From: an uncultured delta proteobacterium
GTDB lineage: Bacteria; Desulfobacterota; Binatia; UBA9968
Assembly (NCBI GenBank): GCA_963804165.1
Contig: CAWDPO010000001.1
Location: 96,001 to 160,000, forward strand
Length of the DNA stretch: 64,000 bases
Reading direction: 5' to 3'
The first letter of the stretch is position 1; every line of letters starts with the position of its first letter. The position numbers and the translations under genes were made by a program. Below are positions 1 through 64,000 of this stretch, piece after piece. The notes beneath the pieces were generated by a model. It had not been told where the DNA came from. It searched no databases and saw only the letters and a program-made list of their open reading frames with translations.

Positions 1-21
1 GCGGGTTTAGAATCACCACAG

Positions 22-3000
22 ATGAAACTTCGTTCCTTTCTCATTCTGCTCGTTATCGCCGCGGTCCTGCCGGTCGTGATTTTCGCCGCGGTCATGACCT
101 ACTTATCGTACCGGCAGCAACGAGAGAAACTTGCTGATCGCATGATCGAGAGGGCACGCGCGATTTCAGCGGCGTTGGATCGCGAGTTTATGGTTTCCAT
201 TCAGAGCTTGAAGGTGCTCGCGGCATCGACGCATCTCGATAACGGAGAACTCGCGGAATTCTACGGCGATATGAAAGGCGCGCTCGCAGCCTACAACCGC
301 GCCTGGCAAAACCTCACACTGGTCGACGCATCCGGTCAGCAACTGATCAACCTTCGCCGCCCTTTCGGCGCGCCCCTGCCGGCCACAGGCAATCCCGCAG
401 CCCTTGAACAGGCTCGCCGGACGAAACAGGTCGTTATTGCCAACGTTTCTCCAGGACCCGTAACCGGTGCTCCTGGCGTCGTTGTGCACCTACCCATTCT
501 CAAGGACGGCGAGGTTAAATATTTTCTTAATGCCATCTTTTATCCGGCACCGCTGACGGATCTTCTCTTGCAACAAAAACTCCCAGCCGGCTGGATCGCC
601 ACGATTATCGATCGCAACCACAACATCGCGGCGCGGACTCGCGACGTCGGGAAGTTTATCGGCAAACCCGTGTCGGCAATCTTTGCCGCGCAGGCGAAAC
701 AGTCCCAGGAAGGCACCTGGCGCGCCACCACGCTCGACGGCTCCGCCGTCGTCGCCGCTCATCATCGCTCGGATTTCACCGGCTGGACCGTGGGCATCGG
801 CAGTCCCATTGAGGAGATTGACGCGCCGCTTATGAGATCGCTGATGACGACTGGCGCCGGCGGGCTGGTGCTTCTCTGTTTCGCCCTTGCTTTCGCGGTG
901 GCTCTTGGGCGACGTATCGCCGGGCCGGTCGCGATGCTCTCCGGCGCCGCCGAAAAGTTGGGCCGCGGGGAAATAGCGAAGGTACCCGGATCGCCGATCG
1001 CCGAACTAAACCGCCTGGCCCAAGGGCTGGGAAGTGCCGCGAAGCTGCGTATCGAAGCAGAGGAACAACTGCGTTATCAGCTGCAGCTCAGCCAAAACAT
1101 CACGGATAAAGCGGCCGACTCCATCTTTGTCTCTGATAAACTGGGCCGAATAACCTTTATCAACCCGGAAGCCGAACGAACTTTCGGCTTCGGCGCCGAA
1201 GAGCTTATCGGTCAGACTCTGCACGAAAAGCTTCATCACCATTATGTCGACGGTCGCCCGTTCCCGCCCCAGGACTGCGTCCTCGAGCAGATTCCCGCCG
1301 CGGAGAACTCCGTGCGAAACAAGCAAGACGTATTCTTTCGCAAGGACGGCTCGGCAGTCGAAGTGGAGTGCTCCAATGCTTCGCTGGAAGTAAACGATGA
1401 GCGGGTCGGCGCAGTCTTGATGGTGCGCGATGTCACGGAACGGAACAAAAACGCGTTGCGTATTCGGCAGCTAAACCGCGTCTACGCGGTTCTGAGCGAC
1501 ATCAACCAAGCCATCGTGCGCCTGCGCGACCGGCGAACGCTTTTGACCAGCGCCTGCCGCATCGCCGTCGAGAAAGGCGGGTTCCGCATGGCATGGATCG
1601 GCCGTGTCGATCCGCGAACCGGAAGACTCGAAGCCGCCGCCGAGGCCGGCTTCGCCGACGGCTACGTCGAGCAATTGACGAGCGTAACGGGAAGCTCTCA
1701 GTACAACGACGAACCTTCGGCCAGCGCCCTACGCCAAAGCGCGCACGAAGTTTGTAACGATATCGAGCTCGACCGGGGCTCGGTTCCATGGCGAGAAGAA
1801 GCGCTGCGGCGCGGTTTCCGCTCGTGCGCCGCCTTGCCGCTCAAGATCGGCGACGAAGTGGTCGCAACGTTTAATCTTTATTCGAGCGAGCCGGGATTTT
1901 TCAACGCCGAGGAATTGGCTCTCCTCGATGAATTGGCGGCGGATATCGGCCTAGCATTGGAAATCCAACGTCAAGAGTCGGAAAGATCTCTCGCGGAGAA
2001 TGCTCTGCGCGAAAGCGAAGAGCGGTTCCGCCAATTAGCCGAAAACATCCGTGAAGTTTTTTGGCTAAGCACACCCGATAAGTCGCGCATCATTTACGTC
2101 AGTTCGGGCTATGAAATGATCTGGGGTCGCAGTTGTCAAAGTCTGTACAACTCGCCGCGCGATTGGCTCGACGCCATTCATCCCGAAGATCGCGAGCCGG
2201 TGCTCCAGGCCGCGCTGAGTGAACAGGAAACCGGCATCTACGACAAGGAATTTCGCATCGTACGACCGGACGGCGCTATCCGCTGGATTCGCGACCGGGC
2301 CTTTCCGGTGCGCGACGTCGCCGGCGCGGTTTACCGCATCGCCGGGATCGCCGAGGACATCACCGGCCGCAAGGACGCGGAAGTCCGGGCGCAAACTCAA
2401 AACAAAGAACTCCAGGTCCTGCACGATATCGGACAGGACATTAACTCCGTTGATTCACCGGACGTCGAGTTGCGGGACGTTCTCGCGCATATCCTGCAAA
2501 GATTGATCGTCGTCGGATCGTTTGATCTTGGCAGTATTCGTGTCGAAGACGTATCCGACGCACTCCCGCTCATACTGGTCCATCACGGCTACCACCACCC
2601 CGAACAGATAAATCGATCCACGAGAATTATGAATCGAGGGAACGCCGCTCAATATCCCGCGCGATATCGCGTTGTCGAGACCGGCAATGCTAAGGCGGTG
2701 GATGACGTCCAGAGCTATGACGGTCTGACCACGCTCAAAGCTGAAGGTCTTCGCTCGGTGCTCTTGGTGCCGCTGCGTCACGACGAAAACACTGTCGGCC
2801 TGCTGCAACTTGGGTCGCGCAGCCCGCGCAAATTTGCTCTTGATGAGATTCGTTTTTACGAGACCCTGGGCAGCTACCTGGCGGTGGCCACTCAACGACA
2901 CCGGCTCTTGGAAAAATTGACGGCGGCAAAGGAGGGTCTTGAAATCGAAGTCGCCGCGCGCACGCGTGAATTAACCGCGGCCAACGAAAGGCTGACCGAG

Positions 3001-3693
3001 CTGGACCAACTCAAATCGCAATTTCTCGCCAATATGTCCCATGAGCTGCGCACGCCGCTGAACGCCATCATCGGTTTCACGCAGCTTATGCACGACGGCA
3101 AGGTCAGCGGACCGGTGTCCGCCGAGCAAAAGGAATACCTCGGCGATATTCTGAGCAGCGCCACGCACCTCCTGCAACTGATCAACGATGTCCTCGATTT
3201 GTCAAAGGTCGAGGCTGGCCGAATGGAAATTCTCGAGAGCACGTTCTCTCTCGACGAGGTCATCGTCGAGGTCGTGCAAAACGTCACGCCCATCATGTCC
3301 GTCAAAGGGTTGAAGCTGATCCGCGACATCCCGCAGGACCTTGCACCGATCACCACCGACCGGAGAAAGCTTGTGCAAATCCTGCTAAATCTCGCAAGCA
3401 ATGCCGTGAAATTTACCGATCACGGTGAGATCGGCATCCATTGCCAGGCGTCCGCGGGCACCCTCCGAATGAGCGTGTCCGATACGGGTATCGGCATCAA
3501 ACCGGCGGAATTGGCGCGGCTGTTTCAACCGTTTTCTCAGATCGATGACAGTTTGCAAAAGCGCCACGAAGGAACCGGCCTTGGGTTGTACCTATCCGGG
3601 CGACTGGCGACCCTCCTCGGCGGTGACCTTACGGTTGAGAGCGAGTATGGCAAAGGCTCGACGTTTACGCTTACGCTTCCGTACACCAACTGA
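22..3693 (+). CDS. Membrane sensor histidine kinase (Cache-HAMP-PAS-GAF-PAS-GAF-HisKA-HATPase)
   Basis: Two TM segments flanking a Cache-like domain; PAS motifs (FINPEAERTFG, WLDAIHPEDR); GAF segments; H-box FLANMSHELRTPLNAIIG; N-box NLASNAVKFT; G boxes DTGIGI and GTGLGL; no receiver domain. Confidence 0.93.
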   Translation: MKLRSFLILLVIAAVLPVVIFAAVMTYLSYRQQREKLADRMIERARAISAALDREFMVSIQSLKVLAASTHLDNGELAEFYGDMKGALAAYNRAWQNLTLVDASGQQLINLRRPFGAPLPATGNPAALEQARRTKQVVIANVSPGPVTGAPGVVVHLPILKDGEVKYFLNAIFYPAPLTDLLLQQKLPAGWIATIIDRNHNIAARTRDVGKFIGKPVSAIFAAQAKQSQEGTWRATTLDGSAVVAAHHRSDFTGWTVGIGSPIEEIDAPLMRSLMTTGAGGLVLLCFALAFAVALGRRIAGPVAMLSGAAEKLGRGEIAKVPGSPIAELNRLAQGLGSAAKLRIEAEEQLRYQLQLSQNITDKAADSIFVSDKLGRITFINPEAERTFGFGAEELIGQTLHEKLHHHYVDGRPFPPQDCVLEQIPAAENSVRNKQDVFFRKDGSAVEVECSNASLEVNDERVGAVLMVRDVTERNKNALRIRQLNRVYAVLSDINQAIVRLRDRRTLLTSACRIAVEKGGFRMAWIGRVDPRTGRLEAAAEAGFADGYVEQLTSVTGSSQYNDEPSASALRQSAHEVCNDIELDRGSVPWREEALRRGFRSCAALPLKIGDEVVATFNLYSSEPGFFNAEELALLDELAADIGLALEIQRQESERSLAENALRESEERFRQLAENIREVFWLSTPDKSRIIYVSSGYEMIWGRSCQSLYNSPRDWLDAIHPEDREPVLQAALSEQETGIYDKEFRIVRPDGAIRWIRDRAFPVRDVAGAVYRIAGIAEDITGRKDAEVRAQTQNKELQVLHDIGQDINSVDSPDVELRDVLAHILQRLIVVGSFDLGSIRVEDVSDALPLILVHHGYHHPEQINRSTRIMNRGNAAQYPARYRVVETGNAKAVDDVQSYDGLTTLKAEGLRSVLLVPLRHDENTVGLLQLGSRSPRKFALDEIRFYETLGSYLAVATQRHRLLEKLTAAKEGLEIEVAARTRELTAANERLTELDQLKSQFLANMSHELRTPLNAIIGFTQLMHDGKVSGPVSAEQKEYLGDILSSATHLLQLINDVLDLSKVEAGRMEILESTFSLDEVIVEVVQNVTPIMSVKGLKLIRDIPQDLAPITTDRRKLVQILLNLASNAVKFTDHGEIGIHCQASAGTLRMSVSDTGIGIKPAELARLFQPFSQIDDSLQKRHEGTGLGLYLSGRLATLLGGDLTVESEYGKGSTFTLTLPYTN

Positions 3694-3920
3694 ATCGGCC
3701 TTGATTCCAAGCCGCGGGATTCTACATCGGTCGACTGTAAGTCGACTTTTTTTTCGCTGAATCCGAGAACCCAGCTGCCGCCCTGCGGTCATCAATACAG
3801 CCGCAACCGAGCTGTTAGACACAAGCTCCAAACTCAAGACCAACCAACCGCTATTGATTACGTACCGGGAGTGAGTATCGTCGTGACGAGGTCCATTCAG
3901 AATGAGGAGAGATCTAAACG

Positions 3921-4715
3921 ATGAGCTATGATAGTTTTGATTTTGACACCACTGATGGCATCGCCACCATTCGCTTCAACAACCCGGAGAAACTCAATGC
4001 GCTGACCTTCCAAACCTACGCCGATTTGGAAAAAATCATGGAAGATTTGGCCCATGACGACGCGGTCGACGTTGTCATGATTACGGGGACCGGCAAAGGA
4101 TTCTGCTCCGGCGGCAGCGTCAACGATATCATCGGCCCGCTCCTCAGTATGGCAAGCGACGAGCTCTATAACTTCACGAGCATGACCTGCAATGTCGTGA
4201 GAAACATGCGCCGGCTGAAAAAGCCCATTATCGCCGCGGTCAATGGCATCGCGGCAGGCGCCGGCGCGGTGCTCATGCTCGCCGCGGACCTCAGAATCTT
4301 CTCGGATCAAGCGCGCGCGGCGTTTCTCTTCGTCAAAGTCGGCTTATCCGGTGCCGACATGGGCGCGCTCTATTTACTGCCTCGCATCGTCGGTTTAGGC
4401 AAAGCAACCGAGCTGATCTTCTTCGGCGATAGCATCGACGCTCAAGAAGCTTATCGCATCGGCCTCGCCAATCGCGTCGTGCCGGCTGAAAGCCTGATTT
4501 CTGAAGCGCGTCAATGGGCGCTCCGTCTAAAGGCCGGGCCCCGGCACGCTCTCGGTGTCACCAAGGCACTTTTTGAGAGCGAAGCAAACTCGGAGTTGGA
4601 AGCCGCTTTGGAAATGGAAGCACGGGCACAGGCTCAATGTATGCAAGCGAGCGATTTCCGCGAGGGCTTCAACGCTTTCCTAGAAAAACGACCGCCGCGA
4701 TTCAACCGCTCATAG
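3921..4715 (+). CDS. Enoyl-CoA hydratase/isomerase (crotonase) family protein
   Basis: NNPEKLNAL, FCSGG, KPIIAAVNGIAAGAG, C-terminal DFREGFNAFLEKRPP; GAGGAG RBS upstream. Confidence 0.92.
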   Translation: MSYDSFDFDTTDGIATIRFNNPEKLNALTFQTYADLEKIMEDLAHDDAVDVVMITGTGKGFCSGGSVNDIIGPLLSMASDELYNFTSMTCNVVRNMRRLKKPIIAAVNGIAAGAGAVLMLAADLRIFSDQARAAFLFVKVGLSGADMGALYLLPRIVGLGKATELIFFGDSIDAQEAYRIGLANRVVPAESLISEARQWALRLKAGPRHALGVTKALFESEANSELEAALEMEARAQAQCMQASDFREGFNAFLEKRPPRFNRS

Positions 4716-4850
4716 GCATCGATCCCGCTGATTAGATGCGCAAGACCATCTTGCATGAATCATCGCATCCGCGATGCCGGCGATGCTCAGAGGCGTATAC
4801 CGCGCAAGCGTTCGTCATTGCCGTCTTTGAGGTTCTTTTGTCCAGGCAAA

Positions 4851-5087
4851 TCAGTACAGCACAGCTCGCAGTCGAGGATGGATCGCGGTCAGGCGATTGT
4901 GATGACCCTTCCAGAAAGTAATGTTGGATTTCGTCAGGTAAACAAGATCGAGAGCTTCGATCGTGAGTCCCAACCCCCACACCACCGAGGCACACGGCTC
5001 GCAGACCTTCAAATCGACAACCTTGCCGTAGGCCCGATACACGGCTTTGGTATGTCTCCGGCAGCGCTGGCAGTTCATCAACCTCAT
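4851..5087 (-). CDS. Small hypothetical protein with CxxC...CxxC (possible Zn ribbon)
   Basis: CQRC and CEPC pairs in a 78-aa ORF. Confidence 0.5.
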   Translation of the reverse strand: MRLMNCQRCRRHTKAVYRAYGKVVDLKVCEPCASVVWGLGLTIEALDLVYLTKSNITFWKGHHNRLTAIHPRLRAVLY

Positions 5088-5093
5088 CGCGGT

Positions 5094-5420
5094 TTAGCCA
5101 ATCACGCAAAAAATCCGCTGCTTGGACGCCGCATCGAGCTTTGTCCAACCGCGCGTTGCCTGTTTGTTCTCGCCGCGCACGTCATTCCGTCGGTTTGTCA
5201 TTTCGCTCGTGCGTAGGTTGACCGAGGCGACTCGATCCCGTGAAGTTTGCGAGTCCTTAACCGGATCGTCACTGCTTATCCTTAGGTCCTCCGGCTGCAG
5301 TGACAGCCTGACGCCATCGTCAGGGAAAACCCAGCGTCCAAGCCAAGGACCGCGGCTGACGGAATCCTGCTGATTTAAGGCGTGCCAGAAAAGCGGCCAA
5401 TCGATTTCTGCTATTTTCAT
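5094..5420 (-). CDS. Hypothetical protein
   Basis: 108-aa ATG ORF with GGAG RBS, directly upstream of 4851-5087; no motif recognised. Confidence 0.35.
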   Translation of the reverse strand: MKIAEIDWPLFWHALNQQDSVSRGPWLGRWVFPDDGVRLSLQPEDLRISSDDPVKDSQTSRDRVASVNLRTSEMTNRRNDVRGENKQATRGWTKLDAASKQRIFCVIG

Positions 5421-5688
5421 TTCACTTATCTCCCAAGTAAAATTACCGCGCGCGCCCGCCCATCAATTCGCCTGCGTACCGGCCGGATCCGCGGCGCAGA
5501 TAGCGCAAGCGGGTTTGAAACCACGTGCCTTCGGGCCACTGCCAATTGTTTCCGGGGAGCCCTTCACCACCATAGGCGCCGTTATTTACGCGACTTAGAG
5601 TAAAAATTAGTTCCCATGAGTTCATTGCAAAATCTCCTCCTCTTTCGGATGACGTTGAACGGGTCTCATGCCGGATTCCGTGCGACGC

Positions 5689-6111
5689 TCAACCGGCGAG
5701 CTTGGATCGCTCCGCGACCTCGGCATAGCGATTCGTTTTTTGGTTTCTTTCTTTCCATCGCAGCAACCCCTGGCGCACGTATTCGGGGTTTAACCCCAAT
5801 GCTTCGCAAACGCTGTCGAAGGAAAAAATCCAATCGCCGGACGCCGTGCGGATCCATTGCTCGGTTTCTTCGAATAACCTCTTTTTCTTGGCGCCGCGCG
5901 AAATCAAATTGACCTGGTAGCAATTAATTGCGTCTTCCAAGAGCGCCAGCATAAGCCGCTTCTCCGGCTCGAAGTAGGTTTTTCTGCGCAGGTTTTCAAA
6001 GTACTGAGCCGACAGCAACATGTCGGGCTGAAACAACGACGTGATCTTCTCGTCTGCCGTGAGCGCGCTCTGCTCACTATCGTGACTTACGCTGGCCGCG
6101 CGTGGATTCAT
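5689..6111 (-). CDS. Conserved hypothetical protein (EPEKRLMLAxLEDA...FSFxxVCEALG family)
   Basis: Motifs recalled from Deltaproteobacteria/Binatia hypothetical proteins; GGAGG RBS; last gene of the STAS/thioredoxin operon. Confidence 0.7.
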   Translation of the reverse strand: MNPRAASVSHDSEQSALTADEKITSLFQPDMLLSAQYFENLRRKTYFEPEKRLMLALLEDAINCYQVNLISRGAKKKRLFEETEQWIRTASGDWIFSFDSVCEALGLNPEYVRQGLLRWKERNQKTNRYAEVAERSKLAG

Positions 6112-6123
6112 GCTTCCCTCCCG

Positions 6124-6465
6124 CTAATCAATATTGCGACCCATGTGAGGGTCGATTTTGCGCACGATCTCGGTTTTGCTCGCGGCGCCCAGCAGGCGTT
6201 CGATTTCCGCGCCGTCTTTAAAGAGAATCAGTGTCGGAATCCCGCGAACGTCGTAACGCGCTGCGGTGCGCGGGCTGTCGTCGACATTCAATTTGACAAC
6301 CCGGCCGCGCTCAGCCCAATCGATCGCGAGCGCTTCAACCGTCGGCGCGAGCGCACGGCATGGCGTGCACCACTCGGCCCAAAAATCCACCAATACCGGT
6401 TTTTCTGAGTGCAAAACCTCCTGCTCGAAATTGTCATCGTTTATTTCCCCGATCGCTCTACTCAT
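6124..6465 (-). CDS. trxA: Thioredoxin
   Basis: PVLVDFWAEWCTPCR, VRGIPTLILFKDG; probable start MSRAIGE at 6465 overlaps the upstream stop (ATGA) and follows GGAGGAG. Confidence 0.9.
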   Translation of the reverse strand: MSRAIGEINDDNFEQEVLHSEKPVLVDFWAEWCTPCRALAPTVEALAIDWAERGRVVKLNVDDSPRTAARYDVRGIPTLILFKDGAEIERLLGAASKTEIVRKIDPHMGRNID

Positions 6466-6737
6466 CGTCGTTCTCCTCCTTTGATCTCTTCGATGATCGC
6501 GGTGATCATGCAACCCGCGGCGGCCAGCTCCGCGCCTTGCCGATGCATCTCGGCTAATACGATCCGTCCCGCCTGATCGACATACGACACCTGTTTCAGC
6601 ACGACGGTGACCTGCTCGCCGCTGCCGACAGCGCGCTGCCAGCATTCTTTCAATTCTGCGACCCAAGGACCGGTGAGGCTCCCCTCGAGCTCAAGAATCG
6701 TCTGCTGACCGTCAGCGTGAGTCGTGATTTTCAACAT
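6462..6737 (-). CDS. STAS-domain (anti-sigma antagonist-like) protein
   Basis: LELEGSLTGPWVAEL...LKQVSYVDQAG STAS-like pattern, 91 aa. Confidence 0.75.
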   Translation of the reverse strand: MLKITTHADGQQTILELEGSLTGPWVAELKECWQRAVGSGEQVTVVLKQVSYVDQAGRIVLAEMHRQGAELAAAGCMITAIIEEIKGGERR

Positions 6738-6754
6738 AAGTCAGAAAAAAGCCC

Positions 6755-7168
6755 TCAAAAAAAACTGCCCTCGACCAGCGGAACAAAGACTCCTTCAAGC
6801 TGCTCTTCTCCCTCGACGAACGCGCGATCGACGGCTACTCGTTGAATGCCAAAGCGATCGAACCAGGCAACGGCAACGAGACTACCGTCACGGTTGTAGA
6901 CCTCGAGATAATCCGACGTTCTTTGGGTCGATGGATCGTCGTAAACGACCGCCAAGCCCAGCGCTACGCCCTGTTCCACCAGGGGAGACAACAAAACCAA
7001 ACTCAACGGCTGCTGCGACATATCGAGCGTCGGTAAATCGATTTTGCTCCCCGAGCCGCCCTCCGCGGCACTGACATTCGGGCTGACTTGCGACGCGATC
7101 AAGATGGTCGCGGCGGCGAACAGCACAAGCTTGAACCCGGCTAAAGAAACTTTGTGTTTGAATGACAT
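6755..7168 (-). CDS. Hypothetical exported protein
   Basis: Start MSFKHK at 7168 after GGAGG; basic N-region, hydrophobic stretch and VSA-type cleavage site. Confidence 0.65.
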   Translation of the reverse strand: MSFKHKVSLAGFKLVLFAAATILIASQVSPNVSAAEGGSGSKIDLPTLDMSQQPLSLVLLSPLVEQGVALGLAVVYDDPSTQRTSDYLEVYNRDGSLVAVAWFDRFGIQRVAVDRAFVEGEEQLEGVFVPLVEGSFF

Positions 7169-7249
7169 TGTCGGTCCTCCCCGGTGCGACATTCTCACTG
7201 CCAAATAATTTGCCGAATAGACCCTAAGTCTCACGATGATCGAATCGGC

Positions 7250-7426
7250 TTAGGTTAACAGTCGACGGGCATCGCCGATGATTCTCGATCCTGCGCGCAT
7301 ACCGCGCAGACCAAACTCAATCGCCGTCGAAATCAGCGCCGCTTCGAAACCGTGGATTTGTGCTCGCGCCAGCCAAGCAGTGCCAATCCACAACAACCCT
7401 GCAAACATCGGAATATCGAGCTTCAT
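7250..7426 (-). CDS. 58-aa small hydrophobic protein (not in ORF track)
   Basis: Read directly: MKLDIPMFAGLLWIGTAWLARAQIHGFEAALISTAIEFGLRGMRAGSRIIGDARRLLT*; GGAGAGG RBS; first ORF after the sigma54 promoter at 7472. Confidence 0.5.
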   Translation of the reverse strand: MKLDIPMFAGLLWIGTAWLARAQIHGFEAALISTAIEFGLRGMRAGSRIIGDARRLLT

Positions 7427-7471
7427 AACTTCTGCCGCCTCTCCAAGCTGTTCCTGTCATAAGGTGCTATG

Positions 7472-7486
7472 GCAACATGGGTGCCA
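7472..7486 (-). promoter_or_regulatory. Sigma54 (-24/-12) promoter
   Basis: TGGCAC-CCATG-TTGC on minus strand. Confidence 0.85.
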
Positions 7487-7581
7487 AACGTCCCGTGTGA
7501 AAAATGGCTCCGCAACTCGTGATAATTTGACAAGTTACGTCGGTGGAATGCGATTGTCCTAATGTGATGCCGAAAGTCTTG

Positions 7582-7615
7582 TGACGACCTGTCGGCACGC
7601 GCCGACATTATGGCT
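7582..7615. promoter_or_regulatory. Candidate enhancer (UAS), copy 1
   Basis: TGACGACCTGTCGGCA-CG-CGCCGACATTATGGCT, 96 bp upstream of the -24 element. Confidence 0.75.
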
Positions 7616-7781
7616 TGTCACGCGGGAGTAGAGGCTAATTGTTTGGCAGGAGCGAGACGGCGGGCGGACGCTGCGAGCGCTCCAAAGCCATCCGCTTTCG
7701 GCTAGGCGAAAGCAAAAAAGTAACGGAGAAGTTGGACTGAGGCGGCCTCCGCCATCGGCAATGCACTAACCCGCTGAACGA

Positions 7782-7852
7782 CCCTCGGCCTGAGCCGAGG
7801 GGGCTTCAAGTTTGTCGTTGACTTTAGTTCCCGTCATTCCCGCGTACGCGGG
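7782..7852. repeat. GC-rich hairpins / REP-like remnant
   Basis: CCCTCGGC-CTGA-GCCGAGGG (7782-7801) and GTCATTCCCGCGTACGCGGG (7833-7852); the latter resembles the GTCATTCC end of the element at 23230. Confidence 0.4.
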
Positions 7853-8502
7853 CTCTTTCTTGTTTTTATTCAATTCAAATCGACCCTGAATATTGGCCGG
7901 AGTTTATCCTGAGACTGATACGGATGTTGAGATCGAGACCAAGGCCTCGCAAAAGCGTACAACGGAGCAATCGTGTGTTGTAAGGAGGAGACCTTTAGTT
8001 ATAGCGCAAGCGCGATGCCCTCCGACGTAATTCAGACGAGCTAAGAAATGCTTGATAACCGGGATGTCAAGGAAACGCGCTGATGGAGCAAAACCAGTTG
8101 CTGAAAGACGCTGCCGAACTGCCGGAAGGTGACTCAATCTGGGCTTTAGTTTGCCTGAGCGATCGCACTCATTCAGTTCAGTTGCGATCGACGCAAACAA
8201 AACTCAGCTAAGAAAGAGAACCGAATCAATAGAAATTAGTCCCAGCCATTGATCACCAATCTTTTCATGAATAGCTTCGACACGCCTTGACATGAGCAAA
8301 ACGTGCGCTATGGGTGAATTAAGGATCACAAAAAAGCCTGCATTAATTTCCACGTGTAATTCTTCGCGTCTAGTTTTGCAAAAACTTCGTCCGGCATTCC
8401 AGGTCTGGCCGGCTTGTTTCGATCGAAAGCTTTAATCTCCTGATCGCAACAACCGCTGTGGTTTTGCGTGGTATAAAAACTTTTTCTTGGGGGAGGACTC
8501 TC

Positions 8503-8766
8503 ATGCGACTAAGAGAACACCCGAAAATCCAGTGGTCGCCGAGGTGGTCAGAGCGGGCTGAAAACTCGCTTGGGGGAGAAGACGGGATTTTAAAAGACGT
8601 GGATTTTGACGGACCGAGCAAGCTGCTTCTAAGCAACGAAATGGACGGGCAAATTTATTCTGCCGAACTATATTGCTTCAACACGGCTTTCACCCGCAGG
8701 CTCCACGAAAAACTCATGCCCATGTTGGGGCGACCAATACGAGAAGTGGGGGAACTCGATTTATAG
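8503..8766 (+). CDS. Hypothetical protein
   Basis: ATG at 8503 after GGGAGG; directly upstream of the FKBP gene. Confidence 0.6.
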   Translation: MRLREHPKIQWSPRWSERAENSLGGEDGILKDVDFDGPSKLLLSNEMDGQIYSAELYCFNTAFTRRLHEKLMPMLGRPIREVGELDL

Positions 8767-8799
8767 GATTATAGGATGACTCTAAAAAAGGAGGACATC

Positions 8800-9270
8800 A
8801 TGAGGCATGCAACACACGGGGATACCGTAAAGGTTCATTACCGCGGCAAACTGCACGACGGCTCTGTATTCGATGATACCGGCGATCGCGAACCCCTACA
8901 GTTTACTATCGGTGAAGGTCAAGTCATCTCGGGTTTTGAGGAAGCCGTGGTCGGAATGAAACCCGGTGATTCGAAAACGACAGAGCTACCGGTAGAAAAA
9001 GCTTTTGGGCCCTACTTAGAAGAGAGGGTGGTTGAGGTGCCTAAAAACAAGTTTGCGCGCTGGGATACGGAGCCGACCGTAGGTGAACAGGTACCCATCC
9101 CTCAACCGGACGGACCGCCCATAGATGTAACCGTAACTGAGGTCACCGAATCGAAAGTGACTGTGGATTTCAACCACCCGTTGGCGGGAGAAGAATTGAC
9201 TATTGACATCGAGCTGATCGACAATCGACATCGTCTATGGGGCGCACTGACTATGAGAGCGAAACATTAG
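8800..9270 (+). CDS. FKBP-type peptidyl-prolyl cis-trans isomerase (SlyD/SlpA-like)
   Basis: GDTVKVHYRGKLHDGSVFD, GFEEAVVGM, VDFNHPLAG; AGGAGG RBS before 8800. Confidence 0.92.
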   Translation: MRHATHGDTVKVHYRGKLHDGSVFDDTGDREPLQFTIGEGQVISGFEEAVVGMKPGDSKTTELPVEKAFGPYLEERVVEVPKNKFARWDTEPTVGEQVPIPQPDGPPIDVTVTEVTESKVTVDFNHPLAGEELTIDIELIDNRHRLWGALTMRAKH

Positions 9271-9377
9271 CCAGTAATAATAGTGGCTGTGAGTAAAGTG
9301 GAAAAGAGCAGGGTCGAGAGACCACAGACAGCCTACAGCAAAAACGCCTGAAGACAGATAGAGGACTGTAACCGAAC

Positions 9378-9788
9378 ATGGAAACAAATTTATGCGAGAA
9401 AACGCTTTTTGAGTTGCTCCGGCAGGCGGAGCCAGAGCTACGCCAAAAGTATGGTGACGACTCAGCGGTTCAGATCCTGGATGAAGTGCTGTATCCGATT
9501 GCCGAAAAATTGATTGCAACGGATGCACGTTCGTCGGAACAGGCTGCAGCAAATAAACCCGTCCGAGAAGCGACGCAGCCAAAAACGGACAGGGAGCGGC
9601 TTGAGCAAATGCTCGCTACGCCAATAGAGGAAATGGTAAACGAAAGCATGCTGCAAGTGATCGCCAAAGCGCTCAGTATGTGCATCGATGAGCTTGATGA
9701 GTCTACAACCGATGAAGAGCGTTTTAATACGCTTGGCCGTGTTCTCAAGTCTATGGTCGTGTTGGGGCGATGGTCCGTGCTGCAATAA
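9378..9788 (+). CDS. Hypothetical helical protein
   Basis: 136-aa ATG ORF with GAGG RBS; no family recognised. Confidence 0.6.
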   Translation: METNLCEKTLFELLRQAEPELRQKYGDDSAVQILDEVLYPIAEKLIATDARSSEQAAANKPVREATQPKTDRERLEQMLATPIEEMVNESMLQVIAKALSMCIDELDESTTDEERFNTLGRVLKSMVVLGRWSVLQ

Positions 9789-9948
9789 GCCCAGCGCCTC
9801 GTGCAACCCGTGCGACGCGAGTAGGTTTACCACCACACGCTCTCGCGCCGCTTGTCCCCTTCCCTAACTGGCCGCTCCGAGGCCACCACCCCGCCGGCCC
9901 TAAATTCTGCTTTGGAAGCGCCTCCGCCGGAGCGGACCACAGCTGTCT

Positions 9949-10215
9949 TCACGACGGCAGATCCAGCCAGTAGCCGGCAAATTCGAAGCGGAGACGGGTT
10001 GCTTGTGACAGTTCAACAATTCGCTCGATCTCGAATTCGATCAGTCGCTCTCCGCCGGTGAATTCGGCAATCCGTGGATCCTCCCAAAGAATTTTTGCGC
10101 TTCCTGTAAGCTGTAACGCGTCGCCTGTTTGAAAGTTTGGAAACAGCAAACCGGCGCGCGGGTTCGAAAGGATGTTGCCGAGCGAGTTGAACATGTTATT
10201 GCCACGGTAGTACCT
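9949..10215 (-). pseudogene. C-terminal fragment of a pyridoxamine 5'-phosphate oxidase-like FMN-binding protein
   Basis: YRGNNMFNSLGNILSNPRAGLLF...GDALQLTG motif, but the N-terminal part is absent and the upstream gene ends only ~10 bp away. Confidence 0.7.
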
Positions 10216-10222
10216 TATCGAC

Positions 10223-10687
10223 TCATCTGCGAGACGGCGGCTGATACGTTCCCGGCTCAGCGCGAAAACTGATCGTAATGCGATTCCAAGCGTTGATCGT
10301 GACCACCGTTAGGGTTAAATCCGCCAACTCCTGTTCACTGAATTGCCGGCGAGTCTGTTCGTAGAGTTCATCCGGCGCGTGATTGTCGGCGATCAACGTC
10401 AGAGTTTCGGTCCAGTCCAGGGCGGCGCGCTCGCGTTCGCTGTAGTACGGCGCCTCCCGCCACGCGACCAAACCGTAAAGGCGCTGTTCGGTTTCGCCTG
10501 CGGCCCGCGCGTCTTTCCAATGCATATCGATGCAATAAGCGCAGCCGTTGATTTGCGACGCGCGCAGCTTGATCAATTCGCGCAGCGGCGGCTCGATGCT
10601 GCTTTCGGCTAAATATTTCTCCAGGCCATACATTGCCCGTAACGCGCCGGATGCGACTTTGGTGTAATCGATTCGGGGTAACATCAA
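10223..10687 (-). CDS. Carboxymuconolactone decarboxylase / AhpD-like protein
   Basis: LRASQINGCAYCIDMH, ERERAAL, INAWNR. Confidence 0.92.
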   Translation of the reverse strand: MMLPRIDYTKVASGALRAMYGLEKYLAESSIEPPLRELIKLRASQINGCAYCIDMHWKDARAAGETEQRLYGLVAWREAPYYSERERAALDWTETLTLIADNHAPDELYEQTRRQFSEQELADLTLTVVTINAWNRITISFRAEPGTYQPPSRR

Positions 10688-10725
10688 ATTTCTCCTTTTT
10701 GTTTAATTCTCGAATCAGGTCGGTT

Positions 10726-11038
10726 TTAGCCAATGTGACTCATCGCCATTTCCTCAGCTCGGCTGGACTGCTCGTTTCGTTTCTTGGACGTTGCTGATCG
10801 ACGCACCTGAAAGAGCGTGACGAGATGAAGCATGACAAACAACGGAACAAAAAACGCAGGGATCAGAACCAGCGGCAAGCGCGCCACTGGAAAGGTGGTG
10901 ACGCCAATCGCGGGTACCGGCGGCACCCCGGGCGCTCTGACAAATGCTCCGCTAGCGCCAAGCACAAAAACCAGCCCGAACCAAATCGCCAGCCCGGCTG
11001 CGACGCTTGACGGCATTAGGATCTGGCATCGTTTTCAT
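10726..11038 (-). pseudogene. Membrane protein remnant (internally deleted/frameshifted)
   Basis: RBS-preceded ATG at 11038 is out of frame with the hydrophobic body; first TM helix joins directly to a C-terminal LPLVLIPAFFVP...H helix. Confidence 0.5.
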
Positions 11039-11092
11039 GACAACCTCACGATTGTTAATTTGAACATTCTGCCCAGGCAATTTCTAACCTTG

Positions 11093-11107
11093 GCAATGGT
11101 TGTGCCA
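11093..11107 (-). promoter_or_regulatory. Sigma54 promoter
   Basis: TGGCAC-AACCA-TTGC on minus strand. Confidence 0.85.
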
Positions 11108-11203
11108 CGCCGCTCGGGGAGCGTAAAAAATGTCGCCGATGATGCAATTGATCGAAGATTATTGTGAGGCGATCTGCGGCCTAGCGATAACTCAGCCGAA
11201 GTC

Positions 11204-11237
11204 TGACGATTTTTCGGCACGTGACTAAATCTAGGCG
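11204..11237. promoter_or_regulatory. Candidate enhancer (UAS), copy 2
   Basis: TGACGATTTTTCGGCA-CG-TGACTAAATCTAGGCG, 97 bp upstream of the -24 element. Confidence 0.72.
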
Positions 11238-11297
11238 CGCCAGAATTGAATGCGACTCGGTCGATAATTGCCCATGCGATGTGTCGGGAAGAGCGCT

Positions 11298-12401
11298 TCA
11301 GCCTCGCAACGCCAATGGCAGAACTTCGTCGATCAAGACCTGATCGAACTTTTTGGGCTCTTCAAACGGTGGATTATGAGCCGACTGCTCGAACCAAACC
11401 AATCGTTTGTACGGCGCGTTGACTTTGTCGAAGTACGTTTTGGCCAGAACCGACGGGACATGCCAATCATACCGTCCAAGCAGAAAGAAAATCGGCACGC
11501 CAAAGGATCGATACTGTTCACGAAGATTTAACCGCGCATTCTCGTCATCGAGATGGGTCAAGGAAAAGTGGTTACCCTGTCCAAACTTGATCAGATCGAC
11601 CAAGTTAGTCTCGTCCGTATTCAAAGCCGTCCAGATCAGCTTGCCGGTGGAAAGACCGCCATGGTACATGCCGCCGAACCGCTCCACCCACTCGCCTAAC
11701 GTAAGCCGATCTAAGACATTGCGAGGCAAAGGACAAATTCCACTCAGTTCACGCAAGGCGCTGTCATCGCCGTGTCTTTTGGCCGCCGACAAGGCGAACT
11801 CACAGGATAGCCGGGTTTCTTCGACGGGATTGGAAACTTGCGCGACTCCGACGTAGGCTGCGACATTCTCAGGATGGCGGTAGGAATAGATTGCCCCTAA
11901 CGCGCTGCCCCAGGAATGACCGAGTAGTACGACTTCATTTTTATGAAAGCGCTGCTTGACTAACTCGACGACTTCGTCGAGATCGCGTAAAAGTTGCTCA
12001 ATCGTCATCGACTCGGGCGGAATGTCCGAATGATACGAGCGGCCCGCGCCGCGCTGCTCCCAGTAAACAACCAGAAAGTGTTTTTCGAGTTCGGCGTTGT
12101 AATGGCGAAAAAGCGCGGATTCACTGGCGCCCGGCCCGCCGTGCAGCAGAATAAGTGCAGGGTTGTTACGGTCTTGACCGCGAAACCAGATACTTTGGGA
12201 AACGCCGCCGATACTGACGTTTTCCATTGTCGCGACGCTGCCGGGAATCACGCCACCGTGCGCATCCGTGAATGGCGCCGTACGAACGCATCCCGGGCAC
12301 GACAACAAAAGTAGGATAACGGCAAAGCGCGGAAAAAAATAACAGGATGAAAAACCGATGACCGAACCATAATCCTGGCTCGCTGTGCGAAATGTCTCCA
12401 T
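11298..12401 (-). CDS. Alpha/beta hydrolase (proline iminopeptidase-like)
   Basis: LHGGPG, EQRGAGRS, GHSWG nucleophile, SAHNPPFEEP; N-terminal hydrophobic/lipobox-like segment. Confidence 0.9.
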   Translation of the reverse strand: METFRTASQDYGSVIGFSSCYFFPRFAVILLLLSCPGCVRTAPFTDAHGGVIPGSVATMENVSIGGVSQSIWFRGQDRNNPALILLHGGPGASESALFRHYNAELEKHFLVVYWEQRGAGRSYHSDIPPESMTIEQLLRDLDEVVELVKQRFHKNEVVLLGHSWGSALGAIYSYRHPENVAAYVGVAQVSNPVEETRLSCEFALSAAKRHGDDSALRELSGICPLPRNVLDRLTLGEWVERFGGMYHGGLSTGKLIWTALNTDETNLVDLIKFGQGNHFSLTHLDDENARLNLREQYRSFGVPIFFLLGRYDWHVPSVLAKTYFDKVNAPYKRLVWFEQSAHNPPFEEPKKFDQVLIDEVLPLALRG

Positions 12402-12449
12402 CCACGCTGAATCAACTCCAGCAGTCCAGCGCGGCTCGCATGGCGTCGT

Positions 12450-13139
12450 TCATTTATCCAGCCAAATATTCATCCCTGTGCCGGTTTCTTCGATGGCGAG
12501 TTTGCTAAAACGACTGCTTGCGACCAGTTCTTCGATCTCATTTTTGACATAGGCGCGTTTCTTCAGCATCAGCTCAAAAGTCCATTTCGTAATGAACGTG
12601 TCCCACCAGCTCAGGCCGATCGTGTCGACGTATTCATCGATGGTTTCCTTCGGCGCGTCCCGGCGCAAATCTATGATCAATGCTCTGGCGCCGTCTTTCA
12701 AAACGCGATGCATTTCATTGAGCGCGGCGGCGGGATGGGCAAAATTCTTGAACGCCGCGCGGCAAACGAGGAAATCGAATGTGGCATTTTCGTATGGCAT
12801 AACTGCCACATTGCCCTGACGAAAGTCGATGTGGACGCCCGCTGCGCGGGCATTTTCTTGGGCGATTTGGACAAAAGTTCTGCTGATATCCAAGCCAAAA
12901 ATCTGATAACGGCGTAGCTTCGCAAGCTCGATGGCGAGATAACCCGGTCCTGGAGCGACTTCCAAAACTCGGCTGCCCTCCGGCAAATGTCTGGTTATAT
13001 CGCTTGCGCACTGTTTGAACTCTGTGAGCGTTTTCGCCGTATTCTTCGCATACCAACGGGCGACCGGCCCCTCCATCGCCAGTCCTTTGTAGCCCTTTGA
13101 GTGTTTCGGCCTGATCTCGTCAGTCTGAATAATATCCAT
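12450..13139 (-). CDS. Class I SAM-dependent methyltransferase
   Basis: VLEVAPGPG motif I, GLDIS, FDFLVC, EMHRVLKDG; start placed at 13139 (GGAG RBS, downstream of a sigma54 promoter). Confidence 0.9.
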   Translation of the reverse strand: MDIIQTDEIRPKHSKGYKGLAMEGPVARWYAKNTAKTLTEFKQCASDITRHLPEGSRVLEVAPGPGYLAIELAKLRRYQIFGLDISRTFVQIAQENARAAGVHIDFRQGNVAVMPYENATFDFLVCRAAFKNFAHPAAALNEMHRVLKDGARALIIDLRRDAPKETIDEYVDTIGLSWWDTFITKWTFELMLKKRAYVKNEIEELVASSRFSKLAIEETGTGMNIWLDK

Positions 13140-13160
13140 GTTCGCTCCGCTTGAATTAAA

Positions 13161-13176
13161 TGCAATGTCGGTGCCA
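13161..13176 (-). promoter_or_regulatory. Sigma54 promoter
   Basis: TGGCAC-CGACA-TTGCA, perfect consensus. Confidence 0.85.
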
Positions 13177-13589
13177 ATAGTGAATTCCACAGAGAGTCCG
13201 GAAAACTAAAGACTGCAATTATCGCGAGGCGAAATCACAATCAAAATTGTGATGAACTGAGACCTGTTCATGCCTCAGCGGCACGGGCGCAGGAAGATTC
13301 ATACACGCCGCTTCATTTCCTCCATACGGCCGGTGGCAACGGTTGAAGATCCATCGATGTCGTGCGCGCCAATAACGACCAAAAATGTAGGAGGAAAAAA
13401 CCTTCGACGGCTTAAGCGCAGATCAGAACGACTCGGTGCGATCCTCACCAAAGATTTCCTTGTGCTTGGCGTCAACCAGATTGGCATTGAACCAACTCGG
13501 GTAAAGGTTCGCCGGCGCGGAGATCCGCCGACTCGAAGCAACTCAAAAGAACTTGCTACGTCAATGACGAAGCTGGAACGAGCACGCCT

Positions 13590-13997
13590 TCAGTTGATTT
13601 GCTCTCGCTCCCGTGGATACGCCGGCAGTCGATCATCTAAAACAATCCAGGATAGACAGCTCTCCGTCCAGGTATGATCTTCCGGTATCAGTGTTTCCGG
13701 TTCGTCCAGGCTGCCGAGTGTTACGTCAATGGAGTCCGGCAAATCGGCGCGACGATAAGTCAATGCAGTTCCGCAATGACTGCAGAAAGTGCGCTTGACG
13801 TTTGGCGAGGACGCGTAGAAAGCCGGTTCGCGCTTGGTAAACGTGAATTTGTCTGTATCGAAACCGGCCCACGTCACAAACGGCGCGCCGCTCGCACGGC
13901 GGCAGGTTTTGCAATGGCAATGGGTGATGCCATGAGCCGGTCCATATGCGCGATAGCGAATTGCGCCACAAAGACATCCGCCTTCAATAGCTTCCAC
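13590..13997 (-). CDS. GFA / CENP-V family Zn-binding protein
   Basis: GGCLCGAIRY, HCHCKTCRR, RTFCSHCGT. Confidence 0.92.
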   Translation of the reverse strand: MEAIEGGCLCGAIRYRAYGPAHGITHCHCKTCRRASGAPFVTWAGFDTDKFTFTKREPAFYASSPNVKRTFCSHCGTALTYRRADLPDSIDVTLGSLDEPETLIPEDHTWTESCLSWIVLDDRLPAYPREREQIN

Positions 13998-14079
13998 GAT
14001 GATCGTCTCCTTTGAATTGTAAAAACGCGTGAGGTTTTCCGTGGTTCGAACCTGATCGTTACCCTATTCCCATACTGAC

Positions 14080-14502
14080 TTATGTGAAGTTGGCACCCTT
14101 TCTGATTAACCCCACCCCCAAAGTGATGACTCCGGCAGCCAGAACAACTGCGCCGACATACGCCAGATAGATCAATCCGTTGGGCTCGCGGGCTTGGGGC
14201 GATAGGACCGAAAGGAAAAAAGCTACCGGCAAAAGAATCGCCGCGGACGGCGCGGCCAACCTGACGAATCTCTTTGCTGGCTCCGACAAATGCGCGTCGT
14301 CGACGTAGCGAAGAACCAGCAGACTCAAAATCAGCAGCAGGCCGGCATGCGCGTGACCAGCCCGCCAGAGATTTTGTCGCAACGGGTTAGCCGCGTAACC
14401 TGGCTCCCAAATCAGCATGGATAATAGGCTCCCGCCACCGATCATGACGGTTGGGAGAACGACCAGTAGAATCCCGGCGATTCGGTACGATTCTTTGCTC
14501 AA
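14080..14502 (-). CDS. Four-TM membrane protein with RAGHAHAG motif
   Basis: Four hydrophobic helices; TTG start with GAGGAG RBS. Confidence 0.75.
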   Translation of the reverse strand: MSKESYRIAGILLVVLPTVMIGGGSLLSMLIWEPGYAANPLRQNLWRAGHAHAGLLLILSLLVLRYVDDAHLSEPAKRFVRLAAPSAAILLPVAFFLSVLSPQAREPNGLIYLAYVGAVVLAAGVITLGVGLIRKGANFT

Positions 14503-14577
14503 TTCTGTCTCCTCAAGCCTCTACCTACGAACGACGACTCACCCGGGGAGAGTTGCGATCTCATCCGCAGAATTTGC

Positions 14578-14763
14578 CTAGTCGGCTTTTTCTTCATCGC
14601 ACACGGACACGTCCAACAACGCTCCAGCTTCGCGGCAATCCAAGTCATATTGCTGCATGAGTAAGGTCGCCGCATCTTCGCGGCGATCTTCATGCAACGC
14701 GTTACGCGCTTCAGGAGACAGCGTCTTTCCGCCAAGCAGAAGTGGCACAAACGAAAGTTTCAT
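14578..14763 (-). CDS. 61-aa small protein with C-x11-C (paralog of 18347-18524)
   Basis: MKLSFVPLLLGG...DCREAGALLDVSVC; AAAGGA RBS; first gene after the sigma54 promoter. Confidence 0.75.
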   Translation of the reverse strand: MKLSFVPLLLGGKTLSPEARNALHEDRREDAATLLMQQYDLDCREAGALLDVSVCDEEKAD

Positions 14764-14806
14764 GAGAAATGATCCTTTCTTGAGTCTTTTGTCGGACGTG
14801 TTATGC

Positions 14807-14821
14807 GCAACGCGCATGCCA
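14807..14821 (-). promoter_or_regulatory. Sigma54 promoter
   Basis: TGGCAT-GCGCG-TTGC on minus strand. Confidence 0.85.
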
Positions 14822-14925
14822 ACGCGGTTTACCGGATAAATTCCGTGTTAACTGTACCAATCCGGGAGCTTGGACGACAGAAATTTCGTCTTGAAAAGAA
14901 AACCGAAAATGTGCCGAAGGCTGCG

Positions 14926-14959
14926 TGCCGATTTATCGGCAGACGCCGAAATGATGGCT
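14926..14959. promoter_or_regulatory. Candidate enhancer (UAS), copy 3
   Basis: TGCCGATTTATCGGCA-GA-CGCCGAAATGATGGCT, 105 bp upstream of the -24 element. Confidence 0.8.
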
Positions 14960-15040
14960 TGAAGCGAAGTAGCTGACCACTCTCATCATCACAGAGCGGA
15001 TAGCTCTTAGGATCGGCCTGCACGACTCATTTGAATTTCC

Positions 15041-15793
15041 CTACTGTAACGGCGCAGTTCTCCACCTTTCGAGGCGAAAGCCGGGATCCCAGCCCAGCTC
15101 GCGGCGCGCTTTCGCAATCGAAACAAAGCCGGTGTCCGCAGCGATGTTGAAAATACCGGTTACCGTTCGCTCGATCGCCAGCAGCGTCGCTTGCGCTGCG
15201 GCGTCGACGTGAACTGGTGCTGACCCATTCGGTTTAGCGCTGCCAGTTGCAGGACCGTAGAACTGCCCATAACGCAGGACCACGCCGACAAGCGGCGCCG
15301 ACCCCAGGGTCAATCGCTCCAACGTGGCGACGCCCTGTACGCTGATGGCACGGGCTCCGTCGGAGGCCAGATCGAGCGGAGCACTTTCTAAATAAGGCTG
15401 CGGCCCTGGCGCATAGGCCCAGGCGATACTCTGCGCAATCAGGCGGCTCGCTCCCGCTGCCGAAGCGGCAGCAACGAGATTTTTCGTTCCCTCACTGCGA
15501 ATGCGCGCGTTACGTGCGGTCGCCTCCGCTCTCAGCTTTGGATCGCGGCCGAGGCGCAGATCCGAGAGCTGGTGAATGACGATGTCCGGCTGCACCGTAG
15601 TCATCACGAGAGACAACGCCGGCGCGTCAAATACATCGATGACGATCGGCTTCACACCGGCCGCCTCAAGTTCAGCGGCTTTCGTCTCTGACCTGGTCGT
15701 GCCGAAAACTTCATATCCGGTATTCGCGAGGAGCGGCCCTAGCCGACTGCCGATCGCGCCGGTCGCTCCTGCAAGAAAAACTTTGCGCGGCAT
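15041..15793 (-). CDS. NAD-dependent epimerase/dehydratase (extended SDR)
   Basis: FLAGATGAIG Rossmann motif, VLRYGQFYGP, ARRELGWDP; start MPRKV at 15793. Confidence 0.88.
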   Translation of the reverse strand: MPRKVFLAGATGAIGSRLGPLLANTGYEVFGTTRSETKAAELEAAGVKPIVIDVFDAPALSLVMTTVQPDIVIHQLSDLRLGRDPKLRAEATARNARIRSEGTKNLVAAASAAGASRLIAQSIAWAYAPGPQPYLESAPLDLASDGARAISVQGVATLERLTLGSAPLVGVVLRYGQFYGPATGSAKPNGSAPVHVDAAAQATLLAIERTVTGIFNIAADTGFVSIAKARRELGWDPGFRLERWRTAPLQ

Positions 15794-15865
15794 AAATGTC
15801 ACTCCAAGGATTTTAAATTCGATCCGACAGCGGGCCCGACTGTCCTCGGGAATCTCGGACGTCAA

Positions 15866-16652
15866 TCAATAAATAGTTCGGACGAGACCGCCTTCCGCCC
15901 GCAGGGCAGCACCGTTAGTGGCCGACGACAGAGGACTTGCAACGAAAGCCGTCAAGTTTGCAATCTCACGTGGGTCAATCAAGCGTTGCAAGAGAGACGA
16001 AGATCGGTGCTTTTCAAAAAATTCCTTCTCGGCTTCTGCCGGTGTGGGTTCTGTCTTCGAGGACACGCTCCGCAAGAAATCGACGATTCCTTCAGACATC
16101 GTCGGTCCCGGGAGAATCGAGTTGACGGTAACTTTCGTTCCCTTGGTCAGCTCGGCGAGCCCTCTCGCAACCGCAAGCTGAGCTGACTTGGTAAACCCGT
16201 AGTGAACCATTTCTGGGGGAGTCATGATGCCGGAGTCGCTGGAAATGAAAATGATCCGGCCGAAGTTGCGCTCTAGCATGCCGCGCATGTAGTGACGCGC
16301 GAGACGAACGCCGCTCATCACGTTGATCTTGAAAATATGCATCCAGTCGGAATCTTGAAGCTCGAAGAATGCCGAGGTTGTTCACCAATACATCGACAAC
16401 AGGCACGGAACTGATCATCGTTTCGATGCCGTCAGGTATACCCAAATCGGCCGCCACGACCATAACATCCAAGGCTTTTCCTGAGGATGATTGAATCGAT
16501 TCCTTGGCTTTCTCGAGTTTCGCTTGGCTACGACCCGCGATGATCACGTTCGCCCCTTCACCTGCCAGCGCCGTAGCGATCGCCAGCCCGATGCCGGAAG
16601 TCGATCCTGATACGAGCGCTTTCTTGCCGTCCAATTGTAAGTTCACCTGCAA
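15866..16652 (-). pseudogene. Short-chain dehydrogenase/reductase, frameshifted near 16350
   Basis: SGSTSGIG and LVNNLGI in one frame; INVMSG, YGFTK and VTVNSILPG in another; the junction looks short by a few codons. Confidence 0.8.
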
Positions 16653-16709
16653 GTCCCCCTTTTGATACTACTCAACTCGAATTTCTATGTCGTCAACACG
16701 CGAAGCGAA

Positions 16710-17144
16710 TCAGAGGTTCACCAGTCCCATCATCTCTTCAGGATAACGCCCGCCACTTGCTACGCCGCGCGGCGCGACCTCATCGATACGTTCTAGCTCT
16801 TTCGCGCTGAGCTGTATTCCTACGGCAGCGGCGTTCTGCTCCAGATAGCTGCGCCGCTTCGTTCCAGGAATCGGAATGATGTCATCGTCTTGCGCCAGCA
16901 CCCAAGCGAGCGCTAGTTGTGAAGCGGTGCAACCCTTTTCGCTCGCAATCGCCTCGACGCGTCGGACCAATTCCAGATTGCGGCGAAAGTTTTCCCCCTG
17001 GAAGCGGGGATTGGTGCGGCGCCAATCATCCGCCGACAGATCCTCCTCCCGCTTGAACTCGCCGTACGCGTAAGACATGCCCATGCAGCCAAGACCGATC
17101 GCCGAAACCAACGGTCCATTCTTACCTAAACGTCTTTGCTTCAT
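16710..17144 (-). pseudogene. Aldo/keto reductase with large in-frame internal deletion
   Basis: N-terminal GLGCMGMSYAYG joined directly to the C-terminal part (PRFQGEN, QLALAWVL, IPIPGTKR); 144 aa versus ~330 typical; catalytic Asp/Tyr/Lys/His region missing. Confidence 0.85.
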
Positions 17145-17203
17145 TTGTTGTTCTCCCTTTTTCTCAAGACACCTGACGGTGCCAAAATAATATTCCCGCG
17201 TCG

Positions 17204-18232
17204 TTATTGCTTTTGCTGCGCGACGCGGACGATCAGTTTGCCGAAATTGCGTCCTTGCAAAAGTCCAATCAACGCTTCGGGCGCATGCTCCAAACCATCG
17301 ACGATATCTTCACGGTATTTGATGCGCCCATCGCGCAGCCACGCGGATACATCGCGCAAAAAATCGCCGAACCGCGCGCCGTGGTCGGTGATGATAAAAC
17401 CGCGCACCGTCAGGCGCTTGCTAAGCACATGTCGGAAGTCCGGGCTCGGAGCCGACGTCGCGTCGTTGTAGTGCGCAACAAGTCCGCAGACAACCGCGCG
17501 CGCGAAATTATTGAGCAGCGGCCAGATTGCCTGCAGTACAGCGCCGCCGACGTTTTCGAAATCGACGTCGACTCCATTCGGACAAGCGCGCGCGAGCGCC
17601 GGTGCGAAATCCGCCGCGCGATGATCGATGCATGCATCGAAGCCAAGTTCATCAACGACGTAGCGGCGCTTCGTCTCGCCGCCGGCAATACCGATTACTC
17701 GGCAGCCTTTGATCTTGGCGATTTGGCCAACCACTGAACCCACCGCGCCGGAAGCGGCTGACACGACTATGGTTTCCCCGGGCTTTGGCTGACCAATATC
17801 GAGCAGACCGAAATAGGCCGTATGTCCCGGCATGCCGAGCACTCCGAGCGCCGTCGAAACCGGCGCCAGCGCCGGATCTAACTTGCGCAATGTTTTGGCG
17901 GGAATGACCGCGTAGTCTTGCCAATTGCCGAAACCGACGACGATATCGCCGGGAACAAAGGCCGGGTCGCGCGAAGTGATCACCTCGCCGACCGTCTGGC
18001 CGACCATGACGCCACCGATCGGCACCGGCGCGGCGTACGATTTCGTTTCGTTCATCCGCCCGCGCATGTACGGATCGAGCGAAAGAAAAAGCGTGCGCGT
18101 CAGCACTTCTCCATCAGACGGCTCGGGAATCGGAGCATCGACGATCTCGAAATTGGCTTGGGTGGGCACGCCCACCGGCCGGGAGGCCAATCTAACTTGC
18201 CGGTTCAGCTTTGCCATGCCACTTTCCTCCAT
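17204..18232 (-). CDS. NADP-dependent oxidoreductase (PTGR/CurA-like MDR)
   Basis: LSLDPYMRGRM, LGMPGHTAYFGL, SAASGAVGS, GRNFGKLIV. Confidence 0.93.
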   Translation of the reverse strand: MEESGMAKLNRQVRLASRPVGVPTQANFEIVDAPIPEPSDGEVLTRTLFLSLDPYMRGRMNETKSYAAPVPIGGVMVGQTVGEVITSRDPAFVPGDIVVGFGNWQDYAVIPAKTLRKLDPALAPVSTALGVLGMPGHTAYFGLLDIGQPKPGETIVVSAASGAVGSVVGQIAKIKGCRVIGIAGGETKRRYVVDELGFDACIDHRAADFAPALARACPNGVDVDFENVGGAVLQAIWPLLNNFARAVVCGLVAHYNDATSAPSPDFRHVLSKRLTVRGFIITDHGARFGDFLRDVSAWLRDGRIKYREDIVDGLEHAPEALIGLLQGRNFGKLIVRVAQQKQ

Positions 18233-18346
18233 GGGTCATTCGACTCAACCGCCGGGCGTTCGCCAAACGATTGCAAAATTACGCGACGCTGATCAGAAAA
18301 CGGTCAGAACCGTGCAACATCCCTTTCTAGAAACCAAATAAAGCGA

Positions 18347-18524
18347 TCAATCATCCTGGCACGCGGCGATATCTAAAAGATGTCCGGCTTCAACACAATT
18401 CAACCCGTATCCCGCGATCAAGATGTCCGCTGCATCCTTGATACGGTTCTCCCGCAAAGCCTGACGCGCTTCAGCTGAGATGCTTTCTCCGGTGAGCAGC
18501 AAGGGCACAAGTGAAAATTTCCAT
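18347..18524 (-). CDS. Small C-x11-C protein, paralog of 14578-14763, with a 1-nt insertion after the ATG
   Basis: ATG-G-AAA TTT TCA reads (M)KFSLVPLLLTGESISAEARQALRENRIKDAADILIAGYGLNCVEAGHLLDIAACQDD*; AAAGGA RBS. Confidence 0.7.
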
Positions 18525-18587
18525 ATGACATCGTCCTTTCTTCATAGTCCCGTTGTTTGAAAGACTGCGCAAGGGACGACGCTCCTT

Positions 18588-19322
18588 TCACACCTCACAC
18601 CACGCCGCGGCCAGCTTGCACGTTTGTCCGGTGATCCAACGGGCGGCGTCACTGGCGAGAAATAAGGCCACCTCGGAGATGTCTTCCGGAGCACCGACGC
18701 AATTGAAGGGCGACAAACTCGCGCCGTAATCGCGGTACTCATCGGGCATGTCCGTATCGGTAAATCCCGGCGAGAGAACGTTTACGGTGACATTGCGCGG
18801 ACCCAACCCGAGCGACAGCGAGCGAGCGAACTGCTCGATGGCCCCTTTACTGCCGAGATAGAGCGACATGTTGGCAAAATGCATTTTCGTACCGCCGGTC
18901 GAAACGACGACAATGTGACCGCCCTCGCGCACACGGCGGGCGGCCTCTTGCAACGTGAAAAAGACCCCTCTCGTATTGATGTCGAAAATGTAATCGTAAT
19001 CCGCCTCGGTGTTTTCGATCAGCGGTTTTTCAATATGGACGCCGGCGTTGGCGATGACGATATCGAGACCGCCCATCGCCTTTTCAGCTTCGCTGAATAA
19101 GCGCCGCACCTCCGCAGGTCTGGAAACATCAGCGTGAATCGCTATGGCGTTGCCGCCCTTCGTCGAGATCGACATTACGACCTCATGGGCCAGTTGTTCG
19201 TTACGCGCGTAGTTGATAACGACCGACGCACCATCTGCAGCAAGCCGTTCAGCGATTGCCCGGCCGATGCCACGTGAACCGCCGGTAATGAGCGCCGTTT
19301 TTCCCTCGAGTGACATAGACAT
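18588..19322 (-). CDS. Short-chain dehydrogenase/reductase (FabG-like)
   Basis: TGGSRGIG, ANAG, YLGSK; last ~10 codons appear frameshifted after WITGQ. Confidence 0.9.
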   Translation of the reverse strand: MSMSLEGKTALITGGSRGIGRAIAERLAADGASVVINYARNEQLAHEVVMSISTKGGNAIAIHADVSRPAEVRRLFSEAEKAMGGLDIVIANAGVHIEKPLIENTEADYDYIFDINTRGVFFTLQEAARRVREGGHIVVVSTGGTKMHFANMSLYLGSKGAIEQFARSLSLGLGPRNVTVNVLSPGFTDTDMPDEYRDYGASLSPFNCVGAPEDISEVALFLASDAARWITGQTCKLAAAWCEV

Positions 19323-19412
19323 GTTCTCTTCCGGTTAAATTTTTATTTCAAACACCGCTGGGGGACAGATCACGGATGCCGCGGTGGCCTCCCATGTTGT
19401 CCCAATAGTTTA

Positions 19413-19427
19413 ACAAGGTGCGTGCCA
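19413..19427 (-). promoter_or_regulatory. Sigma54 promoter
   Basis: TGGCAC-GCACC-TTGT (-12 GT variant). Confidence 0.72.
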
Positions 19428-19525
19428 GGCCCTGTGGTGTTCGAAGGAAGCCTATAAATGCTTCGCACAGACGCACTTAGACAGCTCCTGATTAGGGTTT
19501 GAAAACGAACGTGATGAAGAAAGCC

Positions 19526-19559
19526 TGCCGACTTATCGGCAAGCGCCGAAATAGTGGCG
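19526..19559. promoter_or_regulatory. Candidate enhancer (UAS), copy 4
   Basis: TGCCGACTTATCGGCA-AG-CGCCGAAATAGTGGCG, 99 bp upstream of the -24 element and abutting the activator stop codon. Confidence 0.8.
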
Positions 19560-21620
19560 CTAGTTGGTGCGAGCGATGCCTAACTTTTTCATTCTCGACT
19601 GCAGCGTGGTTCGCTTTATGCCGAGCCGGACCGCGGCGCCCGTAGGTCCGCCGATGGTCCAGTTCGTTTCGGAGAGGGCGCGCATGATGTGGTCTCGTTC
19701 GGCGTGCTCCAGCGTCGCGAGACCGTTTGAAGATTCGAACACTGGGGTTTTCGTTCTTTGCTTTAACTCCGCCAGAGGAAACTGGAGCTCCGTACCGCGG
19801 GATAGAATCACCGCGCGCTCGATGAAGTTTTCGAGCTCGCGCACATTGCCGGGCCAGTGATATTCCGTCAGGGCGCTCATTGCCTTTGTCGGTATCGTAT
19901 CTATCGGCTTTTTCATCCGGCGCGCGTGCTTCTGCGCGAAATACCGCACCAGCAGCGGAATATCTTGCCTCCGCTCCCGTAGCGTCGGCAGGACGATCGG
20001 AAAAACGTTGAGCCGGTAGTAGAGGTCCCTGCGAAATTGATTCTCGGCCACCTTTTGCGCCAGATCGGCGTTGGTGGCGGCGACTAAACGAACGTCTACC
20101 CGGATCGTCCGCGCGCTACCGAGACGTTCGAATTCCTGCTCTTGCAGCACGCGGAGAAGCTTGGGCTGGAGGTCGAGGGAGATGTCGCCGACTTCGTCGA
20201 GGAAGAGCGTGCCTCGGTGCGCGAGCTCGAATCGCCCTTGGCGCTGGGCAATAGCCCCAGTAAAGGCACCCTTTTCGTGTCCGAATAGCTCGCTTTCGAG
20301 CAGGCCCGTCGGAATCGCAGCGCAGTTTACCTTGACCAGCGTGCGCTCGCGTCGGGCGCTCAAATGATGTATGGCGCGCGCGATCAATTCCTTGCCGGTG
20401 CCGGTCTCGCCCAAGATGAGAATCGTCGAATCGGTGGGCGCCACGGTCTGCAATTCTTTAAGAATCCCCTTCAACACGGGACTTTCACCGACGATCTCTT
20501 CAAAGTTGTACTCGGTGCGAATCTCATCTTGCAGGTAGAGCTTTTCTTCGCTCAGTTGATTGGCCCGCTCCACTTCCCTGCGATAGGCGAGCGAATTTTC
20601 GACCGCGATGGCGATCTGATTGGCGACGTTTCGCAGCAGTTCGGCATCGCGTTCCGGAAAATTCTCCTCGTGCAGACTGGCCACAACGAGCGTACCCAAA
20701 GGTCGGCCGTGAGAAATCAGGGGCAAGACGTAGCCCGACTTCAGCCCTTCGGCGAGGATACGCCGGGCAATGTCGGAGCCAAATTGTTCAATGTCGCTAC
20801 GGGTGATGAAAACCGGCCGACGCGTGGTCAAGGCCCGACCGGTCGGTGTCCCCTCGATGGGCACCGAAAGACCCTCTTGAATAAGCCCCTTGCTGATCGG
20901 GAAGTCTAAGGCGTGAATTTGCAGCCGCTGTGTTTCCGGATCGAAAAGAGACAGGCTGGCGTATTCATGTGGCACCAAGCGTCGCAGCGAGCCTGACACG
21001 GCGTTCAGCAACTCGTGCAAATCGAGCACCGAGACGATGGTATTATTTACTTCAAGCAGTATATTCAGACGGTCGCGTTCTTCCTTGAGTTGCTGCTGCA
21101 CCGATTGGGCTTCGGCAAAATTAAGCGCGTTATCCAAAGCGACCGCGACTTGCCGAGCTACCTGCTGCAGGAAGATGACGTCAATCTCAGAATAGGCTCC
21201 TTCAAGTCGGCTGCCGAAAGCCAGGGCTCCGAGTTTCCTGAGCGCTGTGGTCACTGGAACGACGCAGAGCGACGATACCCCGCGGCTGCATAGCCACTGC
21301 GCCACCTCAGGAAACCGCGTCTCGCTGCTAAGCTTTGCCGCCACCCACGGTTTTTGCGTATCCCGCACCCAACCGCCCGGGGTTTCCATCGGACAATCGC
21401 CGGGCGGACAAGTATACGCCGGGTCCGGCGTCTCCAGAACATGGGATTTCATCACCTGCCGCGTCGGTTCGTAGAGAATCAGATTGGCAAAGTCGAACTG
21501 CACGACATGATGCAGCCGCGGCGCAAGGTCTTTGAAGAGCTGGTCGAGATCGCGTTGCGACGCGATTCTTTCGGAAATTTCGAGCAAAGTTTGGAATTGG
21601 CTGTGCAAAAGATCCATCAT
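19560..21620 (-). CDS. FhlA-like sigma54-dependent activator (GAF-GAF-AAA+-HTH)
   Basis: Two GAF domains, [51 protein letters not shown]; ORF extends to 21755, probable start 21620. Confidence 0.93.
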
Positions 21621-21978
21621 TTGGCACTCGCGGGAACTGAATTCTACGCGCCTAAGAGTATACGGCGACCGGCGCCGGATCAAGACGTCGGGCTCGATGA
21701 CCCCGTCAGATCGTCGCGACAGTTTGACCCATTCAAGGTCAATCATGGAAAACAATAATTCAGAAAAATTCTGGCAGTGGATTGCTCGTTCGAGTAATAT
21801 TTCATTGCGACATTCTTGCGTGGTTGAATGACACCTTGGGAGAACACCAGTATTTGATTTTGGTTGCGGGGCACCTTTGATCCTCCTCTGATTGGGCAGT
21901 CAGATTTAGAAGATCTTTCTCTCCAGCAGCTCGCCTCCGTTCCTTAAAAAAATCTGCAAACGTCGCAGGCTAGGAGTT

Positions 21979-23112
21979 ATGTTGAGATACCTGCGAATAT
22001 TGATCGTTATTGGCAGCCTCTGTCCGGGGCTGGCATGGGCCCAAACGCCGTGGTCAGATGTGCCTACAGACATCTTTCGCCCGACGAGCTTTTCACCGGA
22101 CAGTAACGACTATATGGAAGGGCTTCGCAAGGAATTCGACCCGCCGCTTATTAAACAAGCGTTTGCCCTCGATTTGGGCCCAAAAATCATTGAGCTGAAA
22201 GCGCTCTATATGGAGAGGCGCGAAGGTAGCAGTGCTCTGGCCGACTCTTTAAACGACCCGAACACATCCAAATGGGGGCGCTACTTCAACGTGCTCGCCA
22301 GCGGATCTCACTTCGACGGCAGATTGGTCGGCGAGGGCGAGCTGGCGTATAGCAGCCTCGGTAATCTGACTTTCAATGACCAGCGACCGATGATGTCACG
22401 ACTCATGCTCAGGGGGAATTTTGGCAATACCACTTTAGGCGCACTGCACCGAACCTTCGGAAGCGGTTTCATCCCGTTGAACGGCCCCGCAATTGACTAT
22501 GATCGCACGGAAAGCCAAATGTGGGGTGAATATAATTTTGGACTTTTTCGCTTAAAAGCAAGCGCCGGCCAGTTATGGGAAAGAAATGCCGTGACTAATG
22601 AATTCGCCTTAACAAAAACTGCCGCGACTTTCTTCAACCTGAGCCGACCGGGGTGGAACACAATCTTGTCATCAAGTTACTCGGTCATAGGCCGCGGCGA
22701 AGACGCCAGTCAGAAAAGCCTTGCCTTCGCTAATAGGGTATCCATCGCCTATCGTCCGCTCGCGATACTGACGATCGAACCCATACTAAATTTCAGTCAA
22801 GAATGGGACCGAGCGACCGGTTTTAAAACCGACACGCCGTCGGGAGGACTATCGCTGAATTGTAGTCCTTTTCTAAACGTACAGTTGACCGGACGCGCTG
22901 CATACGCCAAAGGCATGAGCGAGGATCCGCTGCGAGACACTTCGACCGTGAACACAGCGGCGATCGTGAATTGGAAAATCGGCAACTCCCCCTTTGGTGA
23001 ACAGTCTTTGTCGTTTCAAGTTGAATACCAAAACACGCTTCACTCCAATCCTGCGACTAAATTGCCGCCTGCTGTTACGGGCCTGGTTCAATTCAGGATG
23101 GCCGGTTTCTGA
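21979..23112 (+). CDS. Exported protein, probable outer-membrane beta-barrel
   Basis: Signal peptide (AWA-Q), alternating amphipathic strands, terminal Phe; AGGAG RBS. Confidence 0.65.
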   Translation: MLRYLRILIVIGSLCPGLAWAQTPWSDVPTDIFRPTSFSPDSNDYMEGLRKEFDPPLIKQAFALDLGPKIIELKALYMERREGSSALADSLNDPNTSKWGRYFNVLASGSHFDGRLVGEGELAYSSLGNLTFNDQRPMMSRLMLRGNFGNTTLGALHRTFGSGFIPLNGPAIDYDRTESQMWGEYNFGLFRLKASAGQLWERNAVTNEFALTKTAATFFNLSRPGWNTILSSSYSVIGRGEDASQKSLAFANRVSIAYRPLAILTIEPILNFSQEWDRATGFKTDTPSGGLSLNCSPFLNVQLTGRAAYAKGMSEDPLRDTSTVNTAAIVNWKIGNSPFGEQSLSFQVEYQNTLHSNPATKLPPAVTGLVQFRMAGF

Positions 23113-23229
23113 TCAGGCGACTCTCTCGACTGCCGCCAGTTGCATCGCCAAACTTCCGACTGATCCAGACGCTGCTAGTATTCTGATATTCTGACCCAGA
23201 AGTTTGTTGAATAAGTCATTGGTCTTGCC

Positions 23230-23461
23230 GTCATGCCGGCGCAGGGCGGCAGGGTATCCATATGTCTTTGAAATTTCTGGATTCCGGGTCGCGCTAGCTA
23301 ACGCCAGCTTGCCCGGAATGACGTTTGATTCATCTTGCGAACTTCTGGGACAGGACACTCCGGTTGCTGAGAAAGACCTCGCAATGCTTCGAGACTCTCA
23401 GCATGAATAGAAAATCATCGACGATTTCAATCTACTCCGTTCGTCCTGAGCCACGTCGAAG
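23230..23461. repeat. Two adjacent REP/MITE-like palindromic elements
   Basis: GTCATGCCGG...CCGGAATGAC (23230-23322) and CTTCGAGACTCTCAGCATGAA...TTCGTCCTGAGCCACGTCGAAG (23387-23461), imperfect inverted repeats between convergent genes. Confidence 0.55.
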
Positions 23462-23516
23462 GACTCCGAGAGGGTTTTCCAGCAGCGTGCCAATTCCGCC
23501 GCGAGGAGCTTCGTTC

Positions 23517-23717
23517 TCATGTGGATTTAAGAACCGAACCCTTTTTCAGCCGTACTCGTCGCGACACTATCAAATCATTCAAAATGTAGGACACCAAGAT
23601 GTCAGCGTTCGCTGTGTTCTTCGCCAACGGATATACCGCATCGGACACCGCTACAATTAGATCACCTAAGGTCGTGTTTATGTGTTTTCTTCCATGCATG
23701 CTCACTATCTCCTTCAT
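23517..23717 (-). CDS. Small hypothetical protein
   Basis: TTLGDLIVAVSD...LVSYILNDL; has its own sigma54 promoter; start may be the second Met. Confidence 0.6.
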   Translation of the reverse strand: MKEIVSMHGRKHINTTLGDLIVAVSDAVYPLAKNTANADILVSYILNDLIVSRRVRLKKGSVLKST

Positions 23718-23767
23718 TCACTTGGCTGACGTCAAAATTTTCAATACTCGTCGAGGCCCTTAAAGAC

Positions 23768-23783
23768 AGCAAGGGCTATGCCA
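23768..23783 (-). promoter_or_regulatory. Sigma54 promoter
   Basis: TGGCAT-AGCCC-TTGCT. Confidence 0.8.
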
Positions 23784-24260
23784 CGAGAAAAACTCACGCA
23801 TTATCCTGAAATTATTTTGAACGGCGCGAATTCGACGACCCGAACGATACTGCGAAGACCGACAAAGCGCATGATTTTTTCTTACAAACCCGCGAGGATT
23901 TTGCTCTCGGAAATAATTTTCATACAGTACGAGTCGAAATCTAAAGTCAGTAAATCGCGCGAGCTGATGATAATGTTCCTGAAGCGCCCGTGGTGTCTCC
24001 CGTACCAAGTAAAGCCAGCTTCGTGGTGACGGCGCGACTGTTTGCTTGCCCCTCTCCGAGCAAATTCACGAGATAGACTAGCGCTGCGAAAACGCGCGCG
24101 TTCCGGATCTACGGCGTAAACGCGGTTTAGACAGCTGCCATCCCATCTTCGTCTGATTTTTCCTAATTGGAGATGTCGACAATTCCTGACAAATATCTTG
24201 AAGATCGTCCCTCTGTCTTCTAAGTTCTTAGAAGCATGGGATTATGTATCGACCTAGGTT

Positions 24261-24276
24261 TGGCACGGGCTTTGTA
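24261..24276 (+). promoter_or_regulatory. Sigma54 promoter with TGTC-N10-GACA site upstream (24174-24191)
   Basis: TGGCAC-GGGCT-TTGTA on plus strand. Confidence 0.65.
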
Positions 24277-24291
24277 CTTGTTGTTCCGTGT

Positions 24292-24528
24292 GTGCAATTG
24301 ATTTCGTACGTCGACGACCGGACGATCACGACTTCTGTGAAAGCCAAACTGACCGCGAATAAAGTCGCGAATTTCACGCGGGTGGATGTCGACACGACAA
24401 ACAAAGGCGTCGCGCTCAACGGCATCGTCGAGTCCTCTGCCCAAAAAGCACGCGCGGAGGAACTCGCAATGCAAGTGAGCGGTGTTCGCAAAGTGGATAA
24501 CAATCTGCAAGTCCAGGCGCGCAACTGA
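24292..24528 (+). pseudogene. BON (OsmY-like) domain protein, apparently lacking its N-terminal signal region
   Basis: VDDRTITTSVKAKL...VDVDT...VALNGIV...GVRKVDNNLQV; domain begins ~35 bp after the promoter with no RBS or signal peptide. Confidence 0.65.
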
Positions 24529-24606
24529 TAATCGTTTAGCGGCCGAGAGTCCTAAACTAAGCCGTAATTAAGCGATGATCAGCGAGCGCAGAAGGATGAT
24601 AGGACG

Positions 24607-24870
24607 ATGAAATCCAATAACGAGCTCGGCATATTTTACATGGTAGTCGGTATCGGCTTAGGCCTGATCGCGGGGCTTTTGTGCGCGCCGCGCCCGGGGC
24701 GAGAAACGCGAGATGAGCTTCGCCGCGGCGCGCTCGACGGCTTGGATTATGTGAGTGAAGAAGCGACCAAGGCTCGTGAGGGCGCCAATCGGTGGATCGG
24801 GAAAGTAAAGAATAACCTGTTTCACCGGCGGGATTCGGGCGCGGAATCCGCTGCCGGACCCTCGCTCTAA
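24607..24870 (+). CDS. YtxH-domain protein
   Basis: GIGLGLIAGLLCAPRPGRETR. Confidence 0.85.
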   Translation: MKSNNELGIFYMVVGIGLGLIAGLLCAPRPGRETRDELRRGALDGLDYVSEEATKAREGANRWIGKVKNNLFHRRDSGAESAAGPSL

Positions 24871-24965
24871 TAAACTCACAGACAACTTTTTTTCTAATCG
24901 AGTGCGTGCGCCTCGCGCCAGTATGGGACTCGACGTCTTGTCACGCGCGCCCGATAAACTACACC

Positions 24966-25115
24966 ATGCTCTTGACGATCTTTTTCATCATCATAATCCT
25001 GTGGTTGGCTGGAGTCGTCATGGCGTACACGCTGGGAGGATTGATTCATCTTCTGTTGCTTTTGGGTGTGATTATTTTGTTCATTGAATATCTCGAGCGA
25101 CGCAAAGTGATATAG
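24966..25115 (+). CDS. lmo0937/DUF5670-like small membrane protein
   Basis: MLLTIFFIIIILWLAG...LGGLIHLLLL. Confidence 0.8.
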   Translation: MLLTIFFIIIILWLAGVVMAYTLGGLIHLLLLLGVIILFIEYLERRKVI

Positions 25116-25142
25116 AATAAATCTACCAGACAGTGTCCCCCG

Positions 25143-25563
25143 CTACGTGTCCGAAGTCTTCTGCTCATCCGCCGTATCCGATTTTGCAGTCTGAGCTCGT
25201 TCCTTTTCTTTGTAGAAACCGATGTTTCGGACTTTTAAAATAGCCAACAGTTCGGGGCGCTCGACCACGTCTTTGCTCAAAAGCAATTTCGCCAACTCTT
25301 TAAGGGCTTGGCGATGCGACGCCAGTGCGTCGCGCACCTTGTTGTGCGCGTCCACCAGTAATTTCTTTGATTTCGCCGTGGATGGCTTTTTCACCGACAA
25401 CGAGATTGGCGACCAAGCCCGTTTTAACCAACGCTTTGAACTGGCTGTAATTGATGGTTTCGATCTGCGGCGACGCGAGATAGGTCTGCAGGAGAAAAAG
25501 TAGGAGCAACGCGACGAAGAAATAGCCGATGGAAAACTGCTGGCGCCATTTGTCCATGGACAC
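25143..25563 (-). pseudogene. ftsH: FtsH remnant: N-terminus fused to extreme C-terminus
   Basis: TM + INYSQFK (FtsH extracellular region) joined at GAAATCAA to KKLLVDAHNKVRDAL...LAKLLLSKDVV (M41 C-terminus); AAA and HEXXH regions absent. Confidence 0.8.
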
Positions 25564-25755
25564 CCCCCGATACCGGGAAGTCTAACACCGGTTACTTAGC
25601 ACTTCGATATAACGTAAGCGTGCAAGACGAAAAAAAATCGGAATGGGTTGCTGCACTCCCGCTCTGTAACAGATCAACACAAAGCCGCGTGTTTGCTGTT
25701 TTCCGGCCCGACCACCGAATTCGCTGTAGCTCATTTCGCAAGAGGTATATCGCAC

Positions 25756-26625
25756 TCATTTCTTGTTCTTCGACCGTACGGATTTTGCTCCGCGTCGCGA
25801 TCTCTTAATTGCGCTCGGCGTTGTTGCTCGGATTACGTCTGCACCGGCTTTAGAAGCCTCCGACATAAAATTGCGAAAGTCTGACGCGGATGAAAATTCG
25901 GCATCGGCAATCAAGTACTCACGATAAAGGCTCCCGCCATCGGGCGCGACTGGAACCATGTCACGGTGAAGCAGCTTACCCTTCTTAAGGATTTCGACTT
26001 GGCTGCCGCCCGACTCAGCACTGGCCGGCGCGGAAGCACTTGGCTCCTGGCTCCGCCCAGTCATCAGATTAATAATCCGCTGTGATAAGTTGATCGGACT
26101 GCTCGTCACTCCCGGCTCTCGTTGGGTGTCCTTCTTCGTGCCCAGTGCAATGCTAAAATAGCCGTCATCGTCCGTTGTAGCGGAAAGCGCTGTGGCCCGG
26201 CCAGTCTTGCTGCCCGTAACGCGCACGGTCAAGCCCCCGAGCGGCACCAAATCGGTATTGGAAACAAAGCCGTGAAAGACTTCGTCGTTGCTGGCGACTG
26301 CGACGAGCGCACGCTGGATTCGCACTTGGCCGCGCCGGGCTGTGCTCCGCAGGAGATCGGCGTGATCAATCGATGTCTGCAAGGCAGCGACTCGCGGGTC
26401 TTTCTCGTCGCCGGACTTCAGCACCCTCTCGTGCTCGCGTCGCTGCGAAGCGGTAAAAGCATCGGACAGAATACTCATCAACCCAGCCAGCTCAACACCG
26501 GTACCCAGCGCCGCTTGACCCGCTGCATCCATGGGCGCTTCGATGAATTGCCGGCGCAGGTTTTCGGTTGACTGCGTGTCGGCAAAAAACTCAGGAAATC
26601 CTGTCTTTCGGGATTGGGTTGCCAT
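25756..26625 (-). CDS. Hypothetical eCIS-terminal protein (helical N-terminus, then carboxypeptidase-regulatory/transthyretin-like beta domain)
   Basis: HGFVSN...PLGGLTVRV...ATTDDDGYFSI; AAGGAG RBS; last gene of the operon. Confidence 0.7.
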   Translation of the reverse strand: MATQSRKTGFPEFFADTQSTENLRRQFIEAPMDAAGQAALGTGVELAGLMSILSDAFTASQRREHERVLKSGDEKDPRVAALQTSIDHADLLRSTARRGQVRIQRALVAVASNDEVFHGFVSNTDLVPLGGLTVRVTGSKTGRATALSATTDDDGYFSIALGTKKDTQREPGVTSSPINLSQRIINLMTGRSQEPSASAPASAESGGSQVEILKKGKLLHRDMVPVAPDGGSLYREYLIADAEFSSASDFRNFMSEASKAGADVIRATTPSAIKRSRRGAKSVRSKNKK

Positions 26626-26655
26626 GATACATGCTCCTTAAGATTGTCGGTGCAG

Positions 26656-29600
26656 TTAATCGTTTCCGAATCGGCCGCATTCCCCAGGACAGAACGCAGT
26701 CACCAGGGACAGGTTGTCTCTGAAAACACGCATGCCCGGTAGTAGGGCTTGCGCCATCAGACAGTGTGTCGCCTGGTTGTCGGTTGTTGTGTTCATACCA
26801 GCAACCGACAGAGCCGAGAACCCAGCATGCATCCAGGTCTCTGAAAAACGGTCGTCAGCCACGCGCACGCTGCCGCCCAGCAAAACTGCATCAGAGTAGA
26901 AGAACACGTTGGTCGTAGTAATCTCACACTGGTTGTCGGTCATGCCAAGGTCGTCGAGGGTAAAGACCAAAATCGAGCTGATTCCAAAGCCAAAAGGTTC
27001 GTCGATGAGATCGAGAGTGATCTGATTTTCCGTGAGCAGCGTTTTACCCGTCGCCCATTGGGATACCACCGGCGGCCAAAAAGACGGCGGTTTGCTCGGA
27101 TTGATCAGGCCAAACGACTTGGCAAGCTGACAGTACGATCCTGCAGGTAGTGCCATACCACCGACCGGGCCCTGAACCAACACGGCCAGCAAGCCGAGCG
27201 TCCATTCATTGCTGACGCCGAAGTTGCCGATCAGAACTGATGCCGCAAGCAAATCCAGGCCACGGCCGGTAGTGCCCTGGCTCACGAGACGGTTACGAGC
27301 CACCACCACTTGGTCCAAGCGCGAACAATGTGACGGCGCGGCCAAGCGGCGCGACAATGATATTGTCGCGTATCGAGCAGGCTGGAATTCCGTTGCGCAC
27401 TGAACGTCTGCTGACGTGCGTCAATGCATTCGAGCTTGACGCCGTCTCGATGACGGGCAAAACGATCCAGATGTGCACCCCGCCGCGCACTCCGTTCTGC
27501 GCGTTCGAAGATGTTGCTGCCTCCGTACGCGCTCCGTTGTTGAGTATGCGATTGTCGTCGAGTTGCAATCCCTCCACTACGATTGCAAAAACCCCGCAGA
27601 TAGGTTGAAGGTGGCTGGTGCCGTTGTTCACTATCTCGTTCCGAAGAATCCGTAGATCAATCACCTTCGCCAACGCAATGCCTCCGTATCCTACGAGAAA
27701 CTGCATGGCTTGACTAACCTGCGCCAAATCGCGCCGCATACACCGAGCAATCAAGTTGTCGGTCACGTGCAAACCATGCACGCCGATCATGTCGCCGCCG
27801 GTTGCGAGGTTGAAGAAGCGAACCACGCCAATACCGTTGATACCCATGTCGCTGATGTGATTATCGACAATCTCAATATCGTACAAGTCTCCCGCAGATT
27901 CAAAGCGAACATTTGTGCCGCCCGGATCGTCGTCGCCCAGATCAACGGGCCTGCACGGATCGCACGGATCTTCCGAGGTTGGTTTGTCGGGATTGTCGCC
28001 TGGATCGTTTGAACCAACGATCTGAATACTGCCCAACGTTACACCATTCCAGATGCCGCCTCGAATGATGTTGCGGACAATCCGAACCCGGTCGGAACCG
28101 CCTCCCAACTGAATGCCTCCACGAGTCGCGAAGCCGACTGTGACTGGATCCTGCGGCGTGTTGACGCCGGCCGGCGCAGCTACTGTGCCCAAAGCAGGGG
28201 GCACGGTCGGCTTTGGTGGTCCACCTTCACGCGGCAATACTTCGATTATGTTCGAGTCGATCAGCACATCGTCGCCGCGCGAAAAGATCGCTTGCCATAA
28301 AGTCGGCCGATCTCGCATCTGAATCAAACAACGCTGAACGGTGACGTGACGTGCATTACTGATTTGTACCGCGCTGCGTGGTCCCGACTCAATGGCCATG
28401 TCTTCAAGGGTTATGGCAGTCGAATTCGAAATCATGAATGCCGGTAGCGCCGTACCGTTCGCATCTACGGTGGCGCGAACCCTCGTCCTTGGCCCACAAC
28501 CGTGGATCTTTATCGCCACTCGCGCGTTGATAAGCACACTTTCGTTGTAAACACCTGCGAGTACACAAACCTCTCCCCCACTCGCCGGCAAAGCGTTTAT
28601 AGCGTCTTGAATCTTGGTGAAATTGCCATAACTGTGTGTGCCGTCACCAACGGTGAAAGTGCAGCAACCTTTTATGCGTGTAAGCGGCAAAAACGTAGGC
28701 CGGCAATCATCAAGTACTTCGACCGGCGCATCCGCGCTGGTCCAATGAATAATTCCCAGCGGCGCGATCCAACGTCTGATTCCGTGAGGCGACCGGCCGT
28801 GACTCAGCTCCCACGGAACGAATACGTTCGGTGTTTCCGGGCGCGCCGCGATGATCCAGAAATCGTTCGTTCGCAGGTTGGTACCGGCAAATGTAACCTG
28901 GATTCCGGTCTTCGCCAGAGAAACCGGCGTACCCGGCACGAAGTTGATCGCGGCAGGCGAAGCAGTGTCGCCGCCGCGGTTCCAAACGCGCATGTAGAAG
29001 TAGACCTCTTCCGGCGGATCTTCGTTGCTAATTGCCGTGTTGTCGCTACGAGCACTCCATCGTTGGCCAAAAGGCATAACGGGGGTTCCCGTATCGTTAC
29101 CCGGAGCCGTAACGATGTGTAGATCCTGCGTGTCAGGGTTGTAGCCACCGTCGACCTTTGCCATGAAGCCCGACAGCTCTGCGTTCTTCTGTCCATTAGA
29201 TAAGAGGGCAGACCACGGTAAGAGTTCTACGACCTGACCCTCGAGCGGATAGTGCGCCTGGTCTTTGGGCACGGTAAGCAGGTGTATGCGCCGCAAAGCT
29301 CCGGTGCTATCGGGCAGAAGTTTCACCCGATAAAGGGGCGCGCCATTATCGAATCCCCAGGTGAACTGATTAGCGCCGACAATTTGAACTCGGATCGCCT
29401 GGTTTTCTGCTCCCAAGATAACCACCGCTCACTGGCGGTGAGCAAAGATCGTCAGTGCCGGCTGTGCCGTCGGGCTCAACAGTGAGCGTCGCGTTGGGTA
29501 CCAACTCGAAGTCGCCATTGACGGTGCCTTCTGGGTTCAGCGAGGTCAGGAGCTGCGTCCAGGCAGCGGCGCAATCCACGTTGCCCACGTTTCTCAGCAC

Positions 29601-30078
29601 CCGGGCGCGGCGCATTGTGCGGATGCGCGCGGAAGTGTCGGCGCCTCCCAAAGCCGCTTCGAACAACTCTTTGTCTTCAACCGCCGACACCGGCTGCTGC
29701 CACACATCCAGCCAGACAAAGTCGAATTGCTGGGTCGTGGGCGCGGTTAGCGTCTCGCCCGGACGTGAACCCTGTTGTAACCAATCCTTCTGGAGGTTAA
29801 AGGGTTCGTCGCTCTCCAGTTCGAGACGAAGACCGCCGACGTAGAAGGTCCCGGCGCTCAATACCAGCTGACCAGCGACTGATTTTGAGACGGAATCCGT
29901 CGTCTGGGCTTCCGGCCGGGCCAATCACATCCACGCGCACACGACGCGCGTCTTCGGCATCGAGCCGCTCGGCCTCGTTGAAGTCGTCATCGGTCAGCAC
30001 CCGGCCTTGTTGCATGTGCACACGGTCGTAGTGTTTTCGGTCATCGGTTGCGTCTCGTGAGATGTCGATATTAGGCAT
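26656..30078 (-). CDS. DUF6519-domain / right-handed beta-helix protein (putative tail fibre), split by at least 3 frameshifts
   Basis: DISR...MQQGRVLTDDDFNE, GGYLGAENQ, DFWIIAARP, DDCRPTFLPLT, CCTFTVGDG, IQDAINALPASGGEVC, PbH1-like repeats; fragments 29797-30078, 29370-29924, 27293-29425, 26656-27357. Confidence 0.8.
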
Positions 30079-30089
30079 AAGTCCTCGAT

Positions 30090-32493
30090 TCAGGTTTCAA
30101 ATACATAAACCTGCAGGAGCCCGAACGGAGCGAACTCCTCAACCTTGGCCCGTAAACTGTCGAGCCTAATGGGATTCAACAGACTGCTGAAGGCCCCTAT
30201 TTCAGATTTGTTTTCCGCGCCCCGCCGCAGAAACTCCGGCGCGCTCTCCGCCAGTTGCGCATAGCCGGGTTGGCCAAAAATCAGCGAAGTAAACGCGCCA
30301 TCGAATTCCCTCACAAAATATGATTCATACGGGTGGGGCACCCGACTGTGTGGCGAGGCGGGATTCAGCGGGTCCTGCCGTTCCAGTACGGCGCTGAAAC
30401 GGAAACAACCTTCCTGTGTGTTGGTTACGTTCGTGAATCCGGTAATCAAAGTTTCTGAGGCGTCGAGCCACTCGACTTCAACCTCACCAAAAACGGTGAC
30501 GCTTCGCATGGTCGACGCGTCCCGCCGGCACGGAGATCACTGGCGCCGCGGAGTGCTGGCCATCGATGATGGAATCGCGAATTTCGAGATTGGTAAGCTC
30601 GCCCGCGCCTTCGACACCGAACCGGGCCGACAATCGAATTCTCGATGATGAGTTTCTCGACGTTTCCGCGGATGCTCAAAGGCACGGGCATGATGGGATT
30701 TCCGGCTGCATCAACACCCCCCGGATCAAGCGTCATATGACGAAGGGTAACGCGCTTGTAATCACCTATCAACTGGATCTGAGAATGCACCGGTTGCGCC
30801 AATCCACAGCCCGTCGAGCGTGAGCTCGGAGTCGACGTTTGCCGATGTATTCAGTAGCCAGTTATGCGTCAAGCGCAGATAGGGCCGCCTGCGATTGGCC
30901 GCGCGGAATTCGAGCTGAGTGATCTGATTGCGATTGTCGATTGGCGTGTAGTTAGCAGAATCGCGAACCTCGGCAACATCTCGGATCGACGCCCCCTGGC
31001 GGGAGGAAGTTCGGCTCCGCCTGGAACCGTCGTTTGAATGGCCCCGCCACCGCTGATCACGCGCGTGACCGCGGCCGTTAGTGCGTACCTGCGCGATCAT
31101 AACCGCCGGCTCCGATGTCTCGCGGAGAAGCCGTAGTGATAACTGACGAGCGGCTGTGGCGCCGCGCCGCCTCCAACCCAGCGCAAGCGGCCGCGTCTTA
31201 GGATCGATGACCCAATCTTTCGCGACGCCGGCTAATGCTCGCCGTATAGTTTTCCAGGTCGCCCCCAACGATCAACTCTCGGGCTGCTGGAACAAAGCGC
31301 GGGAATACAGATCATTCCGAAATCGTCTTCACTACAACAGAAGCGTCGGATGTATCCTGCTGCCGTCGTGCTCGGCGCTGTATCTGCTGCATAAACGCCG
31401 ATCGGAAGCAGCGCTCGTTTGCCGCATCGTCGATCGAGCGGCAACCAGGAGTGGATTCCAGACCAGAGGATTGCGTAGCGCGCTGATCACGCAGTGGTGC
31501 CGGCAAGCGCCGCGGAGATCTGAAACAGCCGCGCCTCGCTTGGAATGCGTTGCTGATGGAATCTACGCAACAACGCGAGGATCACATCCGCATTGCGGGC
31601 GTAAGGGAAATTGGGGGGCACGTAAGAATGGGATTGAGCCGGCCAGAGACCTGTTCCGTGATGACAAACTCGGCATGATTCAGGACGACGACAACGCATA
31701 GGCGACGGGGACTTCCCATTCCTTTGCGGATATCCAGTCTTCCCAATCAAAACGTTCGCGATCGTCGGTGCGATGACGCCGCGCATAAATAGAGGTATGT
31801 CGCGTCCTGAAGGATCAAAAGTAAATGTGTCCGGCCAGCGGACCAGGCCGCGGCGTGATGTCGTCAAGTCGGGTTGACTTAGGCGGTAGAGATGAAAGCC
31901 GAGCTTCGCGATTCCGTAGCGGCCATCGCGTCCCCGAGGTCGTCTGACGTCGGCGTGTGATGAAACTCATCAAACGGCGAGTCGGCCAACTCGGCGCCAT
32001 GTGCACTCCGAGATTGGCCCAACCGCCTGGCAGCGTTCCGGTAAGTAAACCCGCAAGCGGCGCGGGATGCGGATCTAAGCCATGACGCGTACGGCCCAGC
32101 CGGCGAAACTCCTCGACGAGCTTGCCTTCCCAACCCGTGATGTCGGCGATGAGTTCTTCAAGAATACGCGGAGTGCCGGCGCGCCGGCGGTAGTAGATCG
32201 TCTTCGCTACATCGACTCGACGCGCGCGCGGATTCAACGCCGAAACCAATCGAGTGGCGACAAGTTCGCCGATGATATGGAACGGCCCAATCCGCACACA
32301 GATCAATGAATTGTCGTCCCACAGTCGATCATTACTGCGACGCAACGTCGCCGCCTGTTGCGCGAGCACTTCAACGAATCCGCGCAGAACTCCCGGCGGT
32401 TCAGCCAGCCCATCTTCTTCGCGATAGTATTCCGGGATCAGCGCCCAGAGTCTTCTCCGCGTAGTAACGGTCAAAATGATCGTGACATGCCAT
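30090..32493 (-). CDS. eCIS tail/baseplate wedge protein (P2 gpI-like N-terminus), many frameshifts
   Basis: LWALIPEYYREEDG, RVDVAKTIYYRRRAGT, AIDPK-GR-like segment, LRHMTLDPG, FGQPGYAQL, GAENKSEIGAF, VEEFAPFGL. Confidence 0.78.
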
Positions 32494-32521
32494 CACTCTC
32501 CCTCCCATTCAGGAGAGACGG

Positions 32522-34943
32522 TTAGTGAAATCGAAGTAGTACCGGCCGGCGGCTTAATTCCGTAGTTCTGAAAACGGTGTTGAATCGAAAGTCGAGTCCG
32601 GTAACGGAAACGACGCCGGTGAGGTGCAGCAAGAACTCAAACAGCTGGCTGCGGAACAATGGTTTGCCGATACCCAGCCGTTCAGGTGGCAATAATCCGG
32701 TCTCAACATCCATCAATGCTGTGCGTGCAGCAGACAACACTTCGTCTTCAAATCGTTTTGGATCGTGAGTTAGTTGAATCGAAAGGTTTGCGACCGAGCA
32801 ACTGCGCGCTCGACCTGAATTGGCGTGTCCGGCTGAGTCAAACCACGCAGGTGGCCCAGAATGAGCGCGGTGAGATCTCCGTCTGCGAGATACCAAACGT
32901 GCGCTGCGGGCACTTGAAGCTTCCGAACTCCAACGCCATTCAGCCGCGACAGCGCGAACTCCGGCATAACTCGCAGCGGCCGCTCCAAGGTCGGCAAGCG
33001 ACACAGCGCGGCCGAACAGCAACGCCGATCGTGGCGCAAACTTCTGGAAACTGTTTGCCGGTTCTTCATCTGCTCCACCATATGGAGCACAGGACTGAAC
33101 GAACGCTCTTCAAGCCCTTTACCGGTTTGGCAATTGCTTGATCGAATCGGTCGGAGGCATCTTCGCGCCCGCCGCCATGACGATAGTAGCCAACAACGGA
33201 TGAGCCAGTGTTTAGTCGCTTTCCTGTACTCCATCTCCAAACGTGACAACGCTTTCGTTCTTGTCGTTCTGACGGACAATGTAGATCTGCGCGTCTTCTT
33301 CTTGATCCGTAAAAACTCTTCACCTCAGTCCACTGCAACCCATCAACGTAAACTTTCAAGCTACTGGTTAAGCCCGAGGGTGTACTTTCTGAGGGCGACG
33401 GAAGGTAGGTGACCGGACTCTTCTTCAGCGTGAAACTTTGATTGGCGATTGAACGATCACCGGTGCCCAGCACCTCGCCGTTAACAGTTTCGCCGCGGGA
33501 AGTATGGATAACATTGCCGAATAGTCTGAGCGGCGTGGCCAAAGACATGGGCCATGGATCACCCTGAATAGAAAACACTCCGTTTGCGAAATTCAAACTT
33601 CCGGGCCGAAGCACTCCCCAAACCGTTTATGTCTTCAAGTTCAAATTCACCTGGTAGCGATGAATCGCGCGGCTGATCGAGCGGCGTTTGGACCCTCAGT
33701 GAATTCGTGTGAGTAATTTCCGTGAGAGATTCGACGGTTATCGTTCCTGCCGGTACAAACGTATGATGAACGATTAGTTCAACGGCTTGTGCGCTGCCGA
33801 AATTGATTGACGGTGTCTCAATCCTGGTTGTCTGGGCGGTAATCGCCGGAATCGGCACCCTCGCGATTAATACTCCGGGCGCGGTGCCGCCATCGCGAAT
33901 CTCGGTCGTCGAGGCTGCTTGCAAAGTTATCGCGGCAACTTCGACTTTGGTGATCGCCCTGGCCGCAAGCAGAGGTGGTCCTTCAACAATGATGTTGTCG
34001 CCGGTCCGGAAGAAGGGGGAGACCGAGTCCAACAGTATGAACGACGTGCCCGAAGTGGTCCCGAATCCACCGGTCGTGCGCGACCACACTGCTGACGTAG
34101 CGGTTGGCTTAGTAAGTTCAACGTCACTGACACTCAAGTTACCCGGAACTGGAAGTGCATCCTCTAGAGTTACTGCGGTGTAGGTCAGATGGTCCGCGCC
34201 TTCATGATCCTCTACACGCGTCACCCGGCTCGGGTAATTCTCGGAAAGTATTCGGAGAGCAACGATGTCACCTTCTTCAACTGATACGCTTCCGGCTTCA
34301 AACAGGAACGTTGATTGGTAATGGTTGTACAGTCCGAACGTGTTAGGTCGAACCGGTAAAAACGTCCATTCATTCAAGAGCGGATGAATCGTCGTCGCCC
34401 TGTCGAGTTCAAACACCTGAGGCGGATTTCCTTCGAACGCTCCGGATCTGAAAGCAGTGCCAACAGGCAGAGTCACTACCTGACGCCCATCTGCAAATGC
34501 GGCGAGCTCGGCCAGTGCAGCTACAGCAGGCCGCGGAAGGTAACCGAGTGGTGCGACCAGTTTTCGCAGCGACTCCCGTCGCCGTGCGGTGCGTACATAC
34601 GACTCATGTGCAAGTACGTCGTCATAGAACGAAGTGAGGTCGCACACGTAAGCCCACATTTCAAGCAGCATCATTCCAAAATCTTCCGGATGACGGCCAC
34701 GCCAGGCGCCTATCGCGGAGAGTGTCTCTCTTCAAGCCATTGCGATCGCGTTCAATCAGAAACCGCAAGGACCAAAGTGGATGATTCCCGAGTGAGGCGG
34801 TAGTTCGAATCGAAATTGCACGCAGCAATGCCCGCCGAAATTCCGCAAACGTGCCTGTTTGACGTGGCAATTCGGTGAGTCCGGCGACGATTGAGTTTAG
34901 GCGGGAAAGTAAAGATCGTCGCAGATGCAGTTTGTTCTGCCAT
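32522..34943 (-). CDS. Baseplate J-like protein 2 (Afp11/12-like), multiple frameshifts
   Basis: MLLEMWAYVCDLTSFYD, ESYVRTARRRESLRKLV, GNVIHTSRGETV.GEVLGTGD, GRAVSLAD; end coordinate approximate. Confidence 0.82.
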
Positions 34944-37579
34944 GCGCACCTCCCTCCATCACTAGTCTGACTGCTCCCCGTTCAGGCAACTCTCGATTGT
35001 TTTCGACGCGAATGATTTCGTCGTGCGCGACGTGTAGACCAATTCGTCGAAGAGTCGCTTGGGAAACCAGCCACGACGACGGATGTAAATCTCTTCAACT
35101 GCGCGAACGCCTGGAACAGCTTGAATCGCAGCTTCCAGGCGTGCTCGTTCCAACGGAGTCGCCGAACGTCCAGTTGTCTGGAGAAAAGAAACCAGGACGT
35201 GGTCTAACACCACGTTGACCGAACAACGCTTCAAGCACAGCTTCCTTCACATCGCCAATGTACGAAGTCGGAGCAACGCAGATATGAATCTCCAGATCCA
35301 GATTCGCGAACTTGGGATTCAGTCCATAAGTCTCGCGTCCCGCAAGTCTGTAGCGATTGAGTTGACGTTCGAGGTCGATGCGTTGTTCTTCTGTTAACGT
35401 GAAGCTGCCTTTTGGATCTGGAGTCGCGAAGAGCGTGAGCCAACTTCCAGTCCAACGGAACTGCGCGCCAGCACGTTGTACCCATCTGAGTTTCTCGACG
35501 GCAGCTGCGTAGTCTTCGGCGCGCACCGCGCGAAACGTCTCAGCGCGAAACGCGTCTGGTGCGACATGTCGAACGTCAGCAAAGGATTCGGGATCTACCG
35601 CATTCGCAAGACCAAACTGGAGATCATCAGCCGCAAATTCATTGTCAGTAATGCCGAGTGGATTTGTGACCGCGATAACGAAGGTGAGCGGCGCCGCGGG
35701 ATCGAATTCAGTGAGCGAGTTTGCGCCGACGTTGTCACCTCGACCTCTGCCAAGTCGATAAACAGTGCGAAACTGCATCCCTCGTGTTGGTTGTTCTCCA
35801 AACAGATCGTTACCAAACTGAACACTCGCACCACGGCCGTTGGCATAATCGAAATGCACAAACTCCTGGACCGTATCGGTTTCATCGACACGGCGATAAG
35901 AAGAAACACGTCGCCACGAACCATCGTCGATCGTGAAGTGTTTGTCGGTAGGCAGAGAGGAACTAACACCCAACATCGCTCGTTTCCACTCCCACTCGCT
36001 GTCGGTCACCCAGTTCCCGAGCACACGTGTTCCATCCATAACCCGCACTTCAGGAGACGCATGTTCAAGCGTAGGACCGTGCGACACCACATCACGTTCT
36101 TCCGATCCGGGAAGCGTGAAAAGTAGAGCGGAACGTTCAACTGCGAACGCAGAAAAGTTCTCGTTGTACAAAGTGTTCGTGGTTGGCAAGTGTGCCGGCT
36201 GCAAAGGCGGCAGCAATGCGGCCTGCGGATTTGGTTCGATCTCGAAAAAGGCTTCGAGCGTTTCTCCCGCCGTTGCCGGAACGATGTTGCCGCGAACGAC
36301 TAGTGTTGGCAGCTCCATTTCGAACGGCAGCGCGTATGCAGGATCCCATTCCAGTCGTGTGAGGTTCGTGCCGGTGAGTGGATCCACCAACGTCGCGCCG
36401 GCATCGTCGACTTTGATCAAACGAACCAACCAGGTTCGTACCGGCACACTTGCATCGACTGGATTGGTTTTTAGTATTACCCATTTCCCACGAACTTGCG
36501 GATTGGTGAAATCATCGAGCGGAAGATCGTTTTGGTGATGACCTGTGACATGTAAAAAAGTAGAGCCGACTAACAGGCAGGTATCGTTTTCATCCCACTG
36601 ATACGCCGTAAGTTCGTTTGCGGCATTGCGTAGCTCAAAATCCGACGTTGGATAGAGGTTGCTCTGCGAAGGCAACACGCCGAGCGGCGGCGTTAGTCCC
36701 TTGTGACCTTGAACAATTCCATGTCCTACTTCATACACTGATGGACTTCGGTGACGTCGATCTGCAAGCGTCTCTCCCGGTACAGCAGCTGGCGGCGGTA
36801 CCCATACTGGCGTGCCTGCAGAGACAATGTGCACAGCCGCCGAAGCATCAACCGTGAAATCAAGCCACGTCGCAGCACCCTTGCCGTCGTGGACGTGGTA
36901 ATCAAGCAATCGCGCCTGACGACGAATCGATCGGCGCTGTGTTGCGGATTCAAAATAGCGCTTCGCGCGAAATGCGATCCTGGTAATAGGCAAACTCGTC
37001 GCCGACAGCGCTCATTAACTCGGTGAGCATCATGCCGACATCAGCTTCAAGCCGATCTTTCCATTGCGGATGCCAGTCCGAAGCGAAATCCAGCAGCGCC
37101 TGCCGAATACTCCAGAAGTCGCGGGCCAGATAGTTCACCGGGTAGTCGATCAACGTATCTTCAGGACACTCGTGAGGCCGCGCTTCACAATCAAGCTCGC
37201 TCGGACAATTCGCCTTGAAACTGAACCCGACTCTACTGAAATACGGATCGACCAATGGACTGGTGAGCTGAAATTCATAACGTGAGAAGTCGCCGGGCTG
37301 TGAGGTAATCACGCGTAAAACTCGCCTGCCAAAACGTGTGACCCACGTCGGAGGAAAATTCGGATTGAGCGGCACAACCGGCAATGACTCCCCGCCACTT
37401 GGACTGATAATCTTGATCTGAGAAGGCTGGACCACACCAAGGATCTGTTCAGCATTCAACGTCGCGTTCGGATGAAATAACACAAACAACGTCGTCTGGT
37501 TTTCGCGGACAAAGATAAAGTCGATGCCCACGATGTCGTCGCGCCCGCGAAGATTCTCGATGCGATCGATTGCAGCCAT
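34940..37579 (-). CDS. Baseplate J-like protein 1 (Afp11-like), 2-3 frameshifts
   Basis: NYLARDFWSIRQALLD, EADVGMML, YYQDRI, SATQRRSIRRQARLLDY, QFGNDLFGEQP, RAVRAEDY, FRWTGSW, FFSPDNWTFG. Confidence 0.85.
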
Positions 37580-37581
37580 GA

Positions 37582-37959
37582 TTAACGAGTCACTTCCAAA
37601 TTCAGATAACGGCGTTCGCCACGTGCTTTGAGCGTGTAGGCAATCTTGATTTCCAGTCGTTCATCGATCGCCAGAGCCTTTACATCGTTAACGTCAATTG
37701 CTGAGCCCAGCCAATTGGTGAGTGCTTGATAAATCGTTACCTGAGCCAACGACGCCGATACTTCACTGTTAGGGGCAAACACCAGTCGCTTTATCCCGCA
37801 GCCGAAATCCGGTCGATTGACTCGCTCGCCGGGCGCTGTGAAAAGAACCTGGAACATCATCTGCTCGATGTGCTCAGCGTAGTTCTCTTCTTCGGCTAAA
37901 CGTCCGCGGCCGAGATCAACCGCGAAAGGATGTCGTATGCTGGTGAATGGTTCGGCCAT
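37582..37959 (-). CDS. GPW/gp25 baseplate protein (Afp9-like)
   Basis: QVLFTAPGERVNRPDFGCG; start MAEPF at 37959. Confidence 0.92.
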   Translation of the reverse strand: MAEPFTSIRHPFAVDLGRGRLAEEENYAEHIEQMMFQVLFTAPGERVNRPDFGCGIKRLVFAPNSEVSASLAQVTIYQALTNWLGSAIDVNDVKALAIDERLEIKIAYTLKARGERRYLNLEVTR

Positions 37960-37961
37960 CG

Positions 37962-38306
37962 CTATAGGCTCTTCACTTTCGGTTGCGTGTTTACCTTCAT
38001 CACGAGTCCCTGGGGTAACTGTTGCGCGTTCTGGCAAAGACCGATGCTGCTCATGCTCAGAGTTGGCGTGCTATTAACTTTCGCGCGCATATCAGTCAGG
38101 ATCCAACGAACGGTCAAACATGGGCTGGGAATCGTGGTGACGCCCGCAGGAATCTGAAAAGGGCATCCGGAGATCAAATACTGATCATTCGCCAATGCTC
38201 CGAATGCGCCACCAACCTTCACCCGACTGTTCGTGGTAATGATCTGGACCGATCCTCCGTGCGGACACATCAGAGTTGAACTCACGTTGAGAGTGTTTCC
38301 AGCCAC
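37962..38306 (-). CDS. PAAR-like (DUF4280-like) spike tip
   Basis: LMCPHGG, ISGCPF, PSPC, GLC; positioned after the gp5-like gene. Confidence 0.8.
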   Translation of the reverse strand: MAGNTLNVSSTLMCPHGGSVQIITTNSRVKVGGAFGALANDQYLISGCPFQIPAGVTTIPSPCLTVRWILTDMRAKVNSTPTLSMSSIGLCQNAQQLPQGLVMKVNTQPKVKSL

Positions 38307-38309
38307 TGC

Positions 38310-38867
38310 TTATGTAACCTCCCATGCGCCGTTGTTAACCTTCACAGTCGCCGCAGTGACTTCGACTTTTCCAGCTGACAATTCACTGACGACACCTTTC
38401 GAGCTGATAGTATGTTTAGCGTTGCCCTTTTGACTCTTGATGTCTTTCGCGAGCGTCACTGTCGATTTGCTGGTTGTCGCGAGTTTCATTTCGTCGTTCT
38501 GATCGTCGATTCGCAGCGTCAACTTTTCCGTTTTCCAAATCTTGATCGGAGCGCCGCCCGGGTCTGGTAATTCGTTATCAGCCCAGAAACATCCACTCCA
38601 GATTGGATAACTGGGATCGCCAGCTTCGAATTCGACCCAAACACCCGTTCCGTTTTCCGGGAGACTGTAGAAGCCGACTTTCTTGCCTGCGTAAGGAACA
38701 CAAGGCATGGCCCACGACTCGACGGTGCCGAGAACCGCGGGCACGCTGACTTTCAAACGCCCGCGATTAGTCGGATCGGCGTTGTCAGTTACGGTGCCGC
38801 GATACTTTCCGAAAAAGTGACCGCGGATCCACATGTAACATTGTTGAGTTAGGTCATCGCCATACAT
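38310..38867 (-). CDS. Baseplate assembly protein V / gp5 OB-fold spike (C-terminal half of VgrG/Afp8)
   Basis: FFGKYRGTVTDNADP...GRLKV, WAMPCVPYAG, VWVEFEAGDPSYPIW. Confidence 0.92.
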   Translation of the reverse strand: MYGDDLTQQCYMWIRGHFFGKYRGTVTDNADPTNRGRLKVSVPAVLGTVESWAMPCVPYAGKKVGFYSLPENGTGVWVEFEAGDPSYPIWSGCFWADNELPDPGGAPIKIWKTEKLTLRIDDQNDEMKLATTSKSTVTLAKDIKSQKGNAKHTISSKGVVSELSAGKVEVTAATVKVNNGAWEVT

Positions 38868-38871
38868 AACG

Positions 38872-39936
38872 TTACTCCGCCCATCCGTTGCGGATTAGAT
38901 CGAATTCCATGAAGTGTTCTGCTGAGTCGATCGAATGTCGCACTGCTGAACAAAACCAGGTGCCACTGTGGCGAGTACCGACGCCACGAAGATTCACAAG
39001 AGTGTGTGATCGCAAAACTTTCTTAAGGGCACTGAAAGTCGTCGTACCGGTCGCGCGCAAAAAGAAACCTGCATCGATGAGTGTTCCCTCGTTGCGCGCT
39101 TGCAGATCTCCGTTGTCGTCAACCGGCGCGTAAACATGGGCAACGCGAGAGCCGGCGGCGATCGTGGAAAGATCAGTGCCACCGAGAGCTGTCAACGGCG
39201 ACCGTTGAACTGATCCGCTAAGGTTCGACTTCGTGTTTAAGTCGACCTCCGTTGAATTCGTCGACGTCGCCCTCTCCACGTCAAAAGTGATATCGAGGTC
39301 AGTAACGTTGAACTTCGGATCGGTGAGATTGATGATCAAATCGCATTCTGGCTCGCCATCGAACTTGGGACGTTTAAAGTGCGCGGTCTCAATCCCAAAC
39401 TCGTCGCAGGTGACCCAGAAATGAAATCCGTTGCGGCGCGCGAGACGCCGTATGAAACTCAAGTCTGTCTCGCGTTGAACCAATGTGTGTTTCATCTCCA
39501 TGTGTCCCGCCTGCGTTGTTTCAACATCGGGAAGAAGGCCCGCTTCCGAGAGAATCGAGGAGACGGCAGCGCTATCCGTTAGATTGCTCCACGCAACTGC
39601 CTTGTCTTCACGGTCGAGCTTGATTAGCGAATCCGCGCCCTGCACCGACAGAGTGGAACCGGAACCGCCCTGTTTGAATTGAATCTGTTGACCGTAAACA
39701 GGGCCTTTCACAAGACAGGCTGTGGTCGCGTCCGTTGGCACAAGCACCGAGATCTCAGAACCTGGACCAACACTCGCGTCCTTCAGCAACGGAAAGTCGC
39801 CGTCAGCTATGTCGAAGCTGTATTCAAGGCGATACTGCGTTGGTTCACCGACGCATTCAGTGACCTCAACGAACGCAGCACTCGCCGCTGTTTCGTTCGG
39901 CGCTCCGTTCACTCTGATCGCTACTCCGAGTCCCAT
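38872..39936 (-). CDS. Phage late control D / gp27-like hub (N-terminal half of VgrG/Afp8)
   Basis: QRETDLSFIRRLARRNG, LRGVGTRHSGTW...VRHSI. Confidence 0.9.
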   Translation of the reverse strand: MGLGVAIRVNGAPNETAASAAFVEVTECVGEPTQYRLEYSFDIADGDFPLLKDASVGPGSEISVLVPTDATTACLVKGPVYGQQIQFKQGGSGSTLSVQGADSLIKLDREDKAVAWSNLTDSAAVSSILSEAGLLPDVETTQAGHMEMKHTLVQRETDLSFIRRLARRNGFHFWVTCDEFGIETAHFKRPKFDGEPECDLIINLTDPKFNVTDLDITFDVERATSTNSTEVDLNTKSNLSGSVQRSPLTALGGTDLSTIAAGSRVAHVYAPVDDNGDLQARNEGTLIDAGFFLRATGTTTFSALKKVLRSHTLVNLRGVGTRHSGTWFCSAVRHSIDSAEHFMEFDLIRNGWAE

Positions 39937-39940
39937 TTGC

Positions 39941-40216
39941 TTACTTTCCCTTTACTGGAATCTCTACTTCTCGCGCTTCCGTTAATGCTTCAGGCAACAT
40001 CACATCGTTCTGTTCAGCGATGCGCCAGAAGCCAGCGGGATCATTCGTATACTTGGCAGACAACAGATCCATCCGTTCACCTTGCTTTAACAAATGAATT
40101 CCGAGCAGTACTTGATCTGGTGGTGGTGGCGGTGCAACTACAGTCACTAATCGACCGCGCTTGTCGGTCACCACGTAGGTTTCCGCTTTTAGATATCTAC
40201 TCTTTGGATCGAACAT
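39941..40216 (-). CDS. LysM/tail-X-like small protein
   Basis: MFDPKSRY...GERMDLLSAKY..DP..FWRIAEQN. Confidence 0.85.
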   Translation of the reverse strand: MFDPKSRYLKAETYVVTDKRGRLVTVVAPPPPPDQVLLGIHLLKQGERMDLLSAKYTNDPAGFWRIAEQNDVMLPEALTEAREVEIPVKGK

Positions 40217-40227
40217 AGATCTGTCCC

Positions 40228-41004
40228 CTATGTCGGCAGCATTCCGATTATCGATTCGACACTGTTTGCGAGATTGGCAGTTGCTAATGCTTCTTTTTGT
40301 GCTTGCGTGAATTTGTAACAGAGCTTCGCGAAGTCAACGATCAGCGACTGTCCAGGATCACCGGCCACATTCACGAGGTGGTTCTCATTGAGCACCGTTA
40401 GGCCAAGTGATACCTTCGCTCGTATCGGATAGAGCAATGGTGAATACTGCTGTTCTTCAACTGAGAAGCTCGTGATGCGGACAGGAACGATGCGACCAGG
40501 CCCCCAGAAGAAAAGCACGACCGGTACTTGCAGCTTCGGCACGACATCAGCCGCAGTTCCGAGACCACCGATGCTGACGCCGCCCGTAAGCGAAACACTT
40601 ACAGATACGTTGAGCAATCCGGCTAGCGCACTTGGTCCAGGCGGATAACAAAGCATCTCCATCGCTGAGATACGATCAGCAACACCGGCGATGGTCGCGA
40701 TCGGATGCGTACTCGGCTCTTCCAAAGCGTCGGCGGCATCCAATTCGAGAGTAAGACTGAATGTTTCCTGCGGATCGAATGGCTGGGCCAACTCGTTAAG
40801 AAACTCCGCTGCAGCTTTGTCTGCCGCTTCCTTGCTCTCGTAAGTGATCTTTTCCTTCGGCTTCCACGGGACAACCTGGCGCGTCATCGTTTCAGGGTTG
40901 TACTGAAAGATGATGATGTTCGGGATGGGCACCAGCATCGGCGCTGAGAATTGAATCAGCGCGCCTTTGAGAAGTTTTGGACTTCTTGTGAATCCGTTCG
41001 CCAT
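40228..41004 (-). CDS. CIS tube-initiator protein (Afp7/Pvc7 N-terminal-like)
   Basis: FQYNPETMTR, LFFWGPGRIVPVRITSFSVEE, PIRAKVSLGL. Confidence 0.85.
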   Translation of the reverse strand: MANGFTRSPKLLKGALIQFSAPMLVPIPNIIIFQYNPETMTRQVVPWKPKEKITYESKEAADKAAAEFLNELAQPFDPQETFSLTLELDAADALEEPSTHPIATIAGVADRISAMEMLCYPPGPSALAGLLNVSVSVSLTGGVSIGGLGTAADVVPKLQVPVVLFFWGPGRIVPVRITSFSVEEQQYSPLLYPIRAKVSLGLTVLNENHLVNVAGDPGQSLIVDFAKLCYKFTQAQKEALATANLANSVESIIGMLPT

Positions 41005-41007
41005 GAA

Positions 41008-44000
41008 TTAGACCTTTTCGAAGTTCCAACCAAGTTCCAGCATGCCCGTGCGGTTATGTTCTTTAGCCTTCGCCGGGACCTTGTCGAGCAGTTCCTTGAA
41101 GTCGGCTTCATCTTTCGTAATCACATCCGGCTTCGTTTCGTCTGCAAGTTTGTATTGCGTTGTCTTTGCTATCTCTTTGTAGAACTCAAGTTCGAGCGTA
41201 GGCATCCGAGCTTTGAGCGCATCACTCATGCGGCGCTCAACCTCTTTGTAAGTTTTCTGCGCAGCTTGATAGGTCTCACTTGCGACGGTGTCGTCGCCGT
41301 GCTGCTTCCGATAATCTTTGAATGATTGTTCAGTCGAGACGAGCTCGGGAGGTACGTGTCGCTCGAATTCGTTATTCACCGCACCTGCCTGCGACGAACC
41401 TGAGGTGCCGCCAACGTCATCAGCCTCCGGCGTGATGTGCAAGCGTCCACTGCGGTGCGTCGATGCCGCGAGCGAAATTGTCGGCATCATCTTCCCACGA
41501 GTGGATGACGGGCCTTTGGTTTCGCCAACGAGGATTGCTTCCTTTTTGTCAGTCGCGTTCGGTTTTTCACTAATGTACTTAACCTCGTTGCCTTCCCACG
41601 TCAGCCCTGGATGGTTCCAGCTCTTCTTAAACGGCCGATGTGAGTTTGTAGGGGCAGATGAGAAGTAGTCGGCTATCAGATATTGTGTGAGGTGATGCGA
41701 CTCACGTCCCGGGCTCTTTTGGCTGTCGTCGTGTCCGTATTGGGCTAAGCGAAGTCCAACGTTCGGCTTCACGTCCTTGTTTGTCTCGGCGTAAATCTTC
41801 CAATGAGGCAGATCCTTTGGATCAAGTGTCGAGCCAGTGAGGGCATTCTTTACAAGCTCATCGACCTCTTTCTTGAAGAGGTAACTGAACATAAAGTCTT
41901 TCCCGAACAGAGCCCAGATGCCAACGACGATCCCTTTCTTCTCAAACAGCGCGCGGGTATGGATGCGAATCTTGGTGAGCTTGTCGTCATCCGCCCCGGG
42001 CCAAGCGTTCTTGACTGAGTCGATCCAAAGTGGCGAGCGACCGTCAATGTAGGGAAGGTAAATATTCAGGATCTTTATTTCTTTGAGCGGTTTTGTCTCA
42101 TCGATGATCTCGACTTCCGTGCTGTCTGGGGCCGTTACCTTGGTGTGATTGAAGGAAAGGGAAAGCACAACACCTGTTTTTGCGATGATGTAGCCTTCGA
42201 GTGACCTCGCAAAGTGAGTTGGCTTGATGACCTGTTCGACGGCAGGAGTAGATTTCGCTTTCGTTCCCTTTGCCGGTTTCGGCACTGGAAGATCCATCAG
42301 CGATTCGAGCCCAATCTGAGAGGCAGCGATTCGAATAGGATCAGCGTAGATGTTGTTGTTGAGACGGCTGTGTATCAGCTTGACTGCCGCCGTAAAAACG
42401 TCGGGATATTTAAGGATTGTGGTGTGCGATTGTAGGTTGGTGAGAACTTCAACCGTCTTGTCTACCGTGTTTGCTTCGCGTGTTTTTAGTTTCGCTTTCT
42501 TCTTCGTATCGAGGAGTTCTTGCCGACGTTTAATGTCGGGCAGATCCGTAATCGTGTGTAAGAGTTTATGGATAGTGAATAAGTTAATTCCTGAAGGTTG
42601 GAGACCTCCGTCCTCCTCGTTACCAACATCGGGTTGGGTGGCCAGCCGTCCTCCTGACTCAGCGATCTGATCCGCTATTCGTTCGCTAGCAGGATCGTAT
42701 TTCAGTCCCATTTCTGGTTGGCCGGAAATAGGAGCAGTGTCGTTTGCCCTGCGACGCTTACCGGTTTGTTGCAGCACGTGGACCAACTCGTGCTGAAACA
42801 CTTTCGCGCCACGACCGCTATAAACCGAAAGGCCGGGTCGCATGAAGACATGACTGCCCGTGGTTAGAGCATCGGCGCCAAATGTGTCTGTCATTGCAGC
42901 CGACTCAGATCCCGTGTGGAGTCGAACGTGTTTTAACGAACGACGAAACACAGATTCCGCACGTTGTAGTACTTCAGGAGTGAGTGGCTGACCTGGGCCA
43001 TGCGAAGGAACATGTCTCGGTCGGAAGCGCAGAGGTCGATCTCAGTGAGGGGTAGGGATTCGTGGTAGCCGCTGCGACGGGAACATCTTCAACGTAGTCT
43101 TCGTGCGTTTCCGGGAAGGGATCGCCTTCAGGAGTGATTGCGAGCTTGTTTGCTTTTGGGATCGGCTTGAACACCCCTCCGAGAGCCTTAGCTCCGAGCA
43201 AATCGTTTATCTTCTTTACGACGTCATCGCGCGTCTCATTGAACTTAGTGGCAATCTCAGGAACGACCTGTTCTTGCCAGTAGATGTTTGGATCCACTCC
43301 TGCCGCTACGATCTCCTCTGCAACACGCTCGTTGAAGAAGTCGAGTGCGCCTGTCTTTTGCAGAATAAACAGAGCGGCCTTACCTTTGAGTCCCAGGTTC
43401 TTCAAGATAAAGCCTTCAAGAACACTCATAGCGCTCGCAATTATCGGTGGAAAATCGAGAATCTTTTCTGGCAGCTGGAATTCTTCGACTTGCCTCAGGA
43501 TGTCGTGGAAACGATCACCAAAGCTCTCCTGCTGCTCCTTCAGTGTGTCCTTCAGTTCTTGAGCAACACCCTTTTTTCTGTCTTCCTTTGTGCCGATCTC
43601 GTAGATGGTTGTCGCGATCTTGGCTATGGTGAATATGTTGTCGGCAATAAACTGGAGTGCAAACGAGAGGACCGGCCGCGATGCTGCGAAAGTGTGAAAG
43701 TCCTCCATCGGTACCTGGACTTTGTCGTGAAGTTTTCGCAGGGCTTTAGCGAACGCCTTACCCAAACGACGAAACGCGGCTACTGCTTTTTTCGCTTTTG
43801 CGAACTTGTCTGTACCGCCTGAACTCGGTTTCGGATCGGCAGTTTCACCCTTTCCTATCGTACTTTTGGCGAGCAGCGAGTCGAGACGCGGGTCACCAAA
43901 TAGCAGCAGTTGTATGAGGTTCTCCGGATCCGCGGCGTCTTTTATTCGCGTTAACAGGCCTTCCATGATCTCGCGAATTCCACCCGCAAGAATCTCCTTG

Positions 44001-47000
44001 ACCTTCTTCCAATCACCGTCTGCCCAAAACATAGCGATCGTCGCGAGGACACGCGCTGCGGCGATTCCCTGGCCCACACCGGGAATAAACTCCGCCAGAT
44101 CAAGCATCGTGTTGACGTACCACTCGATGCCGGCTTGTATGTTTCCCATTGCGCTGCCAAAAGCAGCCCACGCAAGTCCGTTGTGTATGTCAGCGAGGAT
44201 CTCCGCATCTGCTGGGCCAACTTGCTTGGCTTCAAGGAGCACGTTTTTCTTGTTAAAGACTCGAACTTCCAGAAGTTTCTCGTCTTTCGCCAGAACGAGA
44301 GGTGTCTTATCGTCAAGCTCGAGGAATTTAGCCTCGGCGTACCCAGTTGCCGCAGTCTTCGTCTTCTTTTTCTTCGATCCTTTTCCCTCCGGCGCCTGGC
44401 CAGCGGTGCCATAGCCGTAAGCTGGATGGTAGATGTAGTCGCGGAGGATCTTTGTGACCTCGTAGTGAACGCTCTTTGGCTCACCGAGTATTGATTGACC
44501 TTCGCGTGGGTAAAGCTTTTGGCCCACTGGAATCCCACTGCTGTAGGCCATGAACACTTTGAATCCCTGATCCTTCGCAAAGGCTTTGTACCCAGACTTC
44601 TTTTGTACACTCTCGCGAACAGCCTTGAAGTGACTGGTGACCGCCTTTAAAGAAGCAACTCGAGGATCGAGCCACTCACTCTTGTTTTCATAGTCAGGCA
44701 AGAAAACATGACGGGCCTTTGGGTCCATTGCCAGGAACGTCGGCAGGTACTTCACGGCTGATTCCATCCATCCGAGCCATGAATGCACGACATCGAACCG
44801 GCTCTCATTTTCGAACGCCGCTTCGAGCTTTGGCGCGATCTCCAGCATCAACGCAGTCATCTCGGCTTCGACGTCCTGCTCTTCCAACATCGACACTGCC
44901 ACAAAGAAGCGAACAACCTGCTCCAACGCCTTATTCGGCTCGTCGAAGGCTCGCGTATCGTCGTATTTTATGAGGTGTTCGATACTCCACTTGGCAATAA
45001 TCTGACGATCAAGACGTGAGCCTTTCTTGATCTGAAGGAGTAACTGCTCCCATGCCCGCTCGCGCTCGCCCTCCAGAGCAGACGTGATGCCGGCTTGAAG
45101 AGTTCGAAGTTCGTCCTTCGTCATCTTCTCGTCTTTGAGCTGCTTGGTTATGCGTTCGCTCAGTTTCTTGAGCCACGTGGGGTCGTCTAATTGTTTTGTT
45201 TGCTCGAGCTTCTTTTGGTCGTCTTTGCCTGGCATGCCGGCAGCAACTTGGGCGTTGAGGAGATCGATCCCGCGAAACGTGGGCATCACGGTCCAGATGT
45301 AGGGGACGAACCACGCAAAGACCTTTCCAGGTTCAAATGGCAGTATCCATGTCAAGCTGGCGGTCTTGCTGTGTTCGTCAACCTCGTGGAAGGAATAGTG
45401 GGACTTAATGAGATCATCAAACGATTCTTTGCTTCCCTCCTTGATCGCAAAGTCATACGACTTAACTGTCCAAAACTCTGGAAATGGCAGTTTCTTAACT
45501 TCTTTATCAGCTTTGCCGGCGACGAAAGGTATTAATCCGCCAGCCTCAACCCACAGCTTCTCTTCCGCATCGCTTGTTGGCGTTAACTCTTTGATTTTCC
45601 CGGCGACCGCCTCGTAGTAGGATTTGCGATACAGAAGCGCCAGGTGTGTTCCAGTTAACGGTTCCCACGACTTGATGGATTGCACTTGCGAAAGGTCTTC
45701 AATTGGCACTTCTGGCTTGTGATGCCAGAAGTTGCCATCCTCATATGGCAGTATCGCAAGAAGGCTCGTTTTCTCTTTCTTGGCGAAGATTATTGTGTCT
45801 GCTTCTTCAACAACCTCGGTCCAATCAAGCGCTCTCCCAAGCCATTTCGCTCGACGTGCAAAAATTAGCCGTTGATGTATACGCTGATCGACTAGCGCGA
45901 CGTTGGGATTAGTGTCCGGGCCTGCCGCGACCCAGGCAAGGAAGCTCATCCACTCACGCACCCAGATCGTCAACCAGATATAAGCGATTACGTCGTCTGT
46001 TTTTTGCTCATAGAGAAGTTTCGGTTGCGGTTTCTCGAGGTGCTCCTGAGAAAAACTCTTCAGTCGCTCTACTAAAGCTTCAGCTCGAGCACGAAACTCA
46101 TCCGTAGGGGCGGGGCTTTCTTTTCCTTTACCGGGCCGGTTCAACTCGCGTAAGACATGAATTATCTCGGCGGGAAACCCGCTCTTTTCACCGGCTGCCT
46201 TTACTGCTTTTAACTTCTTGGTGGCTTCGGCGAGAGCTTTTGCTTCACCCTTGTCTCGACTTTCGTGGAATTGAGTGAACGTCTGATCAAGCGCGCTCTG
46301 TCGATCCCAAAGATCAATCGCAGTGGTGCCAATTCCTTTGACACGCGCTCCCAGTTTCTTTAAGAGTGGCTCCCACGCTTTTCTTGCATCGGTGTCAATT
46401 GCGCCAGTGGTGTCTTTAAAAATGTCCGCAGTTGATTCAAGAAACTTGGAGCCCCACTGCTGAACCCCATCAGCGTAGCGACGCTTCAAAAAGATCTGTC
46501 GCTCATTGGTTTTTTTCTGCTCCGCGATCGCATTGTTATTTATCTCAATGCATTTCTTCATACGGAGCTCATCAAGTTCTCGTATTCTGAACAGCGCCTC
46601 GTAAACCCATTCGGAGCTTGACAGTTTTTTGTTTTCACCCAAGTTATCTGACAACTCGGAGGCGTGCTCGGTAATGGTATCGGTGCTGGTGTCTCCCTCT
46701 TTCAAACCGTAACGACGAAGTGTCGGAATGGGCGCGCTTAGTGGGCCAAGAATGAAGACACCAATCAGTCGAACCCATTCTTCGATGTACCACGCAAGCA
46801 CCGGATGTTTTTCAGCAGCCTTAACGAATACCTCCTCACCTTTATTTCGATCCTTGAGAACCGGAACAAAACTATTGGTCCACGCAGCCGTACGGATGCG
46901 AATGCCGCCTTTAAAGTCGTCGCGTTCGATAAGCTGCGATGCGAGTTCGAATTTTTCGTAGCGTTTTAGTGTGTCGAAGAGGAGACTCTCCGCTTCAGAG

Positions 47001-47713
47001 GGCCAATCCTTGATTTCTGGAAGTGATTCCTGGAAAAACGTATCTAGCGATGCCTTCGGATCGGTCATCGCAACTCGTTTAGCCAACGCCTTAACGACTT
47101 CGTCATACTTATCCTTTTGATCTTTCTTCTTCGGAGCGTGTAGTTTCTTCAAAGTGTCAAACGGAGGAATCGCAGCTTCCAATTGCACGAGTCGATTGCC
47201 ACGTTGCGGCGTTGCTTTCATCATGCCGTCTGTCGACAGGCGTCCAGTCTGTTGCAACACGTGTGTTAGCTCGTGGGCGATCAGCAGTTTCCCTTCACGA
47301 CTCTGAGGCTTGAACTTTCCTCTCGCGAAGTAAACATCTCGGCCGCTGGCGAAAGCGTTGGCGCAATGCTCTTGGGCCGCATGAGCCGCATCAGAATCTT
47401 CGTGAATCCGAACGGCGGCGAAATTTGCACCGAACGATTCTTCGAGTTCCTCTCGCAAATCTTTATAGAGCGGAAGGCCAGCGCTCGCAGGTAACGAAAA
47501 ATCCGCTGCTCCAGTGGGTGTTATTCGTCGCGCCAGTCCTTTCTCACCAGCAACGAAGCGTTCGGCAATATCGTCGGCCTGACGTTCGAGACCGTCTGCG
47601 CGCTTCCGATTCGCTGCTCCGGCTAGCCCCGGTTTCGCCTTCATTTGCACACGACCATGGCCCAGCTGCTTGGGCGAAGACCGAGTTGCTGTTTTGAATT
47701 CCGTCGTGTTCAT
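41008..47713 (-). CDS. Giant eCIS protein: DUF4157 - helical body - PT-TG-like - DUF4157 - SHH nuclease-like domain (ORFs 42974-47713 and 41008-42951 joined by one frameshift near 43040)
   Basis: AVRIHED...AFASGRDVYF...AHELTHVLQQ; DLAEFIPGVG; GPGQPLTPEVLQRAESVFRRSLKHVRLHTG...QHELVHVLQQ; RESHH...PTISLAASTH. Confidence 0.8.
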
Positions 47714-47721
47714 CGAATGAG

Positions 47722-47952
47722 TTAATTCACCCTGCGTCGAATGTGCGCTGTCACGTCACTTGCTAACCGATCGATTGAGCTAGTGGTCGATCGAAACTTG
47801 ATCGAGATTTCGTTAATGGACTTAGTACCGTTCGTCTCGCTCGAAGCTTCACTCAAGCGCTTCGCTACGAGTTCACCCAACCGGCGACCTTGCTCGCACG
47901 TCAGACCAGAAGCGCAGATTCGAAACTCCCGAATGTGAACCTTGCCTCTCAC
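47722..47952 (-). CDS. Small eCIS-associated hypothetical protein
   Basis: Overlaps the ATPase stop (GTGA); VHIREFRI...GRRLGELVAKRL. Confidence 0.7.
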   Translation of the reverse strand: MRGKVHIREFRICASGLTCEQGRRLGELVAKRLSEASSETNGTKSINEISIKFRSTTSSIDRLASDVTAHIRRRVN

Positions 47953-50156
47953 GCAGCAGCCTCTTCTAATCGCAGAATCTTGTCGCGTTCGCGTGGTCCA
48001 ATCGCTCGTCCTTCTTTCGCGAGCTCCCGATCAAGCCCGATGAGCAAATGACCAGCATTTAGTGATTTGCGCTCAGCTCGTGCCGCGAACAAGGCTGCCA
48101 GCACGGCAAACTTGATTTGCGCGCCCGTGACGTCGGTCGCGGTGCTGAGAAGTTCAATGGCCTCGGCCAACGACTTCGCCCGTTTTTCGTCCACCAACCC
48201 CGTAATGAGTTTTGTCCACAGTTTGCGTTGCAGTGCTGCGTCAGGTGGCGTGAGCTCCACGTGGTAACGAATGCGCCGCAGAAACGCTGAGTCGATGTTG
48301 GATTTGAGGTTGGTGGCGAGTACCGCGATTCCGGGATAACTCTCGATCGCCTGCAACAGAAATGCGGTGTCCGTATTCGCGAAGCGATCCTGAGCATCGC
48401 GGATCTCAGCCGATCTTCGCGCAAACAGCGCATCCGCTTCATCGAAGAAAAGCACAGCGTCGTTCTCAGCGGCCACGCGAATCACTTGTTCGGTGTTCTT
48501 TGCCGTCTCACCTACCCACTTGCTGACTAACTGCGCGACGTTAACGCGACACAAATCCTTCGTCAGTTGGGCGGCGATCACCTGCGACGCCATCGTCTTG
48601 CCAGTGCCTGATGGTCCACTAAATAGCGCCACTAAACCACGGCCTTGCGGAAACAATCGTTGTGCTTCCTCGTGCTGCCAAAACGAAACACGTTCTTCTG
48701 CTTCGAACGCGATTGCCTGGAGCACCCTCTTTACTCCGTCAGGCAATACCAGGTCGTCCCAGGTAAACGGACATTCGAGAATCTGTGCGAGATTTCCAAA
48801 CCGCAATCTCGCACTCTCGCGCACGCGCGCCGCGGCTTCATCAGGGGTCTGCGCGCCAAGATGGATCGCGCGCTTAATGTCTCCCGGCCAAACGCTGTGG
48901 TGTTCGGCAAGTTTGCGAACTTGTTCGGCCGGCCATTTCGCCGCCTTAGGTGACGACTCCCGCCACAAACGTTCGCGCGTGCTTGCTTTCGGAATCGAAA
49001 GACGCACAACCTTGTCGACTATGCCACTTGTCTCGGTCGGTTCAGACCCGGGTTCGCACAAGACAAACTGAAGGGGAAACATCGATTGATTGGCAGGCCA
49101 CAGTTGCCGTGTTGCTGCATCACCTTTCCAGCCGAGGACCGTCGCATCAAGAAAAGCCTGTCGTTGCGCGTGCAGAAACATTCGCTTCCAATTCGACTCG
49201 TCGGTTGAATCCAACTGGACCACGAGCAGTGGCATTCCTAACTCAGCCGAAACAGCCGCAGCAAACTGTCGTTTTCCGCCGCCGCTCGGAGCGACGACAA
49301 CGACACGCATGCGAATACGTGCTTCGCTGGCAAGCGACTGCTTGATCCAGTTCAGAACTTCTTCAAAAGGCCACTCGGGCAACGTCGCGTTTTGCGATTC
49401 ACCGATCGCAGCTACGCCGATCAGTAACTCATCGAGACTACTGCTGCCTTCCAACCACTCCTTGATGTGCGGATCGCAAACGAGGGCTAACGGTTCACCG
49501 ACGCCCGTATCGCGCCGTTGAATCAATTCCCAGCGAAACACATTCATTTCTGGTGACCAGTTCACTTCACCGTTCAGTCGTAGCAGTCGCGCGGCGAGAT
49601 CTTCCGTCAGATACGTCCTGCCTGAGTGGTCCTGCAGATATGCGCACACACGACTTAGTGAACTGTCCATAGCGACGGCTGCTGCAAGCTTCAGCAAGTC
49701 GAGTTCTGCCGGAGACAAACCAAGCACGCGGGCAATGCGCGCGAAGCGAGAGTTCTCCAATTCATCTAACTCGCGTTTGATTGCGTCTGCTTCCGACAGC
49801 CAATGACGAACGGGTTCCTGACTCTGCGCCCACTCCGTTTCAGCTTCGAGCGAATCCTGATTAGCAAGAATGGCGGCGAGCTCAGCGTGAGTGACCGTTG
49901 CGCGACCATCGATCGATCCGTCGTTAATCCAGAGATGTTGCAACCACGCTCCCCGACAACGCGCAAGCAAGCGGAACCACGCAAGCAACAATTCGCGTTC
50001 TCTCGCCGACGATTCGACCGGCGCAGTTTGATATTCGATTGGCTGCGACCCCGGTTTGCGCCTTCGCTTCGTTGACGCGCGCGTCGCTTTCGTCCCTTTC
50101 GCCCCTTTCTGGCGCGACGATGCTTTTCTCTTTTTTACTGCTCGTTTAGCCATCAT
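47949..50156 (-). CDS. eCIS AAA+ ATPase (Afp15/Pvc15-like)
   Basis: TWDDLVLP, FSGPSGTGKT, VSKWVGETAKN, LFFDEADALF, DRFAN, AFLRR; degenerate first AAA (APSGGGKR). Confidence 0.93.
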   Translation of the reverse strand: MMAKRAVKKRKASSRQKGAKGTKATRASTKRRRKPGSQPIEYQTAPVESSARERELLLAWFRLLARCRGAWLQHLWINDGSIDGRATVTHAELAAILANQDSLEAETEWAQSQEPVRHWLSEADAIKRELDELENSRFARIARVLGLSPAELDLLKLAAAVAMDSSLSRVCAYLQDHSGRTYLTEDLAARLLRLNGEVNWSPEMNVFRWELIQRRDTGVGEPLALVCDPHIKEWLEGSSSLDELLIGVAAIGESQNATLPEWPFEEVLNWIKQSLASEARIRMRVVVVAPSGGGKRQFAAAVSAELGMPLLVVQLDSTDESNWKRMFLHAQRQAFLDATVLGWKGDAATRQLWPANQSMFPLQFVLCEPGSEPTETSGIVDKVVRLSIPKASTRERLWRESSPKAAKWPAEQVRKLAEHHSVWPGDIKRAIHLGAQTPDEAAARVRESARLRFGNLAQILECPFTWDDLVLPDGVKRVLQAIAFEAEERVSFWQHEEAQRLFPQGRGLVALFSGPSGTGKTMASQVIAAQLTKDLCRVNVAQLVSKWVGETAKNTEQVIRVAAENDAVLFFDEADALFARRSAEIRDAQDRFANTDTAFLLQAIESYPGIAVLATNLKSNIDSAFLRRIRYHVELTPPDAALQRKLWTKLITGLVDEKRAKSLAEAIELLSTATDVTGAQIKFAVLAALFAARAERKSLNAGHLLIGLDRELAKEGRAIGPRERDKILRLEEAAA

Positions 50157-51469
50157 GGCACTTGCACCCAGCGCGGCGAGTTCTCAGCGCCGTTCACAAT
50201 CACGCGCAACGGCAACGTCGATCCGCTGTTCAGGCCGACAATCGGAAACTGAATTCGAATTTGCGTCGCGCTCGTAATTTCGAAATGGCCCGCCGTTAAG
50301 GCGAGTGTCGGTTCGATAGGCACAGGCTCGCCACCAACGATCACGCGAACGTTCTCTGGTCGAACGTCAGCGTGTTGGAACACAGCACCGTCCACCGTCA
50401 CGATGTTGCCGACTGCTGTCGCAACAGTGTTGTAGGGAGGATTTGTAATCTGTGGCGCTACAACGAAGGGGACTTCGTTAGAAGCCTGCGGGAATGCGCG
50501 CATGCTACCGTCAGGCATTTGGCGAACCTGAGTGACGCGCGCGGCGGCAGTATAGAAGCCTGGAGCAATGTCTTCTGCGCCTGCGCGCTGATTGACCTGC
50601 GCCAGAATGAAATCGGTTCCTGCAACTACACCCCAGTCAAGACCAACCTCTTGCGGCGTATTCCAATCAGGTCTTTTGATTAGGAGTGTTGTCGAGTCGC
50701 CTGCGAGATCGGTGCCCTCGAATGCAATGTTTTCACCGATCGCTGCTTCGCCTGGTCTAACATCCACAGTTCGATCAGCAACTTCACCTGGTATGCGAAA
50801 AGTAACTGTGGCGCGGCTGGTATCTAGACGAGGCGCGCCATTAACAAAAATCTGGATACCGTAGCGAAGCACGCGTCCGCTAAGTAACTGGGGACGATCA
50901 GGTTCGAGGAGCGTTGCTGTGACTTCGTAATAGGCGGCGAGTCGAACAGCCTGTGTGCCAGCTGTCCAAAAGTTAGAAGCTTCGTTAGGAGCAATGTTTC
51001 GCTTAGAGATGCGAAAGACATTGTCTGTGTCTTGCAGTTCGGTAGGAAAGATCAAACCGCCGAACGACGTGTTTCGATCGAGACTGGGAAAATCGTGCAA
51101 CGTCTTCAGCGCGAGACCGAACAGCCGTTGCGCTCGAAGCGCGGCAGCATGAGGGTTGTTCATTAGCTCGGCAGCAAGGACGAACAGCTGATACTGAAGA
51201 ATGACACCCATGGGCGTGAAGCGAACCGGCGGCTGATCTCTGTACACAGGCGGAAGGTTTTTAACGTGCGGATCTTCGTGTGCGTAGTAGAGAAACATTC
51301 CCAGCGCCTGGTCCGCAGTAAAGGTTGTAGACGGCGAAACCCCGGTGTAGGTAATCGCCGGCGCCGGGTTTGGCGCGAAGAATGCGGCCCAAAGAGGATC
51401 GACCCGCACCCGTAAGAGGTTCAGGAGTGTCGTCGTCACCAGTGATAAGTCGATTAACGGCATTGTCAA
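50153..51469 (-). CDS. Pvc16/Afp16 (DUF4255) cap protein with C-terminal Ig/IPT-like extension
   Basis: LSLVTTTLLNLL, LGMFLYYAHEDPHVKN, LFGLALKTLHDFP, NFWTA...RLAAYYEVT; beta-rich C-terminus ending LRVIVNGAEN. Confidence 0.85.
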   Translation of the reverse strand: MTMPLIDLSLVTTTLLNLLRVRVDPLWAAFFAPNPAPAITYTGVSPSTTFTADQALGMFLYYAHEDPHVKNLPPVYRDQPPVRFTPMGVILQYQLFVLAAELMNNPHAAALRAQRLFGLALKTLHDFPSLDRNTSFGGLIFPTELQDTDNVFRISKRNIAPNEASNFWTAGTQAVRLAAYYEVTATLLEPDRPQLLSGRVLRYGIQIFVNGAPRLDTSRATVTFRIPGEVADRTVDVRPGEAAIGENIAFEGTDLAGDSTTLLIKRPDWNTPQEVGLDWGVVAGTDFILAQVNQRAGAEDIAPGFYTAAARVTQVRQMPDGSMRAFPQASNEVPFVVAPQITNPPYNTVATAVGNIVTVDGAVFQHADVRPENVRVIVGGEPVPIEPTLALTAGHFEITSATQIRIQFPIVGLNSGSTLPLRVIVNGAENSPRWVQVP

Positions 51470-52329
51470 AAGCGACTGAATCCGAAGCGGTGGGCCGACG
51501 GAACTCCAGCGCGTGTTCTTCTGCCACCGCCGATCACGACGACTTGACGTTGCGGCGTAACCACTGGTGTTGGCGCCGGCACGATTTCAACAGACAGTTT
51601 TCCGATCACTAGCGACGGTGCTTCGTCGGTGGGTTCAGAAACTCGCGCCTGCGGAGTTGGAGGTTGCAACCGCGTGGCAGTTTGAATCGGCCTTTCTGAT
51701 TTAGTCGCATGCTGTTGACTATGGTCTTCCTCACTTTCCGCTTGTTCGCGCTTGCTCGAGCGACGTTCAAACAAGCTGGCGATGAACGAATCAGCCTTTC
51801 GCAGGAGGACTGCTTGCTCGCTCTCGATGTTCACTAAACGGTCGGTCATTTCGTCATCGTGCGATGACTGCGACACTTCTGTTTCCTTTGAGGGAGTAGT
51901 TGGAACAAGACGCGGAGACGTGTGCGCTTCTGGTGATATCTGCTGCGGTTCGACGTGCGTAACCTTGCGAGTCTCGAAAAGGTCGCGCGGTGGAAGCTCA
52001 GATTCCTTGGTAGCTCGAGTTATCGGTTGCTCTGGTTCAGTCGAAGGTGGCGCAACGATGGTCGAGCTCTTGGGAGTTGGTGTGACAGTCGACTCGGTCT
52101 GAGGTCTTAGCTCGGTAGTTTTTGACGACGATTCTGAAACAGCGTTGCGTTCAGCCGGTAGTCGATCAGACGACGGGCTAGTGGGCCAGACAGTGGAATG
52201 ATGCGTCGTGTCGGGCGAGGTGACAGTCGCCTCGAATGGATCGTGAGCCCTGCGAGCGTTGACGGATTTGGGTGCCGGTGCGTTTGCGAGTGTGGCGCGA
52301 GCGGCCAATTTTGCGAAATAGCTTTTCAT
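51466..52329 (-). CDS. Low-complexity eCIS-associated protein
   Basis: MKSYFAKLAARA start, S/T/P/E-rich middle, LVIGKLSVEIV C-terminal motif; translationally coupled to Pvc16. Confidence 0.75.
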   Translation of the reverse strand: MKSYFAKLAARATLANAPAPKSVNARRAHDPFEATVTSPDTTHHSTVWPTSPSSDRLPAERNAVSESSSKTTELRPQTESTVTPTPKSSTIVAPPSTEPEQPITRATKESELPPRDLFETRKVTHVEPQQISPEAHTSPRLVPTTPSKETEVSQSSHDDEMTDRLVNIESEQAVLLRKADSFIASLFERRSSKREQAESEEDHSQQHATKSERPIQTATRLQPPTPQARVSEPTDEAPSLVIGKLSVEIVPAPTPVVTPQRQVVVIGGGRRTRAGVPSAHRFGFSRF

Positions 52330-52344
52330 CAGAAAAGATGCGCA

Positions 52345-53148
52345 TTACGCGACGTATTCGTTTTCAATGAGTTCAACCAGGTGTCGTCGATCACTGCGTG
52401 TCAGCGAAAGAATTTCATCGAGGGACCATGAGTAAGCTGCGGCGATACAGTTAATATCGCCCAGTAGACGACGGCGTTCAGCGACGAGTGCTCCTAACAA
52501 GTAGGTTTGAATATCGAACTGGACCTTGTGAACGTGATTACACTCCGGACAGCGCGCTAACAATTCGAGATCGATTAGCGGCGCAACAAGTTCAAGCAGT
52601 TCCTCAAAGGCCACGGCACCTTCGGGCCACCCACGATCTTCGGTGCAGCGATTCAGCAGCAGTGATTCGACTTCCTGCGGCGTTGCGCCGATTGCAGCTA
52701 ACTCGTCTCCTCCCGTCGGTAGACGAAAGCTGACACCATTCGCCGCTCTAAAACTTCCGTCGTCCAACTGCACACACTCGACTGTTTCGTCCGCATTGCT
52801 GATCGAAGAGATCGCGCTCTGCAGTGAGAAATCGATATCGAAAGGTTGCTCGCATTTTGCACAGGTAAGTGTGCTCTCGATGCGATCACCGAACGCAGTT
52901 CTGTAAACGGCAGCAAGCAGTCGATCGCGATCCGCAGCAACCAGATCTGCAGCGCGCAGCTTGTCTGTTCCGGTGGCCGGGTCTGGTTCCAGGAGCGAAG
53001 CCAGCAGCGCGATTGCGTTGGCGGTACTGGTCCCCATGACCGCGTATTCGTCTCGACCCGTAAGTTCTCGCAGCTGCGCGGTCCGTCGGGTCCCGGCGAA
53101 ACGTAATGAAATGCTCTCGGCCATCATGGACGCATACCTGGTCCGCAA
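52345..53148 (-). CDS. T4 gp26-like / tail assembly chaperone-like eCIS protein
   Basis: LRELTGRDE, DRDRLL, CAKC and CPEC, FRLPTGGD, YSWSLDEILSL. Confidence 0.8.
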   Translation of the reverse strand: MRTRYASMMAESISLRFAGTRRTAQLRELTGRDEYAVMGTSTANAIALLASLLEPDPATGTDKLRAADLVAADRDRLLAAVYRTAFGDRIESTLTCAKCEQPFDIDFSLQSAISSISNADETVECVQLDDGSFRAANGVSFRLPTGGDELAAIGATPQEVESLLLNRCTEDRGWPEGAVAFEELLELVAPLIDLELLARCPECNHVHKVQFDIQTYLLGALVAERRRLLGDINCIAAAYSWSLDEILSLTRSDRRHLVELIENEYVA

Positions 53149-53153
53149 AAGAA

Positions 53154-53660
53154 CTAAGTCTGTACCGGTTCAGTCACTGCGAGGTCGCGCTCCCACCCTT
53201 CGTTTTGCAGCACCATGTGCTCGATCGCGACCGCATGGGCGTTTGCATCAAGTTCCGGCAGCGCCTGATACTCGCTGACCCAGCACCGATAGATCTTGTA
53301 GGCTTTCGCCACCACAGCCTGTTCGTTGAGAAGCTCGATAATGATGTCTTTGCGAAATTGCTCGAGCGAAATCGCCGCATCGCCGTCGGTGTTGTAGATA
53401 AGGTTCGCCCACGCTTCAAACTCGGGATCGTGCGTGACGCCCCGTTCAAGTGTGATCGGCTCGAACTTCCAGACGCTGGGTGATACGCGCGACGTGCTGG
53501 GGTCGCCGCCTTCCCTATGGGTCACCGGCTCAGTGCTCTTTTTGAGCGCGCTGATCTTGCTGACGCCGGCGACGTATCTGCCGTCCCACTTGATCCGAAA
53601 CTTCATGTTCTTGTAGGGATCGAAACGACTCGTGTTCACAGAAAATTGTGGTGCTGCCAT
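53154..53660 (-). CDS. Tail tube protein (T4 gp19 / Afp1-like)
   Basis: RFDPYKNMKF, HREGGDP, ITLERGVT, YQALPELDA, EGWERD. Confidence 0.95.
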   Translation of the reverse strand: MAAPQFSVNTSRFDPYKNMKFRIKWDGRYVAGVSKISALKKSTEPVTHREGGDPSTSRVSPSVWKFEPITLERGVTHDPEFEAWANLIYNTDGDAAISLEQFRKDIIIELLNEQAVVAKAYKIYRCWVSEYQALPELDANAHAVAIEHMVLQNEGWERDLAVTEPVQT

Positions 53661-53686
53661 GACTTATTTAGCTCCCATTCTTGAAG

Positions 53687-56017
53687 TTAGGTTTCGATCT
53701 GTCCCGCCATTTGCTGTATGTACAGAATCACGAATTCCGCCGGTTTCAGTGGCGCAAAACCAACCCAGATGTTTACAATGCCCAGGTTGCGATCGTTCTG
53801 GGTCGTGGTTTCGGTATCGCACTTAACAAAATAGGCGTCTCTTGGCTTCTGTCCCTGGAACGCGCCTTGGCGAAACAGGTTGTGCATGAAGGCGCCGACG
53901 TTGAGCCGGATCTGCGCATACAGCGGTTCGTCATTGGGTTCGAAGACGACCCACTTAAGCCCGCGATAGAGGCTCTCTTCTATGAACAATGCCAACCGGC
54001 GAATCGGAACGTATTTGTACTCGCTCGCAAAGGCATCATCTCCATCCATGGTGCGCGCGCCCCAGTTAACGATTCCGTTCGGGAAAATGCGGAGAGTATT
54101 AACTGCTCTGGGATTTAAAGTGCCGTTCTCATTGTCGGAGAACTTCAGTTTGAGGCCGACGATACCGCGCAGGTCCGCCTCTGTACCTGCGGGCGCCTTC
54201 CATACTCCGCGTCTGCCATCGATACGGGCACAAAGTCCGGCTATCGCGCCGGACGGACCAATGTTCTTCTTCAAACCATTCTCATCAATTGTGATTTGCG
54301 GGAAAAATACTGCGCTGTAGTCTTTCACCAGACCGGTCCGCAATAGATTGACTCCAGTCGAGGCACTTTGGGCATCGGTCCATGAATCCGGTGGATCCAT
54401 CAGCAGAAACGCCCGGCGGTTCCGGCAGAAGTTGCTGGCGTTCGGATAGAGTGATTGAACCGAGACTGCAGCGTCAGGAGGCAGGACCATTAGATTGAAG
54501 AGGTCTACTTCCTTGTCAATCGTGTTGTAGGCGGCATCGTAATCGGCGGGAATCGGAGGTCCGCCATCATTACCAGAAACCGGCAAAGTCTGCAGGCCGC
54601 TTCCCCCCAGGCCTAACCTGTAGTAGTGGACGTTTGGTGCCTGGAACATGGCTTGGAATGCTGGCGGCGCGGCAACCACCGCAACGAAGTCGTCGTCGAA
54701 AATGTTGCCGGGCTGAATCCCGAGTCGCGAGCCCCATACTTCCGCCTTCCAGGAGAATTTGGTCGTGGCCACAGGTGGAACGAAGTTGTTGATTTGTTGC
54801 GCGATGAGCGCCAACTTTTCGCGAACACCATCGCTGTTACCGTTTGGCGAACTCGCGGCCGGCACCGCGTCAGTGAACACGCGGCCACCCAGCACAGTCT
54901 CCACAGCAAGCGGAACAACCACCGCCACAACCGCTGGAGGACTCACGCTTGTATCAATGCCTTGCAGAGTTATTGAGTTCACCGCGCTTGCATTCGCATT
55001 CGCAAAGGCATTGAACTGAGCCAATGTGGTAACTCGGGTCGCTATTCCCGTCGGTGCCGGGCGCCGCACCGCGTGCGCGGATACTTCGATGCCGCCTTGT
55101 GCGGTTCCCAACATCATCGGCACGGCGAAATCTCCAGCCACCGGCGCCGGACGGATGAACACGTCACCGGCTCCCGCGGATCTAATCTCGATTCGGTTAC
55201 CCAGCCCCGGCAGTCCAGCAACAAAATTCACAGTAACCGTGGTGCCAGCTATTCCTTGAGTGATAAACTCGTTGTTGATTGCATTCTGGATTGACGCCGC
55301 GGTGGCTGTTGTGCCCACGTTGACCCTGATGTAACGGCTACCGTCGACGCTAATCTCAATTTGGTTTCGGGTGGCTAGCAAAGCTCCGAGATTAGCGGCG
55401 GTCATCGAACGGCCGCTGAGCGAAGATCCGTTCGCGGAAGACGCCACGCCCAGGTCGACCGCATCAACCAACCTGGAATTCTGCGTCAGGAAATCTTGGG
55501 CATAGGAAGGCGAAGCCGGGTCCATGCTCAGACCTGACCACATCTCGATGTCTGTCTTCACGCGCTGGCCCGACGAGTCAAGCGCGAAGCGGAACAACTC
55601 CAGGTTGAACGTTACCTCAGGCTGGGCTCCCGTATACGTTACGACTGCTCGGAGATCATTGCCGAGCACCCCGGCATCTTTGGCTGTGAGTCTCAGAGTA
55701 TTGGTTCCAGCTTCGTTTTGTAGGACGATCTGTGACGCTACTTCACCGTTCGCAATCCTCATCACATAACAATCGGTGCCGCCATTTAGAAAGAACAGCT
55801 TGACGTAGCGAACCAGCTGTCCCCCACTCGGGTCCTCTCCGTAGGTTCGCGCGTAATCCATGTAGCTGGTGCATCGAATTGGCCGGTTGATGGGTCCTTG
55901 CTTTGCCGTACCGATGAACATGCCAATCGAAGTGCCGACACCCACAATCGTGCGGACTCCACTAGGAACTTCCTGAACATAAACACCCGGATAACTTAAC
56001 GCAGGCGTCGCTACCAT
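53687..56017 (-). CDS. Contractile tail sheath protein (Afp2-4 like)
   Basis: YPGVYVQEVPSG, FFLNGG, RGVWKAPAG, WGARTM, YVPIRRL, VFEPNDE, GFAPLKPAEFV; AGGAGG RBS. Confidence 0.96.
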   Translation of the reverse strand: MVATPALSYPGVYVQEVPSGVRTIVGVGTSIGMFIGTAKQGPINRPIRCTSYMDYARTYGEDPSGGQLVRYVKLFFLNGGTDCYVMRIANGEVASQIVLQNEAGTNTLRLTAKDAGVLGNDLRAVVTYTGAQPEVTFNLELFRFALDSSGQRVKTDIEMWSGLSMDPASPSYAQDFLTQNSRLVDAVDLGVASSANGSSLSGRSMTAANLGALLATRNQIEISVDGSRYIRVNVGTTATAASIQNAINNEFITQGIAGTTVTVNFVAGLPGLGNRIEIRSAGAGDVFIRPAPVAGDFAVPMMLGTAQGGIEVSAHAVRRPAPTGIATRVTTLAQFNAFANANASAVNSITLQGIDTSVSPPAVVAVVVPLAVETVLGGRVFTDAVPAASSPNGNSDGVREKLALIAQQINNFVPPVATTKFSWKAEVWGSRLGIQPGNIFDDDFVAVVAAPPAFQAMFQAPNVHYYRLGLGGSGLQTLPVSGNDGGPPIPADYDAAYNTIDKEVDLFNLMVLPPDAAVSVQSLYPNASNFCRNRRAFLLMDPPDSWTDAQSASTGVNLLRTGLVKDYSAVFFPQITIDENGLKKNIGPSGAIAGLCARIDGRRGVWKAPAGTEADLRGIVGLKLKFSDNENGTLNPRAVNTLRIFPNGIVNWGARTMDGDDAFASEYKYVPIRRLALFIEESLYRGLKWVVFEPNDEPLYAQIRLNVGAFMHNLFRQGAFQGQKPRDAYFVKCDTETTTQNDRNLGIVNIWVGFAPLKPAEFVILYIQQMAGQIET

Positions 56018-56080
56018 TACACTCCTCCTTCCTCAGTCCATCGCTGTCTCTGAAATGCCCATACCTTGCGAGGCACTTTT

Positions 56081-56869
56081 CTAAAGTTTCGCCAAAATTT
56101 CGTCGACCCGATTTCGGTCGATTATCTCTAGCTGACTCTTGAGGCTTTCCGCTTCCGCTCTAGCACTATCTAACGCTAACTCCTTCTCAGCTAGAGTTTC
56201 TCTCGCTGAATTTAGTGAATTGAAAGCTTTGGTTATCTCCGCAACTAATGTCCTGTAGGGCTTTAGCTGCGTTTTACCAAGTAGAACTTTCAACTCCTCG
56301 TTTAAAAAAAACTTATTTCTATGATTTTGTTCTTTTTCGATCCGTTGCTTTTGATTTCTAAGTTCAACAAAGGACTTTTCTATTTCTTGTTGATAGTTCG
56401 GCACCGCCTGGTAATCCTTCTCTGCTCGGTCAAAGAGTTTTTTGGCAGCCTCGCATTCCTGGTTTGCCTTATCTTCCTTGATCTTCGCCACCTCGTAGTC
56501 CCTTGCTTTACCGTCCCGATACTCATCATATCGTGTCTTTAATTTTTCGATGGCCGCAGTTTTATTCTTCAAAACAGAAAGCGAGTTCTTTCTCTGTTTG
56601 CTATACTCTTGTTCAAATGTTTTCCGTTCACGGTCCAGAATCATCAATGTAGTACGATAGCGTTCCAAAGCAGACTTACTCTCCGCGGCCGTTTTCTCCA
56701 TCTGAGTTGCCGTATTTTTCATTCGATCTATTCTCTTATTCTCTACAACTCTTCGGCTTTCCAAGTTTTGAATCTGCGAACGCATCTGACCGAGTTTAGT
56801 TGTGAATATTCCCGACGTAGTTAGTTTTTCCCTCGTCTTTTTGTGCTTTGCCATTTTACGCTTTGCCAT
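56081..56869 (-). CDS. K/E-rich coiled-coil protein, AT-richer than neighbours
   Basis: 262-aa heptad-rich ORF between the promoter-proximal gene and the sheath gene. Confidence 0.75.
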   Translation of the reverse strand: MAKRKMAKHKKTREKLTTSGIFTTKLGQMRSQIQNLESRRVVENKRIDRMKNTATQMEKTAAESKSALERYRTTLMILDRERKTFEQEYSKQRKNSLSVLKNKTAAIEKLKTRYDEYRDGKARDYEVAKIKEDKANQECEAAKKLFDRAEKDYQAVPNYQQEIEKSFVELRNQKQRIEKEQNHRNKFFLNEELKVLLGKTQLKPYRTLVAEITKAFNSLNSARETLAEKELALDSARAEAESLKSQLEIIDRNRVDEILAKL

Positions 56870-56954
56870 TGCTCACCCGTTCTTCCGCGAAGCTAGAGGG
56901 AAGTCGTCGCCCCTTGAGAAGTATGTAGATCAAACGCTCGCGCTTGCGCGCCGT

Positions 56955-57269
56955 CTATTTCGTAACCGTGCTCAAACCGCTCAGAAATTCTGTGATCTCC
57001 GGCAGTTTTTCTTTGCTCACTCCGTAGATTTCCTCAGATTCGCGGATCGTCCGGCTGGTGATCCAACCTTTGGCCGTTAAAAATTTCAGTGCTATCCTTA
57101 CTTCTTCCGCGCTCCAGTTTGTTTCGGCCGCCGCAAACCACCAGGTTAGAATCCCTTCGACCGTGTCTTTGGCCTCGGGATGTTCGACGCAGTACGCTAG
57201 GATCGCTCGGACTAATTCTTCTCGTCGGTTGCTTTGAGTGAACGTCGGCTGCACCAACGATTTTTTCAC
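56955..57269 (-). CDS. Small winged-helix-like protein heading the eCIS operon
   Basis: AILAYCVEHPEAKDTVEGILTWW...VRIALKFLTAKGWI. Confidence 0.75.
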   Translation of the reverse strand: MKKSLVQPTFTQSNRREELVRAILAYCVEHPEAKDTVEGILTWWFAAAETNWSAEEVRIALKFLTAKGWITSRTIRESEEIYGVSKEKLPEITEFLSGLSTVTK

Positions 57270-57282
57270 TTAGGTTGGCATG

Positions 57283-57298
57283 AGCAAACGAGGCGCCA
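57283..57298 (-). promoter_or_regulatory. Sigma54 promoter of the eCIS operon
   Basis: TGGCGC-CTCGT-TTGCT on minus strand. Confidence 0.78.
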
Positions 57299-57361
57299 AG
57301 CGGCTGCGACGTGCAGTTACCAGATTTTGTAGAGTATTTATGAAATCGGCGATCGGCAGAG

Positions 57362-57470
57362 CGCGACAAATCCGCCGCAGCAAAAGCTACCAAGGACTGG
57401 CGAACTCCAAAAACATCAATGCCTTAGCAATGCGGGATTTCTGCCGCGGCGCCGCTGCACACGCGCCGCA
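57362..57470. promoter_or_regulatory. Three 18-bp imperfect palindromes (candidate UAS)
   Basis: CGCGACAAATCCGCCGCA (57362), TGCGGGATTTCTGCCGCG (57431), CGCTGCACACGCGCCGCA (57453). Confidence 0.6.
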
Positions 57471-57487
57471 TCTGGAAACGGATCAAC

Positions 57488-58870
57488 TCAGCCTTTGAAA
57501 GCCGCGCGATCCAAGCAATATTTTCGCACGAGTCTCTGCAAAGTGCGGCGGTCTTTTCCCGCCGCCTTAGCCGCGAGGGTGATATTTCCCTGATGACGGG
57601 CGAGCAAGTCCGCCACGTACGCGCACTCGAACTCCCCGACGATGTAGGACTTGGCGCGACGGAGCGATTCATGGCGCAGTGTTTCTTTGGACTGCCCGTC
57701 GGAAAGCTCAATGTCAACCGCATGCAAGATTCCCGTTCCGTTCAGAACCGCCGCTCTTTGAATGACCGCTTGCAGCTCGCGAACGTTTCCGGGCCAACGA
57801 TAGTCGAGTAGCTTTTGCCGCGCCGCCTCGGAAAGAACCGGTCGTTGGCAGCCCTGCGGGTTGCTGTAAAGTTCCAAAAAGTGATCGGCAAGAAACAGCG
57901 TATCAGCGCCGCGCTCTCTCAACGGCGGCAAGGACAGCGACAGGACGTTTAAACGGTAATAAAGGTCCTCGCGAAAATGCTTCAGCTGAACCTTCTCCTT
58001 AAGATCGCAGTTGGCGGCAGCGATCACGCGTACGTCGCCAATGAGGGCGCGCGACGAGCCGAGCGGACGGTATTCACCGTTCTGCAAGAAGCGCAAAAGT
58101 TTGACCTGAGCCGACGGGCTCAACGCGTCTACCTCGTCGAGAAAAAGAGTTCCCCCTTCGGCCTCAGCGATCAGACCTTGCTCTGCAGACGAAGCGTCTG
58201 TAAAGGCCCCTTTATTGTGTCCGAACAGCTCATTCTCAAACAGATGATCCGGCAAAGCGCCACAGTTGACCGGAATGAATGGCTTTGACCGTCGTACTCC
58301 TTGGTAATGGATCGCCCGCGCAACCAGTTCTTTGCCGCTGCCGGTCTCACCCGAAACTAATACCGTGGCGTCGGTGCGCGCCAAAGCGGCAGTCTTGTTG
58401 ATCACGGCTAGAAACGCCGGGCTTTGACCGACCAGCGGCAGGTTTGCCGAAATTTCTTTGAACGGCCGACTACGGAGCTCCACTTTGGCTTGGCGGCGCA
58501 AAAGCAGCCGCTCGCTACGCAAGATCAGTTCCCGTTCGATGGCTGAGCAAAACAGAAACTCATCCGCCGCCGAAAGTACAGGTTGCAGCTGAGTGCTAAC
58601 CTGGTCAGAGGGGTAACATAGGATTGCCATGATCGCCGCTTCGCTCCAGCGCGCGCGGCAGCGCTCGACCATTTGTTTGCCGTCCGAATCCTTTGTTATT
58701 CGAAGAAATACAATCTCAGGCTCCAACGAGAGTGCCGTCAAAGGAACGCTGGCGGGAAATTCAGTCGGATCGCCGAAGGATTTCGCCTGCGCAATTAACG
58801 CTCGTAATGAATCGCAGCGCTTTTCGCTACACGGCGACGTGTGCTGATTGAGAAACAGGGCCTTGGTCAT
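57488..58870 (-). CDS. Sigma54-dependent activator with degenerate receiver-like N-terminus
   Basis: [52 protein letters not shown]; ORF extends to 58897. Confidence 0.92.
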   Translation of the reverse strand: MTKALFLNQHTSPCSEKRCDSLRALIAQAKSFGDPTEFPASVPLTALSLEPEIVFLRITKDSDGKQMVERCRARWSEAAIMAILCYPSDQVSTQLQPVLSAADEFLFCSAIERELILRSERLLLRRQAKVELRSRPFKEISANLPLVGQSPAFLAVINKTAALARTDATVLVSGETGSGKELVARAIHYQGVRRSKPFIPVNCGALPDHLFENELFGHNKGAFTDASSAEQGLIAEAEGGTLFLDEVDALSPSAQVKLLRFLQNGEYRPLGSSRALIGDVRVIAAANCDLKEKVQLKHFREDLYYRLNVLSLSLPPLRERGADTLFLADHFLELYSNPQGCQRPVLSEAARQKLLDYRWPGNVRELQAVIQRAAVLNGTGILHAVDIELSDGQSKETLRHESLRRAKSYIVGEFECAYVADLLARHQGNITLAAKAAGKDRRTLQRLVRKYCLDRAAFKG

Positions 58871-59073
58871 CGCTGAGTCTCGACCTCTCGGAATCAAGTT
58901 CCTTGTGGCAACCTACCACGAACAATTCGAACAATTCCGAACAAACGTTTTAAAAGGCCGTGCAATCCCTACAAACACGACAAGCGGTTTCACGACTCCG
59001 ATCGGTGAAACGCCAGGCGGTCAGTTTGAATGCAAAAACAAAGACCGAGCTTAAATTATTTGACTGCAAAAAA

Positions 59074-59089
59074 AGCAACCTACGTGCCA
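59074..59089 (-). promoter_or_regulatory. Sigma54 promoter upstream of the activator gene
   Basis: TGGCAC-GTAGG-TTGCT. Confidence 0.8.
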
Positions 59090-59702
59090 CAAAAAATAGC
59101 AGAATGATAGGAACATATTGGTAACAATTTCGTTCAACTTTTGCCATGAATTCTTTCTCTGAGTCGAGGTCGATACAAAAGAGCCACAAACGAATACATC
59201 TCTAGTTACTGGTTTACAGAAGTGTATACAGAGTCATCATTGCGTTAGGTCTCGCCGCTGCATTCCATTTCCATGACGCGATATAAGATTGCGTTGCTGA
59301 GATGTTCTAAAGTTTAGAACAGCAGTCGAATCCGTGATGATTTTTCGCTTCGTATTTCTCTTTGCGAATTCGGCGTACGAGTTCGACTGGTCAGATGGGA
59401 GCTTTGACAGGTCGCCGTCGTTGGCCAATCTGCCGCGTCGCTGCGACGCGCGTCACGAGAGTGCGATAACGATAACGAAATCTGTTGCTACAGTAAGCTT
59501 AACGCTGATGGACCTGTGTCACATCGCGCGCGGCCAATCGCAGAACTCCATTGCTCAAGCTGCTCATGGCGAGACGACCAAAGCGCGGTTGCCGACGACT
59601 ATCTTGCGGCGGTTTACCTCAAAATCCTATTTTAGCGTAAAACCTGTTCACATTGCGCAACTTACGTTGACAGCGTTTCTCTGATTGTGTAATTCAGAAG
59701 CC

Positions 59703-61268
59703 ATGACTTTGGGAGATTCCACTCACGATCACCAGAAAGAACCCCGAGCCGGCCAGGAACATGTAGAAAAGCTACGGGCGGTTCTCAACATCTGTCGGCG
59801 CATGAGCTCCATGACAGACCTGGCCTCGCTGCAATCGCTGATCACCCGTGAAGCTAAAGAGTTGCTGCAAGCGGAACGCGTGAGCATTTTCCTTTTCGAT
59901 CGCGACAACTGCGAGCTTTGGTCGGCGATCTCCCAAGAGGGCAAGATCATGCGGTTTGACGCCCGGTTGGGAATCGCCGGAGCCGTCGCCATGACCGGCC
60001 AAACGATTAATGTCGACGACGCGTACCAGCATCCGCTCTTTTATAAGGAAGTGGACGTCGAGACCGGCTATCAAACAAAAACCCTGCTTGCCGTGCCGTT
60101 GCATAGCCTGGCGGGCGCGGTGATCGGGGTCGGGGAGGCGTCGAACAAGCTCGGCGGAGTCTTTACCAACGAAGATGCTGAGGTCCTCACCACATTGGCG
60201 GCGCGGCTAACCGATGTTTTCGAGAACTCGGCGCTCGCCGCGGAACTAAAGGCGCAAAACACCGAACGGGCTAACTATCCCGCGACACAATTTATCAGCG
60301 GCTTCTCGACGCAGAATATTGTCGGTATGAGTCACCGAATTAGATCGATTATCCGGCTGATCGACCAGATTCGACCGAGCTCAGTGGATGTGCTGATCCA
60401 GGGCGAAAGCGGCACGGGCAAGGAACTGATCGCGAAAGCCCTGCACTTCACCAGCCCCCTGGCCAAACATCCGTTTGTCGCTGTCAATTGCGCCGCGTTG
60501 CCCGACAATCTAGTCGAGGCAGAACTTTTTGGAATTGAAAAGGGCGTCGCCACCGGCGTCGACCGGCGCATTGGCAAGTTCGAGGCTGCCCACGAGGGCA
60601 CGCTATTCCTGGATGAAATAGGCGACTTGAGCCTAGCAGCTCAAGCAAAAATTCTTCGCGTTCTGCAGGAGCGCTCCGTCGACCGTGTCGGCGGCCGGGC
60701 TCCGATACCCATCAACGTGCGGGTGATCGCCGCCACCAACCGCAATCTGGAAGCATGCACGAGAGAAAAACAATTTCGCGAAGACTTATACTACCGCCTG
60801 AGCGTCGTTAATATTCAAACGCCGGCATTACGGGAAACCCCCGAGGATATACCGATCCTGGCAAATCACTTTCTGCAAAAGCACTGCGCGATGATGTCCG
60901 TCGAGCCCAAGCAATTTACCGCCGCAGCGATCGATCGCTTATCGGCCTACCACTGGCCGGGAAACTCGCGCCAGCTCGAAAATGAAGTGAAGCGATTGGT
61001 AGCCTCGGTACGGAGCAAAATCATTACCGAAGACCAGATCGCCATCCAACCAGAGTCGAAATCAGTCCAAAAACGGGTCGAGATTCCGGCCGTATCGCAG
61101 GGCTCCGGTAAATTGCTTTTCGAAGCCGTCGAGGCGCTCGAGCGCCAGATGATTCAAGACGCCCTTAAGCAATCTGGCGGTAATAAGCTTCGGGCTGCGC
61201 AGATTCTCGGCTTGAGCCGTCAAGGATTCCTGAAAAAACTCAAGAAGCTCGAACTCTCCGCTACCTGA
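59703..61268 (+). CDS. GAF-domain sigma54-dependent activator (GVATGV variant)
   Basis: PDE-type GAF (GIAGAVAMTG, VDVETGYQTKTLLAVPL, NK..GVFT.ED), GESGTGKE, EAELFGIEKGVATGV, WPGNSRQL, HTH. Confidence 0.92.
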   Translation: MTLGDSTHDHQKEPRAGQEHVEKLRAVLNICRRMSSMTDLASLQSLITREAKELLQAERVSIFLFDRDNCELWSAISQEGKIMRFDARLGIAGAVAMTGQTINVDDAYQHPLFYKEVDVETGYQTKTLLAVPLHSLAGAVIGVGEASNKLGGVFTNEDAEVLTTLAARLTDVFENSALAAELKAQNTERANYPATQFISGFSTQNIVGMSHRIRSIIRLIDQIRPSSVDVLIQGESGTGKELIAKALHFTSPLAKHPFVAVNCAALPDNLVEAELFGIEKGVATGVDRRIGKFEAAHEGTLFLDEIGDLSLAAQAKILRVLQERSVDRVGGRAPIPINVRVIAATNRNLEACTREKQFREDLYYRLSVVNIQTPALRETPEDIPILANHFLQKHCAMMSVEPKQFTAAAIDRLSAYHWPGNSRQLENEVKRLVASVRSKIITEDQIAIQPESKSVQKRVEIPAVSQGSGKLLFEAVEALERQMIQDALKQSGGNKLRAAQILGLSRQGFLKKLKKLELSAT

Positions 61269-61393
61269 GGAAAGCCGGGCGCCGTTCACCCGCCCACGGC
61301 TGTGTTGCGCGTCTTCATTGCTTAGGCAACCGACAAGACGAATTCGGCTCTCTCGCGATCGCAGCATGCCAAGAGTGCCGCTCTCCCCTTTGG

Positions 61394-61624
61394 CTATTTC
61401 ATCTTGTTGAAGATGTCTTTGGCGGCTTGCTGCAAGAGTGGATTGCGCACGATGACTTTGCTGATCGCGCTGCGTAACTTTGCCTTGTTGTCTTTCGACT
61501 TCGAGGCTTTTCTGAGCGCGTTCACGGCAGCCTGGAGGTCTTTGTTTTCTTTGATGACCGCGCGTATGCCCTTTCTGACTTTCTCGGCTTTTGCCACGGA
61601 TAACTTCGGTCCACCTTTTCCCAT
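61394..61624 (-). CDS. Small Lys-rich helical protein
   Basis: 76 aa, GGGAGG RBS. Confidence 0.7.
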   Translation of the reverse strand: MGKGGPKLSVAKAEKVRKGIRAVIKENKDLQAAVNALRKASKSKDNKAKLRSAISKVIVRNPLLQQAAKDIFNKMK

Positions 61625-61682
61625 GTTAACCTCCCTGGTGTGAAGAAAATTTTCATCACGCTAACCTTAACAATTTTCGAAA

Positions 61683-63485
61683 TCAAGAATTCTTCTCGCA
61701 CTTCGCTCCTAGAGTTGGATCGCGCGTACGGTCGCGCGCCTTAAGCACGGCCAGTTTTGCGCGGATCCCGCTCTTGGCGCGAAACTGCGCCACGTTCGTG
61801 GACATTTTCACGAAATCCTCTAACAACCCGGCAAATCGTTTACTCCAAATCGACGGGTCCGAACCCTCATAAAGGTTACCGACGCTCAAGTCGTGACCTA
61901 ATCCACGAAATTCCAACAGTACGCCGCGGCCGTCTCTAAGTCCGTTAACGAGAAAGTCTTCCGCCTGGCACCCTGCGACAATCGTATCGCGGCTTCCCTT
62001 GATCAGGAGCGTCGCGGTCTCATGGCGAAAATCCGCGGGATTCCATGGGCAAATTTTTTCATCGGCGACGATGCCAATCCTTTTAGCTTGATCACGGCCA
62101 AACTTCTTGTCGTCTCCCGGGCCCGTTGCAAAACGTTCCAGGTCCTTTCCGGAATAGCACGCCTTCTCGCCCATCATCACGGATATCCAGCGCGCCACGC
62201 CGTCGTACACGCCATATACATAGTTGCCCCGTCGCGACTCGCGTCCTCCCATGCGCACGCGCAGTTCGTCTCTGGCGGCTTTGAGTCTCTCGCAGTATTC
62301 ACAGTCCGCCGCCGCGCCGCTAAACGGCGCGTCTTTCAAGCTGCAGCGGCTAGGATTCTCTGCCGTTAAATAATGCGCCAGCAGCAGCGCCGCGTTGATG
62401 CGGTTGCGGCTGTCCGCGACAAAAACCAGCGCGTCCTTTTCCGGCGCGCCGGTCATTTGCAGATAGCGCAACGCGGCAAAGAATTCTTTCGGGAACTGAG
62501 CGAATTGTTTTTGAAAGATCTGATCCTTATTGAGCGCGCCAAAGTTATCCACGATAAAATCAGCCGAGCCGTAGTTTTCATCGATCTCGGGGATGATTTT
62601 TTCCAATCGCTTGACGATTTTATCGACCAGATCACTTTTCAGGAAGCAAAAATTGTCGCTCGACCCGAGGCGGTTATCCATGATCGTGATTTGCGGGTCG
62701 GAAAAATCGGTGACGAGCTGCTTCAGAAACGACCCTGATGAGCACTGGCAATGGGCCACGCCCTGGGAACGATAGTAGCCATAAATCGCTTTGAGGTTTT
62801 CGATCGTCATGCGGGTGCGCGCGATCTGGGTCTCGGCCCGATGCCGGTCCACCGGCCCCGACAGGATCAGGCTCAGCACCTTCGGGCTCGGCTCCTTCGG
62901 CTTGCCGTATTTTGCCGCATAGCGCTGCGCGATGACCGTGCCCCAACTATGCGCGTAGATCGCATCCCACGCCCTCGTCCCGAGAATCTCTCGGCGCAGT
63001 TTTTCTATATCCTCCACGACATATTCGGCGCGCAGGAACTGATCGTATTCCTTGTTGCCGTCGATGGCGCTTTTTGCCATGCCGCGCGGGTGGAAATACA
63101 CGACGTTGTGCTTCTTTTCCAACAGCCTCAAAGTCGCGGATCTGCTGTCCGAGTCGACGATCGCCCCCGGCCCGCCGGGAATATAGAGGATGTTTAATCG
63201 CTGCTTTTTGCTTAAGTCGAATCCCGCCGCGAAAAAATAAGCGAGCTGGAAGGCGCATGCTGACGGCCTCTCGTTGCAACGAAAGTTGGCCGGAAAGAGT
63301 TTGCCGTCCGGCAGCAAACTTAATTTGAGTAGCTTGTCTTCCGCCTCTCCCGGCTCGCCCATATCCTTGCCTGTCCACGAATCGACTGAACTATCCGCAG
63401 CGAGAGCCGGCGGCGCAAAGATAAGCAGCAATAAGAAATAGAACGTCAATAAACGGGCCAGCATAATCTTGAATCCTTTTGTCAT
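61683..63485 (-). CDS. Secreted alpha/beta hydrolase (peptidase S33-like)
   Basis: Signal peptide (ALA-A), IPGGPG, HPRGM, AHSWG, GSRDTI, GLGHD; start overlaps the upstream stop (ATGA at 63482-63485) or lies at 63464. Confidence 0.8.
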   Translation of the reverse strand: MTKGFKIMLARLLTFYFLLLLIFAPPALAADSSVDSWTGKDMGEPGEAEDKLLKLSLLPDGKLFPANFRCNERPSACAFQLAYFFAAGFDLSKKQRLNILYIPGGPGAIVDSDSRSATLRLLEKKHNVVYFHPRGMAKSAIDGNKEYDQFLRAEYVVEDIEKLRREILGTRAWDAIYAHSWGTVIAQRYAAKYGKPKEPSPKVLSLILSGPVDRHRAETQIARTRMTIENLKAIYGYYRSQGVAHCQCSSGSFLKQLVTDFSDPQITIMDNRLGSSDNFCFLKSDLVDKIVKRLEKIIPEIDENYGSADFIVDNFGALNKDQIFQKQFAQFPKEFFAALRYLQMTGAPEKDALVFVADSRNRINAALLLAHYLTAENPSRCSLKDAPFSGAAADCEYCERLKAARDELRVRMGGRESRRGNYVYGVYDGVARWISVMMGEKACYSGKDLERFATGPGDDKKFGRDQAKRIGIVADEKICPWNPADFRHETATLLIKGSRDTIVAGCQAEDFLVNGLRDGRGVLLEFRGLGHDLSVGNLYEGSDPSIWSKRFAGLLEDFVKMSTNVAQFRAKSGIRAKLAVLKARDRTRDPTLGAKCEKNS

Positions 63486-64000
63486 CGCAGTGCCAAGCCG
63501 CTGATACGCCGCTCCGGATGCGCGACCATTTGCGCCAATATCCCGTAATAGTTTTGCAAAACCTTGGTGATCGCCGCGATGTCGAACAAATCGGTCTTGT
63601 AGTTTACAGCTCCCGTCAACCTCGTTGGCATCTCGTGCAAATGAAAGTTTACATCGAGCCGGGAAATCGCTATGCCTGGGTCCCCCACGCGATTTTTTCC
63701 GTTCCAAGACGCAATCGTTAGGCCATTACTTTCAGCTGGCGGAGTCGACAGATTTCTGTAGTTAAGCATCACCTGATATAGGGGAACTTTGCTTCTCCCT
63801 CGCCGCTTCTCGACCAGCGCTTCGACATACTCGAACGGCACGTCCTGATGGGCATACGCCTCGACGCAGGTCCGGCGCACGATTTTAAGAAATTCAGCCA
63901 CGTTCATTTTTGGTTGAATCGGCGTGCGCAGAACCAGCGCGTTGACGAAATAACCGATCATGCCATCAGTTCCGGGCTGAGCCCGGTTGGCGACCAGCGT
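63482..64000 (-). CDS. NRPS-type condensation domain, C-terminal part (truncated by window edge)
   Basis: TLVANR...MIGYFVNALVLR, AYAHQDVPFE, PLYQV, YKTDLFD; stop follows directly, no A domain. Confidence 0.88.
   Translation of the reverse strand, partial: TLVANRAQPGTDGMIGYFVNALVLRTPIQPKMNVAEFLKIVRRTCVEAYAHQDVPFEYVEALVEKRRGRSKVPLYQVMLNYRNLSTPPAESNGLTIASWNGKNRVGDPGIAISRLDVNFHLHEMPTRLTGAVNYKTDLFDIAAITKVLQNYYGILAQMVAHPERRISGLALR

Follow-up and report, generated by a model that had tools for sequence, protein, structure and literature searches.

Two adjacent ORFs of an uncultured delta proteobacterium as one giant, probable effector gene with two DUF4157 domains in the Tme slot of an eCIS cluster

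Two neighbouring ORFs in the window (the whole stretch of 64,000 nucleotides that was analysed) almost certainly form a single gene, encoding a protein of ~2,230 aa that belongs to a conserved family. The best overall explanation, with a probability of about 0.8, is one effector gene that lies in the eCIS slot of Tme and whose frame offset is an assembly indel. Members of the family share the same layout: a short N-terminal region, a DUF4157 domain, a mostly helical body of ~1,400 aa, a Pro-rich linker, a second DUF4157, a middle domain, Ntox14 and a helical tail (Table 1). For annotation, the two called ORFs should be treated as one gene.

Table 1. Features of the giant gene and its direct neighbours (positions in the window)
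Feature	Position	Strand	Description
ORF1 as called	42974..47713	minus	1579 aa, ATG start; first 1557 residues of the giant protein, then 22 residues out of frame
ORF2 as called	41008..42951	minus	647 aa, GTG start; C-terminal third of the giant protein
One-base frame offset site	43039..43045	minus	Leu 43045-43043 (ORF1 frame) versus Asp 43041-43039 (ORF2 frame)
N-terminal ~80 residues before DUF4157	47474..47713	minus	Candidate loading region, by analogy with AlgoCIS cargo as described in preprint 10.64898/2026.05.27.728243
DUF4157/eCIS_core domain 1, residues 81-157	47243..47473	minus	HELTH at 47261-47275; H147, E148 and H151 invariant
Body, residues ~160-1538	43102..47236	minus	Family-specific; of the modelled part (residues 380-1579), 61% is helix and 5% strand
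Pro-rich low-confidence linker	42988..43101	minus	Conserved P-S-x-D-R-P-L; spans the frame break; pLDDT about 30 at the model end
DUF4157/eCIS_core domain 2	42757..42987	minus	Begins upstream of the called GTG; HELVH at 42778-42792
Middle domain, ORF2 residues ~70-385	41797..42744	minus	Family-specific, no Pfam match
Ntox14 toxin-type domain, ORF2 residues 404-507	41431..41742	minus	Invariant R-x-S-H-H-x-x-Q, R-G, P, H and H
C-terminal helical tail, ORF2 residues 521-647	41011..41391	minus	Predicted model
AAA+ ATPase (Afp15/Pvc15-like)	47949..50156	minus	Directly upstream of the giant gene
Afp7-like tube/hub gene	40228..41004	minus	Directly downstream, 3-base gap

The first-pass annotation had read both ORFs as one protein of ~2,230 aa, and this is borne out: a single frame offset joins them, and the homologues are single proteins of ~2,200 aa. 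The ORF2 frame opens past the TGA at 43044-43042 and reads DRPLRFRPRHVPSHGPGQPLTPEVLQRAES ahead of the called GTG, and the stretch between these two points contains no ATG, GTG or TTG. At the junction, 14 homologues continue with ...PS[LP]DRPL..., in full agreement with the ORF2 frame. The final 22 residues of ORF1 (beyond ...NPYPSL), already described in the first pass as a non-protein-like tail, have a counterpart in none of the 14. The last codon that the ORF1 frame shares with the homologues is Leu 43045-43043 and the first in the ORF2 frame is Asp 43041-43039; thus, the frames lie one base apart at the junction. The agreement of the two frames with the homologues at this point far exceeds the chance expectation. 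A tblastn search with three homologues places the frame switch at 43043-43056, and both halves of the gene share 78-83% identity with intact relatives along their entire length.

The 14 homologues of the ORF1 C-terminus (24-83% identity) all contain both PF13699 and PF15522; 13 are 2,184-2,281 aa long and one is truncated at its N-terminus. Uninterrupted full-length ORFs were found 17 times, in 16 genomes of several phyla, and the homologues are not consistently encoded by two genes; among other related loci, two are split at different positions, while contig ends truncate three. A query with the body alone returned 198 representatives at E<=1e-3, and the architecture was counted in the best 150: 107 of these have at least 2,000 aa, and 104 of the 107 carry two DUF4157 domains and an Ntox14-type domain in one layout. 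HExxH is present in both domains of all 114 members, at a median spacing of 1,481.5 residues (CV 4.3%), and the total length is held at a median of 2,206-2,216 aa (CV 3.5%). Among 13 short ORF2-like database proteins, none is shown to be complete: seven carry the last part of the body upstream, and the others mostly lie on contigs of 1.7-2.5 kb or begin inside a domain. In a plasmid collection, tblastn with ORF1 yielded 39 records, none of which covers 80% of the query; the 10 matches listed cover 7-11% of it, in the DUF4157 part only. The epithet 'polymorphic' given to the protein at first does not hold. The tip is of the same type in 104/107 long members found with the body-only query and no immunity-sized ORF follows the gene, so that the strict polymorphic-toxin pattern of a constant N-terminal part, variable tips and an adjacent immunity gene is not seen. 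On the side of the Afp7-like gene there is no room for a small adjoining ORF, either here or in five relatives with gaps of 3-50 bases.

The offset is very probably an indel error of assembly rather than a real mutation. The break is likely to be artefactual because valS, with at least four frame switches, and alaS, with two, are frame-broken in the same assembly; these errors in essential genes are themselves relevant to its annotation. An ileS candidate on another contig, which had TIGR00392 matches, proved to be valS. A metagenome contig that is 78% identical has all genes intact where the window shows unpaired one-base offsets, at ~43043 and ~36959. The contigs of one sequencing run (0.06 share of words) match only 42316-42499 and 47562-47598, and the junction lies outside both. 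A real mutation in a decaying effector gene and eCIS operon, which would leave the 1,579-aa product and perhaps the 647-aa product, is a quite improbable alternative, even though it would accommodate at least seven frame breaks within 30.6-47.7 kb, in the effector gene, the baseplate J-like gene and the next two genes (at least six in baseplate genes). Decay would also agree with the observation that the genes for sheath, tube, cap, ATPase, hub and spike are intact, as are the housekeeping genes rpoB, rpoC, dnaE, uvrA and secA of the same assembly, and that both offsets placeable against the metagenome contig fall outside homopolymer runs. Natural decay does occur in the family, since the complete genome of a Polaromonas has only a 915-aa fragment. 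However, the essential genes valS and alaS are broken in the same assembly; over the ~23 kb of housekeeping genes examined this gives a rate of ~0.26 breaks per kb, enough for one break in 6.7 kb. No premature in-frame stop is seen beyond those caused by the offsets, the two halves retain the high full-length identity given above, and a completeness of 81% in 46 contigs fits broken marker genes.

Far less probable still is that two products are made on purpose, either from two genes or by programmed +1 recoding at CUG-A-GAU, which would yield a 1,557-aa ruler-like protein together with the full fusion. The break does sit exactly in the linker that separates the two modules, and an AGA codon lies next to the Leu codon in the ORF1 frame; AGA after a Leu codon recalls hungry-codon +1 sites. 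Yet the offset is shared by no homologue (17/17 intact genomic ORFs and 104/107 long representatives are continuous), and the two other split loci are broken elsewhere. Moreover, ORF2 lacks a start codon upstream of its DUF4157, of which 13 profile positions would be lost, a slippery pattern is not evident, and six other breaks lie within the same operon. The single frame offset is confirmed, whereas a biological split is improbable, valS and alaS being broken as well.

Both DUF4157 domains that had been proposed score above the Pfam gathering threshold and contain HExxH. Domain 1 matches PF13699 with 91.8 bits (cut-off 22) over profile positions 1-77. For domain 2, ORF2 residues 2-65 alone give 56.3 bits and reach only profile positions 14-78, while the 80-aa piece from 43041 matches positions 1-52, in line with the first-pass view that the overlapping frame supplies the DUF4157 start missing from ORF2. 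A six-frame genome search found profile positions 1-78 within a single open frame of 677 aa running across the called GTG, identifying the HELVH region as DUF4157 with 69.2 bits. The toxin-like tip can now be named as an Ntox14 toxin-type C-terminal domain (PF15522; 52.5 bits, cut-off 25), matched only at profile positions 112-216 of 218; the homologues match from position 25-65 onward. When Pfam was searched with the remaining pieces, the middle domain was assigned to no family and the tail gave chance-level rows only. Sequence-profile searches of the PDB returned unrelated proteins for the whole family (E 0.023 and 0.82) and no match for the Ntox14 region. The AF2 model of ORF2 has a pLDDT of 87.6, but found no fold match in the PDB at E<=1e-3; the VgrG2b effector domain appeared as a weak row with E 7.3, which is not evidence of kinship. 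In the ESM Atlas, ORF2 residues 135-647 reached a best score of 0.78, within the noise range. An assignment of Ntox14 to the His-Me finger nucleases, considered in view of the R-E-S-H-H motif and a strand-strand-helix arrangement in the model, was dropped, as no tool result supported it.

The first-pass picture of a ~1,300-aa helical body stands in part. The body measures ~1,400 aa and is 61% helical, but in the model of residues 380-1579 the first ~820 residues are confident (pLDDT about 90) and include beta-rich parts, so the predicted body is no plain extended helix. Its core at ~1165-1510, with three moderately hydrophobic helices, is the part best conserved in distant relatives. On the Kyte-Doolittle scale no segment of the giant protein reaches 1.6, while 83/116 family members have at least one that does. 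Fold searches with the body model returned only generic helical repeats from the PDB (E>=0.007, TM<=0.11) and no match from BFVD at E<=1e-3. Tape measure proteins did appear among the BFVD rows, but with E 0.05-0.3 and TM<=0.1 they were not taken as evidence.

The giant gene occupies the slot between AAA+ ATPase and hub/spike genes of the eCIS cluster, which is the Tme slot of Streptomyces. Of 19 related loci, 16 have the AAA+ gene immediately upstream and 17 have the Afp7-like gene immediately downstream. A six-frame search of the genome gave only two DUF4157 matches, both within the giant gene, which makes it the sole DUF4157 gene of this genome. The first-pass remark that the gene occupies the expected place of a tape measure is upheld: the slot is confirmed, and no protein scanned in the locus matches a tape-measure family in PHROGs, Pfam or NCBIfam; the giant protein itself has no match in PHROGs. 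A complex prediction for its N-terminal 170 residues with the T4_baseplate-like 267-aa protein scored 0.24, against a mark of 0.32.

The protein is probably an effector that is loaded into the tube lumen and ejected. [quoted passage not shown] Contraction would then expel it, and the internal DUF4157, just past the conserved disordered linker, could cut or otherwise free the Ntox14 module to act as a toxin. A role as ruler is suggested indirectly by the slot, the absence of a rival candidate, the tightly held length and the match in length with the Streptomyces type, and is given a little less than an even chance. As conjectured in the first pass, the internal domain could be a second loading or self-processing module. 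That it is a cis-releasing protease is rather doubtful; in the portions of the literature consulted, no report was found of protease activity or cleavage by any eCIS DUF4157. The combined idea, in which giant DUF4157 proteins are both tube-length rulers and the sole payload, and the internal DUF4157 is a protease, or a second hub-docking unit, which detaches Ntox14 from the ruler after firing, is unlikely. Within that combined idea, the finding that two bodies without detectable homology, those of the window family and of the Streptomyces Tme type, both reach ~2,200-2,300 residues in the same slot would indicate that the particle sets the length. If true, the family would represent a natural 'ruler-linker-protease-toxin' cassette.

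A protein that is whole in nature but serves as cargo only is a real possibility, although a lesser one. Tube length would then be set by another product, such as that of the unassigned gene at 51466-52329 (287 aa) or of the gene at 56081-56869, which encodes a coiled-coil protein of 262 aa, and the second DUF4157 would be the leftover of an old fusion between a DUF4157 scaffold gene and a DUF4157-toxin gene. Such a division of labour is described for AlgoCIS, with its separate 526-aa tape measure beside DUF4157 cargo, and arrays of separate DUF4157 genes, which could fuse, are present at many eCIS loci. The confident prediction of much of the body, including beta-rich parts, the absence of tape-measure homology and the weak coiled-coil-type matches of the 262-aa ORF point in the same direction. 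However, retention of both HExxH motifs in 114/114 members means that neither domain looks relic-like, and the tightly held total length (CV 3.5%) equals that of the Streptomyces Tme-type proteins, which are unrelated but occupy the same slot. Furthermore, the 262-aa ORF has no blastp match in the 19 related loci (E<=1e-5), and neither small ORF matches a tape-measure family. As to the ruler role, the ~820 confident body residues with their beta-rich parts and the missing tape-measure match are counter-points, as are the lack of a significant fold match in PDB or BFVD and particle size: the published 0.216-0.229 nm per residue would translate 2,230 residues into a particle of about 480-510 nm, well beyond the 121 nm of AlgoCIS.

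DUF4157 is the most widespread eCIS-specific domain, and the family described here holds two copies with intact HExxH at fixed places, the first at the entry end, the second directly before the toxin. Since both are fixed in one protein, mutating them one at a time should separate a loading role from a release role, and cultured carriers of the family, which include Aliikangiella coralliicola, Novosphingobium sediminis and Roseateles aquae, would make such work possible. The family also tests the idea of a 'tape measure turned effector', because it has the total length of the Tme type with a body that shows no detectable homology to it.

Tme (BN159_7576) of the Streptomyces davawensis CIS is described as a tape-measure-related effector, alongside 'tme-like' genes (Nagakubo et al. 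2024, PMC11126660); it co-purifies with the spike and the tube initiator and has a C-terminal nuclease (PMC11126660). Of the first-pass idea of a tandem effector, the general plan of a giant protein with an N-terminal DUF4157, the tape-measure slot and a toxin end is already published for Tme (PMC11126660), and the presence of two DUF4157 domains stands. The comparison was made via six sampled Streptomyces proteins of the Tme type. Among 150 listed DUF4157 matches in Streptomyces-genus genomes, 30 lie in open frames of 2,103-2,460 aa, and all six fetched loci show the order AAA, giant gene, Afp7-like, gpD, gp5. Like that of Tme, the window's gene is the largest ORF of its cluster (~2,200-2,300 aa), encodes an N-terminal DUF4157 and a toxin-type domain near the C-terminus, and follows the AAA+ ATPase gene directly upstream of hub/spike and baseplate genes. 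The clusters themselves are homologous (AAA 1e-45 to 1e-55, gp5 about 1e-30, Afp7-like 1e-17 to 1e-20). In contrast to the window family, all six Streptomyces proteins have one DUF4157 and one HExxH, and profiles of the window family's body, middle domain, Ntox14 and tail match 0/6 of them at E<=0.01. The Streptomyces Tme-type proteins have strong hydrophobic segments at ~1,310-1,650, whereas the window's protein has marginal hydrophobic helices only, and Endonuclea_NS_2 ends one of four scanned Streptomyces giants where the window family has Ntox14. The remote tape-measure homology and several transmembrane helices of Tme-like proteins were not found in the window's protein with PHROGs, BFVD and Kyte-Doolittle.

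AlgoCIS offers a second point of reference. [quoted passage not shown] Each half of the window's protein resembles the AlgoCIS cargo Cgo1 and Cgo2 in consisting of a region before DUF4157, the DUF4157 and a variable C-terminal part, and in both systems an AAA+ ATPase is encoded alongside. AlgoCIS, as described in the preprint, has a separate ruler, Alg14 (526 aa), and cargo proteins of 498 and 1,228 aa with one DUF4157 each, whereas the window encodes one 2,230-aa protein with two DUF4157 and no evident separate ruler.

Ntox14 has been described as a tip linked to the PVC-metallopeptidase (DUF4157), for which autoproteolytic release was proposed, and as linked to the immunity protein Imm22 as well; most PVC-metallopeptidase systems have no immunity gene next to them (Zhang et al. 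2012, PMC3482391). The Ntox14-PVC-metallopeptidase link is present in the window's protein. A second peptidase copy is placed by the consulted sections of PMC3482391 only at the extreme C-terminus, as the toxin, whereas the second copy of the window's protein is internal, with ~590 residues after it and a tip that is fixed across the family. Linkers of >1,000 aa between DUF4157 and toxin were reported by Geller et al. (2021, PMC8213781), whose proteins share with the present one the N-terminal DUF4157, the C-terminal toxin domain and the >1,000 aa between them. The consulted text of that article makes no mention of an internal second DUF4157.

The first-pass annotation had read two adjacent frames, ORF1 and ORF2, as one protein of ~2,230 aa, and this observation is real and the join right. 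The ORF2 frame is open already from 43041, right behind a TGA at 43044-43042, and the stretch ahead of its GTG (DRPLRFRPRHVPSHGPGQPLTPEVLQRAES) contains neither ATG nor GTG nor TTG. Pfam places a complete DUF4157 in ORF1 (residues 81-157, 91.8 bits), while ORF2 as called covers only profile positions 14-78, positions 1-13 being encoded in the upstream stretch. When the whole genome is searched in six frames, positions 1-78 fall within a single 677-aa open frame, which identifies the HELVH region as a second DUF4157. HELTH, the other HExxH motif, was also found, and ORF2 carries an Ntox14 domain (52.5 bits against a cut-off of 25; Pfam). Thus the two ORFs, the early-open frame, the DUF4157 start upstream of the GTG and both HExxH motifs are all as first described. 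Homologues read through the junction unbroken (...NPYPS[LP]-DRPL-R.RP...GPGQPL...); the window agrees with them as far as Leu (43045-43043) when read in the ORF1 frame and again from Asp (43041-43039) onward when read in the ORF2 frame, and the final 22 residues of ORF1 have no counterpart in them.

All 14 database homologues of the C-terminal 580 residues of ORF1 (24-83% identity) contain both PF13699 (DUF4157) and PF15522 (Ntox14). Thirteen are 2,184-2,281 aa long and the remaining one (1,791 aa) begins within the body; uninterrupted across the junction, they bear out that ORF1 and ORF2 are one gene. Genomes, one per species, provided 17 full-length uninterrupted ORFs across 16 loci, carried by Acidobacteriota, Gamma-, Beta- and Alphaproteobacteria, Myxococcota, Chloroflexota, Verrucomicrobiota and Bacteroidota; two other loci are split at places different from the window's, and three are truncated by the end of a contig. 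Against 1.84 billion representatives, a query made of the body alone (ORF1 residues 380-1579) retrieved 198 proteins at E<=1e-3. Among the best 150 of these 198, 107 are at least 2,000 aa long (median 2,206), 104 of them with the order DUF4157, body, DUF4157, Ntox14-type domain, and the shorter ones start or stop within a domain. For none of 13 short ORF2-like proteins (509-1,113 aa) is a complete gene demonstrated: seven have the body end upstream, and the others sit on contigs of 1.7-2.5 kb or begin within a domain, the database proteins P0020 and P0028 being not judgeable. Since homologues, genome ORFs and body-query proteins are continuous and the short ones are not shown to be complete, the fused form is the norm.

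The annotated 915-aa protein P0024 of Polaromonas sp. runs from a point inside the body to one inside the Ntox14-type domain; its genome is complete, and it may be a family copy that has decayed naturally. In Aliikangiella coralliicola (L009:5240-19155), the ATPase and Afp7-like genes flank a tandem pair of full-length members, 2,262 and 2,353 aa from stop to stop. A 3,346-aa ORF of a Desulfobulbaceae MAG (L071:9329-19366) has a DUF4157 domain at residues ~262-344 and another at ~1673-1757 and shows no match to the body or tip of the window's family, indicating that the two-domain plan exists outside this family too.

In the metagenome contig L083, 78% identical to the window and collinear over 15.9 kb, every gene is whole. 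Relative to L083, the window has intragenic one-base offsets, both unpaired, at two sites: ~43043 in the giant gene and ~36959 in the J-like baseplate gene. More distant loci reveal ~5 further changes of frame in the two baseplate genes that follow, within a frame-broken stretch at 30600-37640. None of the homologues examined shares the giant gene's offset. As valS and alaS are both broken (see table), which is not viable, indel errors seem to be present in the assembly, consistent with its 81% completeness (46 contigs, 7.5 Mb); gyrA was not found in it. At the indel rate of ~0.26 per kb seen in ~23 kb of its housekeeping genes, one offset in a 6.7-kb gene is explicable. On indirect evidence, the only sequencing run with words in common with this region not reaching the junction, the offset is probably an assembly artefact (roughly 85%) and the split therefore ordinary; other 'split genes' in this assembly call for caution. 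A real mutation is an improbable source of the offset. Programmed recoding is far less probable still, because the offset is not conserved, a slippery site is absent and a free-standing ORF2 domain has no start codon.

The giant gene belongs to an eCIS cluster on the minus strand. Of 19 related loci, 16 have the ATPase gene immediately upstream of the giant gene and 17 have the Afp7-like gene immediately downstream of it. No second DUF4157 gene occurs elsewhere in the genome, and no immunity-sized ORF follows the giant gene. The sigma-54 activator, which may regulate the cluster, and the 262-aa ORF sit just upstream of the sheath gene. Four cysteines of the 267-aa T4_baseplate-like protein, forming two CxxC pairs, are invariant in 14 relatives, a pattern suggestive of a zinc site.

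Genes of the eCIS cluster in gene order, followed by housekeeping genes of the same assembly (G000, the window's own assembly; C42 and C13, its contigs)
Feature	Position	Strand	Remarks
Sigma-54 activator	57488-58897	minus	Sigma54_activat, 215 bits
Coiled-coil 262-aa ORF	56081-56869	minus	weak coiled-coil-type matches alone
Sheath
Tube
T4_baseplate-like 267-aa protein	52348-53148	minus
287-aa ORF
Pvc16-like cap
AAA+ ATPase
Giant gene, ORF1	42974..47713	minus	1579 aa, ATG start
Giant gene, ORF2	41008..42951	minus	647 aa, GTG start
Afp7-like protein
gpD
gp5-OB
PAAR-like ORF
gp25
Baseplate J-like gene	break ~36957-36962		ORFs of 209+632 aa, pieces of ~820-aa gene (versus relatives)
Gene after J-like	34900-33100		~3 frame changes; ORFs of 371+182+166 aa, pieces of ~800-aa gene (versus relatives)
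Second gene after J-like	32010-30800		2-3 frame changes; ORFs of 219+168+118 aa, pieces of at least 555-aa gene (versus relatives)
More baseplate or fibre genes
rpoB			whole
rpoC			whole
dnaE			whole
uvrA			whole
secA			whole
valS	G000:C42:78231-80539		three frames, at least 4 switches
alaS	G000:C13:105942-108503		two frames, 2 switches

The family alignment and profiles divide the protein into an N-terminal region (~80 residues), DUF4157-1, a body (~1,400 residues), a Pro-rich linker with a conserved P-S-x-D-R-P-L motif, DUF4157-2, a middle domain (~280 residues), an Ntox14-type domain (~170 residues) and a helical tail (~125 residues). In a set of 116 long proteins, all 114 members with two DUF4157 domains have HExxH in each of the two. 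Length is constrained, with a motif-to-motif distance of 1,368-1,712 residues (median 1,481.5, CV 4.3%) and a CV of 3.5% for the total. DUF4157-1 is of the common type and DUF4157-2 is a family-specific variant, since outside proteins match the N-type profile far better. The Ntox14-type domain has the invariants R-x-S-H-H-x-x-Q, R-G, P, H and H, and body, middle domain and tail have no covering family in Pfam, PHROGs or NCBIfam.

AlphaFold2 models made with family alignments give the C-terminal 647 residues a pLDDT of 87.6, poor only at residues 105-133, behind DUF4157-2, and in one loop. For body residues 380-1579 (61% helix, 5% strand overall), the first ~820 are predicted at a pLDDT of about 90 as mostly helix with beta-rich parts, the next ~340 as helical (pLDDT 55-68) and the final 40 as unstructured. 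The best-conserved body core (ORF1 ~1165-1510), with three moderately hydrophobic helices, lies in the lower-confidence part. Of 116 relatives, 83 reach the usual membrane threshold at least once, most often at ~1,150-1,420; the window's own protein reaches it nowhere. Neither model matched solved or viral predicted structures at E<=1e-3.

Linkers of >1,000 aa between DUF4157 and toxin domains have been noted (Geller et al. 2021, PMC8213781). The accessible part of Zhang et al. 2012 (PMC3482391) proposes autoproteolytic release, notes second copies of the metallopeptidase only at the far C-terminal end and lists Ntox14 only as alpha+beta, linked to PVC-metallopeptidase (DUF4157) and Imm22. No mention of a double-DUF4157, Ntox14 family was found in the accessible portions of the DUF4157 and Ntox14 literature, whose supplementary figures may show the layout. 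In AlgoCIS, an eCIS with separate cargo and ruler, lumen loading requires a disordered N-terminal region and the ATPase Alg15, DUF4157 is dispensable, and length is set by the 526-aa Alg14 at 0.229 nm per residue (PROCIS preprint 10.64898/2026.05.27.728243). In the window's system, loading of the giant protein into the tube lumen would fall to the adjacent ATPase together with the N-terminal region and DUF4157-1; the protein would be kept at the hub and expelled upon contraction, with the Ntox14 module as the putative toxic part. The internal DUF4157, right behind the conserved disordered linker, might then free this module, a step that we consider rather unlikely. That the giant protein is also the ruler is a serious, if somewhat doubtful, possibility: it is favoured by the slot, by there being no other candidate, by the tightly held length and by the match in length with the Tme type, whose body lacks detectable homology, and disfavoured by a body that is confidently predicted in the model, by absent tape-measure homology and by the implausible 480-510 nm that the AlgoCIS coefficient yields for the whole chain.

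Tme, the tape-measure-related effector of Streptomyces CIS, is a 2,247-aa protein in S. davawensis with an N-terminal DUF4157, remote tape-measure homology, transmembrane helices and a C-terminal EndA-like nuclease; it is encoded by the largest ORF, directly upstream of the baseplate genes, and spike and tube initiator co-purify with it (Nagakubo et al. 2024, PMC11126660). 'Tme-like' genes, defined by length, N-terminal DUF4157 and synteny, occur across phyla (PMC11126660), and the window's giant gene agrees with this definition in all three respects. A DUF4157 search of 201 Streptomyces genomes gave open frames of 2,103-2,460 aa (median 2,284) for 30 of the 150 matches listed. The six loci examined (L086-L091) all have the order AAA, giant gene, Afp7-like, gpD, gp5, with neighbours homologous to the window's, and encode Tme-type giants of 2,216-2,329 aa in the same slot, overlapping the window's family in length. 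These six giants contain strong hydrophobic segments and do not match the body, middle, Ntox14 or tail profiles; Endonuclea_NS_2 ends one of the four scanned. Whereas each of the six has a single DUF4157 and one HExxH, the window's family has two DUF4157 domains, and beyond the N-terminal one no sequence kinship with them is detectable. Given the same order and length and the unmatched body and tip, the family is a positional and length counterpart of Tme. It is of interest as a variant of the giant Tme-type eCIS effector that is widespread, keeps a fixed architecture and has both of its DUF4157 domains intact.
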